This document shows, one piece after another, positions 1 through 64,000 of a stretch of 64,000 nucleotides of DNA. The stretch spans positions 33,951-97,950 of the forward strand of contig JAQBRH010000004.1 in assembly GCA_028286565.1 (NCBI GenBank), in the 5' to 3' direction. The stretch is from Parcubacteria group bacterium. Its GTDB lineage: Bacteria; Patescibacteriota; Minisyncoccia; Phycocordibacterales; Zambryskibacteraceae. The notes beneath the pieces were generated by a model. The model was not told where the DNA came from. It did no database searches and saw only the letters and a program-made list of their open reading frames with translations. The position numbers and the translations under genes are program-made. The number at the start of each line of letters is the position of its first letter. Position 1 is the stretch's first letter.

Positions 1-1066
1 TATTAATGCCGTCCAGAGGAATTCCGGAGGCATCCCCGATTACTATGACCTTTCTCCCTTTGAAAGATCGATCGGAGGCATGCCGTGGATCAAACACCTC
101 ATCTTTAAATTCTATCCGAACCAAACGGAACTTTTGAACGCATACCAGAACGGGGACATCGAGAGCATTTCCGGTTTTTCTCCCGAAGAAGCTATCGTTC
201 TCTTGAACTCAAATTCGCGAATCCTTTCCTCTCCTTTGCCTCGCGTCTTCGGCGTCTTCTTTAACCAGAGCCAGAATAAAGCCCTGCTGGATAAGTCCGC
301 GCGACAGGCCCTCGACCTCTCCGCCCCGAAAGAAAAGATCGTCGAAGACATCCTCCACGGATATGCGACGGTGATCGACGGGCCGCTTCCTCCCGCCCTC
401 TTCGCCTGGAGCGGCGCCCGCTCAACCACCACGCCGATCGACGCACGCATGGCCGCGGCCCAACAAATACTCATAGGCGGCGGTTGGACAAAGAATCCCC
501 AAACAGGAATATTTGAAAAAAAGTCGAAAGGTGCTACACTTACTCTGTCGTTTTCAATCTCCACTGGTGACGCTCCAGAACTCAAAGCGGTCGCAGAAAA
601 ATTGCGCACTGCTTGGCAAACTCTCGGAGCAAAGGTGGATGTGCTCGTGTTTGAGACAGGCGACCTGAACCAAAACGTCATCAGACCCCGAAAGTTTGAG
701 GCGCTTCTGTTCGGAGAAGTCGTCGGCCGAGACGCGGATGTCTATCCCTTCTGGCACTCATCAGAAAGAAACGATCCGGGCCTCAACATCGCCCTCTATG
801 CCAACTCGAAAGTAGACAAGCTCCTCGAAGATGCGCGTCAGACCACTGATCCGATCAAGCGAGAGAATGACTACAGATCCTTCGACAAGGAGATCCGGGC
901 CGATGTACCAGCGGTGTTCTTGTACACCCCCAGCTATCTCTATCTTGCACCGACAAGCGTCAAGTCGATCACCTTCGGCGAACTGACGACTCCGCAGGAC
1001 AGATTCCTCGGCATCAGAGATTGGTACATAGAGACGACCAGAGTCTGGAAACTATTCGTTAGATAA
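1..1066 (+). CDS. ABC transporter substrate-binding protein, family 5 (peptide/oligopeptide type), C-terminal part; 5'-partial (frame is open to the window start)
   Basis: No stop codon in frame from nt 2 to 1066. C-terminal region resembles SBP_bac_5 proteins. Listed ORF 80..1066. Confidence 0.55.
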   Translation, partial: INAVQRNSGGIPDYYDLSPFERSIGGMPWIKHLIFKFYPNQTELLNAYQNGDIESISGFSPEEAIVLLNSNSRILSSPLPRVFGVFFNQSQNKALLDKSARQALDLSAPKEKIVEDILHGYATVIDGPLPPALFAWSGARSTTTPIDARMAAAQQILIGGGWTKNPQTGIFEKKSKGATLTLSFSISTGDAPELKAVAEKLRTAWQTLGAKVDVLVFETGDLNQNVIRPRKFEALLFGEVVGRDADVYPFWHSSERNDPGLNIALYANSKVDKLLEDARQTTDPIKRENDYRSFDKEIRADVPAVFLYTPSYLYLAPTSVKSITFGELTTPQDRFLGIRDWYIETTRVWKLFVR

Positions 1067-1084
1067 TTCTAAAGATAATAAAGT

Positions 1085-2968
1085 ATGAATCCAACTACTA
1101 ATCCCGCAGGCGCAGCTCCAAGCGCTCCGGCCCATCCCGCCCGCACGCACGGTCCTCGCCGCGAACGCGGAGGTTTTAGCCGCGGAGCGCGCTCCCCGCT
1201 CATGACCCGATCCTTGAAGCAGAAAGGCATGCGCCGAGACTCTGACAGACCGATCGCTCAGAAGAAACCCGCGGACATCATCCCTCCTCTCGCTCCGAAC
1301 GTCATCCGCATCATCCCTCTCGGAGGAGTTGAGGAGGTCGGACGCAACATGACCGCCATCGAACTGAACGGCGCCATCATCGTCGTCGACGCGGGCATTC
1401 AATTCACCGACGCGGAAACTCCCGGAGTCGACTACATCCTTGCGAACACCAAATATCTCGAAGAGCGAAAGGACAGGATCAAGGCCCTGGTCATCACTCA
1501 CGGACACTTGGACCACATCGGAGGCATCCCGTACCTCATCACGAGGATCGGCAACCCGCCCATTTATACAAAAGAATTCGGCGCACTCATGATCAAGAAG
1601 CGCCAGGAAGAGTTCCCGCATCTGCCTCCCCTCAACATCCACATCGTCGAGGCGTCGGACAAAGCGGCCATTCCCCTTACTCCCGACCTCAAGGTTCGCT
1701 TCTTCGGCCTTACTCACTCGATCCCTGACTCGACCGGCATCATTATCGAGACTCCGTACGGAGATATCGTGAACACCGGAGACGTCCGCGTCGAGAACGA
1801 GAACGGCATCCCAGTCGAGAAGGAAGTCGAGCAATACAAGATGTTCAAGGATCGGAATGTCCTCCTCTTCACCATGGACTCGACGGGCATCGAGAAGCCG
1901 GGATTCTCTCCTTCCGAAAGCCATATTTTGAAGAACATCGACAAGATCGTCGCCGAAGTTCCCGGCCGAGTGATCATCGCCACCTTCGCTTCTCAAGTCG
2001 AGCGCATCATCGAATTCATGAACACCGCGAGGCGTTACGGCAAGAAGGTGGTCATCGAAGGCCGCAGCATGAAGAACAACGTCGACATCATCAAGCACCT
2101 CAACCTCGTGAACATCGACCACGTTGTGCCGATCGAGGACATCAACAAATATCCTCCGAACAAGATCATGATGATCGCGACCGGAGCCCAAGGAGAAGAA
2201 TTCGCCGCCCTCATGCGCATGGCGAACTCGACCCACAAGCACATCAAGCTCGGCCGCACCGACACCATCATCCTCTCTTCATCGGTCATTCCCGGGAACG
2301 AGCGAGCGATCGCCAAGCTGAAGGACAACCTCTTTAGGCACGACTCGAAGATCATCACCTACCTCGACTCCGACGTGCACACCTCCGGCCACGGCAAGCG
2401 AGGAGAGCTCGAATGGGTCCACAAGCAGATCCCGTACAAATTCTTTATGCCCGTCCACGGACACCACTACATGCTGAAGATGCACGCCGATCTCGCCGTA
2501 GCTTTGGGAGCCGCTCGCGAGAATGTGATCGTCCCGGACAACGGTTCGATCATCGAGATCAGAGATGAAGGGAAGACTTTGGTTCGCCTCGCGGAGAAAG
2601 CTCCCTCGGACGACGTGGTCGTCGAAGGATTCTCCGTCGGAGACGTCTCCGAAGTATTGATCCGCGATCGTAAGATGCTCGCGGGCGACGGCATGTTCGT
2701 CATCATCGCCATGGTGAACACCCAGACCGGCAAGCTGAAGAAATCTCCTGATATTATTTCTCGCGGATTCATCTATCTCAGAGAATCCCAAGAGCTTCTG
2801 AACGAAGCGCGCCACCTCATCAAGAAATCGATCGAATCGACCACCGTCGGCATGAATCCGATCAACTTCGACTATGCCAAGAACGCGGTGAACGAAGACG
2901 TCTCCCGCTTCCTCTTCCAAAAGACAGCCAAGAAGCCGATCGTCATCCCCGTCATCCTCGGAGTCTAA
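1085..2968 (+). CDS. rnj: Ribonuclease J (metallo-beta-lactamase/beta-CASP RNase) with ~70-aa Arg/Pro-rich N-terminal extension
   Basis: HxHxDH motif (VITHGHLDHIGGIPYL), IIPLGG...DAGI N-terminal beta-lactamase signature. 627 aa versus typical ~555 aa. Confidence 0.85.
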   Translation: MNPTTNPAGAAPSAPAHPARTHGPRRERGGFSRGARSPLMTRSLKQKGMRRDSDRPIAQKKPADIIPPLAPNVIRIIPLGGVEEVGRNMTAIELNGAIIVVDAGIQFTDAETPGVDYILANTKYLEERKDRIKALVITHGHLDHIGGIPYLITRIGNPPIYTKEFGALMIKKRQEEFPHLPPLNIHIVEASDKAAIPLTPDLKVRFFGLTHSIPDSTGIIIETPYGDIVNTGDVRVENENGIPVEKEVEQYKMFKDRNVLLFTMDSTGIEKPGFSPSESHILKNIDKIVAEVPGRVIIATFASQVERIIEFMNTARRYGKKVVIEGRSMKNNVDIIKHLNLVNIDHVVPIEDINKYPPNKIMMIATGAQGEEFAALMRMANSTHKHIKLGRTDTIILSSSVIPGNERAIAKLKDNLFRHDSKIITYLDSDVHTSGHGKRGELEWVHKQIPYKFFMPVHGHHYMLKMHADLAVALGAARENVIVPDNGSIIEIRDEGKTLVRLAEKAPSDDVVVEGFSVGDVSEVLIRDRKMLAGDGMFVIIAMVNTQTGKLKKSPDIISRGFIYLRESQELLNEARHLIKKSIESTTVGMNPINFDYAKNAVNEDVSRFLFQKTAKKPIVIPVILGV

Positions 2969-2990
2969 CCTTCTCATTCATTTCCACAAG

Positions 2991-3022
2991 AATGCCTCGC
3001 ATACGCGAGGCATTTCTTTTGG
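2991..3022 (+). terminator. Rho-independent terminator after rnj
   Basis: AATGCCTCGC-ATAC-GCGAGGCATT stem-loop followed by TTTCTTTT. Confidence 0.6.
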
Positions 3023-3034
3023 TATACTTTCTTT

Positions 3035-4201
3035 ATGAGAGTTCATTTCAAGCGAAGCTGGAACAAAGCCTTGTTCCCCGTCTACCTCGCGACCTTCTTT
3101 TTCTTTTTTCATTACAACTCGCTCGTCTATGTGAACTCCTCCTACCTCGAGCGGTTCTTCGCGCCGAGCGTGGTCGGGTTTATATATGTGCTCGGCGCGG
3201 TCGGGAACCTCTTTCTGATCTTCCTCGCCCTCAAATGGCTCGCTCTCATCGGGAACCGCAAATTCTTCTCCTATTTCCTCTGCGCTGAGCTCCTCGCGGT
3301 CACGGGCCTCGCTTTTGTTTCGACGCCGCTCGCCATGGCCCTCCTCTTCATCCTCTTCGACAGCACTTCTCTCATGATCCTCTATAGCCTCGATATCTTC
3401 CTCGAGGATGCGACGCCGAAGAACCAGACCGGATCGGTTCGAGGCATGTCGCTTACGCTCGGGAATATCGCCCTCGTCCTTTCTCCGCTTCTCATCGCGG
3501 TCGTCGCGCCGAACGGAGAATTCTCGAGACTCTACTTTATCTCCGCCCTTCTCCTCGCCCCACTCTTTTTCCTCTCGGCCTATTCGTTCAAGGGCTTTAA
3601 GGACGGACACCAGCGATTCGCCGAAGTGCCCCTTCGCGCCTGGTGGAACTCAAAGAACATCCGCCGAGTGACCCTCGTACGCATGGTGCTCGATATCTTC
3701 TACAGCTTCATGGTCATTTATATGCCTATCTATCTCCACGACCATATCGGGTTCGGCTGGGCCTCGATCAGCATCATCTTCACCATCATGCTTCTGCCTT
3801 TTATCCTCCTCGAGATCCCGGTCGGAAAGTTGGCCGACTCGTGGTGCGGCGAAAAGGAGTTCATGACCCTCGGGTTTTTCATTATGGGCACAGCTCTCAT
3901 CATCATCCCTTTCTTCCACAGCGCTTCGATCCTCCTGTGGGGAGGACTTCTGTTCTTATCTCGAGTCGGCGCCGCGATCACTGAAGTGACCACCGAAAGC
4001 TATTTCTTCAAGCATGTGGATAAGCGTGATGCGGGCATGATCTCCGTGTACCGCATGGCTTGGCCGGTCGGATTCATCCTCGGCTCCTTGATCGCTTCAT
4101 TCTCCCTCTCGCTCCTTCCGTTCGAAGCGATGTTCATCATCCTGGCGGTCATTGTATTGAAAGCGATGGACACAAGCACGAAACTACAAGACACAAAATA
4201 A
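3035..4201 (+). CDS. MFS transporter
   Basis: 388 aa, ~12 predicted hydrophobic helices, MFS-like loop motifs. Confidence 0.65.
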   Translation: MRVHFKRSWNKALFPVYLATFFFFFHYNSLVYVNSSYLERFFAPSVVGFIYVLGAVGNLFLIFLALKWLALIGNRKFFSYFLCAELLAVTGLAFVSTPLAMALLFILFDSTSLMILYSLDIFLEDATPKNQTGSVRGMSLTLGNIALVLSPLLIAVVAPNGEFSRLYFISALLLAPLFFLSAYSFKGFKDGHQRFAEVPLRAWWNSKNIRRVTLVRMVLDIFYSFMVIYMPIYLHDHIGFGWASISIIFTIMLLPFILLEIPVGKLADSWCGEKEFMTLGFFIMGTALIIIPFFHSASILLWGGLLFLSRVGAAITEVTTESYFFKHVDKRDAGMISVYRMAWPVGFILGSLIASFSLSLLPFEAMFIILAVIVLKAMDTSTKLQDTK

Positions 4202-4651
4202 TTAATAGACTCCGAGAAGTTTAAAGATCGGAGCCATGAACGGATCGAAGTGAGTGCCGTAGACCATTGCCCCTCCGAGTCCCCCCGTGATAGTGACGCA
4301 AACAAGCCCGATAAGCGCAAGCGGGATGATGATGTAGGATCGGTGAACAAAAGCCGAATACCTATTCGGCTTGAACCATTGAAAGAGATACGAAAAGGCG
4401 ATGACCGCAAAGACAAGAAGGGTCGCTGTAGCAAAATTTGAATGCATCTGGAGGATGCGGGGCGCCGGATGAGCATCGGGTCCCGTCGCATAGGCCGCAA
4501 GCGAACCAAGGCTGCCGAAGATGGCGAGAGCCCCCTTTATATAGAACCAATACGGCTGTTCCATGACCTTTCTAAAACGCACGAGCTCGAGCACCGCATA
4601 GAGGGTGAGCAAGGCGACCGGGAAGTGCACGATGATCGGGTGAAGATCCAT
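4202..4651 (-). CDS. DUF2231-family membrane protein
   Basis: N-terminal HPIIVHFPVALL motif typical of DUF2231. Four hydrophobic helices. Confidence 0.55.
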   Translation of the reverse strand: MDLHPIIVHFPVALLTLYAVLELVRFRKVMEQPYWFYIKGALAIFGSLGSLAAYATGPDAHPAPRILQMHSNFATATLLVFAVIAFSYLFQWFKPNRYSAFVHRSYIIIPLALIGLVCVTITGGLGGAMVYGTHFDPFMAPIFKLLGVY

Positions 4652-4667
4652 ATTTGTAGTATATCAA

Positions 4668-4715
4668 ATTAAAAAAACTCCGCCTCTCGAGATATATCGA
4701 GGCGGAGCATTGCGT
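4668..4715 (-). terminator. Rho-independent terminator downstream of 4724..5662
   Basis: CTCCGCCTC...GAGGCGGAG 9-bp stem followed (minus strand) by TTTTTTT. Confidence 0.55.
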
Positions 4716-4723
4716 ACAAATGT

Positions 4724-5662
4724 TCAGTCACCGGAGCGAAGTCGTCGAGATCTGTCTGCTTTTGGAAGCAACTCCTTCACTTCGGTTTGCGGTCCGAGAG
4801 CGTCGATGTCCTGGCGCAGAGTCTCTTCCGCTCCAGGACCCAAGTGTTCGGTAACCTTACGTAGTCCACGAAGGTACTCTCTGAAATCCTCGGAAGCTCG
4901 AGCAAGTTCAGAACCACGCTGATCTCCAAAGCCCAAACTCTTTTCTGCTTCTGCTGTCTGATACTCCCGAAGAAGCTCGAGAGCCATTTCGGTTGCATCT
5001 GCACAAAGAGTTCTGGCTGCAAGAGAAATCTCATCGGCTTCTCTGCCACTTTCTGCACGAAGTACATCGTTAGTTGTGGTTTCTTGAAGTGCTCGGAGCA
5101 TCACGTACCGCTCAGAATCCCTTGAAAGAGCCCCGAGGATACGTCCCGCTTCTTCCTTGGCATGCGGAGTGAGACGTTCGATCGCGGAGAGAAGGGCTTT
5201 CGTCTGTGGAGCGTCGCCGACCAACTTGATAATCCGGTCAACAAACGCTTGTTGTTTTGCAGCCTCTTCTTCTTTTATCCTTTCCTTCTTTTGTCGGAAG
5301 CTATTGAGAAACTTCTGGGTCATCAAGTCGATTACAAGAATCCCCCAGACGATGCTGGCAATTAGGACCGTCGTCTGAGTAATAGAGACATTGATATCGG
5401 ACATCCAGAAAACAAGAGTAAGAAAAGCCGTTGCGATGGCCCATGCCACGTGGAAGATAGCAAAAGGCTTCGCATCCGGCTCAGTCTTGTCACCTGCAAG
5501 GGCCGCTCCGAACACGACTGAAATGAAACAGAAGAAAGCCATGGCAAAATAACCTTTTCTTTCGCTTCCTAAAAAAAATAAGGAAGTAAGGAATGAAAGG
5601 AAGGTTGGTGCAATAAGTGCCTTATTCAACCAACGAATCCCTTTTCTCATTCGCTCGAACAT
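4724..5662 (-). CDS. Hypothetical membrane protein with C-terminal coiled-coil/charged domain
   Basis: Four N-terminal hydrophobic helices, then an E/R/A-rich helical region. No family recognised. Confidence 0.5.
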   Translation of the reverse strand: MFERMRKGIRWLNKALIAPTFLSFLTSLFFLGSERKGYFAMAFFCFISVVFGAALAGDKTEPDAKPFAIFHVAWAIATAFLTLVFWMSDINVSITQTTVLIASIVWGILVIDLMTQKFLNSFRQKKERIKEEEAAKQQAFVDRIIKLVGDAPQTKALLSAIERLTPHAKEEAGRILGALSRDSERYVMLRALQETTTNDVLRAESGREADEISLAARTLCADATEMALELLREYQTAEAEKSLGFGDQRGSELARASEDFREYLRGLRKVTEHLGPGAEETLRQDIDALGPQTEVKELLPKADRSRRLRSGD

Positions 5663-5752
5663 ATAATGATCTCCTGTGGCAAAGCCACGGTTGGGTTTCT
5701 AAATGCATTATACCCGAAATACCAATAAAGTCAACCAGAGGACGCAAGGGTA

Positions 5753-6358
5753 TTATCTATGATATTCGACGATCTCTCCTGCTTTGATCTCTATCGGGTC
5801 AGCCCGGCGGAGATTCTTGATCTGTCCCTTGATGAGGAGGTTCGTGTGGGGCGAACGGTCGAGGGCCTTGTCGATGTGCCAGAGAGGCATAGTCCCGGTG
5901 ATCCATTCATCGCCGAATTTTCTAAGATCGAACGGTTTTGAGTAGCTTCGAAGGGTCTTCGCTCCGCTCGGCAGGAAGTATTCATGAAAATAACTCATCA
6001 CGAGTTCATGAACGTTTTTATATACGGGCTCTCTATACCGAAGCACTGCGTGGTTTGTTTTAGAGATAGCTCCCCAGCATCCCCCTACCTTAAAGAGCGC
6101 GACCACATGCTCAAAGTCGTCTTTGGTGGTCTTGAGGTCGAGGAGGAGAGGCTTGTGTCCAAGCTTCTGAAGTTCCGCAGCCCCGATGAGCGCTCCTTCA
6201 AAGCAGTGCGCGGTCCCCGCCTTCAAACTTTCTTCGACCGATCTGCAGGTTTCGCCCTTTTTCTCAAAATTGAACGGAAGGGAGTTCAAAAAGCTTTGGA
6301 TCTCGGCCGGACTTTTATATCCTTTGGATTTCGGGTTACTCATATGATTCTTGCTCAA
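5753..6358 (-). CDS. Hypothetical protein with conserved Cys/His (possible papain/transglutaminase-like fold)
   Basis: GTAHCFEGALIGAAEL ... EHVVALFKVGGCWG; only weak resemblance to TGase-like cysteine enzymes. Overlaps the downstream DedA gene start region by 23 nt. Confidence 0.4.
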   Translation of the reverse strand: MSKNHMSNPKSKGYKSPAEIQSFLNSLPFNFEKKGETCRSVEESLKAGTAHCFEGALIGAAELQKLGHKPLLLDLKTTKDDFEHVVALFKVGGCWGAISKTNHAVLRYREPVYKNVHELVMSYFHEYFLPSGAKTLRSYSKPFDLRKFGDEWITGTMPLWHIDKALDRSPHTNLLIKGQIKNLRRADPIEIKAGEIVEYHR

Positions 6359-6926
6359 AGTATTTGGAGACGAGGACGTATCCTCCGATGCCGAACACGA
6401 CCGCGAGGAGAGCGAGGAGCGAGGCTGTGCTTAGGATGCTGTCGATCTGGCTTAGATATTTGCCGAACACAAACCCGATGACGATAAGGACAAAGGTCTT
6501 TGGGACGGTGCCGATGAGGCAATAGAGCACGAACTCCCGAAGCGGCATCCCCGCCACTCCGGCCGCCACTTGGATCCAGCCTCCGACCCCGTGGAAAAAT
6601 TTGCTGATAAATACTGACTTCTTCGGATGTTTTTTAAAATGATTCTCTACCTTTTCAAGCTTGGCCTCGTCGATCCGGAGAAGCCTCAGCCATCGCCCGC
6701 CCCGACCGTGCCGAACGAGATACCCGACATAATAGTGCAGAACATCCCCGATCGTGTCGGCGGCGACGATCAAGACATACGCCGAGAGCCCGTACAAATA
6801 TCCGACGGATATGAGGAAGCCGGAGATGATGGTGACGATCGGCCCTTCGAGCACCGCAATGGGAAACAGCACCCAGTATCGATAGGTCTCAAGGAGCGAG
6901 AGGATGTAGTCGAGGCTGAGATGCAT
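6336..6926 (-). CDS. DedA/SNARE-associated family membrane protein
   Basis: VLEGPIVTIISGFL and KFFHGVGGW motifs. Start re-placed at ATG 6926 (MHLSLDY) instead of the upstream TTG/GTG of the listed ORF. Confidence 0.75.
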   Translation of the reverse strand: MHLSLDYILSLLETYRYWVLFPIAVLEGPIVTIISGFLISVGYLYGLSAYVLIVAADTIGDVLHYYVGYLVRHGRGGRWLRLLRIDEAKLEKVENHFKKHPKKSVFISKFFHGVGGWIQVAAGVAGMPLREFVLYCLIGTVPKTFVLIVIGFVFGKYLSQIDSILSTASLLALLAVVFGIGGYVLVSKYFEQESYE

Positions 6927-6927
6927 A

Positions 6928-8055
6928 TTAGGCAAGGGTATCTTTCGTGAGCGGGGGTAGCTCCGTGACCGGCACCACATTGAAAAGAAGCCGGCCGATG
7001 ATCTGGCCTCGAGAGGTTTCCACATTTACTCTCCACCTCCCGGATTCAAGACCGTACCTGTTCGAGTATGTCCTAAATCCTCCTTCTCTGCCTCCGATCA
7101 CCGGGAGGTCGATGCGGGCTTTGGTCTCCCATGTCTTTGATGCCTCATTATAATGCTGCCATTCGTGGACAATGCCGATGTCGAGCTTGGAAGGAGAGAA
7201 CACCGCGCTGTATGCATAGACCGAGTCATTCGGGAGAAGGTGAACATCGTCATAGATCTTGAAAAATCCTTTCCAACCGTACTCCTCGTACGTCACTTCA
7301 TAATTCGCTCCGTTTCGGAGAAGCGTATGGTACACCCCTCCGCCTTTTAGAGCGAGCGGCAAGGGAGGAATGAGATTGGTGAAATACATGATATTCACCG
7401 CGGCGAAGATCCCGAGCACGATCCCGACCAGGAACTTTCGTTCTTTCCTATAATCGACCGGGCTAACTTGCTTTAGGACAAAGAAGAATACTCCCATGAT
7501 AAGGAGGCTGATAAGCCCGCTTCCGACAAAGACTGTTGCTCCGATCCGATGAAAGAGGATGGGAACGGAGAAGATGGCGAAAGAGAAAAGCGAGAGGAAG
7601 AAAAGGGCGACCTGGAAGGCCAAACGTTCGTAGTGGCGCTTCAGCCGCTCGTTCGCGAGAAAGGCGAGGGCGAGAATGAGAAGAAAGGGCCAAGTGGCCG
7701 AAAGCGTGGCGCTTCGGAAATAAAAGACGATGAAGGTCGAGAGGAGGCCTCCGAAGAAGAATTGGAGGATGTTCACGAGCCAAAAGTGAGTGGCGGGCAT
7801 CTCTTCTCCCTCTTCCTTTTTGTCTTCGTCTATATTGAGGAGGATGATGGCCACCGCGACGACGAGCAGGTGAAATCCCACCCAGACATTCTCCCAAAGC
7901 GCATCAACGCGGCGGAGCGTCAGGGCGTCGAAGACGAATCCGCCGATAAGGGAGATCGAAGAGAAGGGACGTTCATAGCGTCTATAGAGGCGCTCGATCG
8001 GGGCAAATAATGCCTTAAAGACTCGCATATGGCCATTATATGCTAGACTCCACAC
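6928..8055 (-). CDS. Hypothetical polytopic membrane protein with C-terminal soluble domain (DUF2914-like)
   Basis: About 6 TM helices followed by a ~150-aa domain (GGGVYHTLLRNGANYEVTYEEYGWKGFF...). Confidence 0.5.
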   Translation of the reverse strand: MWSLAYNGHMRVFKALFAPIERLYRRYERPFSSISLIGGFVFDALTLRRVDALWENVWVGFHLLVVAVAIILLNIDEDKKEEGEEMPATHFWLVNILQFFFGGLLSTFIVFYFRSATLSATWPFLLILALAFLANERLKRHYERLAFQVALFFLSLFSFAIFSVPILFHRIGATVFVGSGLISLLIMGVFFFVLKQVSPVDYRKERKFLVGIVLGIFAAVNIMYFTNLIPPLPLALKGGGVYHTLLRNGANYEVTYEEYGWKGFFKIYDDVHLLPNDSVYAYSAVFSPSKLDIGIVHEWQHYNEASKTWETKARIDLPVIGGREGGFRTYSNRYGLESGRWRVNVETSRGQIIGRLLFNVVPVTELPPLTKDTLA

Positions 8056-8106
8056 ATGAAGAAACCGATCAGAGGGACCACAGCGGCTCCAAAACCAGAA
8101 TTCCCC

Positions 8107-8793
8107 ATGCGCATCAACAAATACCTCGCCCTAAAGGGCTATTCGACGAGGCGCGGGGCGGACGAACTTATCGAGAAGCACCAAGTGCTCATCAATGGCC
8201 GCTTTGCCGTCCTTGGAGACAAGGTAGAGTCGGGCGACGCCGTCAAAGTCAGATCGGGCCGAAAGCCCTCCGACTATGTGTACTATGCGTACAACAAGCC
8301 TGAGGGCGTGGCCACCATCGCTCCGAACAAAGGAGCAAAGGGCATCAAAGAAACGATCGACCTAAAGAATGTCTTCCCTATCGGTCGCTTGGACAAAAAT
8401 TCCCACGGACTCATCATCCTCTCGAACGACGGACGCATCACCGATCGCCTCTTGAATCCGATCCATACGCACGACAAGGAATACGTCGTGAAGGTCAAAG
8501 ACAAGCTTAGGAACAACTTTAAAGAAAAGATGGAAGCCGGCGTGAACATCGAAGGATATGTGACAAAGCCGACCAAGATCGAACTCATTGACGAGACCAC
8601 CTTCTCCGTCACCTTGACCGAGGGCAAGAAGCATCAGATCCGCCGCATGGTCGTCGCCCTCTTTGGCGAAGTCCGCGACTTGAAGCGCATCCGCATCATG
8701 AACATCGCTCTCGGCAAACTTGCTCCGAACTCATATAGGAAAATAGAAGGAGAAGAATTGAAAACGTTCCTCACAAGCCTCGGGCTTCTCTAA
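8107..8793 (+). CDS. Pseudouridine synthase, RsuA/RluB family, with N-terminal S4 domain
   Basis: S4-like N-terminus (MRINKYLALKGYSTRRGADELIEK), catalytic GRLDKNSHGLIILSNDG, KKHQIRRM motif. Start re-placed at ATG 8107. Confidence 0.8.
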   Translation: MRINKYLALKGYSTRRGADELIEKHQVLINGRFAVLGDKVESGDAVKVRSGRKPSDYVYYAYNKPEGVATIAPNKGAKGIKETIDLKNVFPIGRLDKNSHGLIILSNDGRITDRLLNPIHTHDKEYVVKVKDKLRNNFKEKMEAGVNIEGYVTKPTKIELIDETTFSVTLTEGKKHQIRRMVVALFGEVRDLKRIRIMNIALGKLAPNSYRKIEGEELKTFLTSLGLL

Positions 8794-10254
8794 TTATTTT
8801 GCGAGGTCGAGGGTCTCATCGATCCGGATCTGCTTCACGAACTCGGGGACGTGAGAGACGAGGATCATCGCGCCTTCGTACGCCGAGAGGGCCTTGGCTA
8901 TGATCGGCAAGTGCCTAAAGTTGATGTGGTTCGTCGGCTCATCCAATATAAGTATCCCCGGACGCTCGAGGACAAGGCGGGCGAAAGCCACGAGTCCCTT
9001 CTGTCCCTCCGAGAGGCTTCCGATCTTTGTTTTCATCACGTCTCCGGTGATGAGGAAGCCGGCTGCGGTCGAACGCATGGCTTCTTCGTTCGGCTTGATC
9101 ATGGCGGAGATAAGCGACTCGTAGACCGTCTGTTCAAAATCAAGCGTGGAGAAATCCTGCCTATAATATCCGAGCTTCACGCCTGGCGTGATCTCCACTC
9201 CTTCGGCGTCCCCGCGGGCAAGCGTCTCAAGAAGCGTAGACTTGCCTATGCCGTTCGGACCCTTGAGGAGAAGGTGATGATTTTTCTTTATCGAAATATT
9301 GGCTTTTCGTTTTAAGACCTTGTGGGTCTTCGGGCTCATGGTGGTAAAGGTTGTGATCTTTAGAAGTTCGCCTTTGATGTTCTCCTGCATGGGGATGACG
9401 AAAGGACGTATGACCTTGTCTTCTTTCCTGATATCGACCTTTTCTTCTTCGAGCTCTTCGGCTTTGTCTCGCATGCGGCGGGCGACGAGGCGCATCTGGC
9501 CACCTTTGTTCGCGAAGAAGTTCGCCTTGTCTTTGTTCTCTTGGATCTCTTTCGCGAGGAGGGCGTTCTTTCTGTTGTCCTTCTCGATCTTCAAGGCGAT
9601 CTCCTTTTGGAGGTCATAGTAGTTCCCCACATACTGCTCGACCTTTCTCGTGTAGACGTCGAGGTAGAGCACGCCGTCGGTGAATGAATTGAGGAAATCA
9701 GAATCGTGGGAGATGACGATGACGGTTTTCTTGTAGCCTTTGATGAAGGCGGTCAGGTGTTCGATGCCCGCCGTGTCGAGGTTGTTCGTCGGCTCGTCCA
9801 AAAGGAGGATGTCCGGATCGACGATAAGCGCGGAAGCGAGGAGGAGACGGGCCTGCTGGCCGCCTGAGAACGTTCTTAGGATCCGCTCATGCGGAGCGTG
9901 AACGTTCACCACTTCGAGGACGGCGTCGATCCGAGGATCTATGTCGTAGATCTTCGTCTTGAACTGCTTCAAGAAAAATTCCCTGACCGAAAGGCCAAGG
10001 TCTTCGCGCGGGATGACCTGGCGAGAGAGGGCGATCGAGAGGTTCGGAGTGATATGGATATTCCCGGATTCCGGATGGAGTTCGCGGGCGATCAGCTTGA
10101 AGATAGTGCTCTTGCCTCCCCCGTTCTGGCCCATGATGGTGATCTTCGAGCCCCGGCGCACATTGAAGCTGACCTCATCCAAGATGGGCTTGTCGTGGCC
10201 GTATTCAAAGCTCGTATTTTCGAATCTGAGGATGGTTCCTTGATCGGACATCAC
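8794..10254 (-). CDS. ABC-F family ATPase (two tandem ABC domains, no TMD)
   Basis: Two Walker A (GQNGGGKST; GPNGIGKST) and two LSGGQ-type signatures with an inter-domain linker. Confidence 0.85.
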   Translation of the reverse strand: MMSDQGTILRFENTSFEYGHDKPILDEVSFNVRRGSKITIMGQNGGGKSTIFKLIARELHPESGNIHITPNLSIALSRQVIPREDLGLSVREFFLKQFKTKIYDIDPRIDAVLEVVNVHAPHERILRTFSGGQQARLLLASALIVDPDILLLDEPTNNLDTAGIEHLTAFIKGYKKTVIVISHDSDFLNSFTDGVLYLDVYTRKVEQYVGNYYDLQKEIALKIEKDNRKNALLAKEIQENKDKANFFANKGGQMRLVARRMRDKAEELEEEKVDIRKEDKVIRPFVIPMQENIKGELLKITTFTTMSPKTHKVLKRKANISIKKNHHLLLKGPNGIGKSTLLETLARGDAEGVEITPGVKLGYYRQDFSTLDFEQTVYESLISAMIKPNEEAMRSTAAGFLITGDVMKTKIGSLSEGQKGLVAFARLVLERPGILILDEPTNHINFRHLPIIAKALSAYEGAMILVSHVPEFVKQIRIDETLDLAK

Positions 10255-10287
10255 AGTACCTTACCACATATGCTAGGATAGCCGAAT

Positions 10288-11538
10288 ATGAAAGAAACGG
10301 AGGAGATATGGGATGTCATTGTCATCGGCGGAGGGCCGGCGGGCATGATGGCTGCAGGAACAGCCGGAGCAGAGGGAGCGAAAGTGCTTCTCCTTGAGAA
10401 AAATGACAGTCTCGGCAAGAAGCTTCTCATTTCCGGAGGCGGCAGATGCAATGTCACCAACGCCGAACCGGATCTGAGGAAGCTCCTTTCGAAATTCAAA
10501 GATGCGGACAAGTTCCTCTTCTCGGCCTTTTCCGAATGGGACAACAAAAGCACGATCGAGTTCTTTGAAGGCCGCGGAGTTCCGACCAAGGTCGAGAACG
10601 AGCAGAGAGTATTCCCGGCGTCGAACAGGTCCGAATCCATCTACAACGCCCTCATCGACTACATGAAGGAAGGCAAGGTGGTCGTCCGATCGAACTCCCC
10701 CGTTAAAGGATTTATAAAAGAAGACGCCCTAACTGCGGTAAAACTTGCGGACAATAGCGTCATAAAGGCCAAGAACTTCATCCTGGCGACGGGAGGCAAA
10801 TCCCGTCCGGACACAGGCTCGACCGGAGACGGCTTCGAATGGCTCAGATCCCTCGGACATAAGGTCGTCGACGCGAGCGCGGCCCTCGTCCCTATCGCCC
10901 TCAAGGATCCGTGGATCTCTCGCCTCGCCGGAGTGAGCACAGAGGCCAAGGTCACCGTCCTCCAGAACGAAGAGAAGCAGGAGGTGAAGAAAGGCAAGAT
11001 CCTTTTTACCCACCTCGGACTCTCCGGTCCGACCATCCTCAACCTCTCTAAAGACATCGGCGAGCTTTTGAAGTACGGGGAAGTCGCGCTGTCTCTCGAC
11101 CTCCTTCCCGCCTACGACCACGGCCAGCTGAACGAAAAGCTCCAAGAATTATTCAAGGAGAATATCAATAAGAAATTCAAGAACAGCCTCGGTCCGCTTT
11201 TGCCCGGAGCTCTTTCGACGATCCTGGTCGAGCTTTCACATATAGATCCGGACAAGGCGTCGAACAGCGTCACCCGCGAAGAGCGGCTCGCTCTCATCAA
11301 ACTTTTAAAAGATGTGCGCGTCGATGTCTCTCATACGCTCGGCGTTGAGAAAGCGGTCATCACCTCGGGCGGAGTGGTGCTCGAAGAAGTTGATTTTAAG
11401 ACCATGCGCTCTCGCTTGTATCCGAATCTGTACCTCGTCGGAGATGTGCTCAATATCGATCGTCCGACCGGCGGCTATGGCCTCCAGCTCTCGTGGACAA
11501 CAGGATTCGTCGCCGGCAAAAATTCGGCTAGACTGTAA
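10288..11538 (+). CDS. NAD(P)/FAD-binding flavoprotein, HI0933/BaiN/YhiN family
   Basis: VIVIGGGPAGMMAAG dinucleotide-binding motif and SGGGRCNVTN motif characteristic of the family. Confidence 0.8.
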   Translation: MKETEEIWDVIVIGGGPAGMMAAGTAGAEGAKVLLLEKNDSLGKKLLISGGGRCNVTNAEPDLRKLLSKFKDADKFLFSAFSEWDNKSTIEFFEGRGVPTKVENEQRVFPASNRSESIYNALIDYMKEGKVVVRSNSPVKGFIKEDALTAVKLADNSVIKAKNFILATGGKSRPDTGSTGDGFEWLRSLGHKVVDASAALVPIALKDPWISRLAGVSTEAKVTVLQNEEKQEVKKGKILFTHLGLSGPTILNLSKDIGELLKYGEVALSLDLLPAYDHGQLNEKLQELFKENINKKFKNSLGPLLPGALSTILVELSHIDPDKASNSVTREERLALIKLLKDVRVDVSHTLGVEKAVITSGGVVLEEVDFKTMRSRLYPNLYLVGDVLNIDRPTGGYGLQLSWTTGFVAGKNSARL

Positions 11539-12241
11539 TTCCCAAAAAGTGCCTGAGGGTATGGATCCAATCTTCGTCCTGCTCTCCGTCCTTGGTCTTG
11601 GTGGCGAGAAGCCATTCAAGATAATTCTTATCGGATTTAGCCACTTCCTCTACTCTCTTATCTTTGTGCTTGCCGAAGTTGAAGACGGTGAAGATGGTCG
11701 GCTGAGCGGACACCTCGATCATTTTCTGAATAGCCGTTTCTCTATCTCCGCACGACTCGATCATTTTTGAGAGGAGCCTCTCGAACACCGCACATAAAAC
11801 ATTTACATCTCCCTCGGCGTCATGCGCGTGGCCGTCGACCTTAAGATCTAAAAAGTAGCGCAAGAATTGGAGGTTGTATTCGGGAATGAGATTTTTCTGA
11901 TCGAGGTATCGGGCGACCCTGAGCGTACAGATGAACCGCGGGATCTCGACGCCCTCCTTCTGAAGGATGGCTCGGTCGAACTTGGCGTTATGAGCGACCA
12001 TCACTCCGTCTGCAAGGAGGGCTTGCAGATCTTTTTTCATTTGGCTCTCGGCGAAGGTCTCTTTGCCCTCGAGCATGTGGTTGGTTATATGGGTGATCGA
12101 CATGGCCTTCACCGAGACGGGCACGGGCGGCTTGAAATACCCGACGTAGGTTGTACCTCCCGCCCTATAGCACACCTGGCAGAGGTAGTCCTTCTCGACG
12201 TCGTTCCCGGTTGTTTCTGTATCAAGGAAAACGAGTTCCAT
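11528..12241 (-). CDS. DEDDh 3'-5' exonuclease (DnaQ/Pol III epsilon-like) with C-terminal extension
   Basis: FLDTETTG Exo I motif, later H...D motifs. Start re-placed at ATG 12241 (MELVFLDTETTG). Confidence 0.7.
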   Translation of the reverse strand: MELVFLDTETTGNDVEKDYLCQVCYRAGGTTYVGYFKPPVPVSVKAMSITHITNHMLEGKETFAESQMKKDLQALLADGVMVAHNAKFDRAILQKEGVEIPRFICTLRVARYLDQKNLIPEYNLQFLRYFLDLKVDGHAHDAEGDVNVLCAVFERLLSKMIESCGDRETAIQKMIEVSAQPTIFTVFNFGKHKDKRVEEVAKSDKNYLEWLLATKTKDGEQDEDWIHTLRHFLGITV

Positions 12242-12296
12242 GAGGAAGAGTATACCCTTCGACTGGCTCAGGGTAAACCCAAAACTTAGTAAAAGC

Positions 12297-13409
12297 CTAT
12301 TTGAGGTAGTTCCAGGCGTACGGGTCCATGCCGCCGTCGATCTTGAAGATCGCCACGCCGCGGAGTCCCAGCGATTTGGCCAGATCGACCTTTTGTTTGA
12401 TGGAGTATGCATCCGACCATACGAGCATATTCGTTTTCAGATCGGACCGCACTCCGTTCCATGGGGTCGAACTTGCCTCGGGGTAAAAGGTGAAGGAGAG
12501 CTCCCCGGACGACGTACGGGTCGGCATGAGATTCAAAGGCGCCGCGATCTGAAGAGCGTAGAGAGGATTGAAGGCCCAGAGCCTCTCATATGTATATCCC
12601 CCGACTCCGCCCGGAGTGATCGTATATTCATACCCATAGGTTGGGATCCCGAGGATGATCTTCTTTTTGGAGATCTCCTTGGCGGCAAGGTCGACAACTT
12701 TCTTTACCCACTGGGGATCGGCGATCGGCGCGTAGATCCCGGGATTCGTCTGGTCGAGCTTGAGGTCAACCCGGCCTTGGTCGTAGGCCATGATGCGCAC
12801 CCGGTCGCAGTACTTGTTGATCATCTTGTAGTCGTTCGAGACATCCTTTGCATTATAATCCGCGGGCACCGTGTCGTATCTCGATGTGACGGGAGTCCTC
12901 GATTCTATTTCGCATTGCACCCACTTCTTGCCCATGGCCTTGTAGAGGTCGCGGAGAAAGATCGAATAATAATCCTTGGTCTCGGTCAGCTTCGCTTCGT
13001 AGTCGATGTCCACTCCGTCGAAGCCGTTCGCGTTCACCAGGTTGACGATCTCCTTGATGTGCGCATTGCGAAGGGTTTTGTTCGAGAGCGTCGCATGAAT
13101 GGCCGCTCCGTTCCCCCACATTATGGTCGGGATAATTCGGATCTTTTTTGCCTTGGCATTATTGATGAGCGTGGTCCACGGTTCCGCGCCAAAGTTCGTC
13201 GGATCATAGAGATGTCCGTCAGCGGTAACCGTATAGCCGAAAGGATTGATCTCCTTGAAGGCGTCGAGGTGGGCAAGCGTTTCGGCTGTGCCCGTCGCGC
13301 TTCTCCAATACGGGATCCATCCGGACACCTCGAACGTGCCCGCAGCAAAAGCGCTCGGCACGAAAGAGAAGAATGAAAGGATGATGCACAAAGAGACGAT
13401 TCTTTTCAT
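12297..13409 (-). CDS. Secreted glycoside hydrolase family 18-like protein (chitinase/peptidoglycan hydrolase-like)
   Basis: Signal peptide and the GH18 catalytic motif FDGVDIDYE. Confidence 0.65.
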   Translation of the reverse strand: MKRIVSLCIILSFFSFVPSAFAAGTFEVSGWIPYWRSATGTAETLAHLDAFKEINPFGYTVTADGHLYDPTNFGAEPWTTLINNAKAKKIRIIPTIMWGNGAAIHATLSNKTLRNAHIKEIVNLVNANGFDGVDIDYEAKLTETKDYYSIFLRDLYKAMGKKWVQCEIESRTPVTSRYDTVPADYNAKDVSNDYKMINKYCDRVRIMAYDQGRVDLKLDQTNPGIYAPIADPQWVKKVVDLAAKEISKKKIILGIPTYGYEYTITPGGVGGYTYERLWAFNPLYALQIAAPLNLMPTRTSSGELSFTFYPEASSTPWNGVRSDLKTNMLVWSDAYSIKQKVDLAKSLGLRGVAIFKIDGGMDPYAWNYLK

Positions 13410-13435
13410 ACGACCATTATACCCGCCTCGGTGAG

Positions 13436-13954
13436 TTATGCCTTCTTGTATTCGCGTATTTCCTCGGCGTGATACTTTTTGAGGATATCCATCACTCCGC
13501 TCGGATTCATCGAACGAGCGGTGACGAGGATGCCTCCGCGCTTCACTCGCTCTTCGTAGAGAGCCGCATCCTCAGAACTTACCCCGAGGCCGGCGAGCGC
13601 TCCGACGAGACCCCCGGCAACGAGTCCGGTCATCGCTCCGGCCGCGGTTGTGGCAGCCGCTCCGGTCAAACCGAGGGCGGCGGCAAGAGGCCCGGCCACA
13701 AAGAGCGTCCCGAGTCCGGGCAGAATGCCGTTCGCGACCACGAGGCCGGCGATGGCGCCCAAGACCGCGCCCGTGGTAGCTCCGCTCGCTGCGGCATCGC
13801 CGACGTGCGATCCTCCGTCCGCGGTGACGACTACTCCTTCAGAATTGTAGACATACGAGATGTCCGCATCGGCGATGCCGAAGGTCCGAAGCTCATTAAT
13901 GGCCGCTTCGGCGTCAGTCCTGTCTTTAAATACTGCTACTGTTGTTTTTTCCAT
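13436..13954 (-). CDS. General stress protein (YflT/GSP17M-like) with Gly-zipper membrane segment
   Basis: N-terminal TTVAVFKDRTDAEAAINEL motif, then a long G/A-rich glycine-zipper region. Confidence 0.5.
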   Translation of the reverse strand: MEKTTVAVFKDRTDAEAAINELRTFGIADADISYVYNSEGVVVTADGGSHVGDAAASGATTGAVLGAIAGLVVANGILPGLGTLFVAGPLAAALGLTGAAATTAAGAMTGLVAGGLVGALAGLGVSSEDAALYEERVKRGGILVTARSMNPSGVMDILKKYHAEEIREYKKA

Positions 13955-14020
13955 AATAAGCCTAGGTTAAACCGATAATACCCCTAGGTATGGAGACGGG
14001 CCGAGCTCGAAAATATTACT

Positions 14021-14656
14021 CTAGTTGCTTGAGATAAGGAGCTTGAAACTCTTCACGATACTCTCCAGGTCATTGACCAGTTTCTGCTTGTCGAACTCCA
14101 GGATGCTGCCGGCCGGATAATTCGAGATATTCCCATAATGGATGGTGTATTCGATCGCATAACAATCGCCGTCAAGTATTCCTCTGTAGCTCGTGGTCTC
14201 ATAGCGATTGCCGGCTGCGGCATCAGTGAACGCAAACGACGTGAAAGGGAAACCGGAGATGGTGGCGGTCCCCTTCGTCGCCTTCAGCCCGGTGGTGTCC
14301 TGTGTGCACGTCCGGATAGCGCTTGGAGCATTTGATCGTCCGACGGTCAGCTTCGCATCCGCAAAATTCGTGTTCGGCATATACGATCGAGGTACGGTGA
14401 TCGTCCCAAGGAGAGACCCTGTGGTTGTAGCCCCGAACATCCATTCTCCGGCGAGGCCCGGTCCTTTTGAAACCGCGAACTCCTTCGGGTAACTGAATTG
14501 AAACTGGCCGGCCGGATCTGTATAGGTGAGGAGATCGGTCGAGGTTTCAGGGGTTGAAGTGGCGATCGGCGATCCCGGAGCATTGGCAGGCCGCTTCCAA
14601 AGCACGAGGCCTCCGACAATAACAAGACCGAGGATCAAGAGGAGTAGTTTTTTCAT
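14021..14656 (-). CDS. Hypothetical exported protein (N-terminal membrane anchor)
   Basis: Start re-placed at ATG 14656 (MKKLLLLILGLVIVGG). The listed ORF extends over the neighbouring gene. Confidence 0.5.
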   Translation of the reverse strand: MKKLLLLILGLVIVGGLVLWKRPANAPGSPIATSTPETSTDLLTYTDPAGQFQFSYPKEFAVSKGPGLAGEWMFGATTTGSLLGTITVPRSYMPNTNFADAKLTVGRSNAPSAIRTCTQDTTGLKATKGTATISGFPFTSFAFTDAAAGNRYETTSYRGILDGDCYAIEYTIHYGNISNYPAGSILEFDKQKLVNDLESIVKSFKLLISSN

Positions 14657-14657
14657 A

Positions 14658-15758
14658 TTATTGATATTGGATGAATAATGGGGCGGGCACAAGCTTGAGG
14701 ACTTCCGCCGGGGTGAGAAGGCGGGTCGACGGCGGTTTGAGGTCATTCTTATAGAAAAGTTTGAACCCGGTAAACTGGATCGGCTCCGGATAGACGACCT
14801 GCTGATACGTGTTGATCTTCTTCGCGGCGAATCCCCACCCGTCCATATCGACGACGATCTCGACCTCTGGTAGAGGACGTACGACTTTATAGTTTGTGAC
14901 CATATCTTCGGTAAAACGGTGAATAACAAGAACTTTCGGCGGAAGGTTGTGGGCCCGGACGAGCGTCGCCAGATACTCCGCCGCGTAGTTTATATCCTTC
15001 TCATCCATGGTGCCGATCACCGTCCCCGGTTTTGCTCCGGTCTTCATGGAAAATTCCGGATCAATAGCCAGATGCACTTCGGGCATGGAAAGATACTTCT
15101 CAAGGACCGGAAGTTCGTGCTCGAGGTCCGATAGCCCGACCTGAACATCAAGGATGACGATGCCGTCGACCTTGTGCGCGAGTTCGAGGGCCCGATCGAT
15201 CTGCGAATCGGGCATTCTCAGCCTATATTTCCCGTCCTTTCCGGCGCTTCCTTGGGCGGTGGTGACGATGTAGTCGATGGCGGGCAGGACCGGAGTCTTC
15301 GGATCGGCCTCGTTCCAGCGCGCCATTTCCGCCCTCAGTTTCTCAAGCATGATATCCTCGGGGTATTCTCCGAGTACGCCCATCCCCTTCGAATAAAAGT
15401 TCCCGTAATACGCGACGATGCGCTTGAATGGGAGAATGGCTCCGGCATTCGGATAGACATGAGGCTTCGGACCCCATAAGAGCCTCGTCGAAGTGGCGCT
15501 GGTCGAAGCGACGTTCGAGATCTCTATGAGTTTTTTATCATAGGCGTCCTTGTCGAGCTTGGGAACCGGCTTGACCGCGTCGATAAGCGCCCTGACCGGT
15601 GTCGTGGAAGATACGGCTCCGGGGGTGCCGTATTCGACGGCCAAAAGATCTGAGTAATTAAGAGTATAAATAGATCCGCCGAGGATCGCCAGCGCTCCTC
15701 CCAGGACAAAAAACTTTTTTGGTCCTTTGCTCTTTGTTTTTGAAGATCTTGTAGCCAT
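14658..15758 (-). CDS. Hypothetical exported protein, possible TIM-barrel glycoside-hydrolase-like (DUF4015-like)
   Basis: N-terminal anchor; VILDVQ...AIDPEF pattern. Weak family assignment. Confidence 0.45.
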   Translation of the reverse strand: MATRSSKTKSKGPKKFFVLGGALAILGGSIYTLNYSDLLAVEYGTPGAVSSTTPVRALIDAVKPVPKLDKDAYDKKLIEISNVASTSATSTRLLWGPKPHVYPNAGAILPFKRIVAYYGNFYSKGMGVLGEYPEDIMLEKLRAEMARWNEADPKTPVLPAIDYIVTTAQGSAGKDGKYRLRMPDSQIDRALELAHKVDGIVILDVQVGLSDLEHELPVLEKYLSMPEVHLAIDPEFSMKTGAKPGTVIGTMDEKDINYAAEYLATLVRAHNLPPKVLVIHRFTEDMVTNYKVVRPLPEVEIVVDMDGWGFAAKKINTYQQVVYPEPIQFTGFKLFYKNDLKPPSTRLLTPAEVLKLVPAPLFIQYQ

Positions 15759-15793
15759 CAGATTCTATAGTGATGGCTCATTCTAGCACACGG

Positions 15794-17716
15794 TCATTCT
15801 TTCTTTAGATAATCCCGCGTGAGAGCGTCGAGGAGGACTTTCGTCTCGATCGTCGCCACTCCCACCACCTTGTCCGCTCCGCCGTAGTAGACATACAGGG
15901 TCTTTCCTTCTTCGACCATCCCGCACGGGAAGACCACCCGATTCACCACTCCCACCTTCTCATATTCTTCCTCAGGCTCAAAGATCGGATCAGATGATCT
16001 CGCGAGGACGATCGTCGGGTCTTCGAGGTCGAGGAGAACGGCACCCACTCGGTATGTATGGTGTTCTTTGGAGATCGCATGATAGAGGAGGAGCCAGCCC
16101 TTTTTTGTCTTAATGGGAGGGCCGGCAATGCCCGTTTTCACCCCGTCCCACATGCCCGGACGCGGCCCGAGGATGCGGATGCATTTGTTGACCTGGTGCT
16201 TTTCGAACTCAAGGCTCGGCAGATAATCCCCGCAGATATCCGTGCCTATGCGGTGAAGCACGAAATATCTGTTCCCCGTCTTCTCCGGCAGGATGCAGCC
16301 GTCCTTGTCGTCAACCGCCAGCGGAGTGATGAGTTCAGGCGTCGTCCAATTAAAATTATTTGAAAGGAAATCCTTTTCGGAAATGGAGGTGGCGGCCACC
16401 CGGGGCGGGCCGATCCCGTCGAACGCCGTGTAGCACATATATATCCGGTCGCCGATCTTCGAGACCCGGGGATCTTCACATCCGGAGTTCCCGCCTTCGA
16501 CCTTCTTCATCTCATACGGCGTACGCGGAGTATAGATAGGATCGGAAAGGCGAGAAGTAATATTGTATCCGTCGAGCGTGGTGGCGAGCCCGATCGTCGA
16601 TGTATTGTCTCCGGCGATAGCCCTATAGAAAAGATATGTGGTCTTTTTGATCTTCAGGGCGCCGGGGTTAAGCACCGCCTGCTCTTCCCACGAATGCTCT
16701 TTGATCGGCGTAAGGATGGGATTTTTGAAGAAACGCTTGAGGTGCCGCGTTGGGGCGAGGTCGGGATGAAGGCTCCCGACGAGGTCGGCCAAGCTCACTT
16801 CAGCCACGCATCCGGTACTGTCCGCCGCTCCGTAATAGATAGAGAGCGTATCCCCTTCGACGGACGCGCCGGACGGGAAAACGATGTTCGAGACCATGCC
16901 TACATGTTCATACGGCTCTTCTGGCACAAGCATCGGACCTTTGGTGCGGCCGATCACGCGGCGAGGGTCATGGAGATCGAGGAGAACCGCCTCGATGCCG
17001 AAGATCTTTTCTTCGGAAAAATAATTCTGCACATGCGAATAGATCATGAGCCATCCGTACTTTGTCTTGATGGGAGAAGCTCCGACCTCGACGTGTTCGG
17101 AATCCAAGCGGCGAAGATCGATCGAATAGGTGTCGATATTCGCCTCAAATCCTTCCCACGACTTCGGGTCCCATACTTCTTCGATCCGATCGAATTGCCT
17201 GATGCACATCTTGGCCGGCGGCGCATCGGTATGAGCCGAGAAGATGACCGTCACCTTGCCGTTGATGGTGTCCGGGAAGAGGCTCATGGCCTTGGCATTA
17301 AAGGGAGTGACGAGGTGGCGCTCGGTGACCGATTCGAGGTCCTTGGATATGGCCACGGCGCATTTGATGCCGCCCGCGCCGAAGGGAAAGGATCCGAGGG
17401 CTGTGTAGAACGTATAATACAAACCCTCAAAGTACGTCGTGCGCGGATCCTCGCAGCCGAACTTTTCCCATTCCTCCTCGGGGGTAATGAACTGTCGATG
17501 ATGGATGTACTGCTTCCCGGATGCTTCGGCGATGCCGATGGTCGATAGCTGCTTTGGCTCTCGGAGCACATCAGGGGTTGAAAGAGCCCGATACAAAAGG
17601 TATTTCTTCCGGCCTTTGACCGCGGGAGTGGGATTGAAGGCGGCTGATCCCTCCCAAAACTGCTCGTGGTTCGGAGTGAGGATCGGATTATGCGCGCTGC
17701 GTTTGACGACGAACAT
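15794..17716 (-). CDS. Glycoside hydrolase family 130-like protein with two tandem GH130/DUF377 beta-propeller domains
   Basis: Two repeats of the NPIL(T)P...AFNP...YLLYRA...EDPR signature. Start overlaps the stop of the upstream gene by 1 nt. Confidence 0.7.
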   Translation of the reverse strand: MFVVKRSAHNPILTPNHEQFWEGSAAFNPTPAVKGRKKYLLYRALSTPDVLREPKQLSTIGIAEASGKQYIHHRQFITPEEEWEKFGCEDPRTTYFEGLYYTFYTALGSFPFGAGGIKCAVAISKDLESVTERHLVTPFNAKAMSLFPDTINGKVTVIFSAHTDAPPAKMCIRQFDRIEEVWDPKSWEGFEANIDTYSIDLRRLDSEHVEVGASPIKTKYGWLMIYSHVQNYFSEEKIFGIEAVLLDLHDPRRVIGRTKGPMLVPEEPYEHVGMVSNIVFPSGASVEGDTLSIYYGAADSTGCVAEVSLADLVGSLHPDLAPTRHLKRFFKNPILTPIKEHSWEEQAVLNPGALKIKKTTYLFYRAIAGDNTSTIGLATTLDGYNITSRLSDPIYTPRTPYEMKKVEGGNSGCEDPRVSKIGDRIYMCYTAFDGIGPPRVAATSISEKDFLSNNFNWTTPELITPLAVDDKDGCILPEKTGNRYFVLHRIGTDICGDYLPSLEFEKHQVNKCIRILGPRPGMWDGVKTGIAGPPIKTKKGWLLLYHAISKEHHTYRVGAVLLDLEDPTIVLARSSDPIFEPEEEYEKVGVVNRVVFPCGMVEEGKTLYVYYGGADKVVGVATIETKVLLDALTRDYLKKE

Positions 17717-18894
17717 TATTTTTTCTTTGTCGTTACTTTTTTCAGTTTTGGTTTGCCTGATCTTCGGAGATCATCGAGGAACGGATCGAGCTTCGCGGCC
17801 GCAACGCACACGACGGTATCTGCTCCTCCATAATACACGAAGAGCCAATCGCGGACGATGACCGCTCCGCACGAATACACCACTCCGGCTTTATGCCCCG
17901 CATTCTCATACCACTCATCGGGCTCAAGGATCGCTTCTCCCGCCTCGGCCAAGACCTTCGTCGGGTCCTTGAGGTCGAGGAGCATCGCGCCGATCTTGTA
18001 TTTGTTCGGGTCTCGGGTATCCATGACGTGGTTCAAGACGAGCCAGCCGTATTCCGTCTTCATCGGCGACGGTCCGACTCCGCGGGGCCATAATCCCTCC
18101 TTGCCCTTTGGGGCCGTCCGATCCCCTGAGATGCTTTTAATGGGTTTTGATTCGCCGAGCGAATCGAGGTCGCGGACGTACTCGATGAGAACCTTGGGTA
18201 CGATGCTGTGGAGAATGGCATATTTGCCTTTGATCTTTTCCGGGAACAGCACCCAGTTCTTATGGATCTCCCCCGGCGGAGAGATAAGGGCGGGGATCTT
18301 CCAATTCCACCGTTCATTCACAAAATCATCAAAGCTGATCGAGGTCAGGGCGATACGAATGGCTCCCCAGCCGTCGAACATGGTGTAGAGCATATAGATC
18401 CTGTCGTCGATCCGAGTGAGGTGCGGATCTTCGCACCCGCCGAGCCCTCCACCCCCGGATGTATACGCGGCCTCGGGCACCGTTTTGTCCGGAGTGACCT
18501 TATGAAAATATACCGGGCGGGAGTTGCGGCTGAAGACCGTAAATCCGTCCTTGGAGACCGCGTGCCCGAGCATGGAAATATCTCCCACCCCGATGGCTCT
18601 GTAGAGAATATGGACCTTGCCGTCCGCGTAGAGGGCGCTCGGGTTGAAAGTGGCTTTTGATTCCCAGTATTGATGGGCGGTCGGAGTGATGATCGGATTC
18701 TCCACGAACTTTTGCAGCGAGCCGGGGGACGTTTTCTTCTTGAGCAGGCTCCGCTTAACGATGAGCTTCGGCTTTCGGACAATTCTGGATCTTAGCTTTG
18801 CTGTAGGGATTTTTTTGGCCGTTTTTTTAGCGACCTTTTTGACAGGTTTTTTCTTTTGGACGATCTTTTTCTTTTGCGGTTTACGTTCGGCCAT
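17716..18894 (-). CDS. GH130/DUF377-like glycosidase/phosphorylase with ~65-aa poly-lysine N-terminal tail
   Basis: NPIITP...FNPSALY...LYRAIG...CEDPH motifs. N-terminus is KKKIVQKKKPVKKVAKKTAKK. Confidence 0.7.
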   Translation of the reverse strand: MAERKPQKKKIVQKKKPVKKVAKKTAKKIPTAKLRSRIVRKPKLIVKRSLLKKKTSPGSLQKFVENPIITPTAHQYWESKATFNPSALYADGKVHILYRAIGVGDISMLGHAVSKDGFTVFSRNSRPVYFHKVTPDKTVPEAAYTSGGGGLGGCEDPHLTRIDDRIYMLYTMFDGWGAIRIALTSISFDDFVNERWNWKIPALISPPGEIHKNWVLFPEKIKGKYAILHSIVPKVLIEYVRDLDSLGESKPIKSISGDRTAPKGKEGLWPRGVGPSPMKTEYGWLVLNHVMDTRDPNKYKIGAMLLDLKDPTKVLAEAGEAILEPDEWYENAGHKAGVVYSCGAVIVRDWLFVYYGGADTVVCVAAAKLDPFLDDLRRSGKPKLKKVTTKKK

Positions 18895-19225
18895 ATTTGT
18901 CTTCGGTTCTGACTATATCCTTCTCATCAAATTGGCCTCGGGCGATCTCCAGAAACTCGACATCGCCGCCGACCGCCGCGATGCGATGCTCGACGTTAGG
19001 CGGAGTTTCAAACTCGTCTCCGGCTTTGGCCATAACCTTCTCCCCTCCGATCGTGACCTCGGGCGTCCCCTTCAATATATGCCAAAACTCTCCGCGATGT
19101 TCGTGGTATTGCAAGCTCAAGGATTCTCCATCTTTTATGAAAATTGTTTTGACCGTCACGGGTTCGTTCTCGGCATATTCTCTGAACTCTCCCCAAGGCC
19201 GCTTTATCGAAAAGGGCTTGTCCAT
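18881..19225 (-). CDS. Cupin-domain protein (mannose-6-phosphate isomerase type II C-terminal-like)
   Basis: Two cupin motifs: G...LQYHEHRGEFWHIL and PPNVEHRI. 14-nt overlap with the downstream GH130 gene. Confidence 0.65.
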   Translation of the reverse strand: MDKPFSIKRPWGEFREYAENEPVTVKTIFIKDGESLSLQYHEHRGEFWHILKGTPEVTIGGEKVMAKAGDEFETPPNVEHRIAAVGGDVEFLEIARGQFDEKDIVRTEDKYGRT

Positions 19226-19252
19226 ATACCTCCAAGTATATCACCGAAGAGG

Positions 19253-20002
19253 TCAAGCGATGAGCTTGCGAATGGTGTCTTTGGTGTCGGAAAGGCCGGG
19301 CTTTTCCTCAGAGGCATAAGGGATGCCAGTGGGGATAACCGATGCGTCATTCCCCCCGGGGAAGAGCGCATCGCCCACAAAGAGAACCTCCTCTTTTGAA
19401 AGCTCGAGATGCTTCATAAGTTCATGGAGGCCAAAGGCCTTGTCTATCCCCTGCCTCGTCACGTCGATCGACGTCGTCCCCCCGATGCTGAGGGCAAAGT
19501 TCGGAAGCTCCCGCTGCAGCACGACCACGAGCGCGCTCCGCTTATGGTGATCCGGATCCCACGAATACTTGAGCTCGTTCGGTGCGTCGCTTCCGAGGGC
19601 CGAGAATGTTATCTGAGTCCCCCTATCCTCGATCTGTACGCCGTAGATCCTTTCGGGCTGAACAAATCCGGTTTCTCTGAAAGCGAGGCCGAAGGCCTCC
19701 ATGATCTTCTGCTTTTCATCTTCACTGAGGGCATATGAGTATACTTCCTTCCACCCTCCTTTATATTCATAGAGCTGGGCCCCCATGGTGGGAAGGAGGT
19801 AGAGATAGCGAAGCTCGTCTTCCGAGGCTCCGAGGGGGTCAATGATGCTTTTTTTAAATTGTTCAAAGGTTCCGCCGGAGATCACCGCCACTCTTTTTTT
19901 GTCGAGAAGCGTGCGAAGGAGCGCCGCCATCTCCGCATCGAGAGGAGACTTGCTCTCGGTGAGCGTCTGGTCTATATCGAACGCGACGAGTTTTGGGGTC
20001 AT
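19253..20002 (-). CDS. Phosphomannomutase, eukaryotic-type (HAD-IIB, PMM family)
   Basis: LVAFDIDQTLT HAD motif I, VISGGTFEQFKK, C-terminal FVGDALFPGGNDASV closely matching the PMM FVGDKTMPGGND signature. Confidence 0.65.
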   Translation of the reverse strand: MTPKLVAFDIDQTLTESKSPLDAEMAALLRTLLDKKRVAVISGGTFEQFKKSIIDPLGASEDELRYLYLLPTMGAQLYEYKGGWKEVYSYALSEDEKQKIMEAFGLAFRETGFVQPERIYGVQIEDRGTQITFSALGSDAPNELKYSWDPDHHKRSALVVVLQRELPNFALSIGGTTSIDVTRQGIDKAFGLHELMKHLELSKEEVLFVGDALFPGGNDASVIPTGIPYASEEKPGLSDTKDTIRKLIA

Positions 20003-20400
20003 TATAGTGTGTTACCCGAGAAAGAGGACGGTTCGGCCGTCCGGCAGTTCTTGTAGTCCTGATCCATAGAATTATCGCGCATGATGATCGCCTCATTGCC
20101 CTTGTTCCAAAAGACAAGCGACTCGTCCGCATTCGCATAGCGCGCCCCGGAAGCGGAGATCGCTTGGGGAAGATAGAGAGTTTTCTGTCCGCCGAATTCC
20201 AGATGGACCGAGCGCGGATAAAACTCCGCAAAGATCTCCCGGCTGTCGCATGTAAACGTCGCGGTGGAGAGAGGAGTACCCAGGATAAACACCGTTTGGA
20301 ACTTTCGGCCGAGCTGAAATCCTACGAGCAATACGGCCACAAAAAGGATAATGGCCATGGCCTGAGAGAGCGGAGTTACCCTGTTCCAGACGATCTTCAT
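20002..20400 (-). CDS. MliC-family (membrane-bound lysozyme inhibitor of C-type lysozyme)-like protein
   Basis: LPQAISASGARY and FWNKGNEAI motifs typical of the MliC family. N-terminal anchor. Start codon overlaps the PMM stop. Confidence 0.55.
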   Translation of the reverse strand: MKIVWNRVTPLSQAMAIILFVAVLLVGFQLGRKFQTVFILGTPLSTATFTCDSREIFAEFYPRSVHLEFGGQKTLYLPQAISASGARYANADESLVFWNKGNEAIIMRDNSMDQDYKNCRTAEPSSFSGNTL

Positions 20401-20402
20401 AC

Positions 20403-20657
20403 CTATAGAATATCACGAGTTCCCCCGACGAATTCGAGCTTCTGGCCCCGGGTCCATCCCTTGATCTCCGCCTCGCGCTTGGAGGCTGAGCTTCTGTTCG
20501 GGTGTTTTTCGGTGTAGAGCAATTTCTTCACTCCTTTCGATCTCGTATAATGGCCGCCCTTCCCGCCTCGGTGTTCCTTGACCCTTCTTTCCACATCGGT
20601 CGTGATGCCCGTGTACAGCGTCCCGTTTTTACATTCTAAAATATAGACAACATACAT
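20403..20657 (-). CDS. GIY-YIG nuclease family protein (UPF0213-like)
   Basis: MYVVYILECKNGTLYTGITTDVERRVKEH...GWTRGQK; start re-placed at ATG 20657. Its 3' end contains the promoter-half of the array repeat. Confidence 0.7.
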   Translation of the reverse strand: MYVVYILECKNGTLYTGITTDVERRVKEHRGGKGGHYTRSKGVKKLLYTEKHPNRSSASKREAEIKGWTRGQKLEFVGGTRDIL

Positions 20658-20697
20658 GTGCTTTTTTGCAACATGACGCAGGACTCGCATAATCTTG

Positions 20698-20970
20698 TTA
20701 GATAGCCGCCCCGTCGCCCAGATTCATATCCTGTTTATAGCGCTCAATGACTTCAGGATGGTTGCCTTCCTTGCAGTCAGCTACAAACATATCCGCGCTG
20801 GCCGCGTCAGGAAAGCTCATATAGGCCAAGGCGCTCTTGCACACGACATCGATGTTCAACTTCCCCGAGGTGTAGGTTGTGGCCGGAGTGGCTGAAGGAT
20901 TGTTTGCAAAATGGAAATATCCGCCTACTAGGACCGCCCCTACGATGACTGCGAGTAATATGTCTTTCAT
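20698..20970 (-). CDS. Hypothetical small exported protein
   Basis: N-terminal hydrophobic segment, 90 aa, no homology recognised. Confidence 0.45.
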   Translation of the reverse strand: MKDILLAVIVGAVLVGGYFHFANNPSATPATTYTSGKLNIDVVCKSALAYMSFPDAASADMFVADCKEGNHPEVIERYKQDMNLGDGAAI

Positions 20971-20995
20971 ACGGATAATTATAGCATTGTATGGA

Positions 20996-21253
20996 TTAGC
21001 CGGTAGCCAGCAAGATCCAGAGGCAGGCGAAGGCCGCCACGACTAGAATGCCCGCCGCAATCCGATAATTGGGCCTTGCGATCCTAGCGGTTACGAATGT
21101 GTAGGTAAGCCCGAGGAGGACAAAGAACACCCAGGCGAAGATAAAATCTCCCGGACCCCAATTCCATCCGCTCACGTACATGTTCCCAAAAAACGGGATC
21201 AGTAAAGCAGCCGTTGCCCAACGTACGATATTGATAATAGTTCTCTTCTGCAT
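20996..21253 (-). CDS. Hypothetical small membrane protein
   Basis: Three hydrophobic helices. Preceded by repeat R1 including the extended -10 module. Confidence 0.45.
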   Translation of the reverse strand: MQKRTIINIVRWATAALLIPFFGNMYVSGWNWGPGDFIFAWVFFVLLGLTYTFVTARIARPNYRIAAGILVVAAFACLWILLATG

Positions 21254-21260
21254 ATGTTTA

Positions 21261-21304
21261 GGATATCACGAGCCGGTCCAGTGGGCGACGTTGGAACTTT
21301 TATT
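21261..21304. repeat. Array repeat R1 (promoter-half plus conserved core)
   Basis: ggatatcacgagccggtccagtgggcgacgttggaacttttatt. Confidence 0.8.
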
Positions 21305-21342
21305 AAAATAGCCGGCCCTTGAGAGGTCGGCTTCTACAAATA

Positions 21343-21603
21343 CTAGGTACGAGTAGCAAGATTCGTGAGCGCACTGTCGACTCGCTCGAAGAAGCCGGTG
21401 TCTGACTTGCCGGCCAACCTTCGGAGGTCGGCATTCCTTTCGGCGATCGCATGAGCAGCCTCTGCCGGCATCTGGCTTTCCATCAGGATGGCCAGCATGC
21501 CCATCACTTCCCATTTAGTCGTGTATTCGGATTCGACCAGTTGCATATGAGCCTTGTACAAACGCTCTCCGACAACTTCATGAAAAGGACGGGCGCCGAC
21601 CAT
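21343..21603 (-). CDS. Hypothetical protein
   Basis: Start re-placed at ATG 21603 (RBS GAGGTG 5 nt upstream). The listed ORF uses an upstream TTG. Confidence 0.4.
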   Translation of the reverse strand: MVGARPFHEVVGERLYKAHMQLVESEYTTKWEVMGMLAILMESQMPAEAAHAIAERNADLRRLAGKSDTGFFERVDSALTNLATRT

Positions 21604-21680
21604 GATCCACCTCGGTAGTTTGTGAGCGTTCAATTCCTCTGATCAACAGAGTATCATAAATTTATGATAAGTCAATCTTA

Positions 21681-21709
21681 TTGGGTTCTATGGGGCGACG
21701 TTAAACCCT
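21681..21709. repeat. Array repeat R2 (degenerate copy)
   Basis: ttgggttctatggggcgacgttaaaccct aligns to the CTGGCCCTGTGGnACGAAGTTGGAACC core. Confidence 0.5.
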
Positions 21710-21965
21710 AGCTCAAACCAAAGTAGAAAGCGGAAGCTACTACGATCTGAGAGAAGATCGCCAACAACAGTTTCTGAAGGCCCTTCTGTGAAGGGCCGAA
21801 TACATATACCCCAAAAGATACGGCATACAGGATCATGGCCATCACTACAACTATGAGCAAATTCGGACCCTCAGGATCATTGAAGAGCGAGAACATCGTC
21901 CTAGAACATGCAAGGGATGTTATGCCCAGGATGAGCAGCGAGGTCTTTTTTGAATTGAAATTCAT
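21708..21965 (-). CDS. Hypothetical small membrane protein
   Basis: 85 aa, three hydrophobic helices. Confidence 0.4.
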   Translation of the reverse strand: MNFNSKKTSLLILGITSLACSRTMFSLFNDPEGPNLLIVVVMAMILYAVSFGVYVFGPSQKGLQKLLLAIFSQIVVASAFYFGLS

Positions 21966-21979
21966 ATGTGTAAGTATAC

Positions 21980-22025
21980 TAGAAGATCACCGGCTACCCT
22001 GTGGCTCGTACTGAAATTGGCCTTA
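21980..22025. repeat. Array repeat R3 (degenerate copy)
   Basis: agaagatcaccggctaccctgtggctcgtactgaaattggccttat. Confidence 0.5.
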
Positions 22026-22062
22026 TTTGTATATTGCCCTGAAGCGCAGTAAAATTGTGCAC

Positions 22063-22536
22063 ATGATACCAAAAAATACAATTTGTCTCTGGTTCGATAA
22101 GGATGCGGAGGAAGCGGCGAACTTTTATGCCGCCACCTTCCCCGACAGTAAAGTCACGGCGGTTTTTCATGCGCCCGGCGATTTTCCCGGCGGCAAGAAA
22201 GGTGATGTGCTTACGGTAGAATTTACCGTCTGCGGAATCCCGTGCATCGGGCTGAACGGCGGTCCCGTGTTCAAGCAAAGCGAGGCATTCTCCTTCCAGA
22301 TCGCCACGGATGACCAGGAAGAAACTGATCGCTATTGGAATACGATCGTTCAAAACGGCGGACAAGAGAGTGATTGCGGATGGTGCAAGGATCGCTGGGG
22401 AGTATCATGGCAGATCACGCCGCGTACGCTGATCGAGGCCTTCGCCGTCGGAGGGACAGAAGCAGAGCGCGCTTTTGGCGCGATGATGACAATGAAAAAA
22501 ATCGACGTCGCCGCTATCGACGCAGCCCGGGGTTAA
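22063..22536 (+). CDS. VOC-family protein (PhnB/3-demethylubiquinone methyltransferase-like glyoxalase fold)
   Basis: ICLWFDKDAEEAANFYAATFPDS...GIPCIGLNGGP motif pattern. Start re-placed at ATG 22063. Confidence 0.7.
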   Translation: MIPKNTICLWFDKDAEEAANFYAATFPDSKVTAVFHAPGDFPGGKKGDVLTVEFTVCGIPCIGLNGGPVFKQSEAFSFQIATDDQEETDRYWNTIVQNGGQESDCGWCKDRWGVSWQITPRTLIEAFAVGGTEAERAFGAMMTMKKIDVAAIDAARG

Positions 22537-22545
22537 AATTGGTTG

Positions 22546-22575
22546 CTGGCCCTGTGGGCAAAGTTGGAACTTATG
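22546..22575. repeat. Array repeat R4 (core only, no promoter-half)
   Basis: gctggccctgtgggcaaagttggaacttat; overlaps the DoxX stop codon and faces a convergent gene. Confidence 0.8.
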
Positions 22576-23014
22576 TAGTCCTCAGTCCTAGTTCCCCTCT
22601 TCTGCTTTGTAGCGCCAATATAGCCAGAACCAGAGCATAGACAATATGCTCATCAATTAGAGGATTATTGGCTGGAGGAAACAATGACAGCCACATCAAA
22701 AGCATCATCACGATCCCCGCAACCGCGCCCCACATCACACATCTATTTACCAAGAGAGTTACGCCGACAAACAAAAGACCGAGCATGAACAGCCAATCAA
22801 TGGCCGGCACGCCAGACAGGCTCTTAAACAATGGCACCAAAGGTCCGTGCGTACCAAAGCTTAAAAATCCAGATGTCGGAGAACCTCCTCTTATCCATGC
22901 ATTTTCGCTCTTTGTAGAAAAGCCTAATCCGAACACCTTATCGATAAAAGCCCACAAGAAGATGAATGACATCACAAAACGAAGCTTAAGAAATGCGATT
23001 TTTGATATGTTCAT
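22571..23014 (-). CDS. DoxX-family membrane protein
   Basis: Four TM helices with DoxX-like spacing. Confidence 0.6.
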   Translation of the reverse strand: MNISKIAFLKLRFVMSFIFLWAFIDKVFGLGFSTKSENAWIRGGSPTSGFLSFGTHGPLVPLFKSLSGVPAIDWLFMLGLLFVGVTLLVNRCVMWGAVAGIVMMLLMWLSLFPPANNPLIDEHIVYALVLAILALQSRRGELGLRTT

Positions 23015-23086
23015 TTATACAGTCTACGCCTTTTATCCATTTTTCTATATACTTCACCTAGGCTAGTACATTCACTGGAGGTATGT

Positions 23087-23677
23087 ATGACTGCACAAAT
23101 AAGCCTTACCCAACACGACGCTTCCAAGCTGCCACGCCTGGCTGCCGACCTATGGAGGATCGCGAACGGATATGGCTTTCATCCAGCCAAGGATGGGCGC
23201 TTCGAGAACGAAGCGGCAAGGGCTGACTTTGCCCACCGCCTTGATGATTTTATCTCTCATCATCTGGTACTTAAGCCGGAAGCTCCCTGCACATCTCGCA
23301 CTCTCCGCCATTTCATGGAGATGGAACGCAGACCGGTTCAGAGAAAAGAAGCCCTCGAACTGAAGAAGATAAACGAGCTCACCCTTGCCTGGGCGGCCTG
23401 CCTTCTCCTCAAGGGCTACCGGGGGCTCACCCGAGGGGAAGCGTTGAATACTCTGAAAGTCCTGGCAATTCAACTCCTTGAGAAGTTCGGATATCCGCTC
23501 CAACCCTATCGGGCGATGTTCTGTCCGATCCTAAACGCTTGGGAGAACGAAAAGGATTGGGCGGTGATACTTTCGAACGATACGGGGGTGATACAAGAAA
23601 CGCCTTGTTCATCGACCTTGGTCGTCCTACCTGACGTATGCAAGCAGTGCGTCGAAGAACATACGACCGTTCGATAG
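23087..23677 (+). CDS. Hypothetical protein
   Basis: 196 aa, RBS GGAGG upstream. Opposite orientation to neighbouring array genes. Confidence 0.5.
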   Translation: MTAQISLTQHDASKLPRLAADLWRIANGYGFHPAKDGRFENEAARADFAHRLDDFISHHLVLKPEAPCTSRTLRHFMEMERRPVQRKEALELKKINELTLAWAACLLLKGYRGLTRGEALNTLKVLAIQLLEKFGYPLQPYRAMFCPILNAWENEKDWAVILSNDTGVIQETPCSSTLVVLPDVCKQCVEEHTTVR

Positions 23678-23701
23678 CTCGACGGTCTTTTTATCTATTT
23701 T

Positions 23702-23736
23702 TACGAGCCGGCCCTGTGGTACGAAGTTGGAACTGC
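23702..23736. repeat. Array repeat R5
   Basis: tacgagccggccctgtggtacgaagttggaactgct; abuts the stop of 23736..24137. Confidence 0.8.
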
Positions 23737-24137
23737 TATACCTTAGGCATTTCAGCTATAAATGCAAACAATTCCCAAATATGACCATTAATATCGCGAA
23801 ATGCTTTTCCATACATAAAAGCTTCAGATTCGGGACTATCCTTTGTTACGTCTACAGCACCGGACGTAGTAGCTTTTTCAAAGAAAGCATCTACTTCACT
23901 CTTTGAATCAAACTGTAATGCAATGGTCAGGTTATTATTGATTGCTTCCGGATTACCTCCGACAAAAGTTGCAAATCGCTTGTCCTCCAACAACATAACA
24001 AAAGTATTTTCGTTGATCTTTGCATTAGTGGTATCTTCACTGCTGAATTGTTCATTCTTCACCATTCCTAGCGATGCAAAGAATGTATCAGTGTCAGCAA
24101 CATTTCTAATCGGCAAGTTAATGTATGTATTTTTCAT
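23736..24137 (-). CDS. VOC/glyoxalase-bleomycin-resistance family protein
   Basis: INLPIRNV...FFASLGM and ...HIWELF VOC-type beta-alpha-beta-beta-beta modules. AT-rich coding sequence. Confidence 0.6.
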   Translation of the reverse strand: MKNTYINLPIRNVADTDTFFASLGMVKNEQFSSEDTTNAKINENTFVMLLEDKRFATFVGGNPEAINNNLTIALQFDSKSEVDAFFEKATTSGAVDVTKDSPESEAFMYGKAFRDINGHIWELFAFIAEMPKV

Positions 24138-24163
24138 ATATAAAAGTATATCAAGAAAACCTC

Positions 24164-24197
24164 CAGCTGGTCCTGTGGGACGAAGGTGGAACCATTC
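24164..24197. repeat. Array repeat R6
   Basis: ccagctggtcctgtgggacgaaggtggaaccatt. Confidence 0.8.
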
Positions 24198-24209
24198 TAG
24201 GGCAGGTCC

Positions 24210-24572
24210 CTATTCCTCAGGTTCATCATTGATACCCAGCTTTGATTGAATAGCTTGTCGTATCCACCACGTCGCATAGGTTGAGAATTTATAATCAGCT
24301 TTATAATCATATTTTTCCACGGCTTTAAAAAGGCCCAGGTTACCATTTTGAATAAGATCCAATTGAGAAACATTCTGCTCGTTGTCTTTGTATGCTTCCG
24401 CAATCTTCGCTACTAATCGCAAATTCCCCTTGGCTAAAAGATTCTTTGCTTCATCATCATTATTTTCCTTAATTCTTTTAGCCAGCTTTTTCTCTTCTTC
24501 ACCGGAAATAAGTAGATATGCTGATATCTCATTAAGGTAATCTTCTAATTTTTCCTGTTCAGTTTTTTCCAT
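24210..24572 (-). CDS. Truncated sigma-70-like protein (regions 1.2-2.4 only; possible fragment or decoy)
   Basis: NLRLVAKIAEAY...LDLIQNGNLGLFKAVEKYDYKADYKFSTYATWWIRQAIQ matches RpoD region 2. Only 120 aa; lacks regions 3-4. Confidence 0.6.
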   Translation of the reverse strand: MEKTEQEKLEDYLNEISAYLLISGEEEKKLAKRIKENNDDEAKNLLAKGNLRLVAKIAEAYKDNEQNVSQLDLIQNGNLGLFKAVEKYDYKADYKFSTYATWWIRQAIQSKLGINDEPEE

Positions 24573-24623
24573 GATATGTATCTAAACGTTTATTCACTAG
24601 GATGCTTTCCCTTTAAAATCATA

Positions 24624-24660
24624 AGAGCCAGCCATGTGGGACGATGTTGGAACCTTTTTT
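24624..24660. repeat. Array repeat R7
   Basis: agagccagccatgtgggacgatgttggaacctttttt. Confidence 0.8.
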
Positions 24661-24662
24661 AA

Positions 24663-25193
24663 CTATTCCTGAGGAAAACCATACTTCTCACGTATTTCCC
24701 TAGTGTATTGCTCTATTGGTTCTAATCCAATCTCTGCCCTTCTTTCGTCAACGTGTTTTTCATCTTCTATAGGCTCAGGTCTGAAGTTTCCATCCCTATC
24801 TCTAAATTGAGTTCCGTAAACCTGTAAACCATGCTCACTTACTCGTATTCGATCTTCTAAGTACGCAACATGTTTTCTATCTACCTCCTCGGGCGATTCT
24901 GCTTTCATAAGTTCAAGACACTTTTTTTGAAAATCTTTATCGTGATCTGCGTGTTGAATTAATAGCCATGCATTACGAACACCTATTGCTCCAACTTTAG
25001 ATGTAGTGGGCCATCCGATTTCAACAACAATTTCCTTTAATCTTTCTGTATTTCTTTTATCAATTTCGTTATCCCAATACTCATCATCTACAAGATTCTT
25101 TTCTCGCATATCTTGGTCTACCTTAACCATTGTTTCTAATTCAGAAGCGATCTCTGGATTAAGCATGACTTTAGGAGTTTCTTCATTATTCAT
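24663..25193 (-). CDS. Hypothetical protein
   Basis: 176 aa, acidic. GWPT...NAWLLIQHADHD motif. No family assigned. Confidence 0.5.
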   Translation of the reverse strand: MNNEETPKVMLNPEIASELETMVKVDQDMREKNLVDDEYWDNEIDKRNTERLKEIVVEIGWPTTSKVGAIGVRNAWLLIQHADHDKDFQKKCLELMKAESPEEVDRKHVAYLEDRIRVSEHGLQVYGTQFRDRDGNFRPEPIEDEKHVDERRAEIGLEPIEQYTREIREKYGFPQE

Positions 25194-25200
25194 ATACCTA

Positions 25201-25246
25201 GAATATCACGAGCTGGGCCCTGGGGTACGAAGCTGGAACCTATTTT
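25201..25246. repeat. Array repeat R8 (promoter-half plus core)
   Basis: gaatatcacgagctgggccctggggtacgaagctggaacctatttt. Confidence 0.85.
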
Positions 25247-25827
25247 ACAGCTATAAAGTGAAAAACATGCCAGTGCTTCGTCTCTCCCGCAGCAGTTTTG
25301 CCATCTTTTTCTTCTTCACTGAACTCCGCAATCTTTAGTCCCTGCAGCAATGACTCCGCCTCTTCTTTAGTCTGAAATGTCATATCTCTACCTTCTACAT
25401 TCCACTCATCTCTATCTCCGAAGAATTGTCCGACAAATACACCGCCTGGTTTTAACGACTTAATAATTGATTGAATAACATCATTAAATTTTCCTTTAGA
25501 AGTAAACGGTAAAGAATACTGAGCGTTAATCAGATCATACGCACCTTCTACAAAATCAAAATCTTCAAAAGAACTTATTTCGTATGTGACTTTTTCGGCG
25601 GGAAGTTGCTCGAGCACTTCTCCAGAGACTGGGTTCTTATCGACAGCTGTAACATGCTCAAATCCTACAGACAAAAGATACCTCGTATCATTAAGTGCCC
25701 CTGATCCAAGATCCAATGCTTCATGTTTGTCTTGAACTAATTCGACAGCGTTAACCAAAGAAGGTCTTGGTGGCGTTTCTTTAGTTTGTTCGTAGTATTG
25801 CTCCCAGTTATGTTCACTCATGGGCAT
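25240..25827 (-). CDS. Class I SAM-dependent methyltransferase (TehB-like)
   Basis: LDLGSGALNDTRYLL motif I, VTAVDKNP, LKPGGVF. Confidence 0.7.
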   Translation of the reverse strand: MPMSEHNWEQYYEQTKETPPRPSLVNAVELVQDKHEALDLGSGALNDTRYLLSVGFEHVTAVDKNPVSGEVLEQLPAEKVTYEISSFEDFDFVEGAYDLINAQYSLPFTSKGKFNDVIQSIIKSLKPGGVFVGQFFGDRDEWNVEGRDMTFQTKEEAESLLQGLKIAEFSEEEKDGKTAAGETKHWHVFHFIAVK

Positions 25828-25837
25828 ATGATATCAG

Positions 25838-25878
25838 AATTTCGCTAGCTGGCCCTGGGATGAGGTTGGAACCTTTAT
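25838..25878. repeat. Array repeat R9
   Basis: gaatttcgctagctggccctgggatgaggttggaacctttat. Confidence 0.8.
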
Positions 25879-26399
25879 ACCGTAACAATCTTCAGATCTG
25901 CCGTATCAATTGTGCCTTTATAGAGAATATGAGGAACCAGATGGAATCCCATGGGGATCATGCCTGCTTCAATAGTTTCCTTATAGTATTCAGTGGTTGC
26001 CTCCGGTAGATAGGCATATTTCTCGACTTCATTCGGATCATAGGCCAGATAATCATCTTCTGGAGGAGGAGTCCCCTTTTCGCGTGGGGAGTTTAAATAC
26101 ACCACAGTCTTTTCTAGCTCTAGCTTTTCTGCAGGGATCTCAACATAACTTAAGGCGAAACCTTTTCCCAACTTCCGCATTTCCCTATCAACAATGCTCG
26201 GATTCAATGCACTCAGATGAAGTACGTCGTTCCACAAACAACCCAGCCTCTTTATTCTTCTTTGCAACAAAATTTCACGGCCTTCGTACTTCTTTACATG
26301 TGCCTGATACGCATCGGGGAAAATGTTTTTAAGCGTATTCAAGGGATATAGTACGGTTCCCTGCATTCCTTTGGGAACTATATGATAGACGAATGCCAT
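25875..26399 (-). CDS. Hypothetical protein
   Basis: 174 aa. No repeat between it and the downstream isochorismatase gene, suggesting a two-gene unit. Confidence 0.5.
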   Translation of the reverse strand: MAFVYHIVPKGMQGTVLYPLNTLKNIFPDAYQAHVKKYEGREILLQRRIKRLGCLWNDVLHLSALNPSIVDREMRKLGKGFALSYVEIPAEKLELEKTVVYLNSPREKGTPPPEDDYLAYDPNEVEKYAYLPEATTEYYKETIEAGMIPMGFHLVPHILYKGTIDTADLKIVTV

Positions 26400-26429
26400 A
26401 TGGGAGTAGTGTAACAGAAATTCGTTTAA

Positions 26430-26936
26430 TCAAAACTTGATCAAGAGATCCGCTGTATTTTCATAAAAAGACGTATGGGCCTTAAACCAGGTCTTATTTT
26501 TACGAGACAACCTTCCCTCCTTGTTGCTTACACTAGCTATAAGACTCTCTGCCGTTGAAACTTTATAGCCTCTTTTCATTGCTCCTATTGCTGTATCCTG
26601 AACGCATGCATTGGCATTAACTCCAATAATAATGAGGTTCTTTATCTTTAGGCTACGAAGAATTTTATCCAGATGGGTTTTTGTGAATCCACTATTGCTC
26701 TCCTTAATGATTATTTCTTCCGCGACTTTGCGAATTAATTTTTCTAATATAGGAGTTGTTCTTCCTCTGTCTTTGCCTCCAGCTTTATACTCAAAAACAA
26801 CCACCGGAATATTTTCTTTTATGCATCTACGAAGGATCTTACCTTGCTCTGCAATTAATTTTTCCTTAATATGAGCAGGAAAATTCTTTAGGAAAAAATC
26901 CTGCATATCCATCACAACGACTGCGGCATTCTTCAT
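26430..26936 (-). CDS. Isochorismatase-family cysteine hydrolase
   Basis: VVVMDMQ, conserved Lys, and the GVNANACV catalytic Cys motif. Confidence 0.7.
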   Translation of the reverse strand: MKNAAVVVMDMQDFFLKNFPAHIKEKLIAEQGKILRRCIKENIPVVVFEYKAGGKDRGRTTPILEKLIRKVAEEIIIKESNSGFTKTHLDKILRSLKIKNLIIIGVNANACVQDTAIGAMKRGYKVSTAESLIASVSNKEGRLSRKNKTWFKAHTSFYENTADLLIKF

Positions 26937-26960
26937 ATTTTAAGTATACCAGCACAAGTT

Positions 26961-27000
26961 TCGCTAGCTGGCCCTGTAGTACGATGTTGGAACCTTTGTA
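26961..27000. repeat. Array repeat R10
   Basis: tcgctagctggccctgtagtacgatgttggaacctttgta; followed (minus strand) by TGGTATACT extended -10 and a leaderless ATG. Confidence 0.8.
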
Positions 27001-27042
27001 GAAAAAGAAAAAGACCGCCTGTAAGCGATCTGCTAGTCAGAA

Positions 27043-27450
27043 TCACAGTCCTCCAAAAACATGGAGACTGTCCTTTCCCGAAGAACCTCTTGGATAGTAT
27101 TCCAGCGTGAACTCCACTGAATCTGGCATGCCTTCTGGAAGATGAGCGATCTGGTTTCCACGATACGGGATACCCCGAAAGAAGATGTTTATGAGCGATG
27201 TCAAAGCGTCAGCGATCTCTTCTTTTGAAAATTGGAAACGCTCTGAGTCAGAGATTTCACGCGGATCAGTTCCCCTCTTTGTTTCCTTCCCTATTACCTC
27301 CGCACTTATTTCAACTTCGAGGATTTCGGGTGGTACAAAGGAAGACCGAGCGATCCTGTAAGGAAAAAATACATGCCCAGTTCTCCTTGCGATGAATTCA
27401 GCAATCGCATCACCGAATTGCTGGGCAGCAATTCTTTCGTAATCAGGCAT
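27043..27450 (-). CDS. Hypothetical protein
   Basis: Start re-placed at ATG 27450 (MPDYERIAAQQ). The listed ORF starts at a TTG. Confidence 0.45.
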   Translation of the reverse strand: MPDYERIAAQQFGDAIAEFIARRTGHVFFPYRIARSSFVPPEILEVEISAEVIGKETKRGTDPREISDSERFQFSKEEIADALTSLINIFFRGIPYRGNQIAHLPEGMPDSVEFTLEYYPRGSSGKDSLHVFGGL

Positions 27451-27527
27451 AACACCTTCCAAGGCAAGATGTGGTCTGTGGTAGAACTTATCTGGTAATT
27501 AAAATACTACTTATTACAGTAAAGTCA

Positions 27528-27562
27528 AGTTGCTGGCCCTGTGGCACGAAGTTGGAACTTAT
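27528..27562. repeat. Array repeat R11
   Basis: agttgctggccctgtggcacgaagttggaacttat; followed (minus strand) by TTGACT-N16-TATTTT promoter-like sequence. Confidence 0.8.
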
Positions 27563-27565
27563 ATA

Positions 27566-27590
27566 AAAACCCAGGATTACCTGGGCGTTG
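27566..27590 (-). terminator. Rho-independent terminator at the 3' end of 27577..27792
   Basis: CCCAGG-ATTA-CCTGGG hairpin followed on the minus strand by TTTTTAT; overlaps the stop codon. Confidence 0.5.
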
Positions 27591-27792
27591 TAGAAGGCGC
27601 TTTGTAATTCGGCTGCGCCTCTGGTAGATCAAGCAGTGTTCTAGCCACAAGGGCACACACAAGAGCACAGAGAACAAATGTAACTCTCGTACTCTTTTGC
27701 TTGAATGTTACTCCCTTCATGAAAAGCAGGAGGGCGAGGAGGCCAAGGATCAAAGAAGCGGCAAGCGGGTGTGCAAACATGTGTTTCTCCAA
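27577..27792 (-). CDS. Hypothetical small membrane protein
   Basis: 71 aa, two hydrophobic helices, RBS GGAGA upstream. Confidence 0.4.
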   Translation of the reverse strand: MEKHMFAHPLAASLILGLLALLLFMKGVTFKQKSTRVTFVLCALVCALVARTLLDLPEAQPNYKAPSTTPR

Positions 27793-27864
27793 AAGATGTG
27801 AAGATTCTACTGCCAGGGGTCGTTTCTGAATATAAATTACAACTAAAAAAGTCTTAAGTCAAAT

Positions 27865-27900
27865 CTGCTGGCCCTGTGGTACGAAGTTGGAACTTTTTAA
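27865..27900. repeat. Array repeat R12
   Basis: ctgctggccctgtggtacgaagttggaactttttaa; followed (minus strand) by TTGACT-N17-TAATTT. Confidence 0.8.
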
Positions 27901-28382
27901 AGCTTCCCTCTTAATTCCAAGGCTCTTTCCATTATCCTTTCGCCTCTCTTCCCCCAATCAAAGTATTGCTTATATTCCTTAGGATCAATAAGTTTTATTT
28001 CTTCTATCTCGTTATCTGGATCTTTCACAAAATCACCATAAGGTTCAACTATACAAACACTCCTTGTCTGCCTAATAATTCTCCCCGGCTCATAAACATC
28101 TTGGAAACCTATTAGCGATTGGCTGAGAACTCGCATATTAGTTTCTTCCCTTACCTCCCGGATCACTGCTTCTTCATATGTTTCTCCTGGCTCTATTCCT
28201 CCGCCTGGCGGCATCCAGCCACTTTTTGGGTGATGGACTACTACCATTTTATCTCCATAGAAACAGAAAGCATGAACCCCTTGGAGCAACTTCCCTTCCA
28301 TATCAAATAACGGGTCTGATTCTTTATATATAATTTCAACTTCCTGACCCAATCTGTTTACATGAATAGATTTAATTTCCAT
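27897..28382 (-). CDS. NUDIX hydrolase
   Basis: NUDIX box GGGIEPGETYEEAVIREVREETNM. Confidence 0.75.
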   Translation of the reverse strand: MEIKSIHVNRLGQEVEIIYKESDPLFDMEGKLLQGVHAFCFYGDKMVVVHHPKSGWMPPGGGIEPGETYEEAVIREVREETNMRVLSQSLIGFQDVYEPGRIIRQTRSVCIVEPYGDFVKDPDNEIEEIKLIDPKEYKQYFDWGKRGERIMERALELRGKL

Positions 28383-28390
28383 CAGTTAAG

Positions 28391-28435
28391 ACTACCACGA
28401 GCTCGCCCTGTGGTACGAAGTTGGAACCTTTTTAC
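28391..28435. repeat. Array repeat R13 (promoter-half plus core)
   Basis: actaccacgagctcgccctgtggtacgaagttggaacctttttac. Confidence 0.85.
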
Positions 28436-28516
28436 AACCTTCTATTATTGACAACATCTAGGACATGATTCATATTGAACCCAGAGTACAACCCAACAAC
28501 GAATAGGAGACAAGAC

Positions 28517-28768
28517 ATGTCGAACGAGAAGTATTTCCGAGATCTGGCACCTGGGGAATTGTTTTCCTTCCAGTCGCCCACTTCCGATCCAGTCGTGGAG
28601 CCGGCCTCATACCTCGTCAAACTGAATGAGGATGAGTATCTGATGGAGCGAGGACATGGAACATTGCGCTTCATGAACTTCGAAAAGTCTCGCACTCTAG
28701 TAGTGAGCCACGGCATGGAAGACCAGGCCAATTTCGAACAGATGCTCGCTGCTTGGCCAAGGGAATAA
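28517..28768 (+). CDS. Hypothetical protein (opposite orientation inside the array)
   Basis: RBS AGGAGA 7 nt before ATG 28517. Preferred over the overlapping minus-strand ORF 28432..28791 on composition and RBS. Confidence 0.4.
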   Translation: MSNEKYFRDLAPGELFSFQSPTSDPVVEPASYLVKLNEDEYLMERGHGTLRFMNFEKSRTLVVSHGMEDQANFEQMLAAWPRE

Positions 28769-28782
28769 TCCCCGGCCCCTAC

Positions 28783-28830
28783 TTCCCACACATTCGCTTA
28801 ATTGAAAGGTGTGGGGATTTTCATAACTAA
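28783..28830. terminator. Bidirectional terminator between convergent genes
   Basis: CCCACAC...(19 nt)...GTGTGGG hairpin followed by GATTTTCAT. Confidence 0.45.
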
Positions 28831-28863
28831 AATAATCGAACGCCTGGTACTAAGTTTTAGAAT

Positions 28864-29367
28864 TTAGAGAACACACTTCCTAAGGACATCTGCAGCAATG
28901 CGACAATCTTCAAGCGCATCGTGCGACCCTCTTGGTTTTGCACCAAAAGCTTGAAAAATATCTTCAGAATTCATCCCTCCCTGGTAGCCGGTTTTAAGTA
29001 GATGAGTGTAAGCGATAGGCCAAATATCCAACACATGATAGTCATACTGTTCTTCTCCATTTCTTGAAGCTGTAAGCGTTCTTAAATGCTTCATGTCGAG
29101 CTCAGCCACAAATGAAGCGATGATCACATTGCTTCCGAATCTTTCAAAGAATTCTTGTCCTACTTCTGCTTGAGATGGAGCACCATTAAGCATCTCTTGA
29201 GTGATGCCGGACTTTACACTTGATCTCCCCTGCAGATTTGCGTGTATATAACTCACAAAAGAATCTTTTTCAGCCAGAGTGTCTTTATCTAGGAGAATGG
29301 CACCTATTTGTTTTGGTGCTCTCATTCCTTCAAAATCTATAACCAAAATATCTTTGGGGAATTTCAT
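28864..29367 (-). CDS. DEDDh-type 3'-5' exonuclease domain protein (RNase T/oligoribonuclease-like)
   Basis: VIDFEG N-terminal acidic motif and a C-terminal HDALEDCR motif. Confidence 0.55.
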   Translation of the reverse strand: MKFPKDILVIDFEGMRAPKQIGAILLDKDTLAEKDSFVSYIHANLQGRSSVKSGITQEMLNGAPSQAEVGQEFFERFGSNVIIASFVAELDMKHLRTLTASRNGEEQYDYHVLDIWPIAYTHLLKTGYQGGMNSEDIFQAFGAKPRGSHDALEDCRIAADVLRKCVL

Positions 29368-29370
29368 ATC

Positions 29371-29420
29371 TCTAGAATATCACGAGCTGGCCCTGTGGGA
29401 CGAAGTTGGAACCTTTTTAG
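29371..29420. repeat. Array repeat R14 (promoter-half plus core)
   Basis: tctagaatatcacgagctggccctgtgggacgaagttggaacctttttag; fills the whole 49-nt stop-to-start gap. Confidence 0.85.
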
Positions 29421-29842
29421 CTGTTTGACTCTTTGAAATCTCCAAATGCTTTACGGATAACGTCAAGTAAGGGCTTCTTATCTGCATAAACATATTCTTT
29501 GCCCACCCTTCGAACGAATTCCTCTGGACCAACTGGCCATCCATAAAATTCTAAGGTCTCTCGATTTTGTGTTAAAAGATGAGAAAGAGTTTCAGGTTCA
29601 TATACAAACAAAGCTCCTTGGGTACCAATTAAAGTTGTGTCTCTATTTGTGAGTAGAACAGGAATTAAGCCATTTTCTTTTGCATGATCAATTTCTTCTT
29701 GAACAGAAATATGAAAATATCTCTCCATAGAATCAACGGGTAAATATCCTACGGATTTGTGAGGGCCGAGATTGCGAATGTGTTCAAGGGCTTCTAACCT
29801 TTCTTTCTCAAATAGATCAGATGCGGTTGGTTCTTGCTCCAT
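29417..29842 (-). CDS. Hypothetical protein
   Basis: 141 aa, AT-rich coding. Last gene of the array before the tRNA-Gln region. Confidence 0.45.
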   Translation of the reverse strand: MEQEPTASDLFEKERLEALEHIRNLGPHKSVGYLPVDSMERYFHISVQEEIDHAKENGLIPVLLTNRDTTLIGTQGALFVYEPETLSHLLTQNRETLEFYGWPVGPEEFVRRVGKEYVYADKKPLLDVIRKAFGDFKESNS

Positions 29843-29859
29843 AGATTAATACTATAACA

Positions 29860-30074
29860 AAGTTCGAGTCCCTATTGGTTGCTGCCGATCAGGGACTCGC
29901 TCCTTACAGGAACAGGACAGAATTCGTCAGGGACTCGGTCACTCATAAAATTCTCCTGAATTTTTGTGCGACCCCGCCTCGGCCCGCCGGCCTCCGGCTT
30001 TCGAGTCCGCGCGACGCTTCGCATGTGCGAAACTGCGCCTGATCGGCAGCAAAACACGCTGCGCTTTCGTTTTG
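29860..30074. repeat. Mosaic of direct and inverted partial copies of the tRNA-Gln 3' end (T-arm/acceptor)
   Basis: 19-nt direct copy gctgccgatcagggactcg at 29881-29899 (identical to 30075-30093). Inverted T-loop fragments at 29862-29873 and 30003-30012. Inverted copy cctgatcggcagcaaaac at 30038-30055 forms an 18-bp hairpin with the tRNA 3' end. Confidence 0.75.
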
Positions 30075-30145
30075 CTGCCGATCAGGGACTCGAACCCCAA
30101 TTAACCGCTCCAGAGGCGGTCGTCCTACCATTAGACGAATCGGCA
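30075..30145 (-). tRNA. tRNA-Gln (anticodon CTG)
   Basis: Hand-folded cloverleaf: acceptor TGCCGAT/ATCGGCA with U1-A72, D-stem GTCT/GGAC, anticodon stem ACCGC/GCGGT with loop CTCTGGA, T-loop TTCGAGT, discriminator G. Four-nt variable loop. Confidence 0.6.
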
Positions 30146-30208
30146 ATTACACACAACAAACCGGCAATACCGGGAAAGAATAGCTTAAAACAAGCCCTAT
30201 TTCAAGGT

Positions 30209-30664
30209 ATGGATCTCGAGTATACTAAGCGCATGAACTGGGAAAAGAAATTCACAGACTCCATCGGGTCTAAAACATCGGTCGTCTTGCACACGATCTT
30301 TTTCATCATCATGCTTGTCCTCCCCTTCTTCGGAGTGCGGGTCGACACGGTCCTCCTCGTCCTGACCACCCTCGTGTCCTTGGAGGCCATATATCTCGCC
30401 ATTTTTATCCAGATATCAGTGAACCAGAACACCGCGAGCCTCGAAGAGGTCGAAGAGAACATCGACGAGATCCAAGAGGATGTCGACGAGATCCAAGCGA
30501 ACGTCGATGAGATCTCCACGGACATCGACGAGATCCAAGGAGATGTGGACGAGATCCAGGAAGACGTGCGAGAGGACAAGGACGCCGAAGGAGACCTCGA
30601 CCACATCCAAGCTATGCTTGAAAAGCTTCTCGAAGAAGTGAACAGATTAAAGAATCAAAAATAA
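30209..30664 (+). CDS. DUF1003-family membrane protein with C-terminal acidic octad repeats
   Basis: SIGSKTSVVLHTIFFIIM...LVSLEAIYLAIFIQISVNQN DUF1003 core. C-terminal (V/I)DEIQxxV x5 encoded by a 24-nt tandem repeat (30457-30576). Start re-placed at ATG 30209, downstream of the tRNA. Confidence 0.55.
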   Translation: MDLEYTKRMNWEKKFTDSIGSKTSVVLHTIFFIIMLVLPFFGVRVDTVLLVLTTLVSLEAIYLAIFIQISVNQNTASLEEVEENIDEIQEDVDEIQANVDEISTDIDEIQGDVDEIQEDVREDKDAEGDLDHIQAMLEKLLEEVNRLKNQK

Positions 30665-30837
30665 CACAACTATGAAAAATATATTCCGCTGGTGCAGACC
30701 CGAGAACTATCACCCCTCTCCCCTCCTTCGAAGCTTCCAGCTATTCCTCCTCGTCCTTATCATCATCGGACTCTTCCTGCTCGCGACCGAGCGATACTGG
30801 ATCGGACCGCTCGTAAGCTATATTTTGAACCAATAAC

Positions 30838-32520
30838 TCAGGCGGCGTTCGGAGCGAGCTCTTCCGTATGATCGAGCACGGCCACTTTCGGTAGGCGCGT
30901 AGAGAAAAGAAGCGAAAGGAACGAGAAGGCCAGTCCGTAGGCGAGCGCCGTTTTCGAAGCGTCCACGGTCGCCTGGTGAGTGATGGTCGTCAGCTCGTCT
31001 TTAAGAGAGGCGGGTATGTTCGCGTTCTGAAGCGCCGCCACTCCGCCGAATTCGATGTTCGAGGTTTGGGTCGTCACCGCGAGCGCGATGCGGGCTTTCT
31101 CCGCTCTAGGAATAACCCGGCTCTCCGTTACTCCGGTGCCGAGGTTCGAAGAGAGGCTCGAGATCATGACCGCTCCGATGATAGCCGAGCCGAGAGACAT
31201 GCCCACTTGCCTGAACGTATTCGTCACTCCGGCGGCCTCGCCCGACTCCTGGACCGGGAGGGCGGAGAGAGCGAGGTTGTTCGATTGGCCCATGATGAGG
31301 CCCATGCCGAATCCGAAGATCATAAATCCGGGAGCGAAAGCCCATTGCGTCGCCCCAAGGTGAAGGCTTTCTCGGAGCACAAAGAATCCGAGCATGTTGA
31401 GCATAATGCCGAACTGGATAATGTGTTTTGGAGAGATGAGCTTGCCGAGATAGGCGGAGAGCGGAGCGGCGATCAAGATAACGATCGACATGGGGATGAG
31501 CGCGTATCCCGTATGCAGCGGGTCAAGCCCGAGCACCGCCTGAAAATAAACGGGAGCGGAGAACGAAAGGCCCGCCATCCCAAGCGTCATAAGAGCGGTG
31601 ATAATGGTCGCTCCGGTAAATTGCTTATTTTTGAATATAGCCAAAGAGACGAGCGGCGCATCTCCTCTCTTCGCCACTCGCTCTTCGTAGACGGCAAAGA
31701 GGCCGAGGAGGAGAAAGCCGACAAGGATAAAAAACGGCGTCGGAGAGACCCCTCCGAGGTCGACCGCTCTGCCGAACACATCAAAGACTGCTTTGGACTT
31801 CCACCATCCGTACGTCGAGGCTTCGATGAACCCGAAGACGAGAGAGAGAAGACCAAGGGCTGAAAGGACGATGCCTCCGAAGTCTATTCTCTTCTTCATC
31901 GAATTGTCCTTGGCCTCATGGATGATGAACGATCCGAGGATAAGAAGAAGAACCACCAGGATGTTCACTCTGAACGCCCAGCGCCAGCTGTAGTTCGTTG
32001 AAAGCCATCCGCCGACGACCGGACCAAGGGCGGCGGCGGCCGACGCGATCCCTCCCCAAACCCCGAAGGCGAGGGCGAGGTCTCGGCCCTTGTAGCACGA
32101 GCGGAGAAGAGAGACCGTCGCAGGCATCATGAGAGCGGCCCCGATCCCTTCGATGACCGCTTCGCCGAGGATGAGGACGCCTACCGATTGGCTGATCGAA
32201 GTGATGAACGATCCGATCGCAAAGATCACGGCTCCGAGAATGAACATCTTCTTTCTCCCAAAGAGGTCCCCTAGCCGGCCGCCGGTAATGGTGAAGGCGG
32301 CAAGGATGAGCGAATACGCGGTGATCACCCACTGGATCTTTTGGATAGTGGTGTGGAGGTCGGTGATGATCGTTCGCAGGGTCACGTTCAAGATCGTCGT
32401 GTCGAGGATGATGATCGCCAGGGCAAGCGAAAGCACGAACAGCGGGCCCCATTTTTTAAAGAATGAGGCCCGGAAGGCGCTGTCTCCTTCGGCAGGAAGG
32501 GCTTTAAGGGTTTGGTCCAT
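30838..32520 (-). CDS. MFS transporter, DHA2 (EmrB/QacA) drug-efflux family, 14-TMS type
   Basis: 560 aa. GxLaDrxGrkxxl-like motif (GGRLGDLFGRKKMF). Multiple TM helices. Confidence 0.8.
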   Translation of the reverse strand: MDQTLKALPAEGDSAFRASFFKKWGPLFVLSLALAIIILDTTILNVTLRTIITDLHTTIQKIQWVITAYSLILAAFTITGGRLGDLFGRKKMFILGAVIFAIGSFITSISQSVGVLILGEAVIEGIGAALMMPATVSLLRSCYKGRDLALAFGVWGGIASAAAALGPVVGGWLSTNYSWRWAFRVNILVVLLLILGSFIIHEAKDNSMKKRIDFGGIVLSALGLLSLVFGFIEASTYGWWKSKAVFDVFGRAVDLGGVSPTPFFILVGFLLLGLFAVYEERVAKRGDAPLVSLAIFKNKQFTGATIITALMTLGMAGLSFSAPVYFQAVLGLDPLHTGYALIPMSIVILIAAPLSAYLGKLISPKHIIQFGIMLNMLGFFVLRESLHLGATQWAFAPGFMIFGFGMGLIMGQSNNLALSALPVQESGEAAGVTNTFRQVGMSLGSAIIGAVMISSLSSNLGTGVTESRVIPRAEKARIALAVTTQTSNIEFGGVAALQNANIPASLKDELTTITHQATVDASKTALAYGLAFSFLSLLFSTRLPKVAVLDHTEELAPNAA

Positions 32521-32569
32521 AGGTATAAAGACGAGGCTCTATCCTAGCACTTACGCTGAAAAATCATAC

Positions 32570-33028
32570 CTATTGACATGCGATGCGAGATGTCACGCTT
32601 CCCACTCCGACGAGGGCGAGGCCGGTGGTCGAGGCAAAGCCCGTAGAATCGACGCACCAGACGTCTCCGCTGAGGAGCGGAAGGGCGATCACATATGAAG
32701 AGGTGTCGTTCGCGCAGGTAGCCGACGCATTCACCGCCGCTTGGGCGGCAGAAACTTGATTGGCGACGTTGTTGGCCACGGTGACGTCGAACACGTTGTT
32801 GAGGCTTGCACAGGCGGTATCCGATGAACCATAGGACTCACCGTTGTTGTCGAAGTAGAGCGTCGCCTGGGCGCGAACGCTATCAAGGTTCGACTTGGCG
32901 GCGGCGTCGTGGCCCTTGGACCTCGCCCGGGTGAGGGACCCTAATACGATCTGTGACAGGATGCCTATGATGGCTATGACCACCAAAAGCTCGACGAGGG
33001 TAAATCCTCGGGAATATGTTTTACGCAT
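32570..33028 (-). CDS. Type IV pilin-like protein (prepilin-type N-terminal cleavage/methylation domain)
   Basis: [18 protein letters not shown] class III signal. Start re-placed at ATG 33028. Confidence 0.65.
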   Translation of the reverse strand: MRKTYSRGFTLVELLVVIAIIGILSQIVLGSLTRARSKGHDAAAKSNLDSVRAQATLYFDNNGESYGSSDTACASLNNVFDVTVANNVANQVSAAQAAVNASATCANDTSSYVIALPLLSGDVWCVDSTGFASTTGLALVGVGSVTSRIACQ

Positions 33029-33143
33029 CCCCTTATCATATCGGGAAGCTCGACAGTTGTATATATCTGTATCCCCATGTGTAATTCTTTGCCCTATTTC
33101 ACGTCTGTACATGTGTGGGTAATTGATAATCGATTAGAAAAAC

Positions 33144-33293
33144 ATGCTTACAACCATCGCAGTTATACTCTTGATCCTTTGGCTCCTTGGAGTCGTGACA
33201 TCGTACACCATCGGAGGATTCATCCATATCCTCCTTGTGATCGCGATCGTCATGATCCTCGTCCGCCTCATCCGCGGCGAAAAGGTAGTCTAA
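33144..33293 (+). CDS. Small membrane protein, lmo0937 family-like (49 aa; below ORF-track cutoff)
   Basis: MLTTIAVILLILWLLGVVTSYTIGGFIHILLVIAIVMILVRLIRGEKVV read directly from sequence. It is followed by a hairpin terminator. Confidence 0.5.
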   Translation: MLTTIAVILLILWLLGVVTSYTIGGFIHILLVIAIVMILVRLIRGEKVV

Positions 33294-33299
33294 GGACAC

Positions 33300-33345
33300 A
33301 CAAAAAACCACCCCGAGAGCAGTAGGGAGTGGTTTTTTGTTGGAA
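33300..33345. terminator. Bidirectional rho-independent terminator
   Basis: AAAAAACCACCCCGAGAGCAGTAGGGAGTGGTTTTTTG. Confidence 0.55.
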
Positions 33346-33347
33346 AC

Positions 33348-33827
33348 TTATTTGACCGTGAGCGTTCCTTTCATACCCATCTGGCGGTGCGTCCCGACGG
33401 AGCAGTAGAATTCGAACGAGCCGGACCTGTCCGCGGTGAAAGTGACTGTGTCGCTTTCTCCTCCGTTGATCCTCTTCGTCGCAGCGGCGAATTCATCGAT
33501 CTTAAAATCATGAAGTCCTCCGGAGTTTTTGAAGATGATAGTGACCTTGTCTCCTTTGTTGACGCTCAGCGCGCTCGGGGCGAAAGCAAAGTTCGATCCG
33601 GTGACGGTGAAGGTCTTTGAAGTTGGAGCTGATACGGGCGCCGGTGTGGCGGAGGTCGAAGTGGAAACGGGCGCCGGGACCGTCCCATCATCTACCATGC
33701 CCGAGTCCGTTCCGTATGATGTGTCCGGAGTGGCGGGCATATCATCCATGGCTTCCTTATCATGGAAGATGAAGTAGCCTCCGATGAGGAGTACAAGGAC
33801 TACAACGAGCGTGATCATTTTATTCAT
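33348..33827 (-). CDS. Cupredoxin (plastocyanin/halocyanin-like blue copper protein) with N-terminal anchor
   Basis: Type-1 copper ligand pattern H...C..GTH..GM (GGLHDF ... EFYCSVGTHRQMGMKG). Confidence 0.7.
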   Translation of the reverse strand: MNKMITLVVVLVLLIGGYFIFHDKEAMDDMPATPDTSYGTDSGMVDDGTVPAPVSTSTSATPAPVSAPTSKTFTVTGSNFAFAPSALSVNKGDKVTIIFKNSGGLHDFKIDEFAAATKRINGGESDTVTFTADRSGSFEFYCSVGTHRQMGMKGTLTVK

Positions 33828-33878
33828 ATCTCTGGGTAATTAAGCGATTAAGGATACTGGATCAATTTTAGCTCCTTT

Positions 33879-34427
33879 CTATCCGAGAGCCAAGGAGCGG
33901 CCGGCGGGATCCGCGAGGAGAAGGTCGTATAACCTTTGGAGAGCTCTCCTATACTGGCTCTTGACCGTATTCAGAGGCTTGTTGAATACATAGCTGATCT
34001 CTTTGAACGTAAGCTCATCCTTATGCCGAAGCAGGAGGAGAACCTGCTCGTTATCCGAAAGTTTCAAAAGAGCGCCGTCGACGATCCCCTGCAGCTCCTG
34101 GCTTTCGGCCAGTTCGAGAGGGGTCGGATCATCGGAGGGAATAGTAGAATCAAAAGGTATCAGTTCCTCGTCGATCATATGATCGAGCCGAGAGAAGGGC
34201 AGAGCTTTTTTCTTCCGCAGAAAGTCCGTCGCGCTGTTGCGCGCGATCGACAGGAGCCATGTTTTGAAATTCTTCGTCCGATCAAAACGATGGAGGTTCG
34301 CCCACGCTTTCATGAACGTTTCCTGTGTCAGGTCCTCCGCTTCATCTTTGTTCCCTACCAGCCTAAACAAGAACCCGCAGATGGACTTCACCAGTTTCTG
34401 ATCAAAGAATAGAATCACGTCCTCCAT
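33879..34427 (-). CDS. RNA polymerase sigma factor, ECF (sigma-70 family group 4)
   Basis: Region 2 (DLTQETFMKAWANLHRFD) and region 4 (ELTFKEISYVFNKPLNTVKSQYRRAL). Confidence 0.8.
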   Translation of the reverse strand: MEDVILFFDQKLVKSICGFLFRLVGNKDEAEDLTQETFMKAWANLHRFDRTKNFKTWLLSIARNSATDFLRKKKALPFSRLDHMIDEELIPFDSTIPSDDPTPLELAESQELQGIVDGALLKLSDNEQVLLLLRHKDELTFKEISYVFNKPLNTVKSQYRRALQRLYDLLLADPAGRSLALG

Positions 34428-34460
34428 ATAGGAACGGACGGATTGATGCGGGTTTGCTTT

Positions 34461-35387
34461 CTATACCTTCAAGTATTTGCGGATGGCGAGGATCGACGAG
34501 ATGCCGCCGATAAGGATGCCTGAGACTACGATTAGGAAGAAGATCTGCGGGAGATTATGGAGATAGTAGCTGAAAATATTCAGGCCGATGAAGAAGTTCT
34601 GGGTGACCTGGCCGAGCCAATAGGTCATCGGCAGGAAGATAAAGAGAGTAAGGATCGCCGCCATGAGGCCATAGATCACTCCCACGACCACGAACGGGCC
34701 TTGAATATAGGCCGTGGACGCCCCCACAAGGCGCATGACGCTGATCTCATCCTTGGCTATATAGATAGTGAGGCGGATGGTGTTAAAGGAGATGAGGACC
34801 GAGATGAGGACGAAGGCGAGGGTGATGGCGAATCCGAGCCGGTGGGCGGCGGCGATGATGCGGGTCAGCTTGTCGATCGCGACCTTGTTCTGATAATAGT
34901 TAACATGATCGAGGATGGTCACTCCGGATGGCGAGATGGTGTTCTTCGAACCCAGGAATTGAGCGATGGCTTCGTACTGCGAAGGATCCTTTGCCTTGAT
35001 GTTAAGGGTCGCGCCGAGCGGGTTGTCCGACAACTCTCCGAGAGCGGCGAGGATCGACTGATCGTTCGCATGCCTCTGTTTGAAGGCTTCAAGGGCGTCC
35101 GCTCGAGAGACATACGTCACGAGCGAGACTTCGGGCAGATTTTCGAGTGAGTGCTTGATCGCCAGGATATCATCCTCCGCTGCTGTCGGGATGAAGGTGA
35201 CGTTGATGTCCACTTTGTTGCGGAGTTCGGAAAGAGAGGTATTCAAAATGGCGCTTCCGAAGATAAGGAAGCCGATGACGAACAGGGTCACCATCATGAT
35301 GAGGACGGAAGCTAAAGAGACCGTGCCGTTCCTCCAGAAGTTAAAGAACCCCGTGCGTATGATCCTTTTTGCGTTTGTCCAAAACAT
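34461..35387 (-). CDS. ftsX: Cell division permease FtsX-like
   Basis: N-terminal TM, large periplasmic loop, three C-terminal TM helices. Adjacent to ftsE. Confidence 0.8.
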   Translation of the reverse strand: MFWTNAKRIIRTGFFNFWRNGTVSLASVLIMMVTLFVIGFLIFGSAILNTSLSELRNKVDINVTFIPTAAEDDILAIKHSLENLPEVSLVTYVSRADALEAFKQRHANDQSILAALGELSDNPLGATLNIKAKDPSQYEAIAQFLGSKNTISPSGVTILDHVNYYQNKVAIDKLTRIIAAAHRLGFAITLAFVLISVLISFNTIRLTIYIAKDEISVMRLVGASTAYIQGPFVVVGVIYGLMAAILTLFIFLPMTYWLGQVTQNFFIGLNIFSYYLHNLPQIFFLIVVSGILIGGISSILAIRKYLKV

Positions 35388-35410
35388 ATATGTAGATGAA
35401 TAACTAGACG

Positions 35411-36091
35411 TTAAATAAAGTATTTCCCTTCTTTGTCATCCCTGATGATCCTGCCCTTGTCCATGGCGATCACGCGCTTGTTCAATGAGTCTATCACTCC
35501 TTGGTTATGCGTGGTAAGGATAACCGTCGTCCCCAAGTCGTTGATCTTTTTTAGTATCTGCACGACATCATACGTATTCTCCGGGTCGAGGTTCCCCGTC
35601 GGCTCATCAGCGATGATGATGTCCGGCTGGTTGACGAGCGCGCGAGCGATAGCCACGCGCTGTTTCTCTCCTCCGGAGAGCTCATGGGGGAAGTTCCAGA
35701 TCTTCGCTGAGAGATCGACGAGCTCGAGGACGTAGGGCACATCGGACTGGATCTCTTCATCCGACCTCCCGGCGGCTTCCATGGTAAAGGCGATATTCTC
35801 GAAGATGGTCTTGTCCGGCAGAAGGCGGAAATCTTGGAAAACCATGCCGATCTTTCTGCGGTAATCGTTGATCTCCTGCTTTTTCAGAGTATGGATGTCG
35901 GTTGATTCGTAGAAGACCTGGCCTTCGCTCGGCTTCTCTTCGGCGAGGAGCATTTTGAGGAGGGTGGTCTTGCCCGCGCCGGATTGTCCGACTATGGAGA
36001 CGAACTCTTCGGGTTCTATGGTGAGGGTAACGTTTTGGACCGCTACCGAAGTATCCGGGTAGATTTTACTTACTCGGTCAAAGAAAATCAT
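35411..36091 (-). CDS. ftsE: Cell division ATP-binding protein FtsE
   Basis: Walker A GQSGAGKTT, LSGGEKQRVAIARAL signature, Walker B IIIADEPTGNLD. Confidence 0.9.
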   Translation of the reverse strand: MIFFDRVSKIYPDTSVAVQNVTLTIEPEEFVSIVGQSGAGKTTLLKMLLAEEKPSEGQVFYESTDIHTLKKQEINDYRRKIGMVFQDFRLLPDKTIFENIAFTMEAAGRSDEEIQSDVPYVLELVDLSAKIWNFPHELSGGEKQRVAIARALVNQPDIIIADEPTGNLDPENTYDVVQILKKINDLGTTVILTTHNQGVIDSLNKRVIAMDKGRIIRDDKEGKYFI

Positions 36092-36180
36092 CCTCGAATT
36101 TTAGCATTTTTGGCCCAATGAGCCAATACACAGACCAAAGAAAAAGGCGCCCCCTATCGAGTGACGCCAATCTGAATGAT

Positions 36181-36546
36181 TTATGCTCGTACCGATTGGT
36201 TAGACGGCAAGAGGTTCGTTTCTATATACATTTTTGCCACCGACCGAAGACGGCGCATAGCCAACGGGCTGTTTGGATCTTTCGGGGTGTTGAGCTGAAT
36301 CAGGTATGAGACCAAAACATAGTAGGCAGCCAGCGCTTCATCCCCGAATGGAGTATCCTGATCCATCTCGTCCAGCTTGGATGGATCGTCTTTACATCCG
36401 GGTATTTCGGATTGGAGAGCAAATGTGAGCTCCTGAACACGCACACTGAATCCCTCCATCAAACTTACACTCACACACAGACCCGTCCGAGCGAACATTT
36501 CCGTAGCACTATTGATCAATCTCGAGCCATCTCTCAATGTAATCAT
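36181..36546 (-). CDS. Hypothetical protein
   Basis: 121 aa, no family recognised. Confidence 0.4.
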   Translation of the reverse strand: MITLRDGSRLINSATEMFARTGLCVSVSLMEGFSVRVQELTFALQSEIPGCKDDPSKLDEMDQDTPFGDEALAAYYVLVSYLIQLNTPKDPNSPLAMRRLRSVAKMYIETNLLPSNQSVRA

Positions 36547-36610
36547 TATTATCTCCTAAGAGGTGAGAGTTCTGAAAAAGACATTACCACAGATTAGGCA
36601 ACCAGGCAAG

Positions 36611-37492
36611 TTACAATTTTTCCTCTGCTTCGATGAATTCGTCGAGGTCGCCGTCTTCGAGGACCTTGTCCGCATTCGACGTCTCGACGTTCGTGCGGTG
36701 ATCTTTGACCATCTTGTATGGATGGAGGACGTACGAGCGGATCTGGCTTCCCCATTCGTTCTCGGTCGTCTTTGAGATGTACATCCCGCTCTCCGCGGCC
36801 TTCCTCTCCGCTTCTAATTTTTTATAGAGTTTCGCTTCGAGCATTTCCATGGCGCGCGAGCGATTGTCCGCCTGGCTTCGTTCGCTCTCGACGTGAACGG
36901 CGAGCCCGGACGGGATGTGGACGAGGCGGACGGCAGTCTCTCGCTTGTTCACATTTTGTCCGCCGGGTCCCGAGGACTTTGAATATTCGATCTTGAGGTC
37001 TTCCGGAGGGATGTTCACTTCGCCTTCCTTTTCGAATTTTGGGATGACCTCGACCATGGAGAACGACGTCTGGCGGATGTCACCTTTGCCGAACGGCGAA
37101 ATGCGCACGAGGCGATGGACGCCGGATTCGTTCTTCAGCGTCCCATACGCGCCCTTGCCTTCCACATCGAGGGTGATGTTCCTGTATCCGTTGTGATTGT
37201 TCTCGTTCTTGTTCAAGACGAAATATTTAAAATTCTTTCGTTCAAAGTACTTCATATACATTTCAAGCAGCATGCGGGTAAAGTCTTCGGCGTCGTCGCC
37301 TCCCGCGCCCGAGTAAATGGTCATGACCGCATTGCCCTTGTCATATTTCCCCACACCTTCGAGTTCGTCTTTGAGGTTCTGCAGTTCTTTGATGGTCGCC
37401 TGGGCCTTATCTTTGTTCGACCAAAAATCCGCCGCACTCATCTCGGCTTCAATAGATTCTATTTTCTTTTTGATCTCATCAGGGGATGCCAT
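36611..37492 (-). CDS. prfB: Peptide chain release factor 2 (N-terminally short; no programmed-frameshift leader)
   Basis: SPF motif (RISPFGKG) and GGQ motif (GPGGQNVNK). The start ATG abuts or overlaps the CCA end of tRNA-Thr. Confidence 0.85.
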   Translation of the reverse strand: MASPDEIKKKIESIEAEMSAADFWSNKDKAQATIKELQNLKDELEGVGKYDKGNAVMTIYSGAGGDDAEDFTRMLLEMYMKYFERKNFKYFVLNKNENNHNGYRNITLDVEGKGAYGTLKNESGVHRLVRISPFGKGDIRQTSFSMVEVIPKFEKEGEVNIPPEDLKIEYSKSSGPGGQNVNKRETAVRLVHIPSGLAVHVESERSQADNRSRAMEMLEAKLYKKLEAERKAAESGMYISKTTENEWGSQIRSYVLHPYKMVKDHRTNVETSNADKVLEDGDLDEFIEAEEKL

Positions 37493-37567
37493 GGAGCCAA
37501 AGGCCGGGATCGAACCGGCGACCTATCCCTTACGAAGGGATTGCTCTACCAACTGAGCTACTTTGGC
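37492..37567 (-). tRNA. tRNA-Thr (anticodon CGT)
   Basis: GCCAAAGTAGCTCAGTTGGTAGAGCAATCCCTTCGTAAGGGATAGGTCGCCGGTTCGATCCCGGCCTTTGGCTCCA; canonical cloverleaf with encoded CCA. Confidence 0.85.
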
Positions 37568-37671
37568 GAGTGAGGAACAAAAGAGATGTGTACATATCTT
37601 TTGGTTCCGAACGATGCCAAAGGGAGCGATAGCTCCTCTTGGCAGATTTCGCCCTACGTCTGGGCGGGCGA

Positions 37672-37747
37672 TGGAGCCAAGACCCGGGATCGAACCGGGG
37701 ACCTCTTCCTTACCATGGAAGTGCTCTACCGACTGAGCTATCTTGGC
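37672..37747 (-). tRNA. tRNA-Thr (anticodon GGT)
   Basis: GCCAAGATAGCTCAGTCGGTAGAGCACTTCCATGGTAAGGAAGAGGTCCCCGGTTCGATCCCGGGTCTTGGCTCCA. Confidence 0.85.
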
Positions 37748-37798
37748 ATGCGAAACGTCCTCGAATAGTAGTACAAACTAAGGACTTTTTCAATTATA

Positions 37799-37828
37799 CA
37801 AAAACCCCGCACTCGGCGGGGTTTTTGA
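37799..37828. terminator. Bidirectional rho-independent terminator
   Basis: AAAACCCCGC-ACTC-GGCGGGGTTTTT, perfect 6-bp GC stem with flanking A/T runs. Confidence 0.65.
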
Positions 37829-37835
37829 GGCCAAG

Positions 37836-38009
37836 CTATTGGGTAGCTCCTCCGGTGCCTCCCGTATTGAGGTTCACATCGACCGTGCTTGGGACGGATG
37901 TCCCGCCGCGGTGATAGAAGCCGAAGTAGAATGCGAGGCCGATGATGAGAATGATGACCACAGAGATAAGCACAGTGGTCGCACTTGAGTTGTTGCTTGT
38001 GTTTTCCAT
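37836..38009 (-). CDS. Hypothetical small membrane protein (57 aa, below ORF-track cutoff)
   Basis: MENTSNNSSATTVLISVVIILIIGLAFYFGFYHRGGTSVPSTVDVNLNTGGTGGATQ; single TM. Followed by the 37799-37828 terminator. No clear RBS. Confidence 0.3.
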   Translation of the reverse strand: MENTSNNSSATTVLISVVIILIIGLAFYFGFYHRGGTSVPSTVDVNLNTGGTGGATQ

Positions 38010-38025
38010 TTGGATAATGAATTAA

Positions 38026-38736
38026 CTATTCTAATGCCGGCGGATTGGCAAGGCACATCTTTAGAGCTTGGGTCTGGGTCCACCCGCACCGACCCGTGGC
38101 CTGGCGTTCACAGCGAGCTGTTTTGTAGCAGGCGTAGCTCGCCGTGTATTCGCATGTGGATATGGAGCCCTGAGTGTCAGTACAAAGCTGGCCCGAACAT
38201 CCTCCCACGTAGCACCCGCCTGTAGAGACGGGCGTCGGAGCCTTACCTTTCTCGATGTCAAAAGTGAAAACATAGTCGGCCGGAGAGATCCCCGTCGTTG
38301 TTTTCAATGGATCGGAAGAGACAAATTTGATGGTCTCGGCTTCGGTGGTGACGGTCTCTCCGAGCTTGATGATCGGGGTGCTCGTGCCCATCCCCGAATG
38401 CACAGAAAGGCGCACGCGAAGCGTCCCCGCCTGGATGCACTGCACTCCGGCCGGACAGCGCGAATCCTCGACGACCGCGGTCGGAGTAACCGAGATGTCC
38501 GCAAATCGGGCGGTCTGGTTGAGGTGAAGCTTCACTTGTCCGTACGGAAGAGCCGAAGATGAACCGCTGGGTACATTGCCTATCGGAGTAGTGGTCGAGA
38601 CCACGGGTGTAGAGGACGAGGTGTTCCCCGCCGGATACGCACCGCTATCTTTGGAAGACACGAACCAGGCGAGTCCTCCGGCGAGGATAAGGACAAGGAG
38701 CATGGATTTGACCGGGAACGATGTTCGATGATTCAT
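38026..38736 (-). CDS. Hypothetical secreted protein with C-terminal Cys-rich domain
   Basis: N-terminal anchor, S/T-rich linker, ~10 Cys in the last 60 aa. Confidence 0.5.
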   Translation of the reverse strand: MNHRTSFPVKSMLLVLILAGGLAWFVSSKDSGAYPAGNTSSSTPVVSTTTPIGNVPSGSSSALPYGQVKLHLNQTARFADISVTPTAVVEDSRCPAGVQCIQAGTLRVRLSVHSGMGTSTPIIKLGETVTTEAETIKFVSSDPLKTTTGISPADYVFTFDIEKGKAPTPVSTGGCYVGGCSGQLCTDTQGSISTCEYTASYACYKTARCERQATGRCGWTQTQALKMCLANPPALE

Positions 38737-39126
38737 TTATTTTTTAGTTGTTTTAGTTTTGGATCGCGAAGCGCTCGCTCGAACGGGCTTTCGTACAGCC
38801 TTCTTTGGGAGAGAACCTCGGGAGATGCTTCTCCACTGTCTTTTAAGGTCGGTGGCCAGGGCGAGGATCTCCTCCTTTGGGATCTTGCCCGCGACCGCAT
38901 TCGCTCGTGCGACTGTATCTACTATATCATTGTAGACCGGCTCGCTCATCTCGCGGGCATCCTCCATCTTCTCGAGCACTTCGCCTTTCATTCGTACCAT
39001 CCATCCCTTCATCTTCTTTTGATGCTTCTTGCCATCAGGGCCAAGGAAGAAATAGATCCCGGCCGCAAGCGTTGCAAGTCCGGCGCCCATAAGCGCTCTA
39101 TCTTTCATATCTGAACTATTTGCCAT
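38737..39126 (-). CDS. YtxH-like membrane protein
   Basis: N-terminal TM plus Gly-zipper, helical body, Lys/Arg-rich tail. Confidence 0.45.
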   Translation of the reverse strand: MANSSDMKDRALMGAGLATLAAGIYFFLGPDGKKHQKKMKGWMVRMKGEVLEKMEDAREMSEPVYNDIVDTVARANAVAGKIPKEEILALATDLKRQWRSISRGSLPKKAVRKPVRASASRSKTKTTKK

Positions 39127-39364
39127 GTTTTTTCTTTTTTTTGAATAAAAGTTGATACAGGAAGCTGTCGCGGATATCCTCTCCCATCTCTTTGACCTCT
39201 TCGGTCGCGTCCTTGGTGTTCTCGGCTATCTTATGGACATAGACCTCGAGCCGCTTCACGGCGCCCACTATGTAGACGAGGGCCCACAGCAATCCGGCCG
39301 AGACGAGGACAACGGCGATGGTCGTAACGAAGAAAAAGATATCTGCATGCACAAGCGTGTCCAT
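39116..39364 (-). CDS. DUF948-like small membrane protein
   Basis: Start re-placed at ATG 39364 (MDTLVHADIFFFVTTIAVV...). Confidence 0.45.
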   Translation of the reverse strand: MDTLVHADIFFFVTTIAVVLVSAGLLWALVYIVGAVKRLEVYVHKIAENTKDATEEVKEMGEDIRDSFLYQLLFKKKKKHGK

Positions 39365-39400
39365 ATATATAGAGACGTATGCCCGGAGGGACACTTTCAC

Positions 39401-39745
39401 TCAGTAGTCTGTCGGAAATTTGAGGACGCCGAACGTCACAAGGACGACGAGGAGGCCTGTGACGAACACGACCATACAAACATCTACTATAAGATTTTTA
39501 CGCGTGTATTCCTTCTTAATTTCAGAATAGCGCGACAAGCCATAATGCATCATCAAAAGGCCTAGTACATTGGTGAGCCAATAGCCGAGAATGATCGATG
39601 GGAGAAAATAAGCTTTAGAGACAAGACTTACAAGAGAAGCGAACACATAGGCCAAGGGGATATTGATAAAGATATCGTTCCAAGGAGTGAGGGGCGACAA
39701 AAGAAAGCCGATAAGGGCTATAAATCCGTGGAGCTTTTTGTTCAT
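39401..39745 (-). CDS. Hypothetical membrane protein
   Basis: 114 aa, three or four hydrophobic helices. Confidence 0.45.
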   Translation of the reverse strand: MNKKLHGFIALIGFLLSPLTPWNDIFINIPLAYVFASLVSLVSKAYFLPSIILGYWLTNVLGLLMMHYGLSRYSEIKKEYTRKNLIVDVCMVVFVTGLLVVLVTFGVLKFPTDY

Positions 39746-39995
39746 TGAATTAATATATCAACCAAAATAGAACCTGGCAGATCCTTATATAAGTGTTGCG
39801 GGTACCCGATTTGCACGGATGCCTACAGGTTATGAGCCTGTCGAGGTACTGCTCCTCCAACCCGCTATCCCTATATTATACGCCATCTATTCCAAAAATC
39901 AAGATTTTGTATTATAGTTCCTGGACTTGCCGGTGTACTCTGTACGTCGGCTGCGTTCGGAGATAGAGGGTGTACACATCCTCTCCCCCTCACTT

Positions 39996-40066
39996 GCCGG
40001 TGTAGTTCAATGGTAGAACGGAGGACTCATAAGCCTTAGACAATGGTTCGATTCCATTCATCGGCA
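39996..40066 (+). tRNA. tRNA-Met/Ile2-type (anticodon CAT), elongator-like
   Basis: GCCGGTGTAGTTCAATGGTAGAACGGAGGACTCATAAGCCTTAGACAATGGTTCGATTCCATTCATCGGCA; G1-C72 pair, A31.G39 mismatch in anticodon stem. No encoded CCA. Confidence 0.6.
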
Positions 40067-40197
40067 CAAGGTGTGTTGTGACAGCACAAGAATTCTGTTA
40101 CATTACATCCGATTAGGGCACTTGCGGCAGTACTAAATCGTACATCCGCTCGGCTCGGAATCAATAGAAAAGCAAGCTTCTCAATTGTTCCTCACTT

Positions 40198-40269
40198 GCG
40201 GCTGTAGCTCAACGGTAGAGCACTCCCCTGTCACGGGAGAGGCCGTGGGGTCAGCACCCATCAGCCGCG
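40198..40269 (+). tRNA. tRNA-Asp-like (anticodon GTC) with non-canonical T-loop (GTCAGCA); possibly a pseudo- or atypical tRNA
   Basis: GCGGCTGTAGCTCAACGGTAGAGCACTCCCCTGTCACGGGAGAGGCCGTGGGGTCAGCACCCATCAGCCGCG; good acceptor, D and anticodon arms. T54 and A58 are replaced by G. Confidence 0.45.
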
Positions 40270-40272
40270 CAA

Positions 40273-40300
40273 AGAAAAATCCCTTCGGGGATTTTTTCGT
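40273..40300. terminator. Rho-independent terminator after tRNA-Asp-like gene
   Basis: AAAAATCCC-TTCG-GGGATTTTTT. Confidence 0.65.
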
Positions 40301-40581
40301 GCGGACTGAAGAAATGTCTAAACGACATTTCGTTGGGTGCTGACGGCCGGAGCGATGTCCCGCAAGTATGCGGGACCGCGAGGCGGGGTCGCGAAATTTC
40401 TGAGCGGCGGCGAAGAAATATTTGTGACCAGCACCCGAGTTGTTTATCAGCCGCGGCATGACAAGCTGCGTCACTGAATTCTTGCCTCTAGAACTTTAGA
40501 TTCTAAATTAGAACTTGACATTATATCATAAGTATGATTTACTAACTTCAGTTAGCACCCAAGCCCTCACAGGAGCAAAAC

Positions 40582-40767
40582 ATGGACTACGAGAAAGTAC
40601 TTGAAAAGGCAATGGAAGAAATCAGCTTCGGAGGCCACAATGGGGGCGAAGGGCAGAAAATTGCCTTTGGGCTCCTCGCACTGTCCTCTGCCGTTGTAGA
40701 AGCCTCAAAGAATCAGGTGCGCGCTGCAGAACTCGCTCTGCAAGCCGCCCAGCAAAGCTCTAGGTAG
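40582..40767 (+). CDS. Hypothetical small protein
   Basis: RBS AGGAG 8 nt upstream of ATG. 61 aa, Ala-rich helical. Terminator downstream. Confidence 0.45.
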   Translation: MDYEKVLEKAMEEISFGGHNGGEGQKIAFGLLALSSAVVEASKNQVRAAELALQAAQQSSR

Positions 40768-40851
40768 ACACCTGCCGCTTGATACACAAATTCCAATGTG
40801 GATCGAGCGGTTTTTTAATGGCAGTTCCAACATCCTCCCCTACCCCGCGCA

Positions 40852-40882
40852 AAGAAAAAACTCCAACTTCGGAGTTTTTATA
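40852..40882. terminator. Bidirectional rho-independent terminator
   Basis: AAAAAACTCC-AACTTC-GGAGTTTTTAT; overlaps the stop of 40878..41534. Confidence 0.6.
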
Positions 40883-41534
40883 TAACCTTGAATTCTTTAA
40901 ACACCGCCTCGTAGAGGGCAACGACGCGCTTGGCTTCGCGTTCATTGAGGTCAAAGGTTGAACCGTCGTGAGCGATCCTGTTCCTCACTTTATGCGCTTC
41001 CCACGCCGACTCGATGGTCAAAAAGTCGCTCGGCTCGACCGCCTTCAGCATGTCCCCGATCGAATCCCCATGGTATCCGCAGGCCCGGAGGAGGTCGTCG
41101 AGCATGATGTCCGCTTCGATGATCGCAAGCTTCCATTCGGCCGAATTGGCCGAGTTGATATGGGCCACGACCTTTTCCCATTTCCGGTTCGGAGGGGTGA
41201 CGAGCTCGTCGACCGCCTGCACGTCCGCGTGCATCCCATAGATGGCCTTTTCTTCTTCGATGATCTTCCCCATCTTCCTGACGACATAGGTGATCCCGAC
41301 GACGGCCGCCGCAGAAAGGACCACGGCCAAAAATTCGACCACCGGCCAGACGTTGCCGGCGAAGGCGGCGATGATCCGCGCCCAGATAGAATCATACGAA
41401 CCGACCCTCCAATACACGAGGAGGTCTTGAAGCCGCGAAAAAACGGCCCAGATAAAATAGAGGCCGAGGAGGAGAGATACGATCTCCACAAAGTGGTCTG
41501 ACTTCGGACCTTCTTCTTTTTTCTTTGGAGGCAT
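40878..41534 (-). CDS. Membrane-anchored protein with C-terminal HEPN-like (R-x4-H) domain (DUF4145-like)
   Basis: Two or three N-terminal TM helices. C-terminal AHKVRNRIAHDGS motif resembling HEPN Rx4-6H. Confidence 0.45.
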   Translation of the reverse strand: MPPKKKEEGPKSDHFVEIVSLLLGLYFIWAVFSRLQDLLVYWRVGSYDSIWARIIAAFAGNVWPVVEFLAVVLSAAAVVGITYVVRKMGKIIEEEKAIYGMHADVQAVDELVTPPNRKWEKVVAHINSANSAEWKLAIIEADIMLDDLLRACGYHGDSIGDMLKAVEPSDFLTIESAWEAHKVRNRIAHDGSTFDLNEREAKRVVALYEAVFKEFKVI

Positions 41535-41548
41535 AGGCTAATTGTACG

Positions 41549-42967
41549 CTATTCGCCCGAGAAATCTTTGCCCGCCCGAAAGAGATTGTCCTCTCGACCG
41601 AGATCGGCGGTCATAAGGATACCGAGCGGAAGGTCCTTGCCTTCGATCGAAACGCTTCCGTTCGGGACGGAGAGCGACGGAGCGCCGGTGATGTTCGCGG
41701 GCACGGTGAAAATATCGGCGAGGTACATATCCAGCGGCGAGGACTTCTCTCCGAACTTGAAAGCCGGGGTCGGAGTGGTCGGGGTCAAGATAAGGTCCAC
41801 CTCTTTGAAGGCTTCCCGAAGCTCGGCGGTGATGAGATCTTTGACCTTGAGAGCGCTCCCGTAGTACGCATCATAGTAGCCGCTTGAAAGCACATACGTG
41901 CCGAGGATGATCCTGCGCCTCACCTCTTTGCCGAATCCGGCTCCTCGAGTTTTAAAATAGTCCTCGATGCCGTCCTTTCCGTCCGCATGAAGGCCGAATT
42001 TCACTCCGTCGAACCGTCCGGTGTTCGAAGACACTTCCGCAGGGACGAGAATGTAGTACACAGAAAGGGCGTAGGCGATGTTCGGAAGCTCGATGTCTTT
42101 GACCGTGTATCCGAGCGATATGAATTTCTGAATGGCTTCATCCAAATTATCCTTGACCGCTTGGCTCACTCCTTCCCCAGCAAAGAACGCTCGAGGCACT
42201 CCGATAGTTTTATTAAATTCTTTCCCTGCAGCGTGGGTCGAGTCGTCGATCGTCGTGCTGTCCATCGGATCCTTCCCGCGGAGGACGTCGTAGACTGTTT
42301 CCGCATCCTCTACAGTTTTGGTGAAAGGTCCGATCTGGTCCAAGGACGAAGCCATGGCGATCAGGCCCGAGCGCGAGACTCGTCCGTAGGTCGGTTTGAA
42401 CCCGACCACCCCGCAGAACGCCGCCGGCTGTCTGATCGATCCGCCTGTATCCGAACCGAGAGAGACAAGGACCATATCCCCGGCTACGGCGGCGGCCGAT
42501 CCTCCGGATGATCCTCCGGGAACTCGGGACAGATCGCGAGGGTTCATGGTCGGGCCAAAGGCGCTGTTCTCCGTTGAAGCTCCCATGGCAAACTCGTCGC
42601 AGTTGGTGCGTCCGAGGATGACCGCTCCCGCTTCAAAGAGCTTGCTGACCGCAGTCGAGCTCGTCGGAGACACAAATCCCTCTAAAATTTTCGACGAGGC
42701 GCTCGCCCTGTGTCCGGCGACAGTGATGTTGTCTTTGAGGGCAAAAGGGATCCCGAGGAGCGGCAGATCGACGCCGGCTTTTATTTTCTTGTCCGCTTCC
42801 TCGGCCTGCCCGAGAGCGTCGTCAAACACTTCAAGGAATGCATGGATGTCTCCGTCCTTCTCCTTGATCGCTTCGATGCAAGCCTTCGTCAGATCGACCG
42901 AGGTGAACTCGCCTTTCTTCAAAGCTTCGCGTGCGCTTTTAATAGTGAGAGCGGCGAGGTCGATCAT
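41549..42967 (-). CDS. gatA: Asp-tRNA(Asn)/Glu-tRNA(Gln) amidotransferase subunit A
   Basis: Amidase signature GGSSGGSAAAVA and catalytic Ser-cisSer-Lys context. 472 aa. Confidence 0.9.
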   Translation of the reverse strand: MIDLAALTIKSAREALKKGEFTSVDLTKACIEAIKEKDGDIHAFLEVFDDALGQAEEADKKIKAGVDLPLLGIPFALKDNITVAGHRASASSKILEGFVSPTSSTAVSKLFEAGAVILGRTNCDEFAMGASTENSAFGPTMNPRDLSRVPGGSSGGSAAAVAGDMVLVSLGSDTGGSIRQPAAFCGVVGFKPTYGRVSRSGLIAMASSLDQIGPFTKTVEDAETVYDVLRGKDPMDSTTIDDSTHAAGKEFNKTIGVPRAFFAGEGVSQAVKDNLDEAIQKFISLGYTVKDIELPNIAYALSVYYILVPAEVSSNTGRFDGVKFGLHADGKDGIEDYFKTRGAGFGKEVRRRIILGTYVLSSGYYDAYYGSALKVKDLITAELREAFKEVDLILTPTTPTPAFKFGEKSSPLDMYLADIFTVPANITGAPSLSVPNGSVSIEGKDLPLGILMTADLGREDNLFRAGKDFSGE

Positions 42968-43248
42968 CCGAGTATTTTTTTAACCTTTATATAATCTCCT
43001 TCCCGAGCCGGGGCTTCTTTCAAAATCGCTTCGGTATAGATTCCTGATTCGTGTGGATTAGTGTCTTCACGCATAACATTCCTGAGGGCGGGCTTTTCCT
43101 TATCCGATCCGGCTTTTGCATGCGCTTTCTTCACCTCGCCGACATAGCCGAGGATCGAGTCGAACTCCTTGGCGAGGTTCTCCGCCTCGCTGTCCGAGAT
43201 CTCTATTCGGACCAATGTGGAGAGTTTTAAGACTTCTTCCCTGTTCAT
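42964..43248 (-). CDS. gatC: Asp-tRNA(Asn)/Glu-tRNA(Gln) amidotransferase subunit C
   Basis: 94 aa, GatC-like N-terminal region. Four-nt overlap with gatA. Confidence 0.75.
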   Translation of the reverse strand: MNREEVLKLSTLVRIEISDSEAENLAKEFDSILGYVGEVKKAHAKAGSDKEKPALRNVMREDTNPHESGIYTEAILKEAPAREGDYIKVKKILG

Positions 43249-43252
43249 AACC

Positions 43253-45740
<2,488 letters not shown>

Positions 45741-45759
<19 letters not shown>

Positions 45760-46283
45760 TCAAAGATATTTTCCCGCGCTTGGAAGATGCGGTCGACGTT
45801 TCCCCTCTTCCAGGTGATCTGGACGAGAACCGAGACTTCATGCTGGTTGATCGGCGTGACCTGCATTTCCCTCCTAAAGATAGTGTCGTAGCTCGAATTG
45901 CCCAAATTATATCCGTAGAACCCGCTCGTCGGATCCTTTTGGACGAACGGGCACGAGTTAAAGTCTCCGTCCGAGTTGCACCAGATAATAGAGTTGTTGG
46001 GCACGTCCACGGTGCAGACATTCAAAAGTCCGGCATTAACATCAACAACGCATAAGCTAAGATTGTTGAGCCACGGCTGGCTTTGCAGAGCGTTCGTATC
46101 TCTGACGTTTCTGATGTATTCGACTCCTTCCTGAGCAAGATAAAAGGCGATCACTTGATCTCGCGCATACGTCGAAGCGGTGATGCCCGTCTGAGCCGCA
46201 CTAAAGGCGCCGGTCACGGCGAGTATCAGGACCGTCGTTGCCACCAAGCTTTCCACCAATGTAAATCCGAGGTTTTTTTTCAT
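45741..46283 (-). CDS. Pseudopilin (prepilin-type N-terminal cleavage/methylation domain)
   Basis: KKNLGFTLVESLVATTVLILAV; start re-placed at ATG 46283. Confidence 0.6.
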
Positions 46284-46284
46284 A

Positions 46285-46845
46285 TTAGCTGTCAAGTGAT
46301 CTCTGAGACACGAGCGTCTCTAGGCTAAAGTCAGACTTATCCGAACTTCTTGCTCCCGCGCTTCCTCTGATCTTGATGATGACCTTCGGCTGCAAGAGAT
46401 CCGGCCCGGAGCCGAGCACATAAAACTCGAGGTTCTGGATGTTGATCTCCGGAGCGGTCACAGCAGTGTAGGTCGGAGTAGAGGCGGTGCCGTCCACGGA
46501 CTTCTCGAGCGAAGTGCCGTTGAACCGGTAGACGATCTGGGTAACCCCGTCGTTCGCGAGGAAGCTGACAAGGCGTCCGGGCTGGCTGATGAGGATACAA
46601 TTCGTCGGCGTCGTGAACGGAGGCGAGGCTTGGGCGCTCGTATCGCAATGATACTTGGATCCGAACCTCATCTCTCGAGACATTGTCTCGACCGCGAAGT
46701 TCAAGTTGTCGATGGTCGTTTTCTGAGTACCGACCTTGTTATTGGCGTTGAATATTCCGATGATAGCCCCCATGGAGATGGTCATGATCACCAAGAAAAT
46801 GGAGATGGCGGTCAAAATTTCAATAAGTGTAAATCCTTTTTTCAT
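46285..46845 (-). CDS. Pseudopilin (prepilin-type N-terminal domain)
   Basis: MKKGFTLIEILTAISIFLVIM. Confidence 0.6.
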   Translation of the reverse strand: MKKGFTLIEILTAISIFLVIMTISMGAIIGIFNANNKVGTQKTTIDNLNFAVETMSREMRFGSKYHCDTSAQASPPFTTPTNCILISQPGRLVSFLANDGVTQIVYRFNGTSLEKSVDGTASTPTYTAVTAPEINIQNLEFYVLGSGPDLLQPKVIIKIRGSAGARSSDKSDFSLETLVSQRSLDS

Positions 46846-46846
46846 A

Positions 46847-47548
46847 TTAGTGGACGGAAATTTGGCCGGTCATATATACATCGACGCTCGAGGTCGCGCT
46901 CGACGGAGACAAGAGCTTGATGCGAAGACCCTTGCACGTCGTTGGAGTACAAATGAAGTAGAGTCCGGGAAAACTCGAGTTGCCCATGAGGACGATGCTC
47001 GCATCGGTGTTCGGCCGGAGAAAGCTGATATTCGCTCCTCCGATCGGGATGACGTTCGAACACGATATGCTGCCGTTCACGGCGATCAGGCACAGGTCTT
47101 CGATCTGGTTCCCGCCCGTTATCGGGATCTTTTGGATGCATTCGGAATCGGGAACGGCGGAGAGGGTCGGACACGTCGGCCCGCTATCGTATATCTTGTT
47201 CTTCGGCTGGCCTCCCTGCGGCCTATCCGCAAAGAATGTGAAGGTGGTCTTGGCGAGAGGATCGGTCGAAGGGACGATATTAAAATACACTCCGTACGCA
47301 TCGGTGAACTCGGTGCTCGCAGCGCCGGGCTTGAATCCTTGAACGCTTGTCCCGTATACCTGAGCCTGCCTGACCGTCAGGGCGATGTCGTTCGCAAGAT
47401 TTTTCAAAGACGCCCCTTTGCTGTACGTCGACTGGTTCGGAATGACCACGCTGATGATCACGAGCATGATGCCAATAGACACAAGCACTTCGAGGAGGGT
47501 GAAAGCGCGGAGAGCGGAAGCGTGTGATTTAGATGAGCGAGATGACAT
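46847..47548 (-). CDS. Pseudopilin (prepilin-type N-terminal domain)
   Basis: RAFTLLEVLVSIGIMLVII; start re-placed at ATG 47548. 20-nt overlap with pilD. Confidence 0.55.
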   Translation of the reverse strand: MSSRSSKSHASALRAFTLLEVLVSIGIMLVIISVVIPNQSTYSKGASLKNLANDIALTVRQAQVYGTSVQGFKPGAASTEFTDAYGVYFNIVPSTDPLAKTTFTFFADRPQGGQPKNKIYDSGPTCPTLSAVPDSECIQKIPITGGNQIEDLCLIAVNGSISCSNVIPIGGANISFLRPNTDASIVLMGNSSFPGLYFICTPTTCKGLRIKLLSPSSATSSVDVYMTGQISVH

Positions 47549-48314
47549 GGAACAGATCAAGATGAAGAATGAGGGCAAGCCAGGCTCCGATCACAAGAAA
47601 AGGAGCGAACGGTATCTCGCTCTTCATTGTAAGTCCTTTTGCCTCTCTGAACAAAGCAAAAGATCTGGAAACGAGCATGATGCTTAGGGTGACAACGCTT
47701 CCGACCCAGAACGCGAGTGCGAGAGACGAGAGTCCGGCCGGTCCGCCCAACAAAAGTCCGATCGAGAGAGCGAGCTTGGCATCTCCGAAGCCCATGGCTC
47801 GCCCGCGCGAGAGAAGCCAGATGAGCCCAAAGAAGCTAAAGAGGATAGGCCCGGCAAGCCAATCAAAGATAGAGCCCCCGACGAGGAACCGAAGGACGAT
47901 CGCAAGGATCACCGAGGCATAAACAAGATCGTCGGGGAGGATCTTGTGCCTCACATCATAGATAACGAGGACGACATAGATGCAAAAGACCGCCGCCGCA
48001 AGCATATATGAAGCGAGGCCGAGGATCCCGCGGGTCGGGTCGAACACCGCCGCGAGAGAGGCGAAGATAAGGCCCGTCCACAGCTCGACCACAGGATACT
48101 GCCAGGAGATCTTGGTGCGGCACTCCGAACATTCTCCGCGGAGGCCGACGAAACTGACGACCGGTATAAGCTCCCACCAGTGGAGAGGTTTCTGGCACAC
48201 GACGCAGAACGATCTTCCTCCGATCCCCCGCCCCGAATTCCACCGGAGACCGAGAACATTGAGGAAGCTGCCGATCAAAAGTCCTAAAACAAAAAGGATG
48301 ATCGAGATGATCAT
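47529..48314 (-). CDS. pilD: Prepilin peptidase (A24 family)
   Basis: N-terminal Cys-x-x-Cys...Cys-x-x-Cys zinc motif and multiple TM helices with the conserved Asp pair context. Confidence 0.85.
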   Translation of the reverse strand: MIISIILFVLGLLIGSFLNVLGLRWNSGRGIGGRSFCVVCQKPLHWWELIPVVSFVGLRGECSECRTKISWQYPVVELWTGLIFASLAAVFDPTRGILGLASYMLAAAVFCIYVVLVIYDVRHKILPDDLVYASVILAIVLRFLVGGSIFDWLAGPILFSFFGLIWLLSRGRAMGFGDAKLALSIGLLLGGPAGLSSLALAFWVGSVVTLSIMLVSRSFALFREAKGLTMKSEIPFAPFLVIGAWLALILHLDLFHVISLI

Positions 48315-48378
48315 CCTTTAAGTATACCCCATGAGATAAACACTAACTATCTCTCGGGGTGAACCAGATGAGATACGA

Positions 48379-48858
48379 CTAGCAGATAGGGTCTCCGGTA
48401 CCGATAACACCGTTCGCCTTTGATGCTCCGGTGTTGTCTACACACCAGTTACCTCCGGCTCCGGGAAGAGTCGCTGCAACTGCATAGGCCGTTGCAGGTT
48501 GTCCGACTACACCAAACGATACACACTGAGGGTTGGACAAGTTTGGCCATGCGGCGGTTGCGAAGTAGCCGTTCATGCCTGATGCGCCGTCTGTGAAGAG
48601 CACGGTGTTCGTCGTAGCAGCGGCACCGCTTGGGCAAGCTCCATACGCTGACTGAGTACCATAATTTCCATTAGTATCGTAGAAGATCTCTGCTGCCGCG
48701 CGGAGGCCGGCGAGCTGAGCCTTGATCTTCGCATCGTTACCCTTGTTTCGGGCGGTGTTGAGCGATGCGAGGACGACTGAAGAAAGAATACCGATGATGG
48801 CGATAACCACCAAGAGTTCGATGAGGGTAAAACCTCGATTAGCTGATCTTTTTGACAT
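48379..48858 (-). CDS. pilA: Type IV major pilin
   Basis: [23 protein letters not shown] class III signal. 159 aa. Confidence 0.75.
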
Positions 48859-48934
48859 AATTATTATTACTTTTAACTACCTTAGAATTATATACCCATA
48901 CCAGCAACTTTTGTGCCGGCATGTGGATAACTCA

Positions 48935-50143
48935 TCAACCTCCTGCCGAGTTCGCGATGTTGTAAATAGGGATAAGCACGGACGCGAGGAGCGTTCCCAC
49001 CCCGAGGCCGAGGAGGACGATCATGACCGGTTCAATGAGGCCCACAAGCGTATCCACGGCGTTGATGACCTCTCGCTGGTAGAAATTGGCCATGGTCTTC
49101 AGGATCGAGCCAAGTTCCCCGGTCTCTTCCCCCACTTTGATCATCTGGACGAGCATGCCCGGGATCTCTTCGTATTGGGACAAGGATTGGGAGAGCGAGC
49201 TTCCCCCCTTGACCGCGGTCAGGCTTTCTTCGAGGATCCCCCTATAGACATCGTTCCCCACCACTGCGGCGGTGATCTCGATGGCTCGGACCATGGGGAT
49301 GCCCGAGTGGACCATGGTGTTCATGTTGTCGGCGATGATCGAGAGATAAAGCTTGGTGTAGAGGCTTCCTATGTACGGGATGCTCAGTTTGAAGCTGGCG
49401 AAGGCGTGCTTTCCCTCTTCGGTCCGAGTGTAGCGGATGAGAAGGAAGATAAGCACCACCAGGCCGGCGAGGACGAGGAGCCCGTAGTGAATGAGGATGT
49501 TCGAGATCCAGAAGACGACGGCCGTATAGAACGGCACCGGCTGTCCCGATTCGGTCAAGATGACGCTGATCTTCGGGATGATGACCGTGAACATGAGGAT
49601 CATCACGCAGATGAAGACCCCGATGACGAACGCCGGATAAATGAGGGCGTTCTTGGCCTTGGAAACGACGGCGTAGCTTCGGTCGAGGTAATCGGCCAAA
49701 TAGTTAAAGGTCTCGTTCAATTTGCCAGTCTCTTCTCCGGCCTTGACCATGTTCACATAAAAGTCCGAGAAGATGGTCGGGTGTTTTGAAAGGGCCTTGG
49801 AGATCGAGGCTCCGGCCTGGAGGTCGTCCGTCACTTCGATCAGAGCCCGCCTCAAGTGATCGTTCTCCACTTCGGCCGAAAGGAGCGCAAAGATCTTCAG
49901 CGCCGGAACCTGAGCATCAAAGAGCGTTGCCATCTGGCGCGAGAGGATGACCACGTCTTTGTTCGAGACGCCGCTCCCGATGGTGAACTTCGAAAGAAAG
50001 GATTCCTTCTCGGCCGGCTCGATCTCGGCGATGATGAGGCCTCTCGTCTGCAGACTTTCGATCGCAACGTCTATAGAGACAGCTTCGATCTGTCCTTCCT
50101 TGGAGACCCCGGTGTTGTCTAAGGCTTTATAAAAATAGAGCAT
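48935..50143 (-). CDS. pilC: Type IV pilus platform protein PilC (GspF family)
   Basis: 402 aa, two T2SSF domains, three TM segments. Confidence 0.85.
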   Translation of the reverse strand: MLYFYKALDNTGVSKEGQIEAVSIDVAIESLQTRGLIIAEIEPAEKESFLSKFTIGSGVSNKDVVILSRQMATLFDAQVPALKIFALLSAEVENDHLRRALIEVTDDLQAGASISKALSKHPTIFSDFYVNMVKAGEETGKLNETFNYLADYLDRSYAVVSKAKNALIYPAFVIGVFICVMILMFTVIIPKISVILTESGQPVPFYTAVVFWISNILIHYGLLVLAGLVVLIFLLIRYTRTEEGKHAFASFKLSIPYIGSLYTKLYLSIIADNMNTMVHSGIPMVRAIEITAAVVGNDVYRGILEESLTAVKGGSSLSQSLSQYEEIPGMLVQMIKVGEETGELGSILKTMANFYQREVINAVDTLVGLIEPVMIVLLGLGVGTLLASVLIPIYNIANSAGG

Positions 50144-50152
50144 GCGTGTCGG

Positions 50153-51211
50153 TTAGATCATCCTCTCGAGCGTGCGAGGATTAGTCGAATAGAGCATGGC
50201 GTTCTCCGCGGTGATCTCTCCGTTTCGCACGAGGATCGCCAAGCTTCGGTTCAAGTCGATCATGCCGTCCTCCGAACCCGTCTCGATGACCGAGTTGATC
50301 TCATGGCTCCTCTTCTCTCGGATGAGGTTCGAGACGGCGTTGTTGTTCAAGAGAAGCTCGAAGGCCGGGATGAGTCCGCCGGAGATGCGAGGGATCAGGC
50401 GCTGAGAGAAGATGCCGATCAGGGATGAGGAGAGTTGGATGCGGATCTGATCCTGCTGATCGGAGGGGAACGAGTCGATGATACGGTCGACGGTTTGCGC
50501 GGCGGTGTTCGTGTGAAGCGTCGAGTAGACGAGGTGTCCGGTCTCCGCCGCCGTCACCGCTGTGGCGATGGTCTCTGGTTCGCGCATTTCTCCGACCATG
50601 ATCACATCGGCGTCCTGGCGGAACGCTCCCCAAAGCGCGGTCTTGAAATCCGGCGTGTCCGATCCGACCTCACGCTGATCGATGAGGGCTTTTTTCGGCT
50701 CGAAAATATATTCGATCGGATCTTCGATGGTGATGATGTGTTCGAGGCGCTCTTCATTGATCATCTCGATCATCGAGGCGAGGGTCGTCGACTTGCCTTG
50801 GCCGGCCGGCCCCACGACGAGGAAGAACCCTTGCTGCTTTTTTGTGAATGTTTCGAGGATGGTCGGCAATCCGAGCTCGGCAAGCGTCCTGATGCGCGAC
50901 TGGATGAGGCGGAGAGCGACGGACATCTTCCCGATCTTCATGAAGGCGTTGCCTCGAAATCGAACGGATTCATGGCTGTAGGCGAAGTTCGCTTCCTTGT
51001 AGGCCATGTACTGGCGTTTGTTCTCTGCGGTGAGAAAGATCTCTAGGAACGTTTCGAGGTCGGACTTGGTAAGCGGAGCGATCTTTAAAAGCGGGATGAG
51101 GAACCCGGCTACGCGGATGACCGGCGAGCGCCCTTCGGACAAATGGAGGTCGGAGGCGCCTTCTTTGGTAACGATGTCGACGAGCTGATTTAAAAGTTGT
51201 TGTGAAGCCAT
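50153..51211 (-). CDS. pilT: Twitching motility retraction ATPase PilT
   Basis: Walker A GPAGQGKST and PilT-type Asp/His boxes. 352 aa. Confidence 0.85.
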   Translation of the reverse strand: MASQQLLNQLVDIVTKEGASDLHLSEGRSPVIRVAGFLIPLLKIAPLTKSDLETFLEIFLTAENKRQYMAYKEANFAYSHESVRFRGNAFMKIGKMSVALRLIQSRIRTLAELGLPTILETFTKKQQGFFLVVGPAGQGKSTTLASMIEMINEERLEHIITIEDPIEYIFEPKKALIDQREVGSDTPDFKTALWGAFRQDADVIMVGEMREPETIATAVTAAETGHLVYSTLHTNTAAQTVDRIIDSFPSDQQDQIRIQLSSSLIGIFSQRLIPRISGGLIPAFELLLNNNAVSNLIREKRSHEINSVIETGSEDGMIDLNRSLAILVRNGEITAENAMLYSTNPRTLERMI

Positions 51212-51212
51212 T

Positions 51213-51602
51213 TTATGTAATGTATTGATCTCCGATATTGATTATTTCTTGAGCCACTTCCGACGGGACCGAGGTCGCCTTGACTATATACCCCTTCACT
51301 CCGAGCTCTTTGGCCTTCTCGATCTTCGACGATTCGCTTTCGTTCGTGAGCATGATCGAGATGGCGTTCGGAGAAAGTTTTTCTTTCAAAACGGTTTCCA
51401 AGAGCTCGAGCCCGTCCATGCCCGGCATGATGATGTCGAAGACCATGATGTCGTAGACGCTTCCCGCGCGCAATTTCTCAAGGGCGCTCAGAGGGCCGAC
51501 GGCGATGTCAGGGGCGAGGCCGAACGCATCGAACTTCTTTTTGTACATTTCAAGAAGAAATTTGTCGTCATCCACGATGAGAATAGAATATTTCTTCTTC
51601 AT
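51213..51602 (-). CDS. Response regulator receiver domain protein (CheY/PilH-like)
   Basis: ILIVDDD...D...MPGMDG...K receiver residues. Confidence 0.8.
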   Translation of the reverse strand: MKKKYSILIVDDDKFLLEMYKKKFDAFGLAPDIAVGPLSALEKLRAGSVYDIMVFDIIMPGMDGLELLETVLKEKLSPNAISIMLTNESESSKIEKAKELGVKGYIVKATSVPSEVAQEIINIGDQYIT

Positions 51603-51609
51603 ACTATGA

Positions 51610-53334
51610 TTATAGCGTATTTACTTCCTCGAAAGGAATGACGCGCTCGAAGGCTTTGAGGATCGCGTCCTCTTTCATCATGAGCATGCCGTTCGCGCGG
51701 GCCACTTTGGTGAGGGCGATCTCGGTCGGGTCTTTTAGGATGACCGCCTCGATCGCTTTGTCGAGTGATAACACTTCCATGACCGCCACTCGGCCGCTTG
51801 TCCCGTTCAAGCAGTCGGGCGTCGGCAAGACGTCGTAGACCTCCTTTCCGAACGGAATGTCCTTTCTGTAGGCGGCGGGCAGATCGGCGAACTGCGTCTC
51901 GAGCATCAGCTTGATCGAATCTTCGACCGGCACAGGCTTGCCACCGCCCGGAGGAAGCTTCCTCACCAAGCGCTGGGCGATAGCCAGGATGAGGGTCGGA
52001 GCGATGAGATACGGGTCGACGCCCATGTCGATCAGGCGCGGGATGACACCCAAAGCATTGTTGGTGTGGATGGTCGAGAGCACGAGGTGGCCGGTGAGGG
52101 CGGCTTGGATCGCGAGCTGGGCCGTCTCCTTGTCTCGGATCTCTCCCACCATGATGAGGTCCGGGTCCTGGCGAAGGGTGGTGCGGAGTCCGGTCGCAAA
52201 GGTGTAGTCGATCTCCGGATGGACTTGGGACTGAGAGACGCCGTCCATGTTGTACTCAACCGGGTCTTCGAGCGAAAGGACGTTCATGTGGTCGCGGTCG
52301 ACCTCGTTCAACATCGAATAGAGGGTCGTCGATTTACCGGATCCGGTCGGTCCGGAGATGAGGATGAGGCCGTACGGCTTGACGATGGCTTTCATGATGA
52401 GCTCGAGATTTTTCGGCGACAGGCCGAGCTCGGAAAGCTTCTTCACTCCCTTGTCCTGGTCCAAGATTCTCATCACGATCTTTTCTCCGTAGTAGGTCGG
52501 GAAGGTCGAGACGCGGAAATCGATCTTCTTGCCTTCGATCTTGGCCGAGAAGCGCCCGTCCTGCGGCTTTCGCTTTTCGTCGAGACGCATGTTGCAGAGG
52601 ATCTTGATGCGGGCGACGACGGCCGAATGCACTTTGACCGGGAGGAGGAGCGAGGTGTTCAGGATGCCGTCGACGCGGAAGCGGACGCGAATGTTCTCGT
52701 GCATCGGCTCGATGTGGATGTCCGAAGCGTTGCCTTCGGACGCATACGAGAGGATGGTGGCCACGATCTTCGTCACCGGCGCGTCTTCGACGATGCGGGC
52801 CTCCCCTTTCGGGCCCTTGCCTTCTGCCTCGGCCGACTTTTCTTCCTGATCGGCGATATTTTGCGAAAGTTCGGTCTCAAGTTCGGAAAGGGCCTTGGTC
52901 ACTTCTCCGGAGAGACCCTTATACATATCAAGCACGCTAGAAAGATCCTCCGTCGAGATGAGGAAGAGTTTGTACGGCATGCCGATCTTCGAGGAGATGA
53001 AGTTCAGGGCGTCGCGCGCTTCTATGTCGTCCGGGTCAACGATGCCCACTTCTAGCACGCCTTCCTTCACCCCGATCGGAGCGATCTTGTAGTGGTCGGC
53101 GGATTCTTCGGGAATAAAATCGAGGATCTTACCCGGGATGTTCAGGCCCTTGAGGCTCTTCGTGGGGATGCCGAGATCGAGGCCCTTGCCGAGGAGGATC
53201 TCTTCGGGCGTGACCCCGCGGCTGACGAGCACCTGCTCAAGCGAAAGGCCGGATTCCTTGGCCTCATGTTCGATCTGAGGTATATCATCTGCTGTAATGA
53301 TCTTTTTGTCTCGAAGTGTGTCGAGGATGCTCAT
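51610..53334 (-). CDS. pilB: Type IV pilus assembly ATPase PilB (GspE family)
   Basis: N-terminal GspII domain, Walker A GPTGSGKST, Asp and His boxes. 574 aa. Confidence 0.9.
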   Translation of the reverse strand: MSILDTLRDKKIITADDIPQIEHEAKESGLSLEQVLVSRGVTPEEILLGKGLDLGIPTKSLKGLNIPGKILDFIPEESADHYKIAPIGVKEGVLEVGIVDPDDIEARDALNFISSKIGMPYKLFLISTEDLSSVLDMYKGLSGEVTKALSELETELSQNIADQEEKSAEAEGKGPKGEARIVEDAPVTKIVATILSYASEGNASDIHIEPMHENIRVRFRVDGILNTSLLLPVKVHSAVVARIKILCNMRLDEKRKPQDGRFSAKIEGKKIDFRVSTFPTYYGEKIVMRILDQDKGVKKLSELGLSPKNLELIMKAIVKPYGLILISGPTGSGKSTTLYSMLNEVDRDHMNVLSLEDPVEYNMDGVSQSQVHPEIDYTFATGLRTTLRQDPDLIMVGEIRDKETAQLAIQAALTGHLVLSTIHTNNALGVIPRLIDMGVDPYLIAPTLILAIAQRLVRKLPPGGGKPVPVEDSIKLMLETQFADLPAAYRKDIPFGKEVYDVLPTPDCLNGTSGRVAVMEVLSLDKAIEAVILKDPTEIALTKVARANGMLMMKEDAILKAFERVIPFEEVNTL

Positions 53335-53346
53335 CTGTATGTAGGG

Positions 53347-53640
53347 TTAAAAGTCAGAACCGATCGGGGCGAACGGGTTGATCCTGCCTTGAGGCTGAAC
53401 GGGGAGAACGGTCGAGAAGTCGACGAGGCTCGTGTAGGCCGTGGTGGAGAAGAGCGTGCGGTCGAGGGTGACCGACTGGAGGCTCGCATTGAGCTCGAGC
53501 ACATCCGCTCCGACATTCACTTCCGTGACCGGGACATCGAGCGAAGGATCTCCGGCAAAGAACATCTTGTACACGCCCCATCCGAGGAGCAGCGCGGCGG
53601 CAAACGTCAGCATTCCTTTGTTGTTTTGAAGAGCTTTCAT
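53347..53640 (-). CDS. Hypothetical exported protein (pilus-locus associated, PilP-like by position)
   Basis: Start re-placed at ATG 53640 (MKALQNNKGMLTFAAALLLGWG). Confidence 0.4.
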   Translation of the reverse strand: MKALQNNKGMLTFAAALLLGWGVYKMFFAGDPSLDVPVTEVNVGADVLELNASLQSVTLDRTLFSTTAYTSLVDFSTVLPVQPQGRINPFAPIGSDF

Positions 53641-53641
53641 G

Positions 53642-54181
53642 TTATTTGAGTGAATACGTCTCGATCGACACCTTGAAGGTAGACAGGCCGGTATCCGTGG
53701 TGTCAAAAGCCGCCGCCTTCACATCGATGATGCGCAGGCTCGACTCGATGTCTGTCATGAACCGCTTGAAATTCTCATAATTGGTGACGAATTCGAAGGA
53801 GACCGTCGTCGTCTCGTATGTCTTCGATCCGACGATGATGCCCGGAGCGCCCGTGTCGTTCCCTTTGCTCTCTGTTTGGATATTTTTGATGGAAATACCA
53901 TACCGCGAAGCGATCGAGTCAAAGTCGAGGGCGAGCCTCACCGTATCGATCGACGGAGGCAGGACCTTCGAGAGGCGGTCAACGTCTTCTTTCGGCATCG
54001 CCTGATACTTCACGAGGAGATTGTCCCTGGTTTCGATGAGCGAGGAGACATTGGCAAGGAGATCTTCGTACTTGGCCGATTCCGCTCGGAGATCGGAGGA
54101 TTTCTTGTACTCTCCGTTCGTGAAGGTATAGAAAAGCCCGATCGAGATCAATATAAGGATGATGGCGGTTGAGTTTTTCAT
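53642..54181 (-). CDS. PilO-like pilus assembly protein
   Basis: N-terminal TM, coiled coil, C-terminal beta domain. Operon position between the PilN-like gene and 53347..53640. Confidence 0.5.
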   Translation of the reverse strand: MKNSTAIILILISIGLFYTFTNGEYKKSSDLRAESAKYEDLLANVSSLIETRDNLLVKYQAMPKEDVDRLSKVLPPSIDTVRLALDFDSIASRYGISIKNIQTESKGNDTGAPGIIVGSKTYETTTVSFEFVTNYENFKRFMTDIESSLRIIDVKAAAFDTTDTGLSTFKVSIETYSLK

Positions 54182-54182
54182 A

Positions 54183-54869
54183 TTATCGCGGGGTTGAGGT
54201 TGCGGATCTGGGGGTCGAGGTCGCGGACTTTGTCAGAGGGGTCGTCGTGCCGACCGTTGCGGTTGGAGTCGGGGTCGACTTCACGACGTCCTTCTTGAAA
54301 GCGAGGATCTGCGGATCGAGGTTTGCCTTGAATTCAAAGAGGACGTTCCCTTTGTCGTCGAGGTTCAGGTTCGAGAACACGGGAGTCTTGATATATTTGC
54401 TCTTGTTGAACTCGTCGGATTGCAGGGCCACCGCGGCGTAGCCTCGAGCCATGCCCTTCATGGCTATGGACGGCCCCTTTTCATTGAAGGTGAAGACGAA
54501 GGAGGTGAATTTGACGTTCTTCATGGTCGCACTCTGGAGATAATCAAAGAACGGAGTGATCGCCCGGTGTTTGTTGAGGAGCGTTTGGGTCACCTGGATC
54601 CTCGTGTTGAGGCGGGTAAGCTCCTTGATGGTCTCCGGTTCGAGGGCCGCTTTGGCCGCTTCGAGGTCGGAGGCCTTCTTGTCGATCGAAGACTCGAGAT
54701 ATTTCACATAGCCGAACGATCCCCCTGCCGCGAGGAGAGAGACGATGAATATGAACTTTGCGATATAGCCTAAAATGCCCTGCTTTTTCTCGGCGGAGCG
54801 CGCGGCGAACGATGCTGATGTGGTCAAAGGCCCTTTCGGGATGAACGATGATTGAAATTTGGGTTCCAT
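54183..54869 (-). CDS. PilN-like pilus assembly protein with T/S/P-rich C-terminal tail
   Basis: Single TM after a short cytoplasmic N-terminus, coiled coil. Immediately downstream of pilM. Confidence 0.5.
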   Translation of the reverse strand: MEPKFQSSFIPKGPLTTSASFAARSAEKKQGILGYIAKFIFIVSLLAAGGSFGYVKYLESSIDKKASDLEAAKAALEPETIKELTRLNTRIQVTQTLLNKHRAITPFFDYLQSATMKNVKFTSFVFTFNEKGPSIAMKGMARGYAAVALQSDEFNKSKYIKTPVFSNLNLDDKGNVLFEFKANLDPQILAFKKDVVKSTPTPTATVGTTTPLTKSATSTPRSATSTPR

Positions 54870-54936
54870 CTACTGCAAAGTATAAAACAAAATGTCTCTA
54901 CAAGAAAGAACGTTTAACGAAATATGTTTATAACGC

Positions 54937-56055
54937 CTATTCTTCTTCCGCCAATTTGCGCAAGGCGACGCCGATAGCCACGGCGAATTCGGGACCGGTC
55001 TCTTTGAGGATATTTTCAAGGAAAGCCGGAGTAGCGAGCTTGCTGAACGGATTGGCTTGGACCGCGTCCGTCTTGAAGTTCGCCTTGGCGAGCGTCGGCA
55101 GGCCCTTCAGCGCGGCTCCTCCGCCGACGAGGATGATCTTTGAGACCGTCTTGTTGTATTTCTTCTCGAAGGCGAGGAGCGTCCTGTTCGCCTCTTCGAA
55201 TATATAGTCGAGGGTCAGCGAGATGATCTGGGTCAAGGTCTCGTCTTCTCCCGTCGCTCCGACCTGCCTTTTCATGATCTCCGCCCGCTCGAGGGTGAAG
55301 CCGAGGGATTTGGAGATGGTCGACGTGATGTCCTGCGCTCCGCGGTTGACCGTGTGCGTCGCCTTGGTGATTCCCCGCTCTACTATATAGAGCTTGGTCG
55401 AAGCCGCGCCCATATCCATGATCATCACCGGAGCGAGCGACTCGTCGAGGACCGAGCGCATGGTCGAGAAGATCTCGATCTCAAAGAACCCGGCCGCGAG
55501 CCCCGCCTTGTTCACAATGTCCGTGTAGCGGGCGATGGTATCGTTGTGGATCGCCACGACCAAGACGTCGACCTTGGGAATGTTCGGCGGCATGTTCGGT
55601 CCGGCCGACGGTCCCGGCGATTCTTCGACCGGAGCTTCGGCTTTGGGGATGACCGACCAGTCGAGCATCACTTCGGAAATTGGCACGGGGATATACTTCC
55701 TCGCTTCGATCGGGACCATGAGGCCCAGCTGCTTTGAAGACACCTGCGGCATTTCCACCACGGTCATGAGAGACGAGCCGAACGGGATGGAGATCCCGCA
55801 TTTATTGGTGGTGACATTCACCTCCTTTTCGTGCATCAGGTCCGCAAGCGCCGCGGCGATCCGATCCGGAGGAAGCACCACCGCCTGGCCGACCGTCCCC
55901 TTCGCGTACGGACCGAGAGCGAGCTCGCCATAGGTCTCGAGCACCGCCTGGCCGTTCTTTTTTTTGATCTGGACGATCTTGATCGCCGACGACCCTATGT
56001 CGATCCCGAGTACGCTTGTTTCCGGCTTAGAAAAGATATTAGAGAAGAATCCCAT
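54937..56055 (-). CDS. pilM: Type IV pilus assembly protein PilM (actin-like ATPase fold)
   Basis: VLGIDIGSSAIKIV N-terminal phosphate-1 motif. 372 aa. Confidence 0.8.
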   Translation of the reverse strand: MGFFSNIFSKPETSVLGIDIGSSAIKIVQIKKKNGQAVLETYGELALGPYAKGTVGQAVVLPPDRIAAALADLMHEKEVNVTTNKCGISIPFGSSLMTVVEMPQVSSKQLGLMVPIEARKYIPVPISEVMLDWSVIPKAEAPVEESPGPSAGPNMPPNIPKVDVLVVAIHNDTIARYTDIVNKAGLAAGFFEIEIFSTMRSVLDESLAPVMIMDMGAASTKLYIVERGITKATHTVNRGAQDITSTISKSLGFTLERAEIMKRQVGATGEDETLTQIISLTLDYIFEEANRTLLAFEKKYNKTVSKIILVGGGAALKGLPTLAKANFKTDAVQANPFSKLATPAFLENILKETGPEFAVAIGVALRKLAEEE

Positions 56056-56100
56056 CGTGATAAAAGTATATCATGTGCCACTCTTAGGTATGATAGACGT

Positions 56101-56748
56101 ATGGAAACGCTTTCTAGGGTCAAGGATTATTTTCTGGATTTTCTGTTCCCCAAGGACAAGCGCGTCTACGAGCTCGAAAGGCTGTCGCCCGCCGCTCTCC
56201 TCCATATGCTCCCCGCGGCCAAAGACATCGACGATCGAACTGTCGCTCTCTTCGACTACAAGGACCGCGATGTGCGGGCCCTCATCTGGGAGATCAAATA
56301 CAGAGGCAACCGCATCCTGGCGAAGAAATGCGGGGAGATCCTCGCGGACGTCTTGAGGCACGAGCTCGCCGACCGGGCGCTCTTCGAGAATTTTATTGAT
56401 CCTATCCTTGTCCCGATGCCCGTCTCGGACGAGAAGCGGCGCGAGTGCGGGTTTAATCAAACGGAGGTTCTCTCCGAATCTGTCCGCATGTATGCGCCGG
56501 ACCTTTTTGAATACGCCCCGATCCTCGTGAAGCACCGGCACACCGAGAGCCAGGCCCGCACGCACGCGACCAAGCGCGAACGAGAAACAAATTTGCATCG
56601 ATCAATGAACGCCTCGCCCGATGCTGCAGGACGAAATATCATTCTTCTCGACGACGTCACCACCTCCGGCGCGACCTTCAACGAAGCCAAGCGCGCCTTA
56701 CAGGAAGCGGGAGTGAAGAAGATCCTCTTTGTGGCCCTCGCGCACTAG
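56101..56748 (+). CDS. comF: ComF-family protein (phosphoribosyltransferase domain)
   Basis: C-terminal PRTase motif ILLDDVTTSGATFNEA. Start re-placed at ATG 56101; the listed ORF begins inside pilM on the other strand. Confidence 0.75.
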   Translation: METLSRVKDYFLDFLFPKDKRVYELERLSPAALLHMLPAAKDIDDRTVALFDYKDRDVRALIWEIKYRGNRILAKKCGEILADVLRHELADRALFENFIDPILVPMPVSDEKRRECGFNQTEVLSESVRMYAPDLFEYAPILVKHRHTESQARTHATKRERETNLHRSMNASPDAAGRNIILLDDVTTSGATFNEAKRALQEAGVKKILFVALAH

Positions 56749-57149
56749 GTCGCCTTGGTGATGGTGTGAACATTGATCACTTTCGCGGCTTCGAACGGCA
56801 TGAACAGTTCGGATCGGAGGGCGGCATCCTCCGCCAATTCGCCGACCACGCTGATGCGATCGGTCGGAGTGATGTTCGGATCCATCGAGCTTGCGGAACT
56901 CGTATCGAGGCCGTAGATAGTGCCGTCGTCGCCCGTGAGTCCGAGCTGGCAGATCGTCGGAGTGACGTCTTTGGACCTCAAAGCGAGGCAGACGAAATGT
57001 CCGTTCGCCTTTACCTCCCCGCTCGCCAGGCGTTCAAGGGAGCCGGTCTCGCTCGTCCGATGAAAGACAAGCGTCCCCACGATGATAATGAGGACCAAGG
57101 CGACCGCCCCGATGATGATCTTTTGCTGCTTGGAAAAACGCATATCCAT
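56745..57149 (-). CDS. Hypothetical exported protein
   Basis: N-terminal TM anchor. 134 aa. Confidence 0.45.
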   Translation of the reverse strand: MDMRFSKQQKIIIGAVALVLIIIVGTLVFHRTSETGSLERLASGEVKANGHFVCLALRSKDVTPTICQLGLTGDDGTIYGLDTSSASSMDPNITPTDRISVVGELAEDAALRSELFMPFEAAKVINVHTITKAT

Positions 57150-57212
57150 ATATCTCTTGAGACGCGTCTCGCAGATGATAATTACCTGCGGCCTCTGCCT
57201 ATCTCGTAGCTT

Positions 57213-57242
57213 GACAGATTGGTACTACGTATGCTATAATAC
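57213..57242 (+). promoter_or_regulatory. Near-consensus sigma-70 promoter
   Basis: TTGACA-gattggtactacgtatgc-TATAAT (18-nt spacer), 50 nt upstream of GTG 57293. Confidence 0.6.
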
Positions 57243-57292
57243 TCCCATACCGTGAAGCAACCCGCTTCACTCTGCCCTTTCAAGGAGGTCCT

Positions 57293-57571
57293 GTGGATGC
57301 TTTCATTGGTCTTGCGACCGTCATCTTCGCCCTGTGGCTCTCCCTTTTCGGGCTCGCGGTCGTACTGCAGCAGCAGGCCGTGTATCTGCGCATAAGCCGC
57401 CGCCTGGCCACGTACTTCGGCCGGCTGATCTCTCGCCTCGTGCGGAGATTGGCTCGGTTCCTTGGCCGCCATGCCTGGCGCGGGACGAAGTACCTGGTCC
57501 GACAGGCGGGCCTCGGCATCCGAGCACTCTGGAGACACCGAGAGAGGGCCGCTCAGGGCCGCGTGCCCTAG
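57293..57571 (+). CDS. Hypothetical small protein: N-terminal TM helix plus Arg-rich basic C-terminus
   Basis: GTG start with strong RBS AAGGAGG, directly downstream of the consensus promoter and a 5'-UTR hairpin (GTGAAGC-AACCC-GCTTCAC). Confidence 0.5.
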   Translation: MDAFIGLATVIFALWLSLFGLAVVLQQQAVYLRISRRLATYFGRLISRLVRRLARFLGRHAWRGTKYLVRQAGLGIRALWRHRERAAQGRVP

Positions 57572-57693
57572 AGAGGAGACACTCTTTCCAAGTCTCGCCC
57601 CGCATCACTGCGGGGCTTCTTTGTATCCATATAGACAAACTCGTATGGGGCGAGTACTATCCTCGAGAGATCGTTCACCCTAGCCCCCCGCTC

Positions 57694-58068
57694 ATGTCCA
57701 CGAAAATACACGGCTCGATCGTCCGTACGCTCTACGCGAATGCGCACTCCGTCGGAGTCAACGTCTTTATGGATCAGCAATACAAATACGGCTTCGAATT
57801 CGTCATTCGCGAAACCGGCGAGAGGATCCTCCGAACAAAGCCGTTTCTCCTGAGCCAACATGTGACAGCCTGGATAGTGAACGACTTCCTTACACAGGTG
57901 CGGCTCGGCGTAGAAAAGAAGTGCGCCGAACAAGGGATACGCCCTTACACTCACTTCGGAGTCGGCGCCTTCGATGTCCTTGATGAGCTGGCGATCGAAG
58001 GGCTGTACTTCGACGCTGTCCAGCAGCTCGTCCAGGGCGCAAACTCGACTGCTTCGCAGCCCGCCTGA
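57694..58068 (+). CDS. Hypothetical protein
   Basis: In frame with the long listed ORF 57334..58068, but the upstream part has an atypical Pro/Arg/Gly-rich composition. ATG 57694 chosen; start uncertain. Confidence 0.4.
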   Translation: MSTKIHGSIVRTLYANAHSVGVNVFMDQQYKYGFEFVIRETGERILRTKPFLLSQHVTAWIVNDFLTQVRLGVEKKCAEQGIRPYTHFGVGAFDVLDELAIEGLYFDAVQQLVQGANSTASQPA

Positions 58069-58069
58069 T

Positions 58070-58100
58070 CGTCCGAACTTCGGTTCGGCTTTTTTATTTT
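58070..58100. terminator. Bidirectional rho-independent terminator
   Basis: CCGAAC-TTCG-GTTCGG followed by CTTTTTTATTTTT. Confidence 0.65.
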
Positions 58101-58143
58101 TATAAAGAAAAAGACCCGAACATTGTGCTCGGGCCTACGGCGG

Positions 58144-58455
58144 TCAGAGGAAGGCGTACCTGTTGAATATCTCCGCCCAGAAGGGTCCTTTGTTGAAGAC
58201 GGGCTGGATCACCCCATCTTCCCCTCTCTTCACGGACATGGCGAGCACTTCGCGCGTCTCCGTGAGCGTCAGATTAGGGACACAGAGTGCGTGGATCATG
58301 TCACCGGGGCGAAGTTCGATCGCCACAGCCCTCGGGAGCCACACGACGAATCCGTCGAGATCCTTGATGGAGGCCTCCTCACCGTCGATCCTGAGGGAGT
58401 GAATCTCGAACCTCACCTTGACCACAGAAACAGAATTGCAGGCAACGATTTTCAT
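58144..58455 (-). CDS. Hypothetical small beta-rich protein (TOBE/PRC-barrel-like?)
   Basis: Start re-placed at ATG 58455 (MKIVACNSVSVVKVRFEI...). Weak similarity only. Confidence 0.4.
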   Translation of the reverse strand: MKIVACNSVSVVKVRFEIHSLRIDGEEASIKDLDGFVVWLPRAVAIELRPGDMIHALCVPNLTLTETREVLAMSVKRGEDGVIQPVFNKGPFWAEIFNRYAFL

Positions 58456-58821
58456 CGGTCGCACCGGTTCAAGGGAAGAAAAAACGACTCTGGCATGAGA
58501 GTAACACACCAAAAACTACCTGTCAACTGCCCCGCTTCTTCCCTGCCTCGGCTACTTCTTATCCTTGTCTCCCTTTGCCTTCTTCGGCTTCTTTACTTCC
58601 TTGCGTCGCGAATTATTTCCTTTGGCCATAAATTTTTATTTAAAGTTATTGGATAAGTATAGCAAAAAATAACTTATGGCCCGAGCTGTTGGGTTAACCC
58701 GAACTTGGATAATGGATGATTACAGCTCGTTTTATATCACTTCTTCTATATTTCGAAAAACACCATTATCGCAGTTAGCAATCTATATTCGGGTTATTAA
58801 TGCTTACTCTGAAGTTGTGAA

Positions 58822-59127
58822 TTAGGCGTGATTTCTATCTTTAAGTTTAAATACAGAAATTGTAAAAATTACAGCTCCTACAATATCTAGGATGTGCCAA
58901 GTCTCTTTTGAAAAATAGAAAGGTGAAATTGGATTGAAAATAATCATTAAACCAATAAAAATCCAGAACCAGATTTTATTACCTAATTTATTTGACAGAT
59001 ATGCCAAGTACAAGCTGACCCCAGCCACTATCCACCGAAGAACTTGGTAAAAACTATATGGATGTGTACCAAGTGCAAGGATAAGAACTACAGCTACTAT
59101 CAATCTTAGCCCTGTATTTTTTGTCAT
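58822..59127 (-). CDS. Hypothetical membrane protein
   Basis: Start re-placed at ATG 59127 (MTKNTGLRLIVAVVLIL). AT-rich coding. Confidence 0.45.
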   Translation of the reverse strand: MTKNTGLRLIVAVVLILALGTHPYSFYQVLRWIVAGVSLYLAYLSNKLGNKIWFWIFIGLMIIFNPISPFYFSKETWHILDIVGAVIFTISVFKLKDRNHA

Positions 59128-59131
59128 AAGT

Positions 59132-60976
59132 TTATGAGCAGGCGCCCTTATAAAGAATCTCCCCGAGACTTTCAGGAATAACGTTTTGCCAATCTTGTTC
59201 TCCGGAAGAACGCCCCGCATTACCGGAAATATCATAAGCAGTAGAGGACAAGGGTTTTACTCTTCTGCCAGCGCAGTCAATTTCAAGATTTTGCTGCACA
59301 GAAGTCTTAAGATTTGTATCAGTCGACTTTAGCCATAAATCAACTAGACTTCCTTTTGAAAAATCGAGAGTTTCAATGTCGAGTCTATATTCCATCGCAC
59401 CGTTATTAGATAGCATCTTCCACCTATCCATCGTTTGTACATATTTTTTATCGTATCTTAGTGCCCGTTTATATTCACTACTTGCATTTTTATAGTCGCC
59501 CTTATTCAAGTAAGTCGCTGCTCTGTCTGCATATAGTCCAGCCAGTATGAAATCATCATTGGGATTAGTATTTTTTTGATACTGACCTACAAAGTCAGCG
59601 GAGCTCATATTAGGAAAATATTTCTGCCGCAGCCCTTCAAGCAAATCTTTGTCTGAGATATTAGTTAGCTCAGGATACGTGTCCCGTATCTGTTCTAAAC
59701 TCATCAAGAATAGATTGTTGCTAAGCACTACTCCAATAGCCTTGCCGTAATCATCAATGGCATTGTCATAATTTCCGACCTCAATATTTACCTTAGCCCT
59801 ATTCTCATAAGTAGAGTACAGAGAACTGAGCATAGGATTAGCCTGATTTTTCGTAATTGCAGTCGTAAAATCACTGATAGCACCGTAATAGTCTTTCGTA
59901 TAATCTTTAGACAAACCTCTATCATTATAGGCCCCAGCATTATCGGGAGTTAACTCAATAACTTTGTCATAGTAAGGAATAGCATCAGAGTACTGTTTCA
60001 AACTGTAAAAAGATTCTGCGATCTGAGCGTAGGCATCAGTAAAGGTAGGGTCATTTTTAATAGAATTCTGGAAGTGTTTAAGCGCGACTGCATTTACCTT
60101 GTCCCTGAATCCACCCGAACCTGAGACGTCAGCCCATGCGGCTTTCGTCAAAAAAGTACCTTTTTGCGCAGTTCTTCCAAGAAGAAATTCAACCAAGGCA
60201 GAGCCTGGATTAAGCTTCAACGCTTGCTGGAGGTCATCAAGGGTTGGAGAAAAATATTTTTCATCGTATGAGGTAAAGGTGCTATAAAATAAACCTCTAA
60301 ACATGTAGGCCAGATAGTCATTTGGGTAATGATTTACAAGAGTATCTAAATCAGTTTTTTGCAAAGCAGTCGGGTTAGAAACTTCTTCTGGTTTTACTCC
60401 GCCTGTATTAAACATGTCCGATGTATCATTCGGATTTATTTTCACACCAATTTCCAGGTCCTTCATAGCTTGACCATAATCCTTAAGAGCCAAATCGGTT
60501 TTTGCTCGCAGACTATAAAGTGAAGCAAGTGAATTTGAAGTTTCAAAAGCAGAATACTTTTTATTTTTAGTTGAAGAATATTTGATTGCTTTGTCTATAT
60601 TATTTTTTATTTCGACATAGTCTGGATCATCGGTCGCAAGTTGAAAAGTCGATTTAAGGGTATATAAAGTAGAAAAGTCTGGGTACTTTACTAAAAGCTT
60701 ATCGATAACACTAACGGCCTCTTCGTTCTTTTTTGAATCTTTTCCATCTTTGGCTAATTCAATGGCAGATAAGACATCCTTGCTTATTTGTTTTTGCTCA
60801 GAGGTTACTGAGTTTTTAATATTGAATTCAGAACTTAATTCAGATAGTCCTATCTTCTCGATAGCTAGACCCTCTGCTTTGACCACATCTGAGTTAGAAA
60901 AAGAGGCTCTGAAAGCAAAGAGGCATCCGACTAACACAATAACTAATCCAATGCCTTTTGCTAAGCTTCGAAACAT
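59132..60976 (-). CDS. Tetratricopeptide (TPR) repeat protein with N-terminal membrane anchor
   Basis: Multiple 34-aa repeats with the W/LG/Y...A...F/Y...A...P pattern (for example AIPYYDKVIELTPDNAGAYNDRG). Start re-placed at ATG 60976. Confidence 0.7.
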   Translation of the reverse strand: MFRSLAKGIGLVIVLVGCLFAFRASFSNSDVVKAEGLAIEKIGLSELSSEFNIKNSVTSEQKQISKDVLSAIELAKDGKDSKKNEEAVSVIDKLLVKYPDFSTLYTLKSTFQLATDDPDYVEIKNNIDKAIKYSSTKNKKYSAFETSNSLASLYSLRAKTDLALKDYGQAMKDLEIGVKINPNDTSDMFNTGGVKPEEVSNPTALQKTDLDTLVNHYPNDYLAYMFRGLFYSTFTSYDEKYFSPTLDDLQQALKLNPGSALVEFLLGRTAQKGTFLTKAAWADVSGSGGFRDKVNAVALKHFQNSIKNDPTFTDAYAQIAESFYSLKQYSDAIPYYDKVIELTPDNAGAYNDRGLSKDYTKDYYGAISDFTTAITKNQANPMLSSLYSTYENRAKVNIEVGNYDNAIDDYGKAIGVVLSNNLFLMSLEQIRDTYPELTNISDKDLLEGLRQKYFPNMSSADFVGQYQKNTNPNDDFILAGLYADRAATYLNKGDYKNASSEYKRALRYDKKYVQTMDRWKMLSNNGAMEYRLDIETLDFSKGSLVDLWLKSTDTNLKTSVQQNLEIDCAGRRVKPLSSTAYDISGNAGRSSGEQDWQNVIPESLGEILYKGACS

Positions 60977-60977
60977 T

Positions 60978-61220
60978 TTATTTTCTATAATAGTTCTTAG
61001 TTCCACTTTTACCCGTATAAGGGTTGTAACTACCCTTACTTGAGTAATTATCGGATTTATAACTATTCGGAGAGGTTTTATAGTAGCTATTTACATAAGT
61101 TCCTGTCGAAGGTTTATAGTACCCATTAACACGAACAGTCTTTGCTTCGACTGAATGAAACGCTCCCAAACCTAGAGCCAGAATCAGAATCAGAAACCCT
61201 ATAAATACTGAATTTTTCAT
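60978..61220 (-). CDS. Small secreted Tyr/Lys/Ser-rich protein
   Basis: Signal peptide, then YYKPSTGTYVNSYYKTSPNSYKSDNYSSKGSYNPYTGKSGTKNYYRK low-complexity repeats. Confidence 0.45.
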   Translation of the reverse strand: MKNSVFIGFLILILALGLGAFHSVEAKTVRVNGYYKPSTGTYVNSYYKTSPNSYKSDNYSSKGSYNPYTGKSGTKNYYRK

Positions 61221-61360
61221 GGGTTCAATTAATTAACTTATATTCACTATAGACCCCATTCAAAGTAAAGCAAGTCAAGTCAGAACCCGTCCTAATTCTT
61301 TCCTCTTTTCAAAATTTCAAGCAGAGCTCGACGCACTAACGTCACGTAGGCTAGGAGTTG

Positions 61361-61837
61361 TTAAATTCTCCTAGCCACAGTACTGTTCTCATTTTTCAAT
61401 TCAATTTCTAGGAGCTGTTTTCTTTTAATTGATAACTCCAAATCAATTCTTGCTCTTAATTCTTGAGCGATAACTGGCACATAATTTTGAAACGTAAGAA
61501 ATCCAATTCCAGCTTCTTCACAGTGTTTCCTAACATCAATATCACGTTTTTTTGTCTTCGGATTATTATGAGATTCCCCATTTAATTCAATTGCTAGTAA
61601 TGGCTCGAGCGTGCTGATATCAAAGAGTGCAAAATCCACAGACCATCGACTTACGTGCCCTACTGCGTATTTAATTTTTCCAATATACGATCCGTAGACT
61701 GGAGCAATTAATTTCTCGACATGAACTTGTGGGACCAACAGATAATCATTTCCAACTGCCAATTTTAGCTCCTTATACAGAATTCGCTCATTTGTATTTA
61801 GAAGAGGTTTTTGTCTTTTAAACTTCGGTTCAAACAT
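61361..61837 (-). CDS. DUF2726-like protein (PD-(D/E)xK nuclease-related fold)
   Basis: VDFALFD...LAIELNGESH core resembling the DUF2726/NERD-like restriction-endonuclease fold. Confidence 0.5.
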   Translation of the reverse strand: MFEPKFKRQKPLLNTNERILYKELKLAVGNDYLLVPQVHVEKLIAPVYGSYIGKIKYAVGHVSRWSVDFALFDISTLEPLLAIELNGESHNNPKTKKRDIDVRKHCEEAGIGFLTFQNYVPVIAQELRARIDLELSIKRKQLLEIELKNENSTVARRI

Positions 61838-61856
61838 ATATTATGGCCATGCCTAT

Positions 61857-62270
61857 TTAAACTACATAACTCGTATCTTCTTCAAAGAACCCGTACATCA
61901 CGACCCCCGCAGCAATGATTGAAGATACCGCAGCTAATATTGTCCAGACAAGATTTAATTGATTGATTATAGAGATAAGAAGTGAAAAAGTTGAGATGAC
62001 TACAACCAGGGCGGCTAAAATCATAGAGACAATCTTTTTATGACTTGGGGCGACCCTGGAACCATAATACACGCAAGCGGCCGCACTAATTGCCGAAGAG
62101 AATATCCAGTAGTTTATTTTAGCCCAACCCGAGTCAGGGCCAACTCCAGTGAGCCACTGTTGCAAGGAAAAGAAAACATTTGCCAACATACCTCCCAATA
62201 CATAGGTTAGTCCTGCTGTAGGTAAAACAGCTACCCATCGACCTACTACTTTAAGAGTATGTGTGGACAT
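61857..62270 (-). CDS. Hypothetical membrane protein
   Basis: 137 aa, four hydrophobic helices. Confidence 0.45.
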   Translation of the reverse strand: MSTHTLKVVGRWVAVLPTAGLTYVLGGMLANVFFSLQQWLTGVGPDSGWAKINYWIFSSAISAAACVYYGSRVAPSHKKIVSMILAALVVVISTFSLLISIINQLNLVWTILAAVSSIIAAGVVMYGFFEEDTSYVV

Positions 62271-62367
62271 GTTTTTATATTTATAGCTTAATATCTACTT
62301 TACACCTACTTAACTTTTATACAAAATCACACCCTTTTGTGTCCCGCCTAGCAAACAGCCAGAAATT

Positions 62368-62766
62368 TTATTTTCTAGGTATTTTAAAAATTCGAAGGTC
62401 CCCCCTCCTTTTCTCATAATCCGGCACAGTCTTCCCCACCAAGGTCCAAAAGGCTGGGGAGTGGTTAAATTCGCCGAGGTGGCAGAGCTCGTGGACGATG
62501 AGGTAGTCCTGAAGGGCGGGCGGGAGGAAGACTACACGATAGTTGAAGTTCAGGTTCCCTTTCTTCGAACAGCTCCCCCACCTCGTCTTGTGGTCCTTGA
62601 TCGCGACCCGGTTGTAGGTGTATCCGTAGAATTGGTTCCAATATTCCAACCTCTCCTTCACCAGAGCCCGCGCTTCTTCTCTGTGTTTCAAATAGATGGC
62701 CGTGGGACCTTTTTTCCTTCGCACACGTCTGCGTACTTTTATTCTAAAGATCTTTCGCCAAGGCAT
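62368..62766 (-). CDS. YgjP/DUF45-family zinc metallopeptidase-like protein (M48/WLM-like HExxH)
   Basis: YLIVHELCHLGEFNHSPAFWTLV motif. Confidence 0.6.
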   Translation of the reverse strand: MPWRKIFRIKVRRRVRRKKGPTAIYLKHREEARALVKERLEYWNQFYGYTYNRVAIKDHKTRWGSCSKKGNLNFNYRVVFLPPALQDYLIVHELCHLGEFNHSPAFWTLVGKTVPDYEKRRGDLRIFKIPRK

Positions 62767-62806
62767 GAGCGTACTATTGTATCAGAATTGACATTTCAAA
62801 TTATAT

Positions 62807-63334
62807 GTGACAATGTGTGCCCAGAAGCTCCTATTCCTCCAACCGGAAACTCTCATGCAACAGTTCGGCTACGAAGATGACGAGAAGATGCACGCACGAT
62901 TTTTCCGGCTCCTCAGCGACCCGGACCTCGAGGATGAGCAGGACGAGACAATGTACGATGTGATGAGTCAGATCCAGGATCTGCTCAATGCCTGCTACTG
63001 GCTCGGGATCAATCCTCTGGAAGAACTGAAGAGAATTCTCCCTCAATACGCTTGGAACTACCTGCGATCGAAGGACCTGGACCTCATCAGGGCAGAAGTG
63101 GCCAAGTCGGACCTCATCTGGAGGGTGAACTGGACCGAAGACGGCTTCAAGGGTATTGGAGTGCGCGCCGAGGAGATCCAACTCGTCACCGCCCAACTCA
63201 TCGGGTCATTCAAGGTCCTCGAACACCTGTTCTTCGCCGGCTGGCAGGAGACAGCCGAAGAGTCGACGCCCAAACTCGATTTTGTACGAGAGTTAGGCGG
63301 AGAACCGATATCCTCCTATTACGTGAATACATGA
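62807..63334 (+). CDS. Hypothetical acidic protein
   Basis: 175 aa. Start uncertain. Followed by a hairpin terminator. Confidence 0.4.
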   Translation: MTMCAQKLLFLQPETLMQQFGYEDDEKMHARFFRLLSDPDLEDEQDETMYDVMSQIQDLLNACYWLGINPLEELKRILPQYAWNYLRSKDLDLIRAEVAKSDLIWRVNWTEDGFKGIGVRAEEIQLVTAQLIGSFKVLEHLFFAGWQETAEESTPKLDFVRELGGEPISSYYVNT

Positions 63335-63337
63335 TCC

Positions 63338-63372
63338 CCGCCGACCACTTACCCGGTCGGCTTTTTTTATTC
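63338..63372. terminator. Bidirectional rho-independent terminator
   Basis: CCGCCGACC-ACTTA-CCCGGTCGGC followed by TTTTTTTATTC. Confidence 0.6.
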
Positions 63373-64000
63373 AAAAAATCTTTTTTTTAAGAATTCCGTA
63401 AGGGCCTTCATCTCTTCTTGCTGCGAAGCGAGTTGAGTCGTGTATTTCTCTATTTCTGATTCTGGTATATGCTCCGGCTCTTCTCCTCGTATGGTCACGA
63501 AAAAATGCCCGGACGGCCCTATCCTCATGGTCGTTATCTTCGTTTCTTCTACGGCTTGTCTGTGTTCATAAAAGTCTTCGAGGATCTCTTGAGCCCGCTT
63601 CTCTAATTCTTCGTTCTTTGCGCGGAGCGCGAGGTACTCCGGAGTTTCAGGAACATCGTGTTCGGCAATATAGTCCCAGTACGCCCGTGCCGCTTCCGGG
63701 TTGCCTTCGATCTCTTCGCCTCGATGCCCGTGCTCTGCCCCGATGCGGTCTCGGATCTCTGCTTCGCCTATGTAGCGGGGATGAGGCTCATCGAATCCTA
63801 TGCCCACATACGGATTGATCTTGACCCTCTCTCCAAAGCGCTCTTCCACGTGGCCTTCACAGGAGAGATAGGTGGGGAATTTATTTAAAACAAAAGCGGC
63901 CACGGTTTCCTTTATCCCCGAGTCTATAGGCATCCCGAGCTTATCCGCCACCCGGTCGAGGCGAGCCAGGATATCTTCCCAAAGAGCCAGTTTTTCTGGT
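63367..64000 (-). CDS. Hypothetical acidic protein; 5' end may lie beyond the window (frame open to 64000)
   Basis: The listed ORF starts at GTG 63951, but the frame is open upstream to the window edge. Candidate internal ATG at 63933. Confidence 0.4.
   Translation of the reverse strand, partial: PEKLALWEDILARLDRVADKLGMPIDSGIKETVAAFVLNKFPTYLSCEGHVEERFGERVKINPYVGIGFDEPHPRYIGEAEIRDRIGAEHGHRGEEIEGNPEAARAYWDYIAEHDVPETPEYLALRAKNEELEKRAQEILEDFYEHRQAVEETKITTMRIGPSGHFFVTIRGEEPEHIPESEIEKYTTQLASQQEEMKALTEFLKKRFFE

Follow-up and report, generated by a model that had tools for sequence, protein, structure and literature searches.

tRNA genes are the targets of integrative elements such as islands and prophages. 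These elements use a sublocation in the T-loop, bring a replacement for the 3′ end of the tRNA gene, leave a direct repeat at their far end, and accrete in tandem. In the CTX-phage attP(+) site, which is recombined at dif by XerCD, and in the integron attC site, an inverted pair of target-like arms surrounds a spacer and a single strand folds; this biology is the basis of the strand-exchange comparison made below. Other systems are RNAs scaffolded on tRNAs, such as the tmRNA domain, mascRNA, the plant dicistronic tRNA-snoRNAs and the phage P4 CI RNA. An archaeal pre-tRNA-Trp intron carries a box C/D guide, and formation of Cm56 is guided by a C/D sRNP.

The subject here is a structured region behind a tRNA-Asp gene in the window, i.e., the whole 64,000-nt stretch of DNA that was analysed. 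The region is one member of a family of structured elements found directly 3′ of same-strand tRNA genes in Patescibacteria/CPR bacteria. The family resembles tRNA-targeting integrative elements in its position in the T-loop-to-3′-end segment, in the supplied 3′ end, in the far direct repeat, and in tandem accretion. Unlike integrative elements, its members are about 150–250 nt long and have no nearby integrase, and unlike att sites, they contain the target in antisense as well as a structured core that is conserved and covaries. The family is uncatalogued: it is absent from Rfam 15, and a search of the literature found no description of it.

The tRNA-Asp gene and the element behind it

The layout of the locus is as follows.

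40198–40270, + strand: tRNA-Asp(GUC) gene with no encoded CCA (ARAGORN; Rfam tRNA; near-identical gene in the relative L002)
40250–40256, + strand: aberrant T-loop GUCAGCA (G54 U55 C56 A57 G58 C59 A60), read off the sequence
40269, + strand: discriminator G73 of the tRNA-Asp
40270–40300, + strand: trailer and intrinsic-terminator-like hairpin of A-tract, GC stem and T-tract (folds; inverted repeat I3, 40268–40283 with 40288–40303)
40301–40309, + strand: anti-acceptor segment GCGGACTGA, antisense, but for an additional A, to TCAGCCGC, the 3′ strand of the acceptor (folds)
40311–40331, + strand: hairpin hp1 (GAAATGTC-TAAAC-GACATTTC), between the two antisense segments (fold)
40333–40344, + strand: anti-T segment TTGGGTGCTGAC, the 5′ strand of P1, antisense to tRNA nt 54–65 (inverted repeat I5)
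40335–40439, + strand: three-way-junction core of ~105 nt, made of helices P1, P2 and P3 (covariance model R1)
40346–40384, + strand: helix P2 with internal loop GGA/GA and apical hairpin GTCCCGCA-AGTA-TGCGGGAC (covariation)
40388–40428, + strand: helix P3, with CUGA (40400–40403) opposite GAAGAA (40412–40417) at its apex
40429–40456, + strand: sense copy, consisting of CAGCACCC (nt 56–63, the 3′ strand of P1), a 9-nt insert and ATCAGCCGCG(G) (nt 64–73)
40551–40565, + strand: second, degraded sense copy of T-loop/T-stem and acceptor start, GTTAGCACCCAAGCC (repeats D9 and I6)
40840–40880, + strand: copy of the tRNA-Asp 3′ end and trailer (CCGCGCAAAGAAAA), then another TTCGG-loop hairpin (direct repeat D1)

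The tRNA-Asp candidate, proposed in a first-pass annotation of this DNA, is a real, intact gene. ARAGORN calls tRNA-Asp(gtc) at 40198–40270, and the Rfam tRNA model (RF00005) scores 59.3 bits on 40198–40269, above its gathering score of 29. Its T-arm reads GTGGG-GTCAGCA-CCCAT, with G at both 54 and 58, so that the T-loop, as had been noted, lacks the canonical U54/A58 reverse-Hoogsteen pair; U55 and C56 are present. Among the 91 tRNAs in all loci fetched, the GUCAGCA loop occurs only here and in the tRNA-Asp of L002. Conservation of the G54/G58 loop in this related genome indicates that the deviation is not decay; it is a natural variant, and a rare one, of a motif that ranks among the most conserved in tRNAs. 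The identity set of E. coli tRNA-Asp consists of G73, the anticodon G34 U35 C36, C38 and G10. All of these are present, that is, G73 (40269), the anticodon GTC, C38 in the loop CTGTCAC and G10 in TAGCTC.

The trailer hairpin spans 40274–40297, where 40274–40283 pairs with 40288–40297, and its stem can extend into the 3′ end of the tRNA. A simple terminator scan does not include it among its calls, probably because A/T pairing lengthens the stem and consumes the T tail. Thus, of the clean terminator first described at 40273–40300, the hairpin itself is confirmed by repeat I3, and its identity as a terminator is plausible. A promoter scan gave no convincing promoter dedicated to the element.

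Next are the copies of the tRNA's own 3′ end. Repeat I5 is a perfect antisense match of 11 nt between TGGGTGCTGAC (40334–40344) and GTCAGCACCCA (40250–40260); it had been recorded as 10 nt at 40336–40345, with coordinates off by one. At one mismatch or fewer, about 0.6 matches are expected by chance in the whole 64 kb, and three are seen, all within 310 nt of each other. The anti-T segment tracks the aberrant loop including position 54, a base missing from the sense copy. The sense copy of T-arm and acceptor end, previously placed at 40427–40457, is found as CAGCACCC at 40429–40436 and ATCAGCCGCG at 40446–40455. A third, weaker sense copy, GTTAGCACCCA at 40551–40561, had gone unremarked. It is part of the degraded copy at 40551–40565, which probably remains from an earlier insertion, and the 40840–40880 copy may be the displaced original trailer and terminator.

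The segment 40301–40475 folds at −82.8 kcal/mol (z = −5.4), matched by none of 200 shuffles. When the tRNA is included, the minimum free energy fold has −137.7 kcal/mol (z = −8.9); in this fold, the distal acceptor copy is the partner of the tRNA 5′ acceptor strand, and the antisense copy that of the tRNA 3′ half. Among the hairpins pointed out earlier, GAAATGTC/GACATTTC (40311–40331) and GTCCCGCA/TGCGGGAC (40357–40376) are real and covary, and CGCGA-GGCGGGG-TCGCG is not supported, as its bases belong to P2 and P3 in the family consensus.

In P2, the invariant GGA/GA loop forms tandem G·A pairs (40350·40381 and 40351·40380). Compensatory changes are found at all P2 pairs except an invariant C-G, and 94–97% of cells are paired. 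At the P3 apex, tandem G·A pairs (40402·40413 and 40403·40412) are followed by U·N and then C-G, and the apex block TTCTGAGCGNCGGCGANGAA is invariant. The apex looks like a K-loop of the box D′(CUGA)/C′(nGAnGA) type. A G·U pair is conserved in 37 of 48 sequences (alignment A2, columns 120/157). To summarize, 40301–40456 has every trait of the family: the P1-P2-P3 junction, the GGA/GA loop, the TTCTGAGCGNCGGCGANGAA apex, the position 3′ of a tRNA, and target-matched flanks.

Members of the family and their covariation

The family model R1 is a covariance model built in this analysis. It scores the window Asp core at 107 bits (E = 1.8e-26). In cmsearch, R1 gives 49 matches at E ≤ 1e-8, to which a separate scan of the window adds a copy behind tRNA-Gln; the homologues are on CPR-type metagenome contigs throughout. 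Among the element-bearing samples are the Hainich 0.1-µm groundwater sets, the source of L206, L224 and L256, and SRR13312974. In the 49-sequence alignment, 92.5% of cells are paired versus 69.3% after shuffling, and double changes are present at 28 of 29 pairs. The covariation score is 0.61 versus 0.20 for shuffled alignments, a score reached by none of 500 shuffles, and slid controls are 36–48% paired. An independent MAFFT alignment leaves the covariation picture unchanged.

There are 87 G·U/U·G pairs versus 13 A·C/C·A pairs, an excess indicating that the folded strand is the tRNA-sense strand. The opposite strand was rejected as the functional strand on these counts and on its weaker fold (−68.6 versus −82.8 kcal/mol). 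A same-strand tRNA lies within 300 nt upstream in 33 of the 43 copies having upstream sequence, and an opposite-strand tRNA is found within 300 nt upstream in none of the 49. The tRNAs carrying elements represent 15 amino-acid specificities. In the Paceibacterota locus L009, a homologue again follows tRNA-Asp. The relative L002, with the same tRNA-Asp, lacks the element, and cmsearch finds no remnant there, the best match (E = 0.3) being elsewhere. In both L219 and L298, the order is Lys-element-Leu-element, with co-oriented tRNAs.

Two of the six tRNA genes in the window carry an element, and several are found per short contig elsewhere. The second copy is organized as follows.

29862–30073, − strand: second family member, downstream of tRNA-Gln (30074–30145, − strand; cmsearch 40.7 bits, E = 7.5e-9)
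30055–30038, − strand: perfect antisense segment of 18 nt
30031–30018, − strand: hp1
30008–30000, − strand: anti-T
30009–29927, − strand: core
29937–29927, − strand: sense copy 1
29899–29879, − strand: full sense copy 2
29872–29862, − strand: additional anti-T copy

In this copy, no terminator separates the antisense segment from the tRNA.

Searches for a known identity gave the following results. With Rfam 15, 40301–40470 at E ≤ 10 yields only a weak Atu_C8 match (21.4 bits, E 0.24) that extends to 40305 at its 3′ end, and ten member loci at E ≤ 5 yield no consistent family. Thus, the Rfam check that the first-pass annotation had named identifies no known RNA family. tmRNA, RNase P, SRP, 6S, riboswitch and ribozyme identities are rejected by gathering-score and E-value scans of the window and the ten member loci. 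According to ARAGORN, neither the window nor any of 30 member contexts contains a tmRNA, and the Rfam tmRNA families have no significant match; the initial observation that the region has no features of tmRNA, RNase P RNA or SRP RNA was correct.

A phage origin of the window is likewise rejected, as the only match to phage DNA is a 60-nt tRNA stretch and the neighbours are the housekeeping genes gatCA, ligA, prfB and ftsEX. So is a viral reservoir: the exact apex motif has five IMG/VR matches, none of them a family member, and a looser motif returns GC-rich noise.

Target-matched flanks and putative mobility

Each copy carries the 3′ part of its own tRNA antisense before the core and sense after it, from T-loop position 54/56 to the discriminator and often with the trailer. 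At individual loci, the perfect antisense runs are 8–28 nt and the sense runs 7–26 nt. Of 30 loci inspected, 19 have sense copies after the core; all 19 are class A, and some of the copies include trailer and hairpin. That is, a direct repeat of the tRNA 3′ part brackets the insert, as it does at tRNA-targeting integrative elements.

In class A, 13–23 (mostly 18–23) of the last 24 tRNA nt pair with the downstream antisense sequence, and the anti-T segment covaries with the local T-arm in every homologue of this class. The median longest antisense run is 10 nt for tRNAs with a core versus 6 nt for those without. An equivalent of the anti-acceptor segment is present in class A homologues, and the hp1 position is occupied by a hairpin of different sequence in L009, L208, L254, L273, L248 and the tRNA-Gln copy. 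The antisense copy can pair either with the sense copy, forming P1 as an acceptor/T-arm-like helix, or with the tRNA's own 3′ half. In class B copies, P1 is just 4–7 bp and there is no tRNA mimicry.

With the precursor, trailer included, the antisense copy forms near-perfect duplexes of 20–40 bp with the tRNA 3′ end, and this pairing of the tRNA 3′ half is almost all Watson-Crick. For tRNA genes without an encoded CCA, the antisense runs on into the trailer and not into UGG. It therefore matches the gene or precursor rather than the CCA-tailed mature tRNA, so that any pairing acts in cis. A primer-binding-site or trans-antisense role on mature tRNA is rejected on the same ground.

The nearest-neighbour cores are next to tRNAs of different types. 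Those of L269 (Ile) and L219 (Lys) match at 90%, the L009 (Asp) core matches Val and Leu copies at 84–86%, and the closest core to that of the window tRNA-Asp belongs to a Pro copy rather than to the Asp copy of L009. Tandem copies and leftover tRNA 3′ ends occur. Closely related cores at different tRNAs argue that the element moves and that its flanks become re-matched. The absence of the element from L002 could reflect loss instead of mobility.

Our preferred reading, to which we give an even chance, is that the family is a small non-autonomous insertion element of the tRNA T-loop, closed as a minihelix by its sense and antisense copies and transcribed by read-through from the tRNA promoter. 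The element would enter the tRNA gene at T-loop position 55/56, bringing a spare tRNA 3′ end together with a hairpin or terminator. Because the spare 3′ end is supplied, the tRNA would stay intact, and the displaced original 3′ end would be the downstream sense copy. The topology would be that of single-crossover integration of a small circular or rod-like intermediate. Closure of the core by the sense and antisense copies as a tRNA-minihelix-like domain suggests a possible role for RNase P, RNase Z and the CCA-adding enzyme in its release and stabilisation, in analogy to a tRNA scaffold. The K-loop is probably a protein-recruiting site. What keeps the antisense flank matched to the resident tRNA may be DNA templating (palindrome correction or gene conversion), selection, or a combination of the two.

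Several observations stand against the insertion-element reading. There is no recombinase, reverse transcriptase or other conserved protein gene nearby: clustering of the ORFs within 4 kb of the 49 copies gives no protein family recurring in more than three loci, and eight inspected loci without a tRNA have no integrase-like reading frame. A linked protein gene is therefore rejected. Class B copies, with a P1 of 4–7 bp, do not mimic tRNA. A terminator-like hairpin lies between tRNA and core in many copies, so that read-through should be limited. A free or excised form of the element was not seen. As the pairing of the tRNA 3′ half with the antisense copy is almost wholly Watson-Crick, DNA-level templating accounts for it as well as RNA selection does, or better. 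The re-matching of the antisense flank to a new tRNA is left unexplained.

The likeness to tRNA-scaffolded RNAs bears on the proposed release step. Like these RNAs, the element lies directly behind a same-strand tRNA, and in class A the acceptor-like stem, the discriminator and the T-stem-like helix could suit RNase P, RNase Z and the CCA-adding enzyme. Unlike them, it has a three-way junction in place of the T-loop, its acceptor and T sequences are copied from the neighbouring tRNA, and class B is without mimicry. The tmRNA, in particular, which has tRNA-Ala-like ends with G3:U70 and a T-arm, differs by its tag reading frame, of which the element has none, and by the lack of an ARAGORN tmRNA call or Rfam family match here.

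Short mobile repeats offer a second comparison. Like the MITE-like Neisseria Correia, Rickettsia RPE and pneumococcal BOX repeats, the elements are short, multi-copy and protein-less, and they would likewise be co-transcribed with neighbouring genes and form stable RNA structures. Unlike these, they are strictly located at tRNA 3′ ends, with flanks copied from the target in both orientations. A MITE has terminal inverted repeats and a short target-site duplication; here, the inverted and direct repeats, 8–40 nt long, derive from the target tRNA and are not the element's termini. The core is a multi-helix junction with independent covariation, not a simple terminal inverted repeat.

Alternative explanations

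A useful host module, inherited vertically as part of tRNA operons and not parasitic, is a possibility that we regard as unlikely. The antisense would zip up the tRNA 3′ half and trailer in read-through transcripts, creating a processing stalk that RNase III or a different RNase could cut, in the manner of the stems around rRNAs, with the sense copy acting as competitor or switch. The 20–40-bp near-perfect duplexes with the trailer-containing precursor fit this proposal, as do the strong conservation of the core, the location of elements between co-oriented tRNAs in apparent operons (the Lys-element-Leu-element order of L219 and L298), and the lack of a terminator before the antisense segment of the tRNA-Gln copy. 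A duplex engulfing the acceptor and T arms, however, would destroy the tRNA, not mature it. In addition, only a subset of tRNAs have the element, and L002, which is closely related and shares the tRNA-Asp, has none. Cores do not group according to the kind of tRNA, and the tandem, nested and remnant copies suggest repeated insertion.

The first-pass suggestion of a structured RNA able to pair with the tRNA comes closest to the evidence: its structure and its tracking of the local tRNA hold, and pairing with mature tRNA does not, the pairing being in cis only.

An element acting purely at the DNA level is considered quite improbable. Here a single-stranded DNA hairpin would mimic the T-loop-to-3′-end duplex of the tRNA gene, and a tyrosine recombinase acting in trans (Xer-like or integrase) would join it to the gene; the core would be the structured spacer of the hairpin, as in CTX-phage attP(+) at dif or integron attC. 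If such a hairpin, once folded, underwent one strand exchange with its target, the order X, (rest), anti-X, ~90-nt spacer, X′ would be exactly the outcome. As in attP(+) and attC, the integrated order fits a single strand exchange, an inverted target-like pair surrounds a spacer, one strand folds, and structure is conserved over sequence. The near-perfect Watson-Crick X:anti-X arms, the strand-specific folding, the lack of an encoded protein, and the use of the T-loop-to-3′-end segment, a classic tRNA integration site, agree with this. Unlike attP(+) and attC, the element targets a tRNA gene and has no linked recombinase, and its motifs are of RNA type: the invariant CUGA/nGAnGA K-loop pattern and the conserved G·U are typical of RNA–protein features. 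Moreover, a single-stranded DNA circle of 150–250 nt has no known source, the shared orientation with the tRNA and the hairpin/terminator arrangement are in keeping with transcription, and the re-matching of flanks to new tRNAs is unexplained here too.

That the element is a guide RNA, or an antisense RNA, directed at its cognate tRNA is very improbable. An enzyme bound to the K-loop, and positioned by the length of P3, would modify, cleave or repair the T-loop or acceptor, and the sense copy would be an auto-inhibitory mimic or a replacement 3′ half; functionally, such an RNA would be like the box C/D or H/ACA guides. The P3 apex is indeed like an archaeal box C′/D′ K-loop, with CUGA opposite nGAnGA, tandem sheared G·A, U·N, C-G and a closing loop, and this motif caps a helix of conserved length, a possible ruler. 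The two antisense segments split by a hairpin have the topology of an H/ACA guide and its target, the window antisense segment follows tRNA position 54, and, as for the pre-tRNA-Trp intron guide, the RNA is physically joined to the tRNA it complements. The pre-tRNA-Trp intron guide and the C/D sRNP that guides Cm56 would be precedents. Also in favour of a guide, the Nop-domain Tas proteins of TIGR-Tas systems are reported to bind box C/D motifs, and CPR bacteria to have many TIGR loci (PMC12045711).

Against a guide is its architecture, in which only the internal D′/C′-like K-loop pattern is found. Box C/D guide RNAs have a terminal box C (RUGAUGA) and box D (CUGA) that form a k-turn, and a guide of 10–21 nt directly 5′ of D or D′. 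Unlike archaeal box C/D sRNAs, the element has no terminal C/D boxes, and nothing guide-like lies beside the D′-like box: the antisense segment is ~60 nt upstream of CUGA, and P3 pairing takes up the bases 5′ of CUGA. The loop GCGNCGGC is itself invariant. The host is a bacterium, and no partner protein was identified; a Pfam scan found no L7Ae, Nop5 or fibrillarin among ten neighbouring window proteins. The junction has no unpaired target nucleotide, the antisense matches the trailer and not the mature CCA end, and a sense copy in cis would out-compete the folded tRNA. As the T-loop is near-universal, one guide per tRNA would also be uneconomical.

A split or atypical tRNA had also been suggested for the locus. 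Its predicted read-through fold is indeed a tRNA with a large T-loop insert, but an intact tRNA precedes the insertion, so that no splicing is needed. The arrangement recalls group I introns, which occur in the tRNAs of CPR bacteria (PMC8172020), in its loop insertion, in the internal complement to flanking tRNA across the insertion point, and in the tRNA-with-insert fold. Unlike group I introns, the elements are in the T-loop and not the anticodon loop, the core is ~105 nt, and there is no group I catalytic core (P3-P9) or Rfam match: Intron_gpI has no match in the window, and the same scan detects one in L002.

Non-functional debris, i.e., a decayed tRNA duplicate or the att scar of an excised island with chance hairpins, is hardly credible: integrative elements do leave sense tRNA 3′-end copies downstream of tRNA genes, and extra degraded copies exist at 40551–40565 and 40840–40858, but the covariation and recurrence data already contradict this reading, as the core is conserved with compensatory changes in 49 copies at 15 kinds of tRNA, the fold has z = −5.4, non-helical motifs are invariant, and the same architecture recurs at the window tRNA-Gln. 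Thus, of the duplicate or integration scar first proposed, the resemblance of the sense copy to an insertion footprint stands, and decay is contradicted by covarying structure at dozens of tRNA genes.

The CPR/Patescibacteria comprise a large share of bacterial diversity and have very small genomes. Here, a sizeable fraction of tRNA genes bears a conserved structured appendage of 150–250 nt that no database describes. If the appendage is a mobile element, it enters an essential gene in an unusual way that does no harm, and its guide-like flanks track the target. As a host RNA, it would hint at an unrecognised step in tRNA expression or surveillance. We tentatively suggest, while thinking it somewhat unlikely, that the family might be either a new class of mobile element (RNA or small circle, with a T-loop guide re-templated for each tRNA and a spare 3′ end) or a cis-tethered K-loop RNP that edits, repairs or polices its tRNA. 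Were either true, it would be a new RNA-based system in the most reduced bacteria.

A practical use of R1 is that it would let annotators recognise the elements instead of spurious ORFs. In the window, a GTG-start ORF of 97 aa on the reverse strand (40181–40474) is such a spurious call.

A structured core behind tRNA genes

The window segment 40301–40475 folds with −82.8 kcal/mol (z = −5.4). A homologous stretch lies behind tRNA-Asp in the Paceibacterota locus L009; the two elements share the identical blocks GGGGTCGCGA, TTTCTGAGCGRCGGCGARGAAA and TTGTGACCA, and their hairpins differ in sequence with pairing kept. A single metagenome scan with the P3 apex motif (see below) returned 120 loci. 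About 30 of them have the full element architecture; the others represent coding DNA of high GC content or an unrelated repeat. R1, a covariance model of the core, found 49 copies at E ≤ 1e-8 and, in addition to these, a second window copy right behind tRNA-Gln (29927–30009, minus strand, E = 7.5e-9). Several contigs carry two or three copies each, some in tandem.

Alignment of 24 sequences gives a three-way junction, with 90.5% paired cells vs. 74.5% after shuffling, 119 double-change cells vs. 36 after shuffling, and slid controls 33–48% paired. The 49-copy alignment, which was fitted to R1 and hence leans towards the structure, shows compensatory changes in 28 of 29 pairs and a covariation score of 0.61 vs. 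0.20. The helices are as follows.

P1: closing helix of the core, variable in sequence
P2: invariant GGA/GA internal loop (tandem G·A) and a hairpin, its loop usually AGCA or AGUA
P3: helix of conserved length with one bulge and the apex UCUGA...nGAnGAA

The P3 apex pairs are, in order, tandem sheared-type G·A, U·N and C–G, an arrangement that we take to be that of the box D′/C′ K-loop. The P3 loop sequence, GCGNCGGC, is invariant. G·U/U·G pairs outnumber A·C/C·A pairs 87 to 13, and one G·U pair is conserved; thus, the tRNA-sense strand is the folded strand.

Rfam 15 contains no match to the element, sub-threshold scans of 11 loci included. It is absent from IMG/VR, no protein family recurs near its copies, and a full-text literature search found no description of the family. 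Published work describes group I introns in CPR tRNAs (PMC8172020) and, also from CPR, box C/D-like RNA systems (PMC12045711).

Further subfamilies have different cores (alpha-type, and copies with an AGGAG end) and poor or no R1 scores. They are found at L233, L279, L316, L209 and L297 (the first element of each tandem pair) and at L267, L273, L254 and L248; a GAGCG...GCGA apex and antisense/sense tRNA flanks are common to all. Some tRNAs, among them L268 Gly, L268 Pro, L264 Lys and L009 Gln, have 12–13-nt antisense runs and no R1 hit.

tRNA linkage and matched flanks

A same-strand tRNA lies 14–300 nt upstream in 33 of the 43 copies having upstream sequence; an opposite-strand tRNA lies within 300 nt upstream in none of the 49. 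The linked tRNAs cover 15 amino acids. In every inspected copy, the tRNA-to-core stretch contains a perfect antisense run of 8–28 nt against the acceptor 3′ strand and trailer, usually continuing the arms of a terminator-like hairpin. The longest antisense run has a median of 10 nt for tRNAs with a core vs. 6 nt for those without, and the outliers among the latter are members of subfamilies missed by R1. Beyond the tRNA end, the antisense copy follows the trailer instead of a CCA tail and is thus matched to the gene or primary transcript rather than to mature tRNA.

Class A copies (the window, L009, L208 and others), which have T-arm/acceptor flanks in both senses, continue with the variable hairpin hp1, behind which a segment is antisense to T-loop/T-stem nt 54–65. 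The sense copy 3′ of the core begins at C56, immediately after a conserved GTGAC(C), and may extend across the discriminator, CCA, trailer and even the hairpin. In class B copies, which have a short P1, pairing is limited to the last acceptor bases (or CCA) and the trailer. At the tRNA-Gln(CUG) locus (29862–30145, minus strand), 18 nt of the element are perfectly antisense to the tRNA end and trailer, and no terminator-like hairpin is present. P2 and P3 are shortened there, and the tRNA 3′ part recurs in two successive sense copies.

The tRNA-Asp(GUC) gene at 40198–40270, described in the first-pass annotation as lacking T54/A58, is called by both ARAGORN and Rfam (59.3 bits vs. a threshold of 29). 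Its T-arm, GTGGG-GTCAGCA-CCCAT, indeed has G in place of U54 and A58. The E. coli Asp identity set is G73, GUC, C38 and G10; all are present in the window tRNA, as read from its sequence. A near-identical tRNA-Asp, T-loop included, occurs in L002, the closest relative in which the locus is present, and more distant CPR genomes have an identical T-stem with the loop TTCAAAT. Among the 91 tRNAs of all loci fetched, only these two have the G54/G58 loop. This distribution indicates that the gene works and that its loop is a trait conserved in the lineage rather than a sign of decay. The window antisense segment, TGGGTGCTGAC, tracks all four changes of the aberrant loop, among them position 54, which is missing from the sense copy.

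At L010 11540–11745, a tRNA-like sequence is split into two halves (GCGGCCGTAGCTCAGCTGGTTAGAGCGCCCGCCTG ... GCGGGGTCACGGGATAGATTGCCGGTTCAAATCCGGTCGGGCGCGCCA) that enclose a complete tRNA-Asp, and the sequences on either side of this inner tRNA are complementary to each other. L047 has a related tRNA-like sequence without a nested tRNA.

Proposed insertion, movement and function

The minimum-free-energy fold of the tRNA-plus-element transcript (−137.7 kcal/mol, z = −8.9) pairs the distal acceptor copy with the tRNA 5′ acceptor strand and the antisense copy with the tRNA's own 3′ half; the tRNA-Gln locus shows the same two features. It follows that the DNA is arranged like a tRNA gene interrupted at T-loop 55/56 by an insertion that starts with a spare 3′ end. 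Let X be the tRNA 3′ part, from T-loop to 3′ end, and antiX its antisense copy. This arrangement would result if a small circle or rod, X-trailer-hairpin-antiX-core, underwent a single crossover with a tRNA gene. No free form of the element was seen.

Nearest-neighbour cores are mostly behind different tRNAs. For example, an Ile and a Lys core are 90% identical, and the L009 Asp copy is 84–86% identical to Val and Leu copies. The nearest neighbour of the window Asp core is linked to tRNA-Pro and is not the Asp copy of L009. These relationships argue that the core moves between tRNA genes and that the flanks are re-matched afterwards. Repeated insertions are probably marked by leftover 3′ ends and extra sense copies, in the window at:

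40551–40565
40840–40880
29899–29879

A solo footprint is likely at 40076–40090. Directly 3′ of tRNA-Met(+), at 40063–40101, TTGTGAC is followed by AGCACAAG, copying the tRNA end GGCACAAG; this resembles a lone 3′ footprint left by a class B element.

Our preferred reading, with about even credence, is an insertion element that is small and non-autonomous and has a conserved core working as an RNA. Read-through from the tRNA promoter would transcribe it, and a helix resembling the tRNA acceptor/T-arm would close it, a closure that could lead to release by tRNA-processing enzymes; the K-loop is predicted to bind protein. It is unlikely that the structure is instead a host stalk for processing or quality control, and less likely still that it is a CTX-phage-type or attC-type recombination site made of folded single-strand DNA. 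A guide RNP tethered in cis and acting on the tRNA is improbable. Inert debris, the decayed remnant or scar proposed earlier, is contradicted by the covariation and hardly credible. The family is best seen as a variation on known kinds, tRNA-targeted insertions and tRNA-linked small RNAs; a categorically new mechanism seems rather doubtful.

Genomic setting and neighbouring repeats

This chromosomal window from a Patescibacteria (CPR) bacterium contains six tRNA genes and, apart from a 60-nt tRNA stretch, no match to phage DNA. Around the tRNA-Asp/element locus lie gatC-gatA, NAD-ligase, an RF2-like release factor and ftsEX; the proteins nearest to GatA (71% and 69% identity) are from uncultured Saccharibacteria and Parcubacteria MAGs. 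In the relatives L002 (9796–10670) and L009 (8204–9065), tRNA-Met and tRNA-Asp come after gatA and share its strand, whereas in the window the Met-Asp segment (39795–40270) is inverted relative to gatA. The window has a divergent tRNA-Met pair, as does L004. The minus-strand tRNA-Met (39795–39866) scores lower (47.5 bits) and has a 1-72 mismatch (A·A), a trait of initiator tRNAs, and a UGCAAAU T-loop with G at position 55.

A 15-nt inverted repeat with GAATTC (40087–40101, 40470–40484) brackets the entire tRNA-Asp-plus-element module, and a similar GAATTCTGT stands behind the tRNA-Gln element. Duplications occur on the 5′ sides of tRNA-Met(+) and tRNA-Asp as well (39925–39937, 39992–40004, 40119–40132, 40193–40206): the leader (CACTT) and 5′ acceptor strand are copied about 70 nt upstream of each gene (ACTTGCCGGTGTA; CACTTGCGGCAGTA), a partly complementary stretch comes next, and CCTCACTT precedes both tRNAs.

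Two low-GC islands (24000–30000 and 58000–62000; 37–43% vs. ~54% elsewhere) are packed with short hypothetical ORFs, and the first ends at the tRNA-Gln-plus-element locus. The release-factor gene (36611–37492, minus strand) has PCRF and RF-1 domains in only 293 aa, covers just the C-terminal half of the PCRF profile, and its start abuts tRNA-Thr; there may be an unannotated upstream frame (frameshift) or a truncation. L002 (8779–8991, minus strand, and 9930–10590) has a group I intron hit (73 bits), a LAGLIDADG-like frame that separates tRNA-Met from tRNA-Asp, and a GIY-YIG-like frame after tRNA-Asp; its tRNA loci appear to be mobile-element hot spots.

Follow-up and report, generated by a model that had tools for sequence, protein, structure and literature searches.

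A two-gene locus in Parcubacteria that is probably a lineage-specific cassette for an abundant small membrane protein

Two co-oriented genes and their products

In a metagenome-assembled genome of a Parcubacteria group bacterium, we found two co-oriented genes, ORF1 and ORF2, each preceded by a promoter-like element and followed by an intrinsic terminator (Table 1). They border on a conserved type IV pilus/competence cluster that comprises pilin, pilC, pilM and comFC. The window, that is, the whole stretch of DNA that was analysed, is 64,000 nucleotides long, and all positions are counted from its first letter. Besides pilM and comFC, the neighbours comprise m134, m122, a DUF6804 gene and a gene for a TPR protein, and the locus directly adjoins an AT-rich island at 58.1-62 kb. 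For comparison we used L002, the closest locus in a related genome, which carries both genes in the same order and orientation.

Table 1. Features of the locus in window coordinates, with the observation on which each entry is based
Feature	Position	Strand	Basis
Promoter P1, TTGACA-N18-TGcTATAAT	57211..57240	+	12/12 consensus match with extended -10
5' leader, 46 nt, with 7-bp stem-loop and SD AAGGAGG	57247..57292	+	start inferred
ORF1, GTG start, 92 aa, predicted single-pass membrane protein	57293..57571	+	frame-specific selection; homologue in L002
Hairpin H1, GAGAC-N11-GTCTC, abutting the terminator	57576..57596	+	stem kept in L002
ORF1 intrinsic terminator, 8-bp stem (7 GC) at 57597-57616, then TTCTTTGTAT	57597..57626	+	stem kept in L002
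Promoter-like P2, TAGACA-N17-TACTAT, 9/12	57632..57660	+	inside the local conservation peak
ORF2 leader, conserved, without SD (CCTCGAGAGATCGTTCACCCTAG...)	57661..57693	+	alignment with L002
ORF2, ATG start, 124-aa soluble orphan	57694..58068	+	NCBI hypothetical protein JWN89_441
ORF2 intrinsic terminator, stem 58073-58088, then CTTTTTTATT	58073..58101	+	stem followed by T-run

Comparison with L002 indicates that ORF1 is a genuine protein-coding gene. Its homologue there (P0003, 459-701(-), 80 aa) begins at the aligned position, with ATG in place of GTG, behind the same upstream ttcAAGGAG. In a comparison that is statistically thin (two sequences only, with dS near saturation), pN/pS over the first 63 codons, ungapped, stood at 0.44 when read as ORF1 (Fisher p=2e-4), compared with 1.07 and 1.74 for the two alternative frames; the differences at codon positions 1/2/3 numbered 19/12/31, and the indels, one of 11 codons and one of 1 codon, stayed in frame. 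GC content by codon position, 0.70/0.49/0.77, matched the host pattern in this frame only, with GC3 (0.77) lying where it does in host genes. Frame-specific purifying selection, with the start and ribosome-binding site kept in a relative, is what marks a protein-coding gene, and ORF1 displays it. The sequence-only reading that preceded this work had placed behind P1 a GTG-initiated 92-aa protein with one transmembrane (TM) helix and an Arg-rich tail (RLISRLVRRLARFLGRHAWRG), to be given up if the frame were not conserved as a coding sequence in relatives; the frame stood as proposed, with the tail exact, and L002 keeps its start, SD and frame with pN below pS. ORF1 carries no annotation in the NCBI record, and its protein, P0001, is known only from a Logan assembly. 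A longer frame of 244 aa (57334-58068), which would make a fusion or frameshift product across ORF1, its terminator, P2 and ORF2, was rejected because a TAG interrupts it in L002 and its GC pattern is wrong.

The second gene and the clean terminator described earlier were both found in place, the latter facing the convergent terminator of a minus-strand gene (58136-58112). The L002 contig ends within its copy of ORF2, against which dN/dS was ~0.36. Structure prediction by AF2 from the single sequence gave a pLDDT of 50, and a two-sequence model reached 65, with 71-86 in the core, and is usable for the core only. This model predicts an alpha-beta-beta-beta-alpha core (residues ~7-80) and, beyond it, an acidic tail (residues 86-124, net -5) that would be helical, its helices being of low confidence. 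Upon comparing the fold with three structure libraries, we obtained DUF1508/UPF0339 (YegP-like) at or near the top in each, with no score significant; the Foldseek values, E 0.05 in BFVD and E 0.49 for PDB 6q2z, both fall below significance and come from a moderately confident model. At the sequence level, ORF2 gave no match to PF07411 at E up to 10, and hhalign returned a probability of 0.15% against what we take to be the E. coli YegP sequence, which itself matches DUF1508 at E 4.7e-45. The likeness of the predicted ORF2 structure to DUF1508/UPF0339 is hence a fold-level lead only. The fold of that family is recognised by a three-stranded sheet plus helix of about 55 residues, and ORF2 differs from members such as E. 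coli YegP and Haloferax HVO_2922 by its extra acidic helical tail. Members have been described as stress-induced and dimer-forming (bioRxiv 10.1101/2024.11.21.623966), and a PC4/Whirly-like topology has been proposed (PMC12065111); the family itself is without an established function.

Signals for transcription and translation

We tested for sigma-70 promoters by the hexamers TTGACA and TATAAT at a spacing of 16-18 nt, and P1 matched in full, with its -35 at 57211-57216, an 18-nt spacer, a TG at 57232-57233 and its -10 at 57235-57240. Upon scanning both strands of the 64 kb, we found it to be the sole 12/12 match, where 0.018 were expected from base composition and the runner-up was an 11/12 match at 5734(-); the sequence-only reading had ranked it first in the window too, at coordinates 2 nt too high. 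We infer that P1 is strong from the E. coli consensus, extrapolating to a Patescibacteria RNA polymerase. The 18-nt spacer and the GTG start of ORF1 are both suboptimal. L002 keeps P1 in the same place (TTGACA-N17-TGcTATTAT, 11/12), and a comparison of the two species, in which spacer and flanks differ, revealed no conserved operator-like sequence around it. The L002 version also looks like an L023 promoter (TTGACAA..ATATG.TAT.ATACCGGCAG), a likeness that we rejected as coincidence because the genes downstream are unrelated.

Judged by the -10 spacing, transcription would start at ~57247. Near the 5' end of the resulting leader lies the stem-loop GTGAAGC-AACCC-GCTTCAC (57252-57270, 7 bp), so the 5'-UTR hairpin of the earlier reading is present, but its folding is unexceptional (z -1.5) and it is absent from L002. 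There, P1 is followed first by an additional orphan gene for an acidic protein of 114 aa and only then by ORF1, with nothing but ttcAAGGAG shared in front of the start, so that the 5' hairpin does not count among the conserved features of this system. In the window the SD, AAGGAGG, occupies 57282-57288, ahead of the GTG at 57293. Among the coding-like ORFs of 50 aa or more in the 64 kb, only ~9 carry an SD-like motif ahead of the start. Among the genes checked, pilM and comFC are leaderless, with a -10 box 6-9 nt ahead of the ATG, and the leader of the pilin gene lacks an SD; the claim that other genes here begin leaderless or behind extended -10 elements was thus upheld for these three in the sense of leaderless or SD-less starts.

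The stretch of ~120 nt between ORF1 and ORF2 is the best-conserved DNA at the locus. Identity to L002 peaks at 80-82% over 57547-57650, versus 45-68% in the flanks, which places the peak at about the 75th percentile genome-wide for this species pair. The features by which an intrinsic terminator is recognised, a GC stem-loop and a U-run after a stop codon, occur both at 57597-57626 and at 58073-58101, and the first of these begins 25 nt after the stop of ORF1. In L002 its stem is conserved, its loop is different and its T-run is a perfect T6 (TTTTTTGT). Downstream, P2 reads TAGACA-N17-TAGTAT in L002, with both hexamers conserved and a spacer that varies. As a conserved terminator is directly followed by a conserved P2, the simplest reading of these sequences is that the internal hairpin is an intrinsic terminator separating two transcription units, and it is not evidently an attenuator. 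The hairpin with T-run that had been noticed between the two genes is therefore real, if placed ~9 nt too far to the right, and the role of attenuator suggested for it did not stand. Conserved intergenic DNA of this kind could harbour a regulatory site. A hok-type 5'-3' pairing, between UGGAUGC in the start region and GUAUCCA 3' of the terminator, appears in the minimum-free-energy fold of the window sequence; we rejected it because it reaches beyond the likely 3' end of the transcript and is missing in L002.

Architecture of ORF1 and narrow distribution of the locus

ORF1 is predicted to cross the membrane through residues ~4-25 (Kyte-Doolittle 19-residue mean 2.53), after which a conserved juxtamembrane segment, QQQAxYxRxSRRLATY, leads into an Arg-rich amphipathic tail. 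The tail contains 16 Arg, 1 Lys, 1 Asp and 1 Glu (net +15, pI 12), measures 55-67 aa in the two species and shows a helical hydrophobic moment of 0.8-0.95 in both, with a maximum of 0.95. The L002 homologue follows the same design with a net charge of +13 and no Lys, and 11 Arg are invariant between the species. Counted on the two-species alignment, the TM and juxtamembrane segments are 68-81% conserved versus roughly 40% for the tail, and the TM sequence itself is conserved as GLAxVIFALWLSLxG. By the positive-inside rule, the N-terminus should lie outside and the C-terminal tail in the cytoplasm. The conservation of the TM sequence exceeds what a passive anchor would need and, with that of the juxtamembrane segment, suggests specific helix-helix contacts, in self-association or with a partner.

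TatA/TatE (PF02416) resembles this arrangement in that a single N-out TM precedes an amphipathic helix, which lies along the cytoplasmic face of the membrane. ORF1 differs in its long TM (~22 residues), in an FG that lies inside the TM and not at the hinge, and in a tail that is Arg-rich instead of Lys-rich and acidic, and it matched no Pfam or NCBIfam family, PF02416 included, at E up to 0.1.

Searches for relatives of the two genes, a check that had been called for, yielded only the L002 homologues, so that ORF1 and ORF2 are present in just two related Parcubacteria genomes. A HMMER scan of 1.84 billion representative proteins returned the L002 copy as the sole relative of ORF1, and word-indexed searches of 5.8 billion proteins returned ORF1 itself only and, in a profile search, ORF2 itself and its L002 copy. 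Two JGI metagenome scans and two of viral contigs gave no relatives, nor did tblastn against phage genomes; tblastn against plasmids gave only noise (E 0.3-0.7), and sequence searches of Pfam, NCBIfam, PHROGs, PADLOC and PDB assigned neither gene to a family. Upon searching species-representative genomes with the neighbouring PilM, we recovered 23 syntenic loci. L002 is the closest, with PilM 94% and ComF 75% identical; ORF1 and ORF2, at about 45-64% amino acid identity versus 94% for PilM, diverge far more quickly than the genes around them. The 21 more distant relatives found in this way keep pilM-comFC, some of them also the divergent gene m134, and in them ORF1, ORF2 and any small ORF combining a TM with a polycationic segment are absent. 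Since its distribution is limited to two genomes, the locus appears to have been added recently, and in this lineage only, next to the pilus/competence cluster.

A putative high-expression cassette and its alternatives

We suggest that the locus is probably a lineage-specific cassette for an abundant small membrane protein. More specifically, with a probability of roughly 0.55, the ORF1 unit would be a self-contained high-expression cassette whose product serves as an abundant structural or modulatory membrane component, and not as a conditionally released toxin. In the first unit, P1 would drive a transcript comprising the 46-nt leader with its 5' stem-loop, the SD, ORF1 and the gene's own terminator. 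ORF1 would be made in large amounts, insert with its N-terminus out and its C-terminus in, and associate via the conserved TM and juxtamembrane segment, while its Arg tail of ~60 residues may rest on the anionic cytoplasmic membrane face or on another polyanion, possibly nucleic acid. In the second unit, ORF2 would be transcribed mainly from its own weaker, conserved P2, with an addition from read-through of the terminator, and reach a lower level. We counted the rarity of SDs in the host genome, together with the leaderless starts of the core neighbours, in favour of a high-expression cassette. The layout is also that of the E. coli lpp-type cassettes, where a strong promoter, a 5' stem-loop, a strong SD and a short coding sequence are followed immediately by an intrinsic terminator; the likeness is one of layout, without protein similarity, and the abundance of ORF1 is presumed. 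On the other side of the ledger, a TM joined to a polycationic amphipathic helix is the architecture of pore-formers as well (type I toxins, holins, viroporins and antimicrobial peptides), and the locus borders on an AT-rich variable island and changes rapidly in sequence, as accessory and conflict genes do.

An unlikely but tenable alternative is that ORF1 acts as a small-protein modulator of a larger membrane machine, such as the pilus/competence apparatus or a sensor kinase, on which its conserved TM and juxtamembrane segment would dock. Parallels exist in the Arg-rich DUF1127 acting on PhoR and in small proteins of the AcrZ and MgrB types. The better conservation of the TM and juxtamembrane segments relative to the tail fits such docking, as does the position beside pilM-comFC and the type IV pilus cluster, and the DUF1127/YjiS proteins, which are Arg-dominated, act at the membrane and bind membrane kinases, provide a precedent (PMC12648545). 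The latter share with ORF1 an Arg-dominated positive charge at the membrane, but they are 47-54 aa long and have no TM helix, and ORF1 has no sequence match to them. Against docking onto the neighbouring machinery, the 21 distant relatives keep PilM-ComF-m134 without ORF1, ORF2 or a positional analogue, indicating that this machinery works without them. Furthermore, signals at consensus level exceed what a stoichiometric modulator usually needs, and no partner can be named.

We consider it improbable that ORF1 permeabilises membranes, as a toxin or holin-like pore former, with ORF2 as its immunity protein or antitoxin, the pair forming a new addiction, defence or lysis module. Phage holins, phiX174 E (91 aa) and class I viroporins (influenza M2, HIV Vpu) are proteins of ~90 aa with one N-terminal TM and a C-terminal domain that is cytoplasmic, basic and in part amphipathic, and ORF1 is likewise ~90 aa long, with one N-terminal TM and a basic amphipathic C-terminus. 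It differs from them in having no phage context, no endolysin and no similarity in PHROG, BFVD or phage genomes, and its gene lies on the chromosome, next to a pilus/competence cluster and in synteny between the two species. Possession of at least one TM and a basic charged C-terminus, by which holins are recognised, is generic and does not discriminate; among the neighbours we found no endolysin, other phage gene or holin family member, and PHROG, PADLOC, viral and phage searches gave no match. The combination of a TM with a highly basic amphipathic tail recalls type I toxins, holins and phiX174 E (PMC12648545), and the Hok/Gef, Fst, TxpA and TisB toxins resemble ORF1 both in their N-terminal TM with a charged C-terminal extension and in being small, poorly annotated, lineage-restricted genes. 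Type I toxins are, however, hydrophobic proteins of <60 aa with short extensions (PMC12648545), as opposed to the 92 aa of ORF1 and the 80 aa of its homologue, with tails of 55-67 aa that are very long, amphipathic and built on Arg alone, under signals of consensus strength that would be constitutive.

The genetic arrangement bears on the same question. Both genes are orphans that evolve fast beside an AT-rich variable island, their pairing is kept in both genomes, and the acidic C-terminal helix predicted for ORF2 (net -5) could neutralise the Arg tail of ORF1, all of which would suit a toxin and its antidote. Yet a consensus promoter and SD on the toxin, without a conserved operator-like sequence at P1 and with weaker signals on the putative antidote, fit that reading poorly, and in L002 a gene has been inserted between promoter and ORF1 with the arrangement otherwise undisturbed. 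No sequestration of the SD was found, and a consensus scan of the minus strand across 57250-58100, which atypical promoters would escape, revealed no promoter-like site or extended -10 from which the antisense small RNA raised in the sequence-only reading could arise. Of the resemblance to small membrane toxins and holin-like peptides claimed in that reading, the TM/basic-tail architecture held; the size, an antisense promoter, SD sequestration and a phage context did not. A broader and, in our view, distinctly unlikely extension would have ORF1 and ORF2 form a new two-component module, either of a ~90-aa Arg-rich pore-forming toxin checked by the DUF1508-like, acidic-tailed ORF2, or of a polycationic tether, anchored in the membrane, with which an episymbiotic Parcubacterium would capture nucleic acid on the cytoplasmic side, next to its pilus/ComFC machinery for DNA uptake.

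Very unlikely is a single operon with regulated attenuation at the hairpin that separates ORF1 from ORF2, where ORF1 translation, a ligand or a protein would control read-through into ORF2. The terminator does sit between two co-oriented genes in the most conserved 120 nt of the locus, H1 would be partly covered by the terminating ribosome, and the window T-run is interrupted (TTCTTTGT), which would permit some read-through. In L002, by contrast, the T-run is perfect; folds of both species showed only H1 and the terminator, with no shared alternative pairing (a test of low power, given two sequences) and so no conserved antiterminator; no Rfam family matched at E up to 10; and a P2-like element with both hexamers, following the terminator, explains much of the conservation. 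Scarcely credible, finally, is the notion that the region 3' of P1 is a structured non-coding RNA and ORF1 a spurious GC-rich frame: overlapping open frames on both strands, a 384-nt transcript that folds somewhat better than shuffles (z -2.97) and the absence of ORF1 from the NCBI annotation would allow it, but the selection is frame-specific with start and SD kept and indels in frame, and the codon-position GC fits host genes in the ORF1 frame only. At gathering thresholds, an Rfam scan of the window returned five tRNAs only, all of them elsewhere, and relaxing the cut-off to E 10 added no credible match. With no Rfam family, tRNA or tmRNA found behind P1, we rejected a non-coding RNA gene there.

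ORF1 is thus a real gene that the GenBank annotation overlooked and, on the cassette reading, probably among the most strongly expressed of its region; its presumed non-toxicity follows the same reading. The many uncharacterised small membrane proteins of the Patescibacteria gain with it a well-delimited family of two members, and lineage-specific proteins of the envelope are suspected to play a part in the episymbiotic life of this group. Beyond a missed gene, a new family and the signals that accompany them, the locus leaves current knowledge unchallenged. Overall, the consensus promoter, SD, terminator and second promoter form a compact set of conserved signals that could help to define promoter and ribosome-binding-site usage, and such signals would be of use in a phylum whose genes are mostly leaderless.

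Coding content around ORF1

ORF1 (57293-57571), which encodes the 92-aa Arg-rich membrane protein, appears to be absent from the NCBI annotation of the source genome, and its neighbour ORF2 has an NCBI name. The only known source of P0001, a protein identical to ORF1, is a Logan assembly. ORF1 is a small gene that annotation has missed. We also considered a long open frame that overlaps ORF1 as a gene, and rejected it: a TAG breaks the frame in L002, the corresponding locus of a sister genome, and its GC pattern is non-coding upstream of 57694. Most likely, this frame is a by-product of codons rich in Arg, Leu and Ala.

At L002, an additional acidic orphan gene lies between the conserved strong promoter and the ORF1 homologue. 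Neither the window nor any other locus has a counterpart of this gene, and it matches nothing in Pfam, PHROG or PADLOC.

Features in the window and at two related loci (positions refer to the window unless a locus is named)
Feature	Position	Remarks
244-codon open frame	57334-58068	passes through ORF1 in a different frame, then through terminator and P2, and continues in ORF2
114-aa acidic orphan gene (MPLIHPSAYLV...)	L002 729-1073	minus strand
Imperfect palindrome TTTGTATCCA/TATAGACAAA	57620-57639	covers terminator T-run and -35 of P2
Perfect 12-nt palindrome GAGACGCGTCTC	57160-57171	within leader of divergent gene m134
Repeated ~60-nt motif GGGTGATTTGAG..ACATCC...AAGCTT.AAAAGC.TT.CTCTTGGTT	L023 17990-18050 and 18550-18620	both sides of 162-aa ORF
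AT-rich island	24000-30000	GC 37-45% vs 52-58% elsewhere
AT-rich island	58100-62000	GC 37-45% vs 52-58% elsewhere
83-aa orphan ORF	28448-28768	TTGACA -35 promoter and SD
61-aa orphan ORF	40515-40767	TTGACA -35 promoter and SD

Palindromes and a repeated motif

The imperfect palindrome, which reaches into P2, the promoter-like element ahead of ORF2, has complementary bases at 7/10 positions in the window and at 8/10 in L002; it could be an operator, or merely the T-run facing an A-rich -35. The perfect palindrome shares its GAGAC/GTCTC arms with H1, the hairpin ahead of the ORF1 terminator, and is not kept in the m134 leader of L002. In L023, the locus of a Nomurabacteria genome, the ~60-nt motif lies behind a promoter similar in sequence to that of L002; it may function as a cis-regulatory RNA, or it may be a repeat element.

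Pilus genes, AT-rich islands and small orphan genes

The start codons of the divergent genes pilM and comFC lie only 45 nt apart (56056-56100), and because each ATG is preceded at 6-9 nt by a -10 box (TGaTATACT for pilM, TATGAT for comFC), the two form a back-to-back leaderless pair. Identity to L002 rises to 96-99%, against a background of ~75%, at 48700-48900. This stretch covers the N-terminal part of a type IV pilin, with its class III signal and its hydrophobic helix, and the region upstream.

Both AT-rich islands probably either arrived by horizontal transfer or are variable regions. The second begins directly after the ORF2 terminator and encodes DUF6804 and DUF2726, an 80-aa Tyr/Ser/Asn-rich protein that looks secreted, and a TPR protein of 624 aa whose C-terminus is Adhesin_E-like. 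One of the two further small orphan ORFs is located within the first island, the other directly after tRNA-Asp. Like ORF1, they pair a promoter that has a TTGACA -35 and matches at 10/12 with a Shine-Dalgarno sequence, AGGAG, and so are unlike the leaderless core genes. Canonical signals may mark lineage-specific small genes here.
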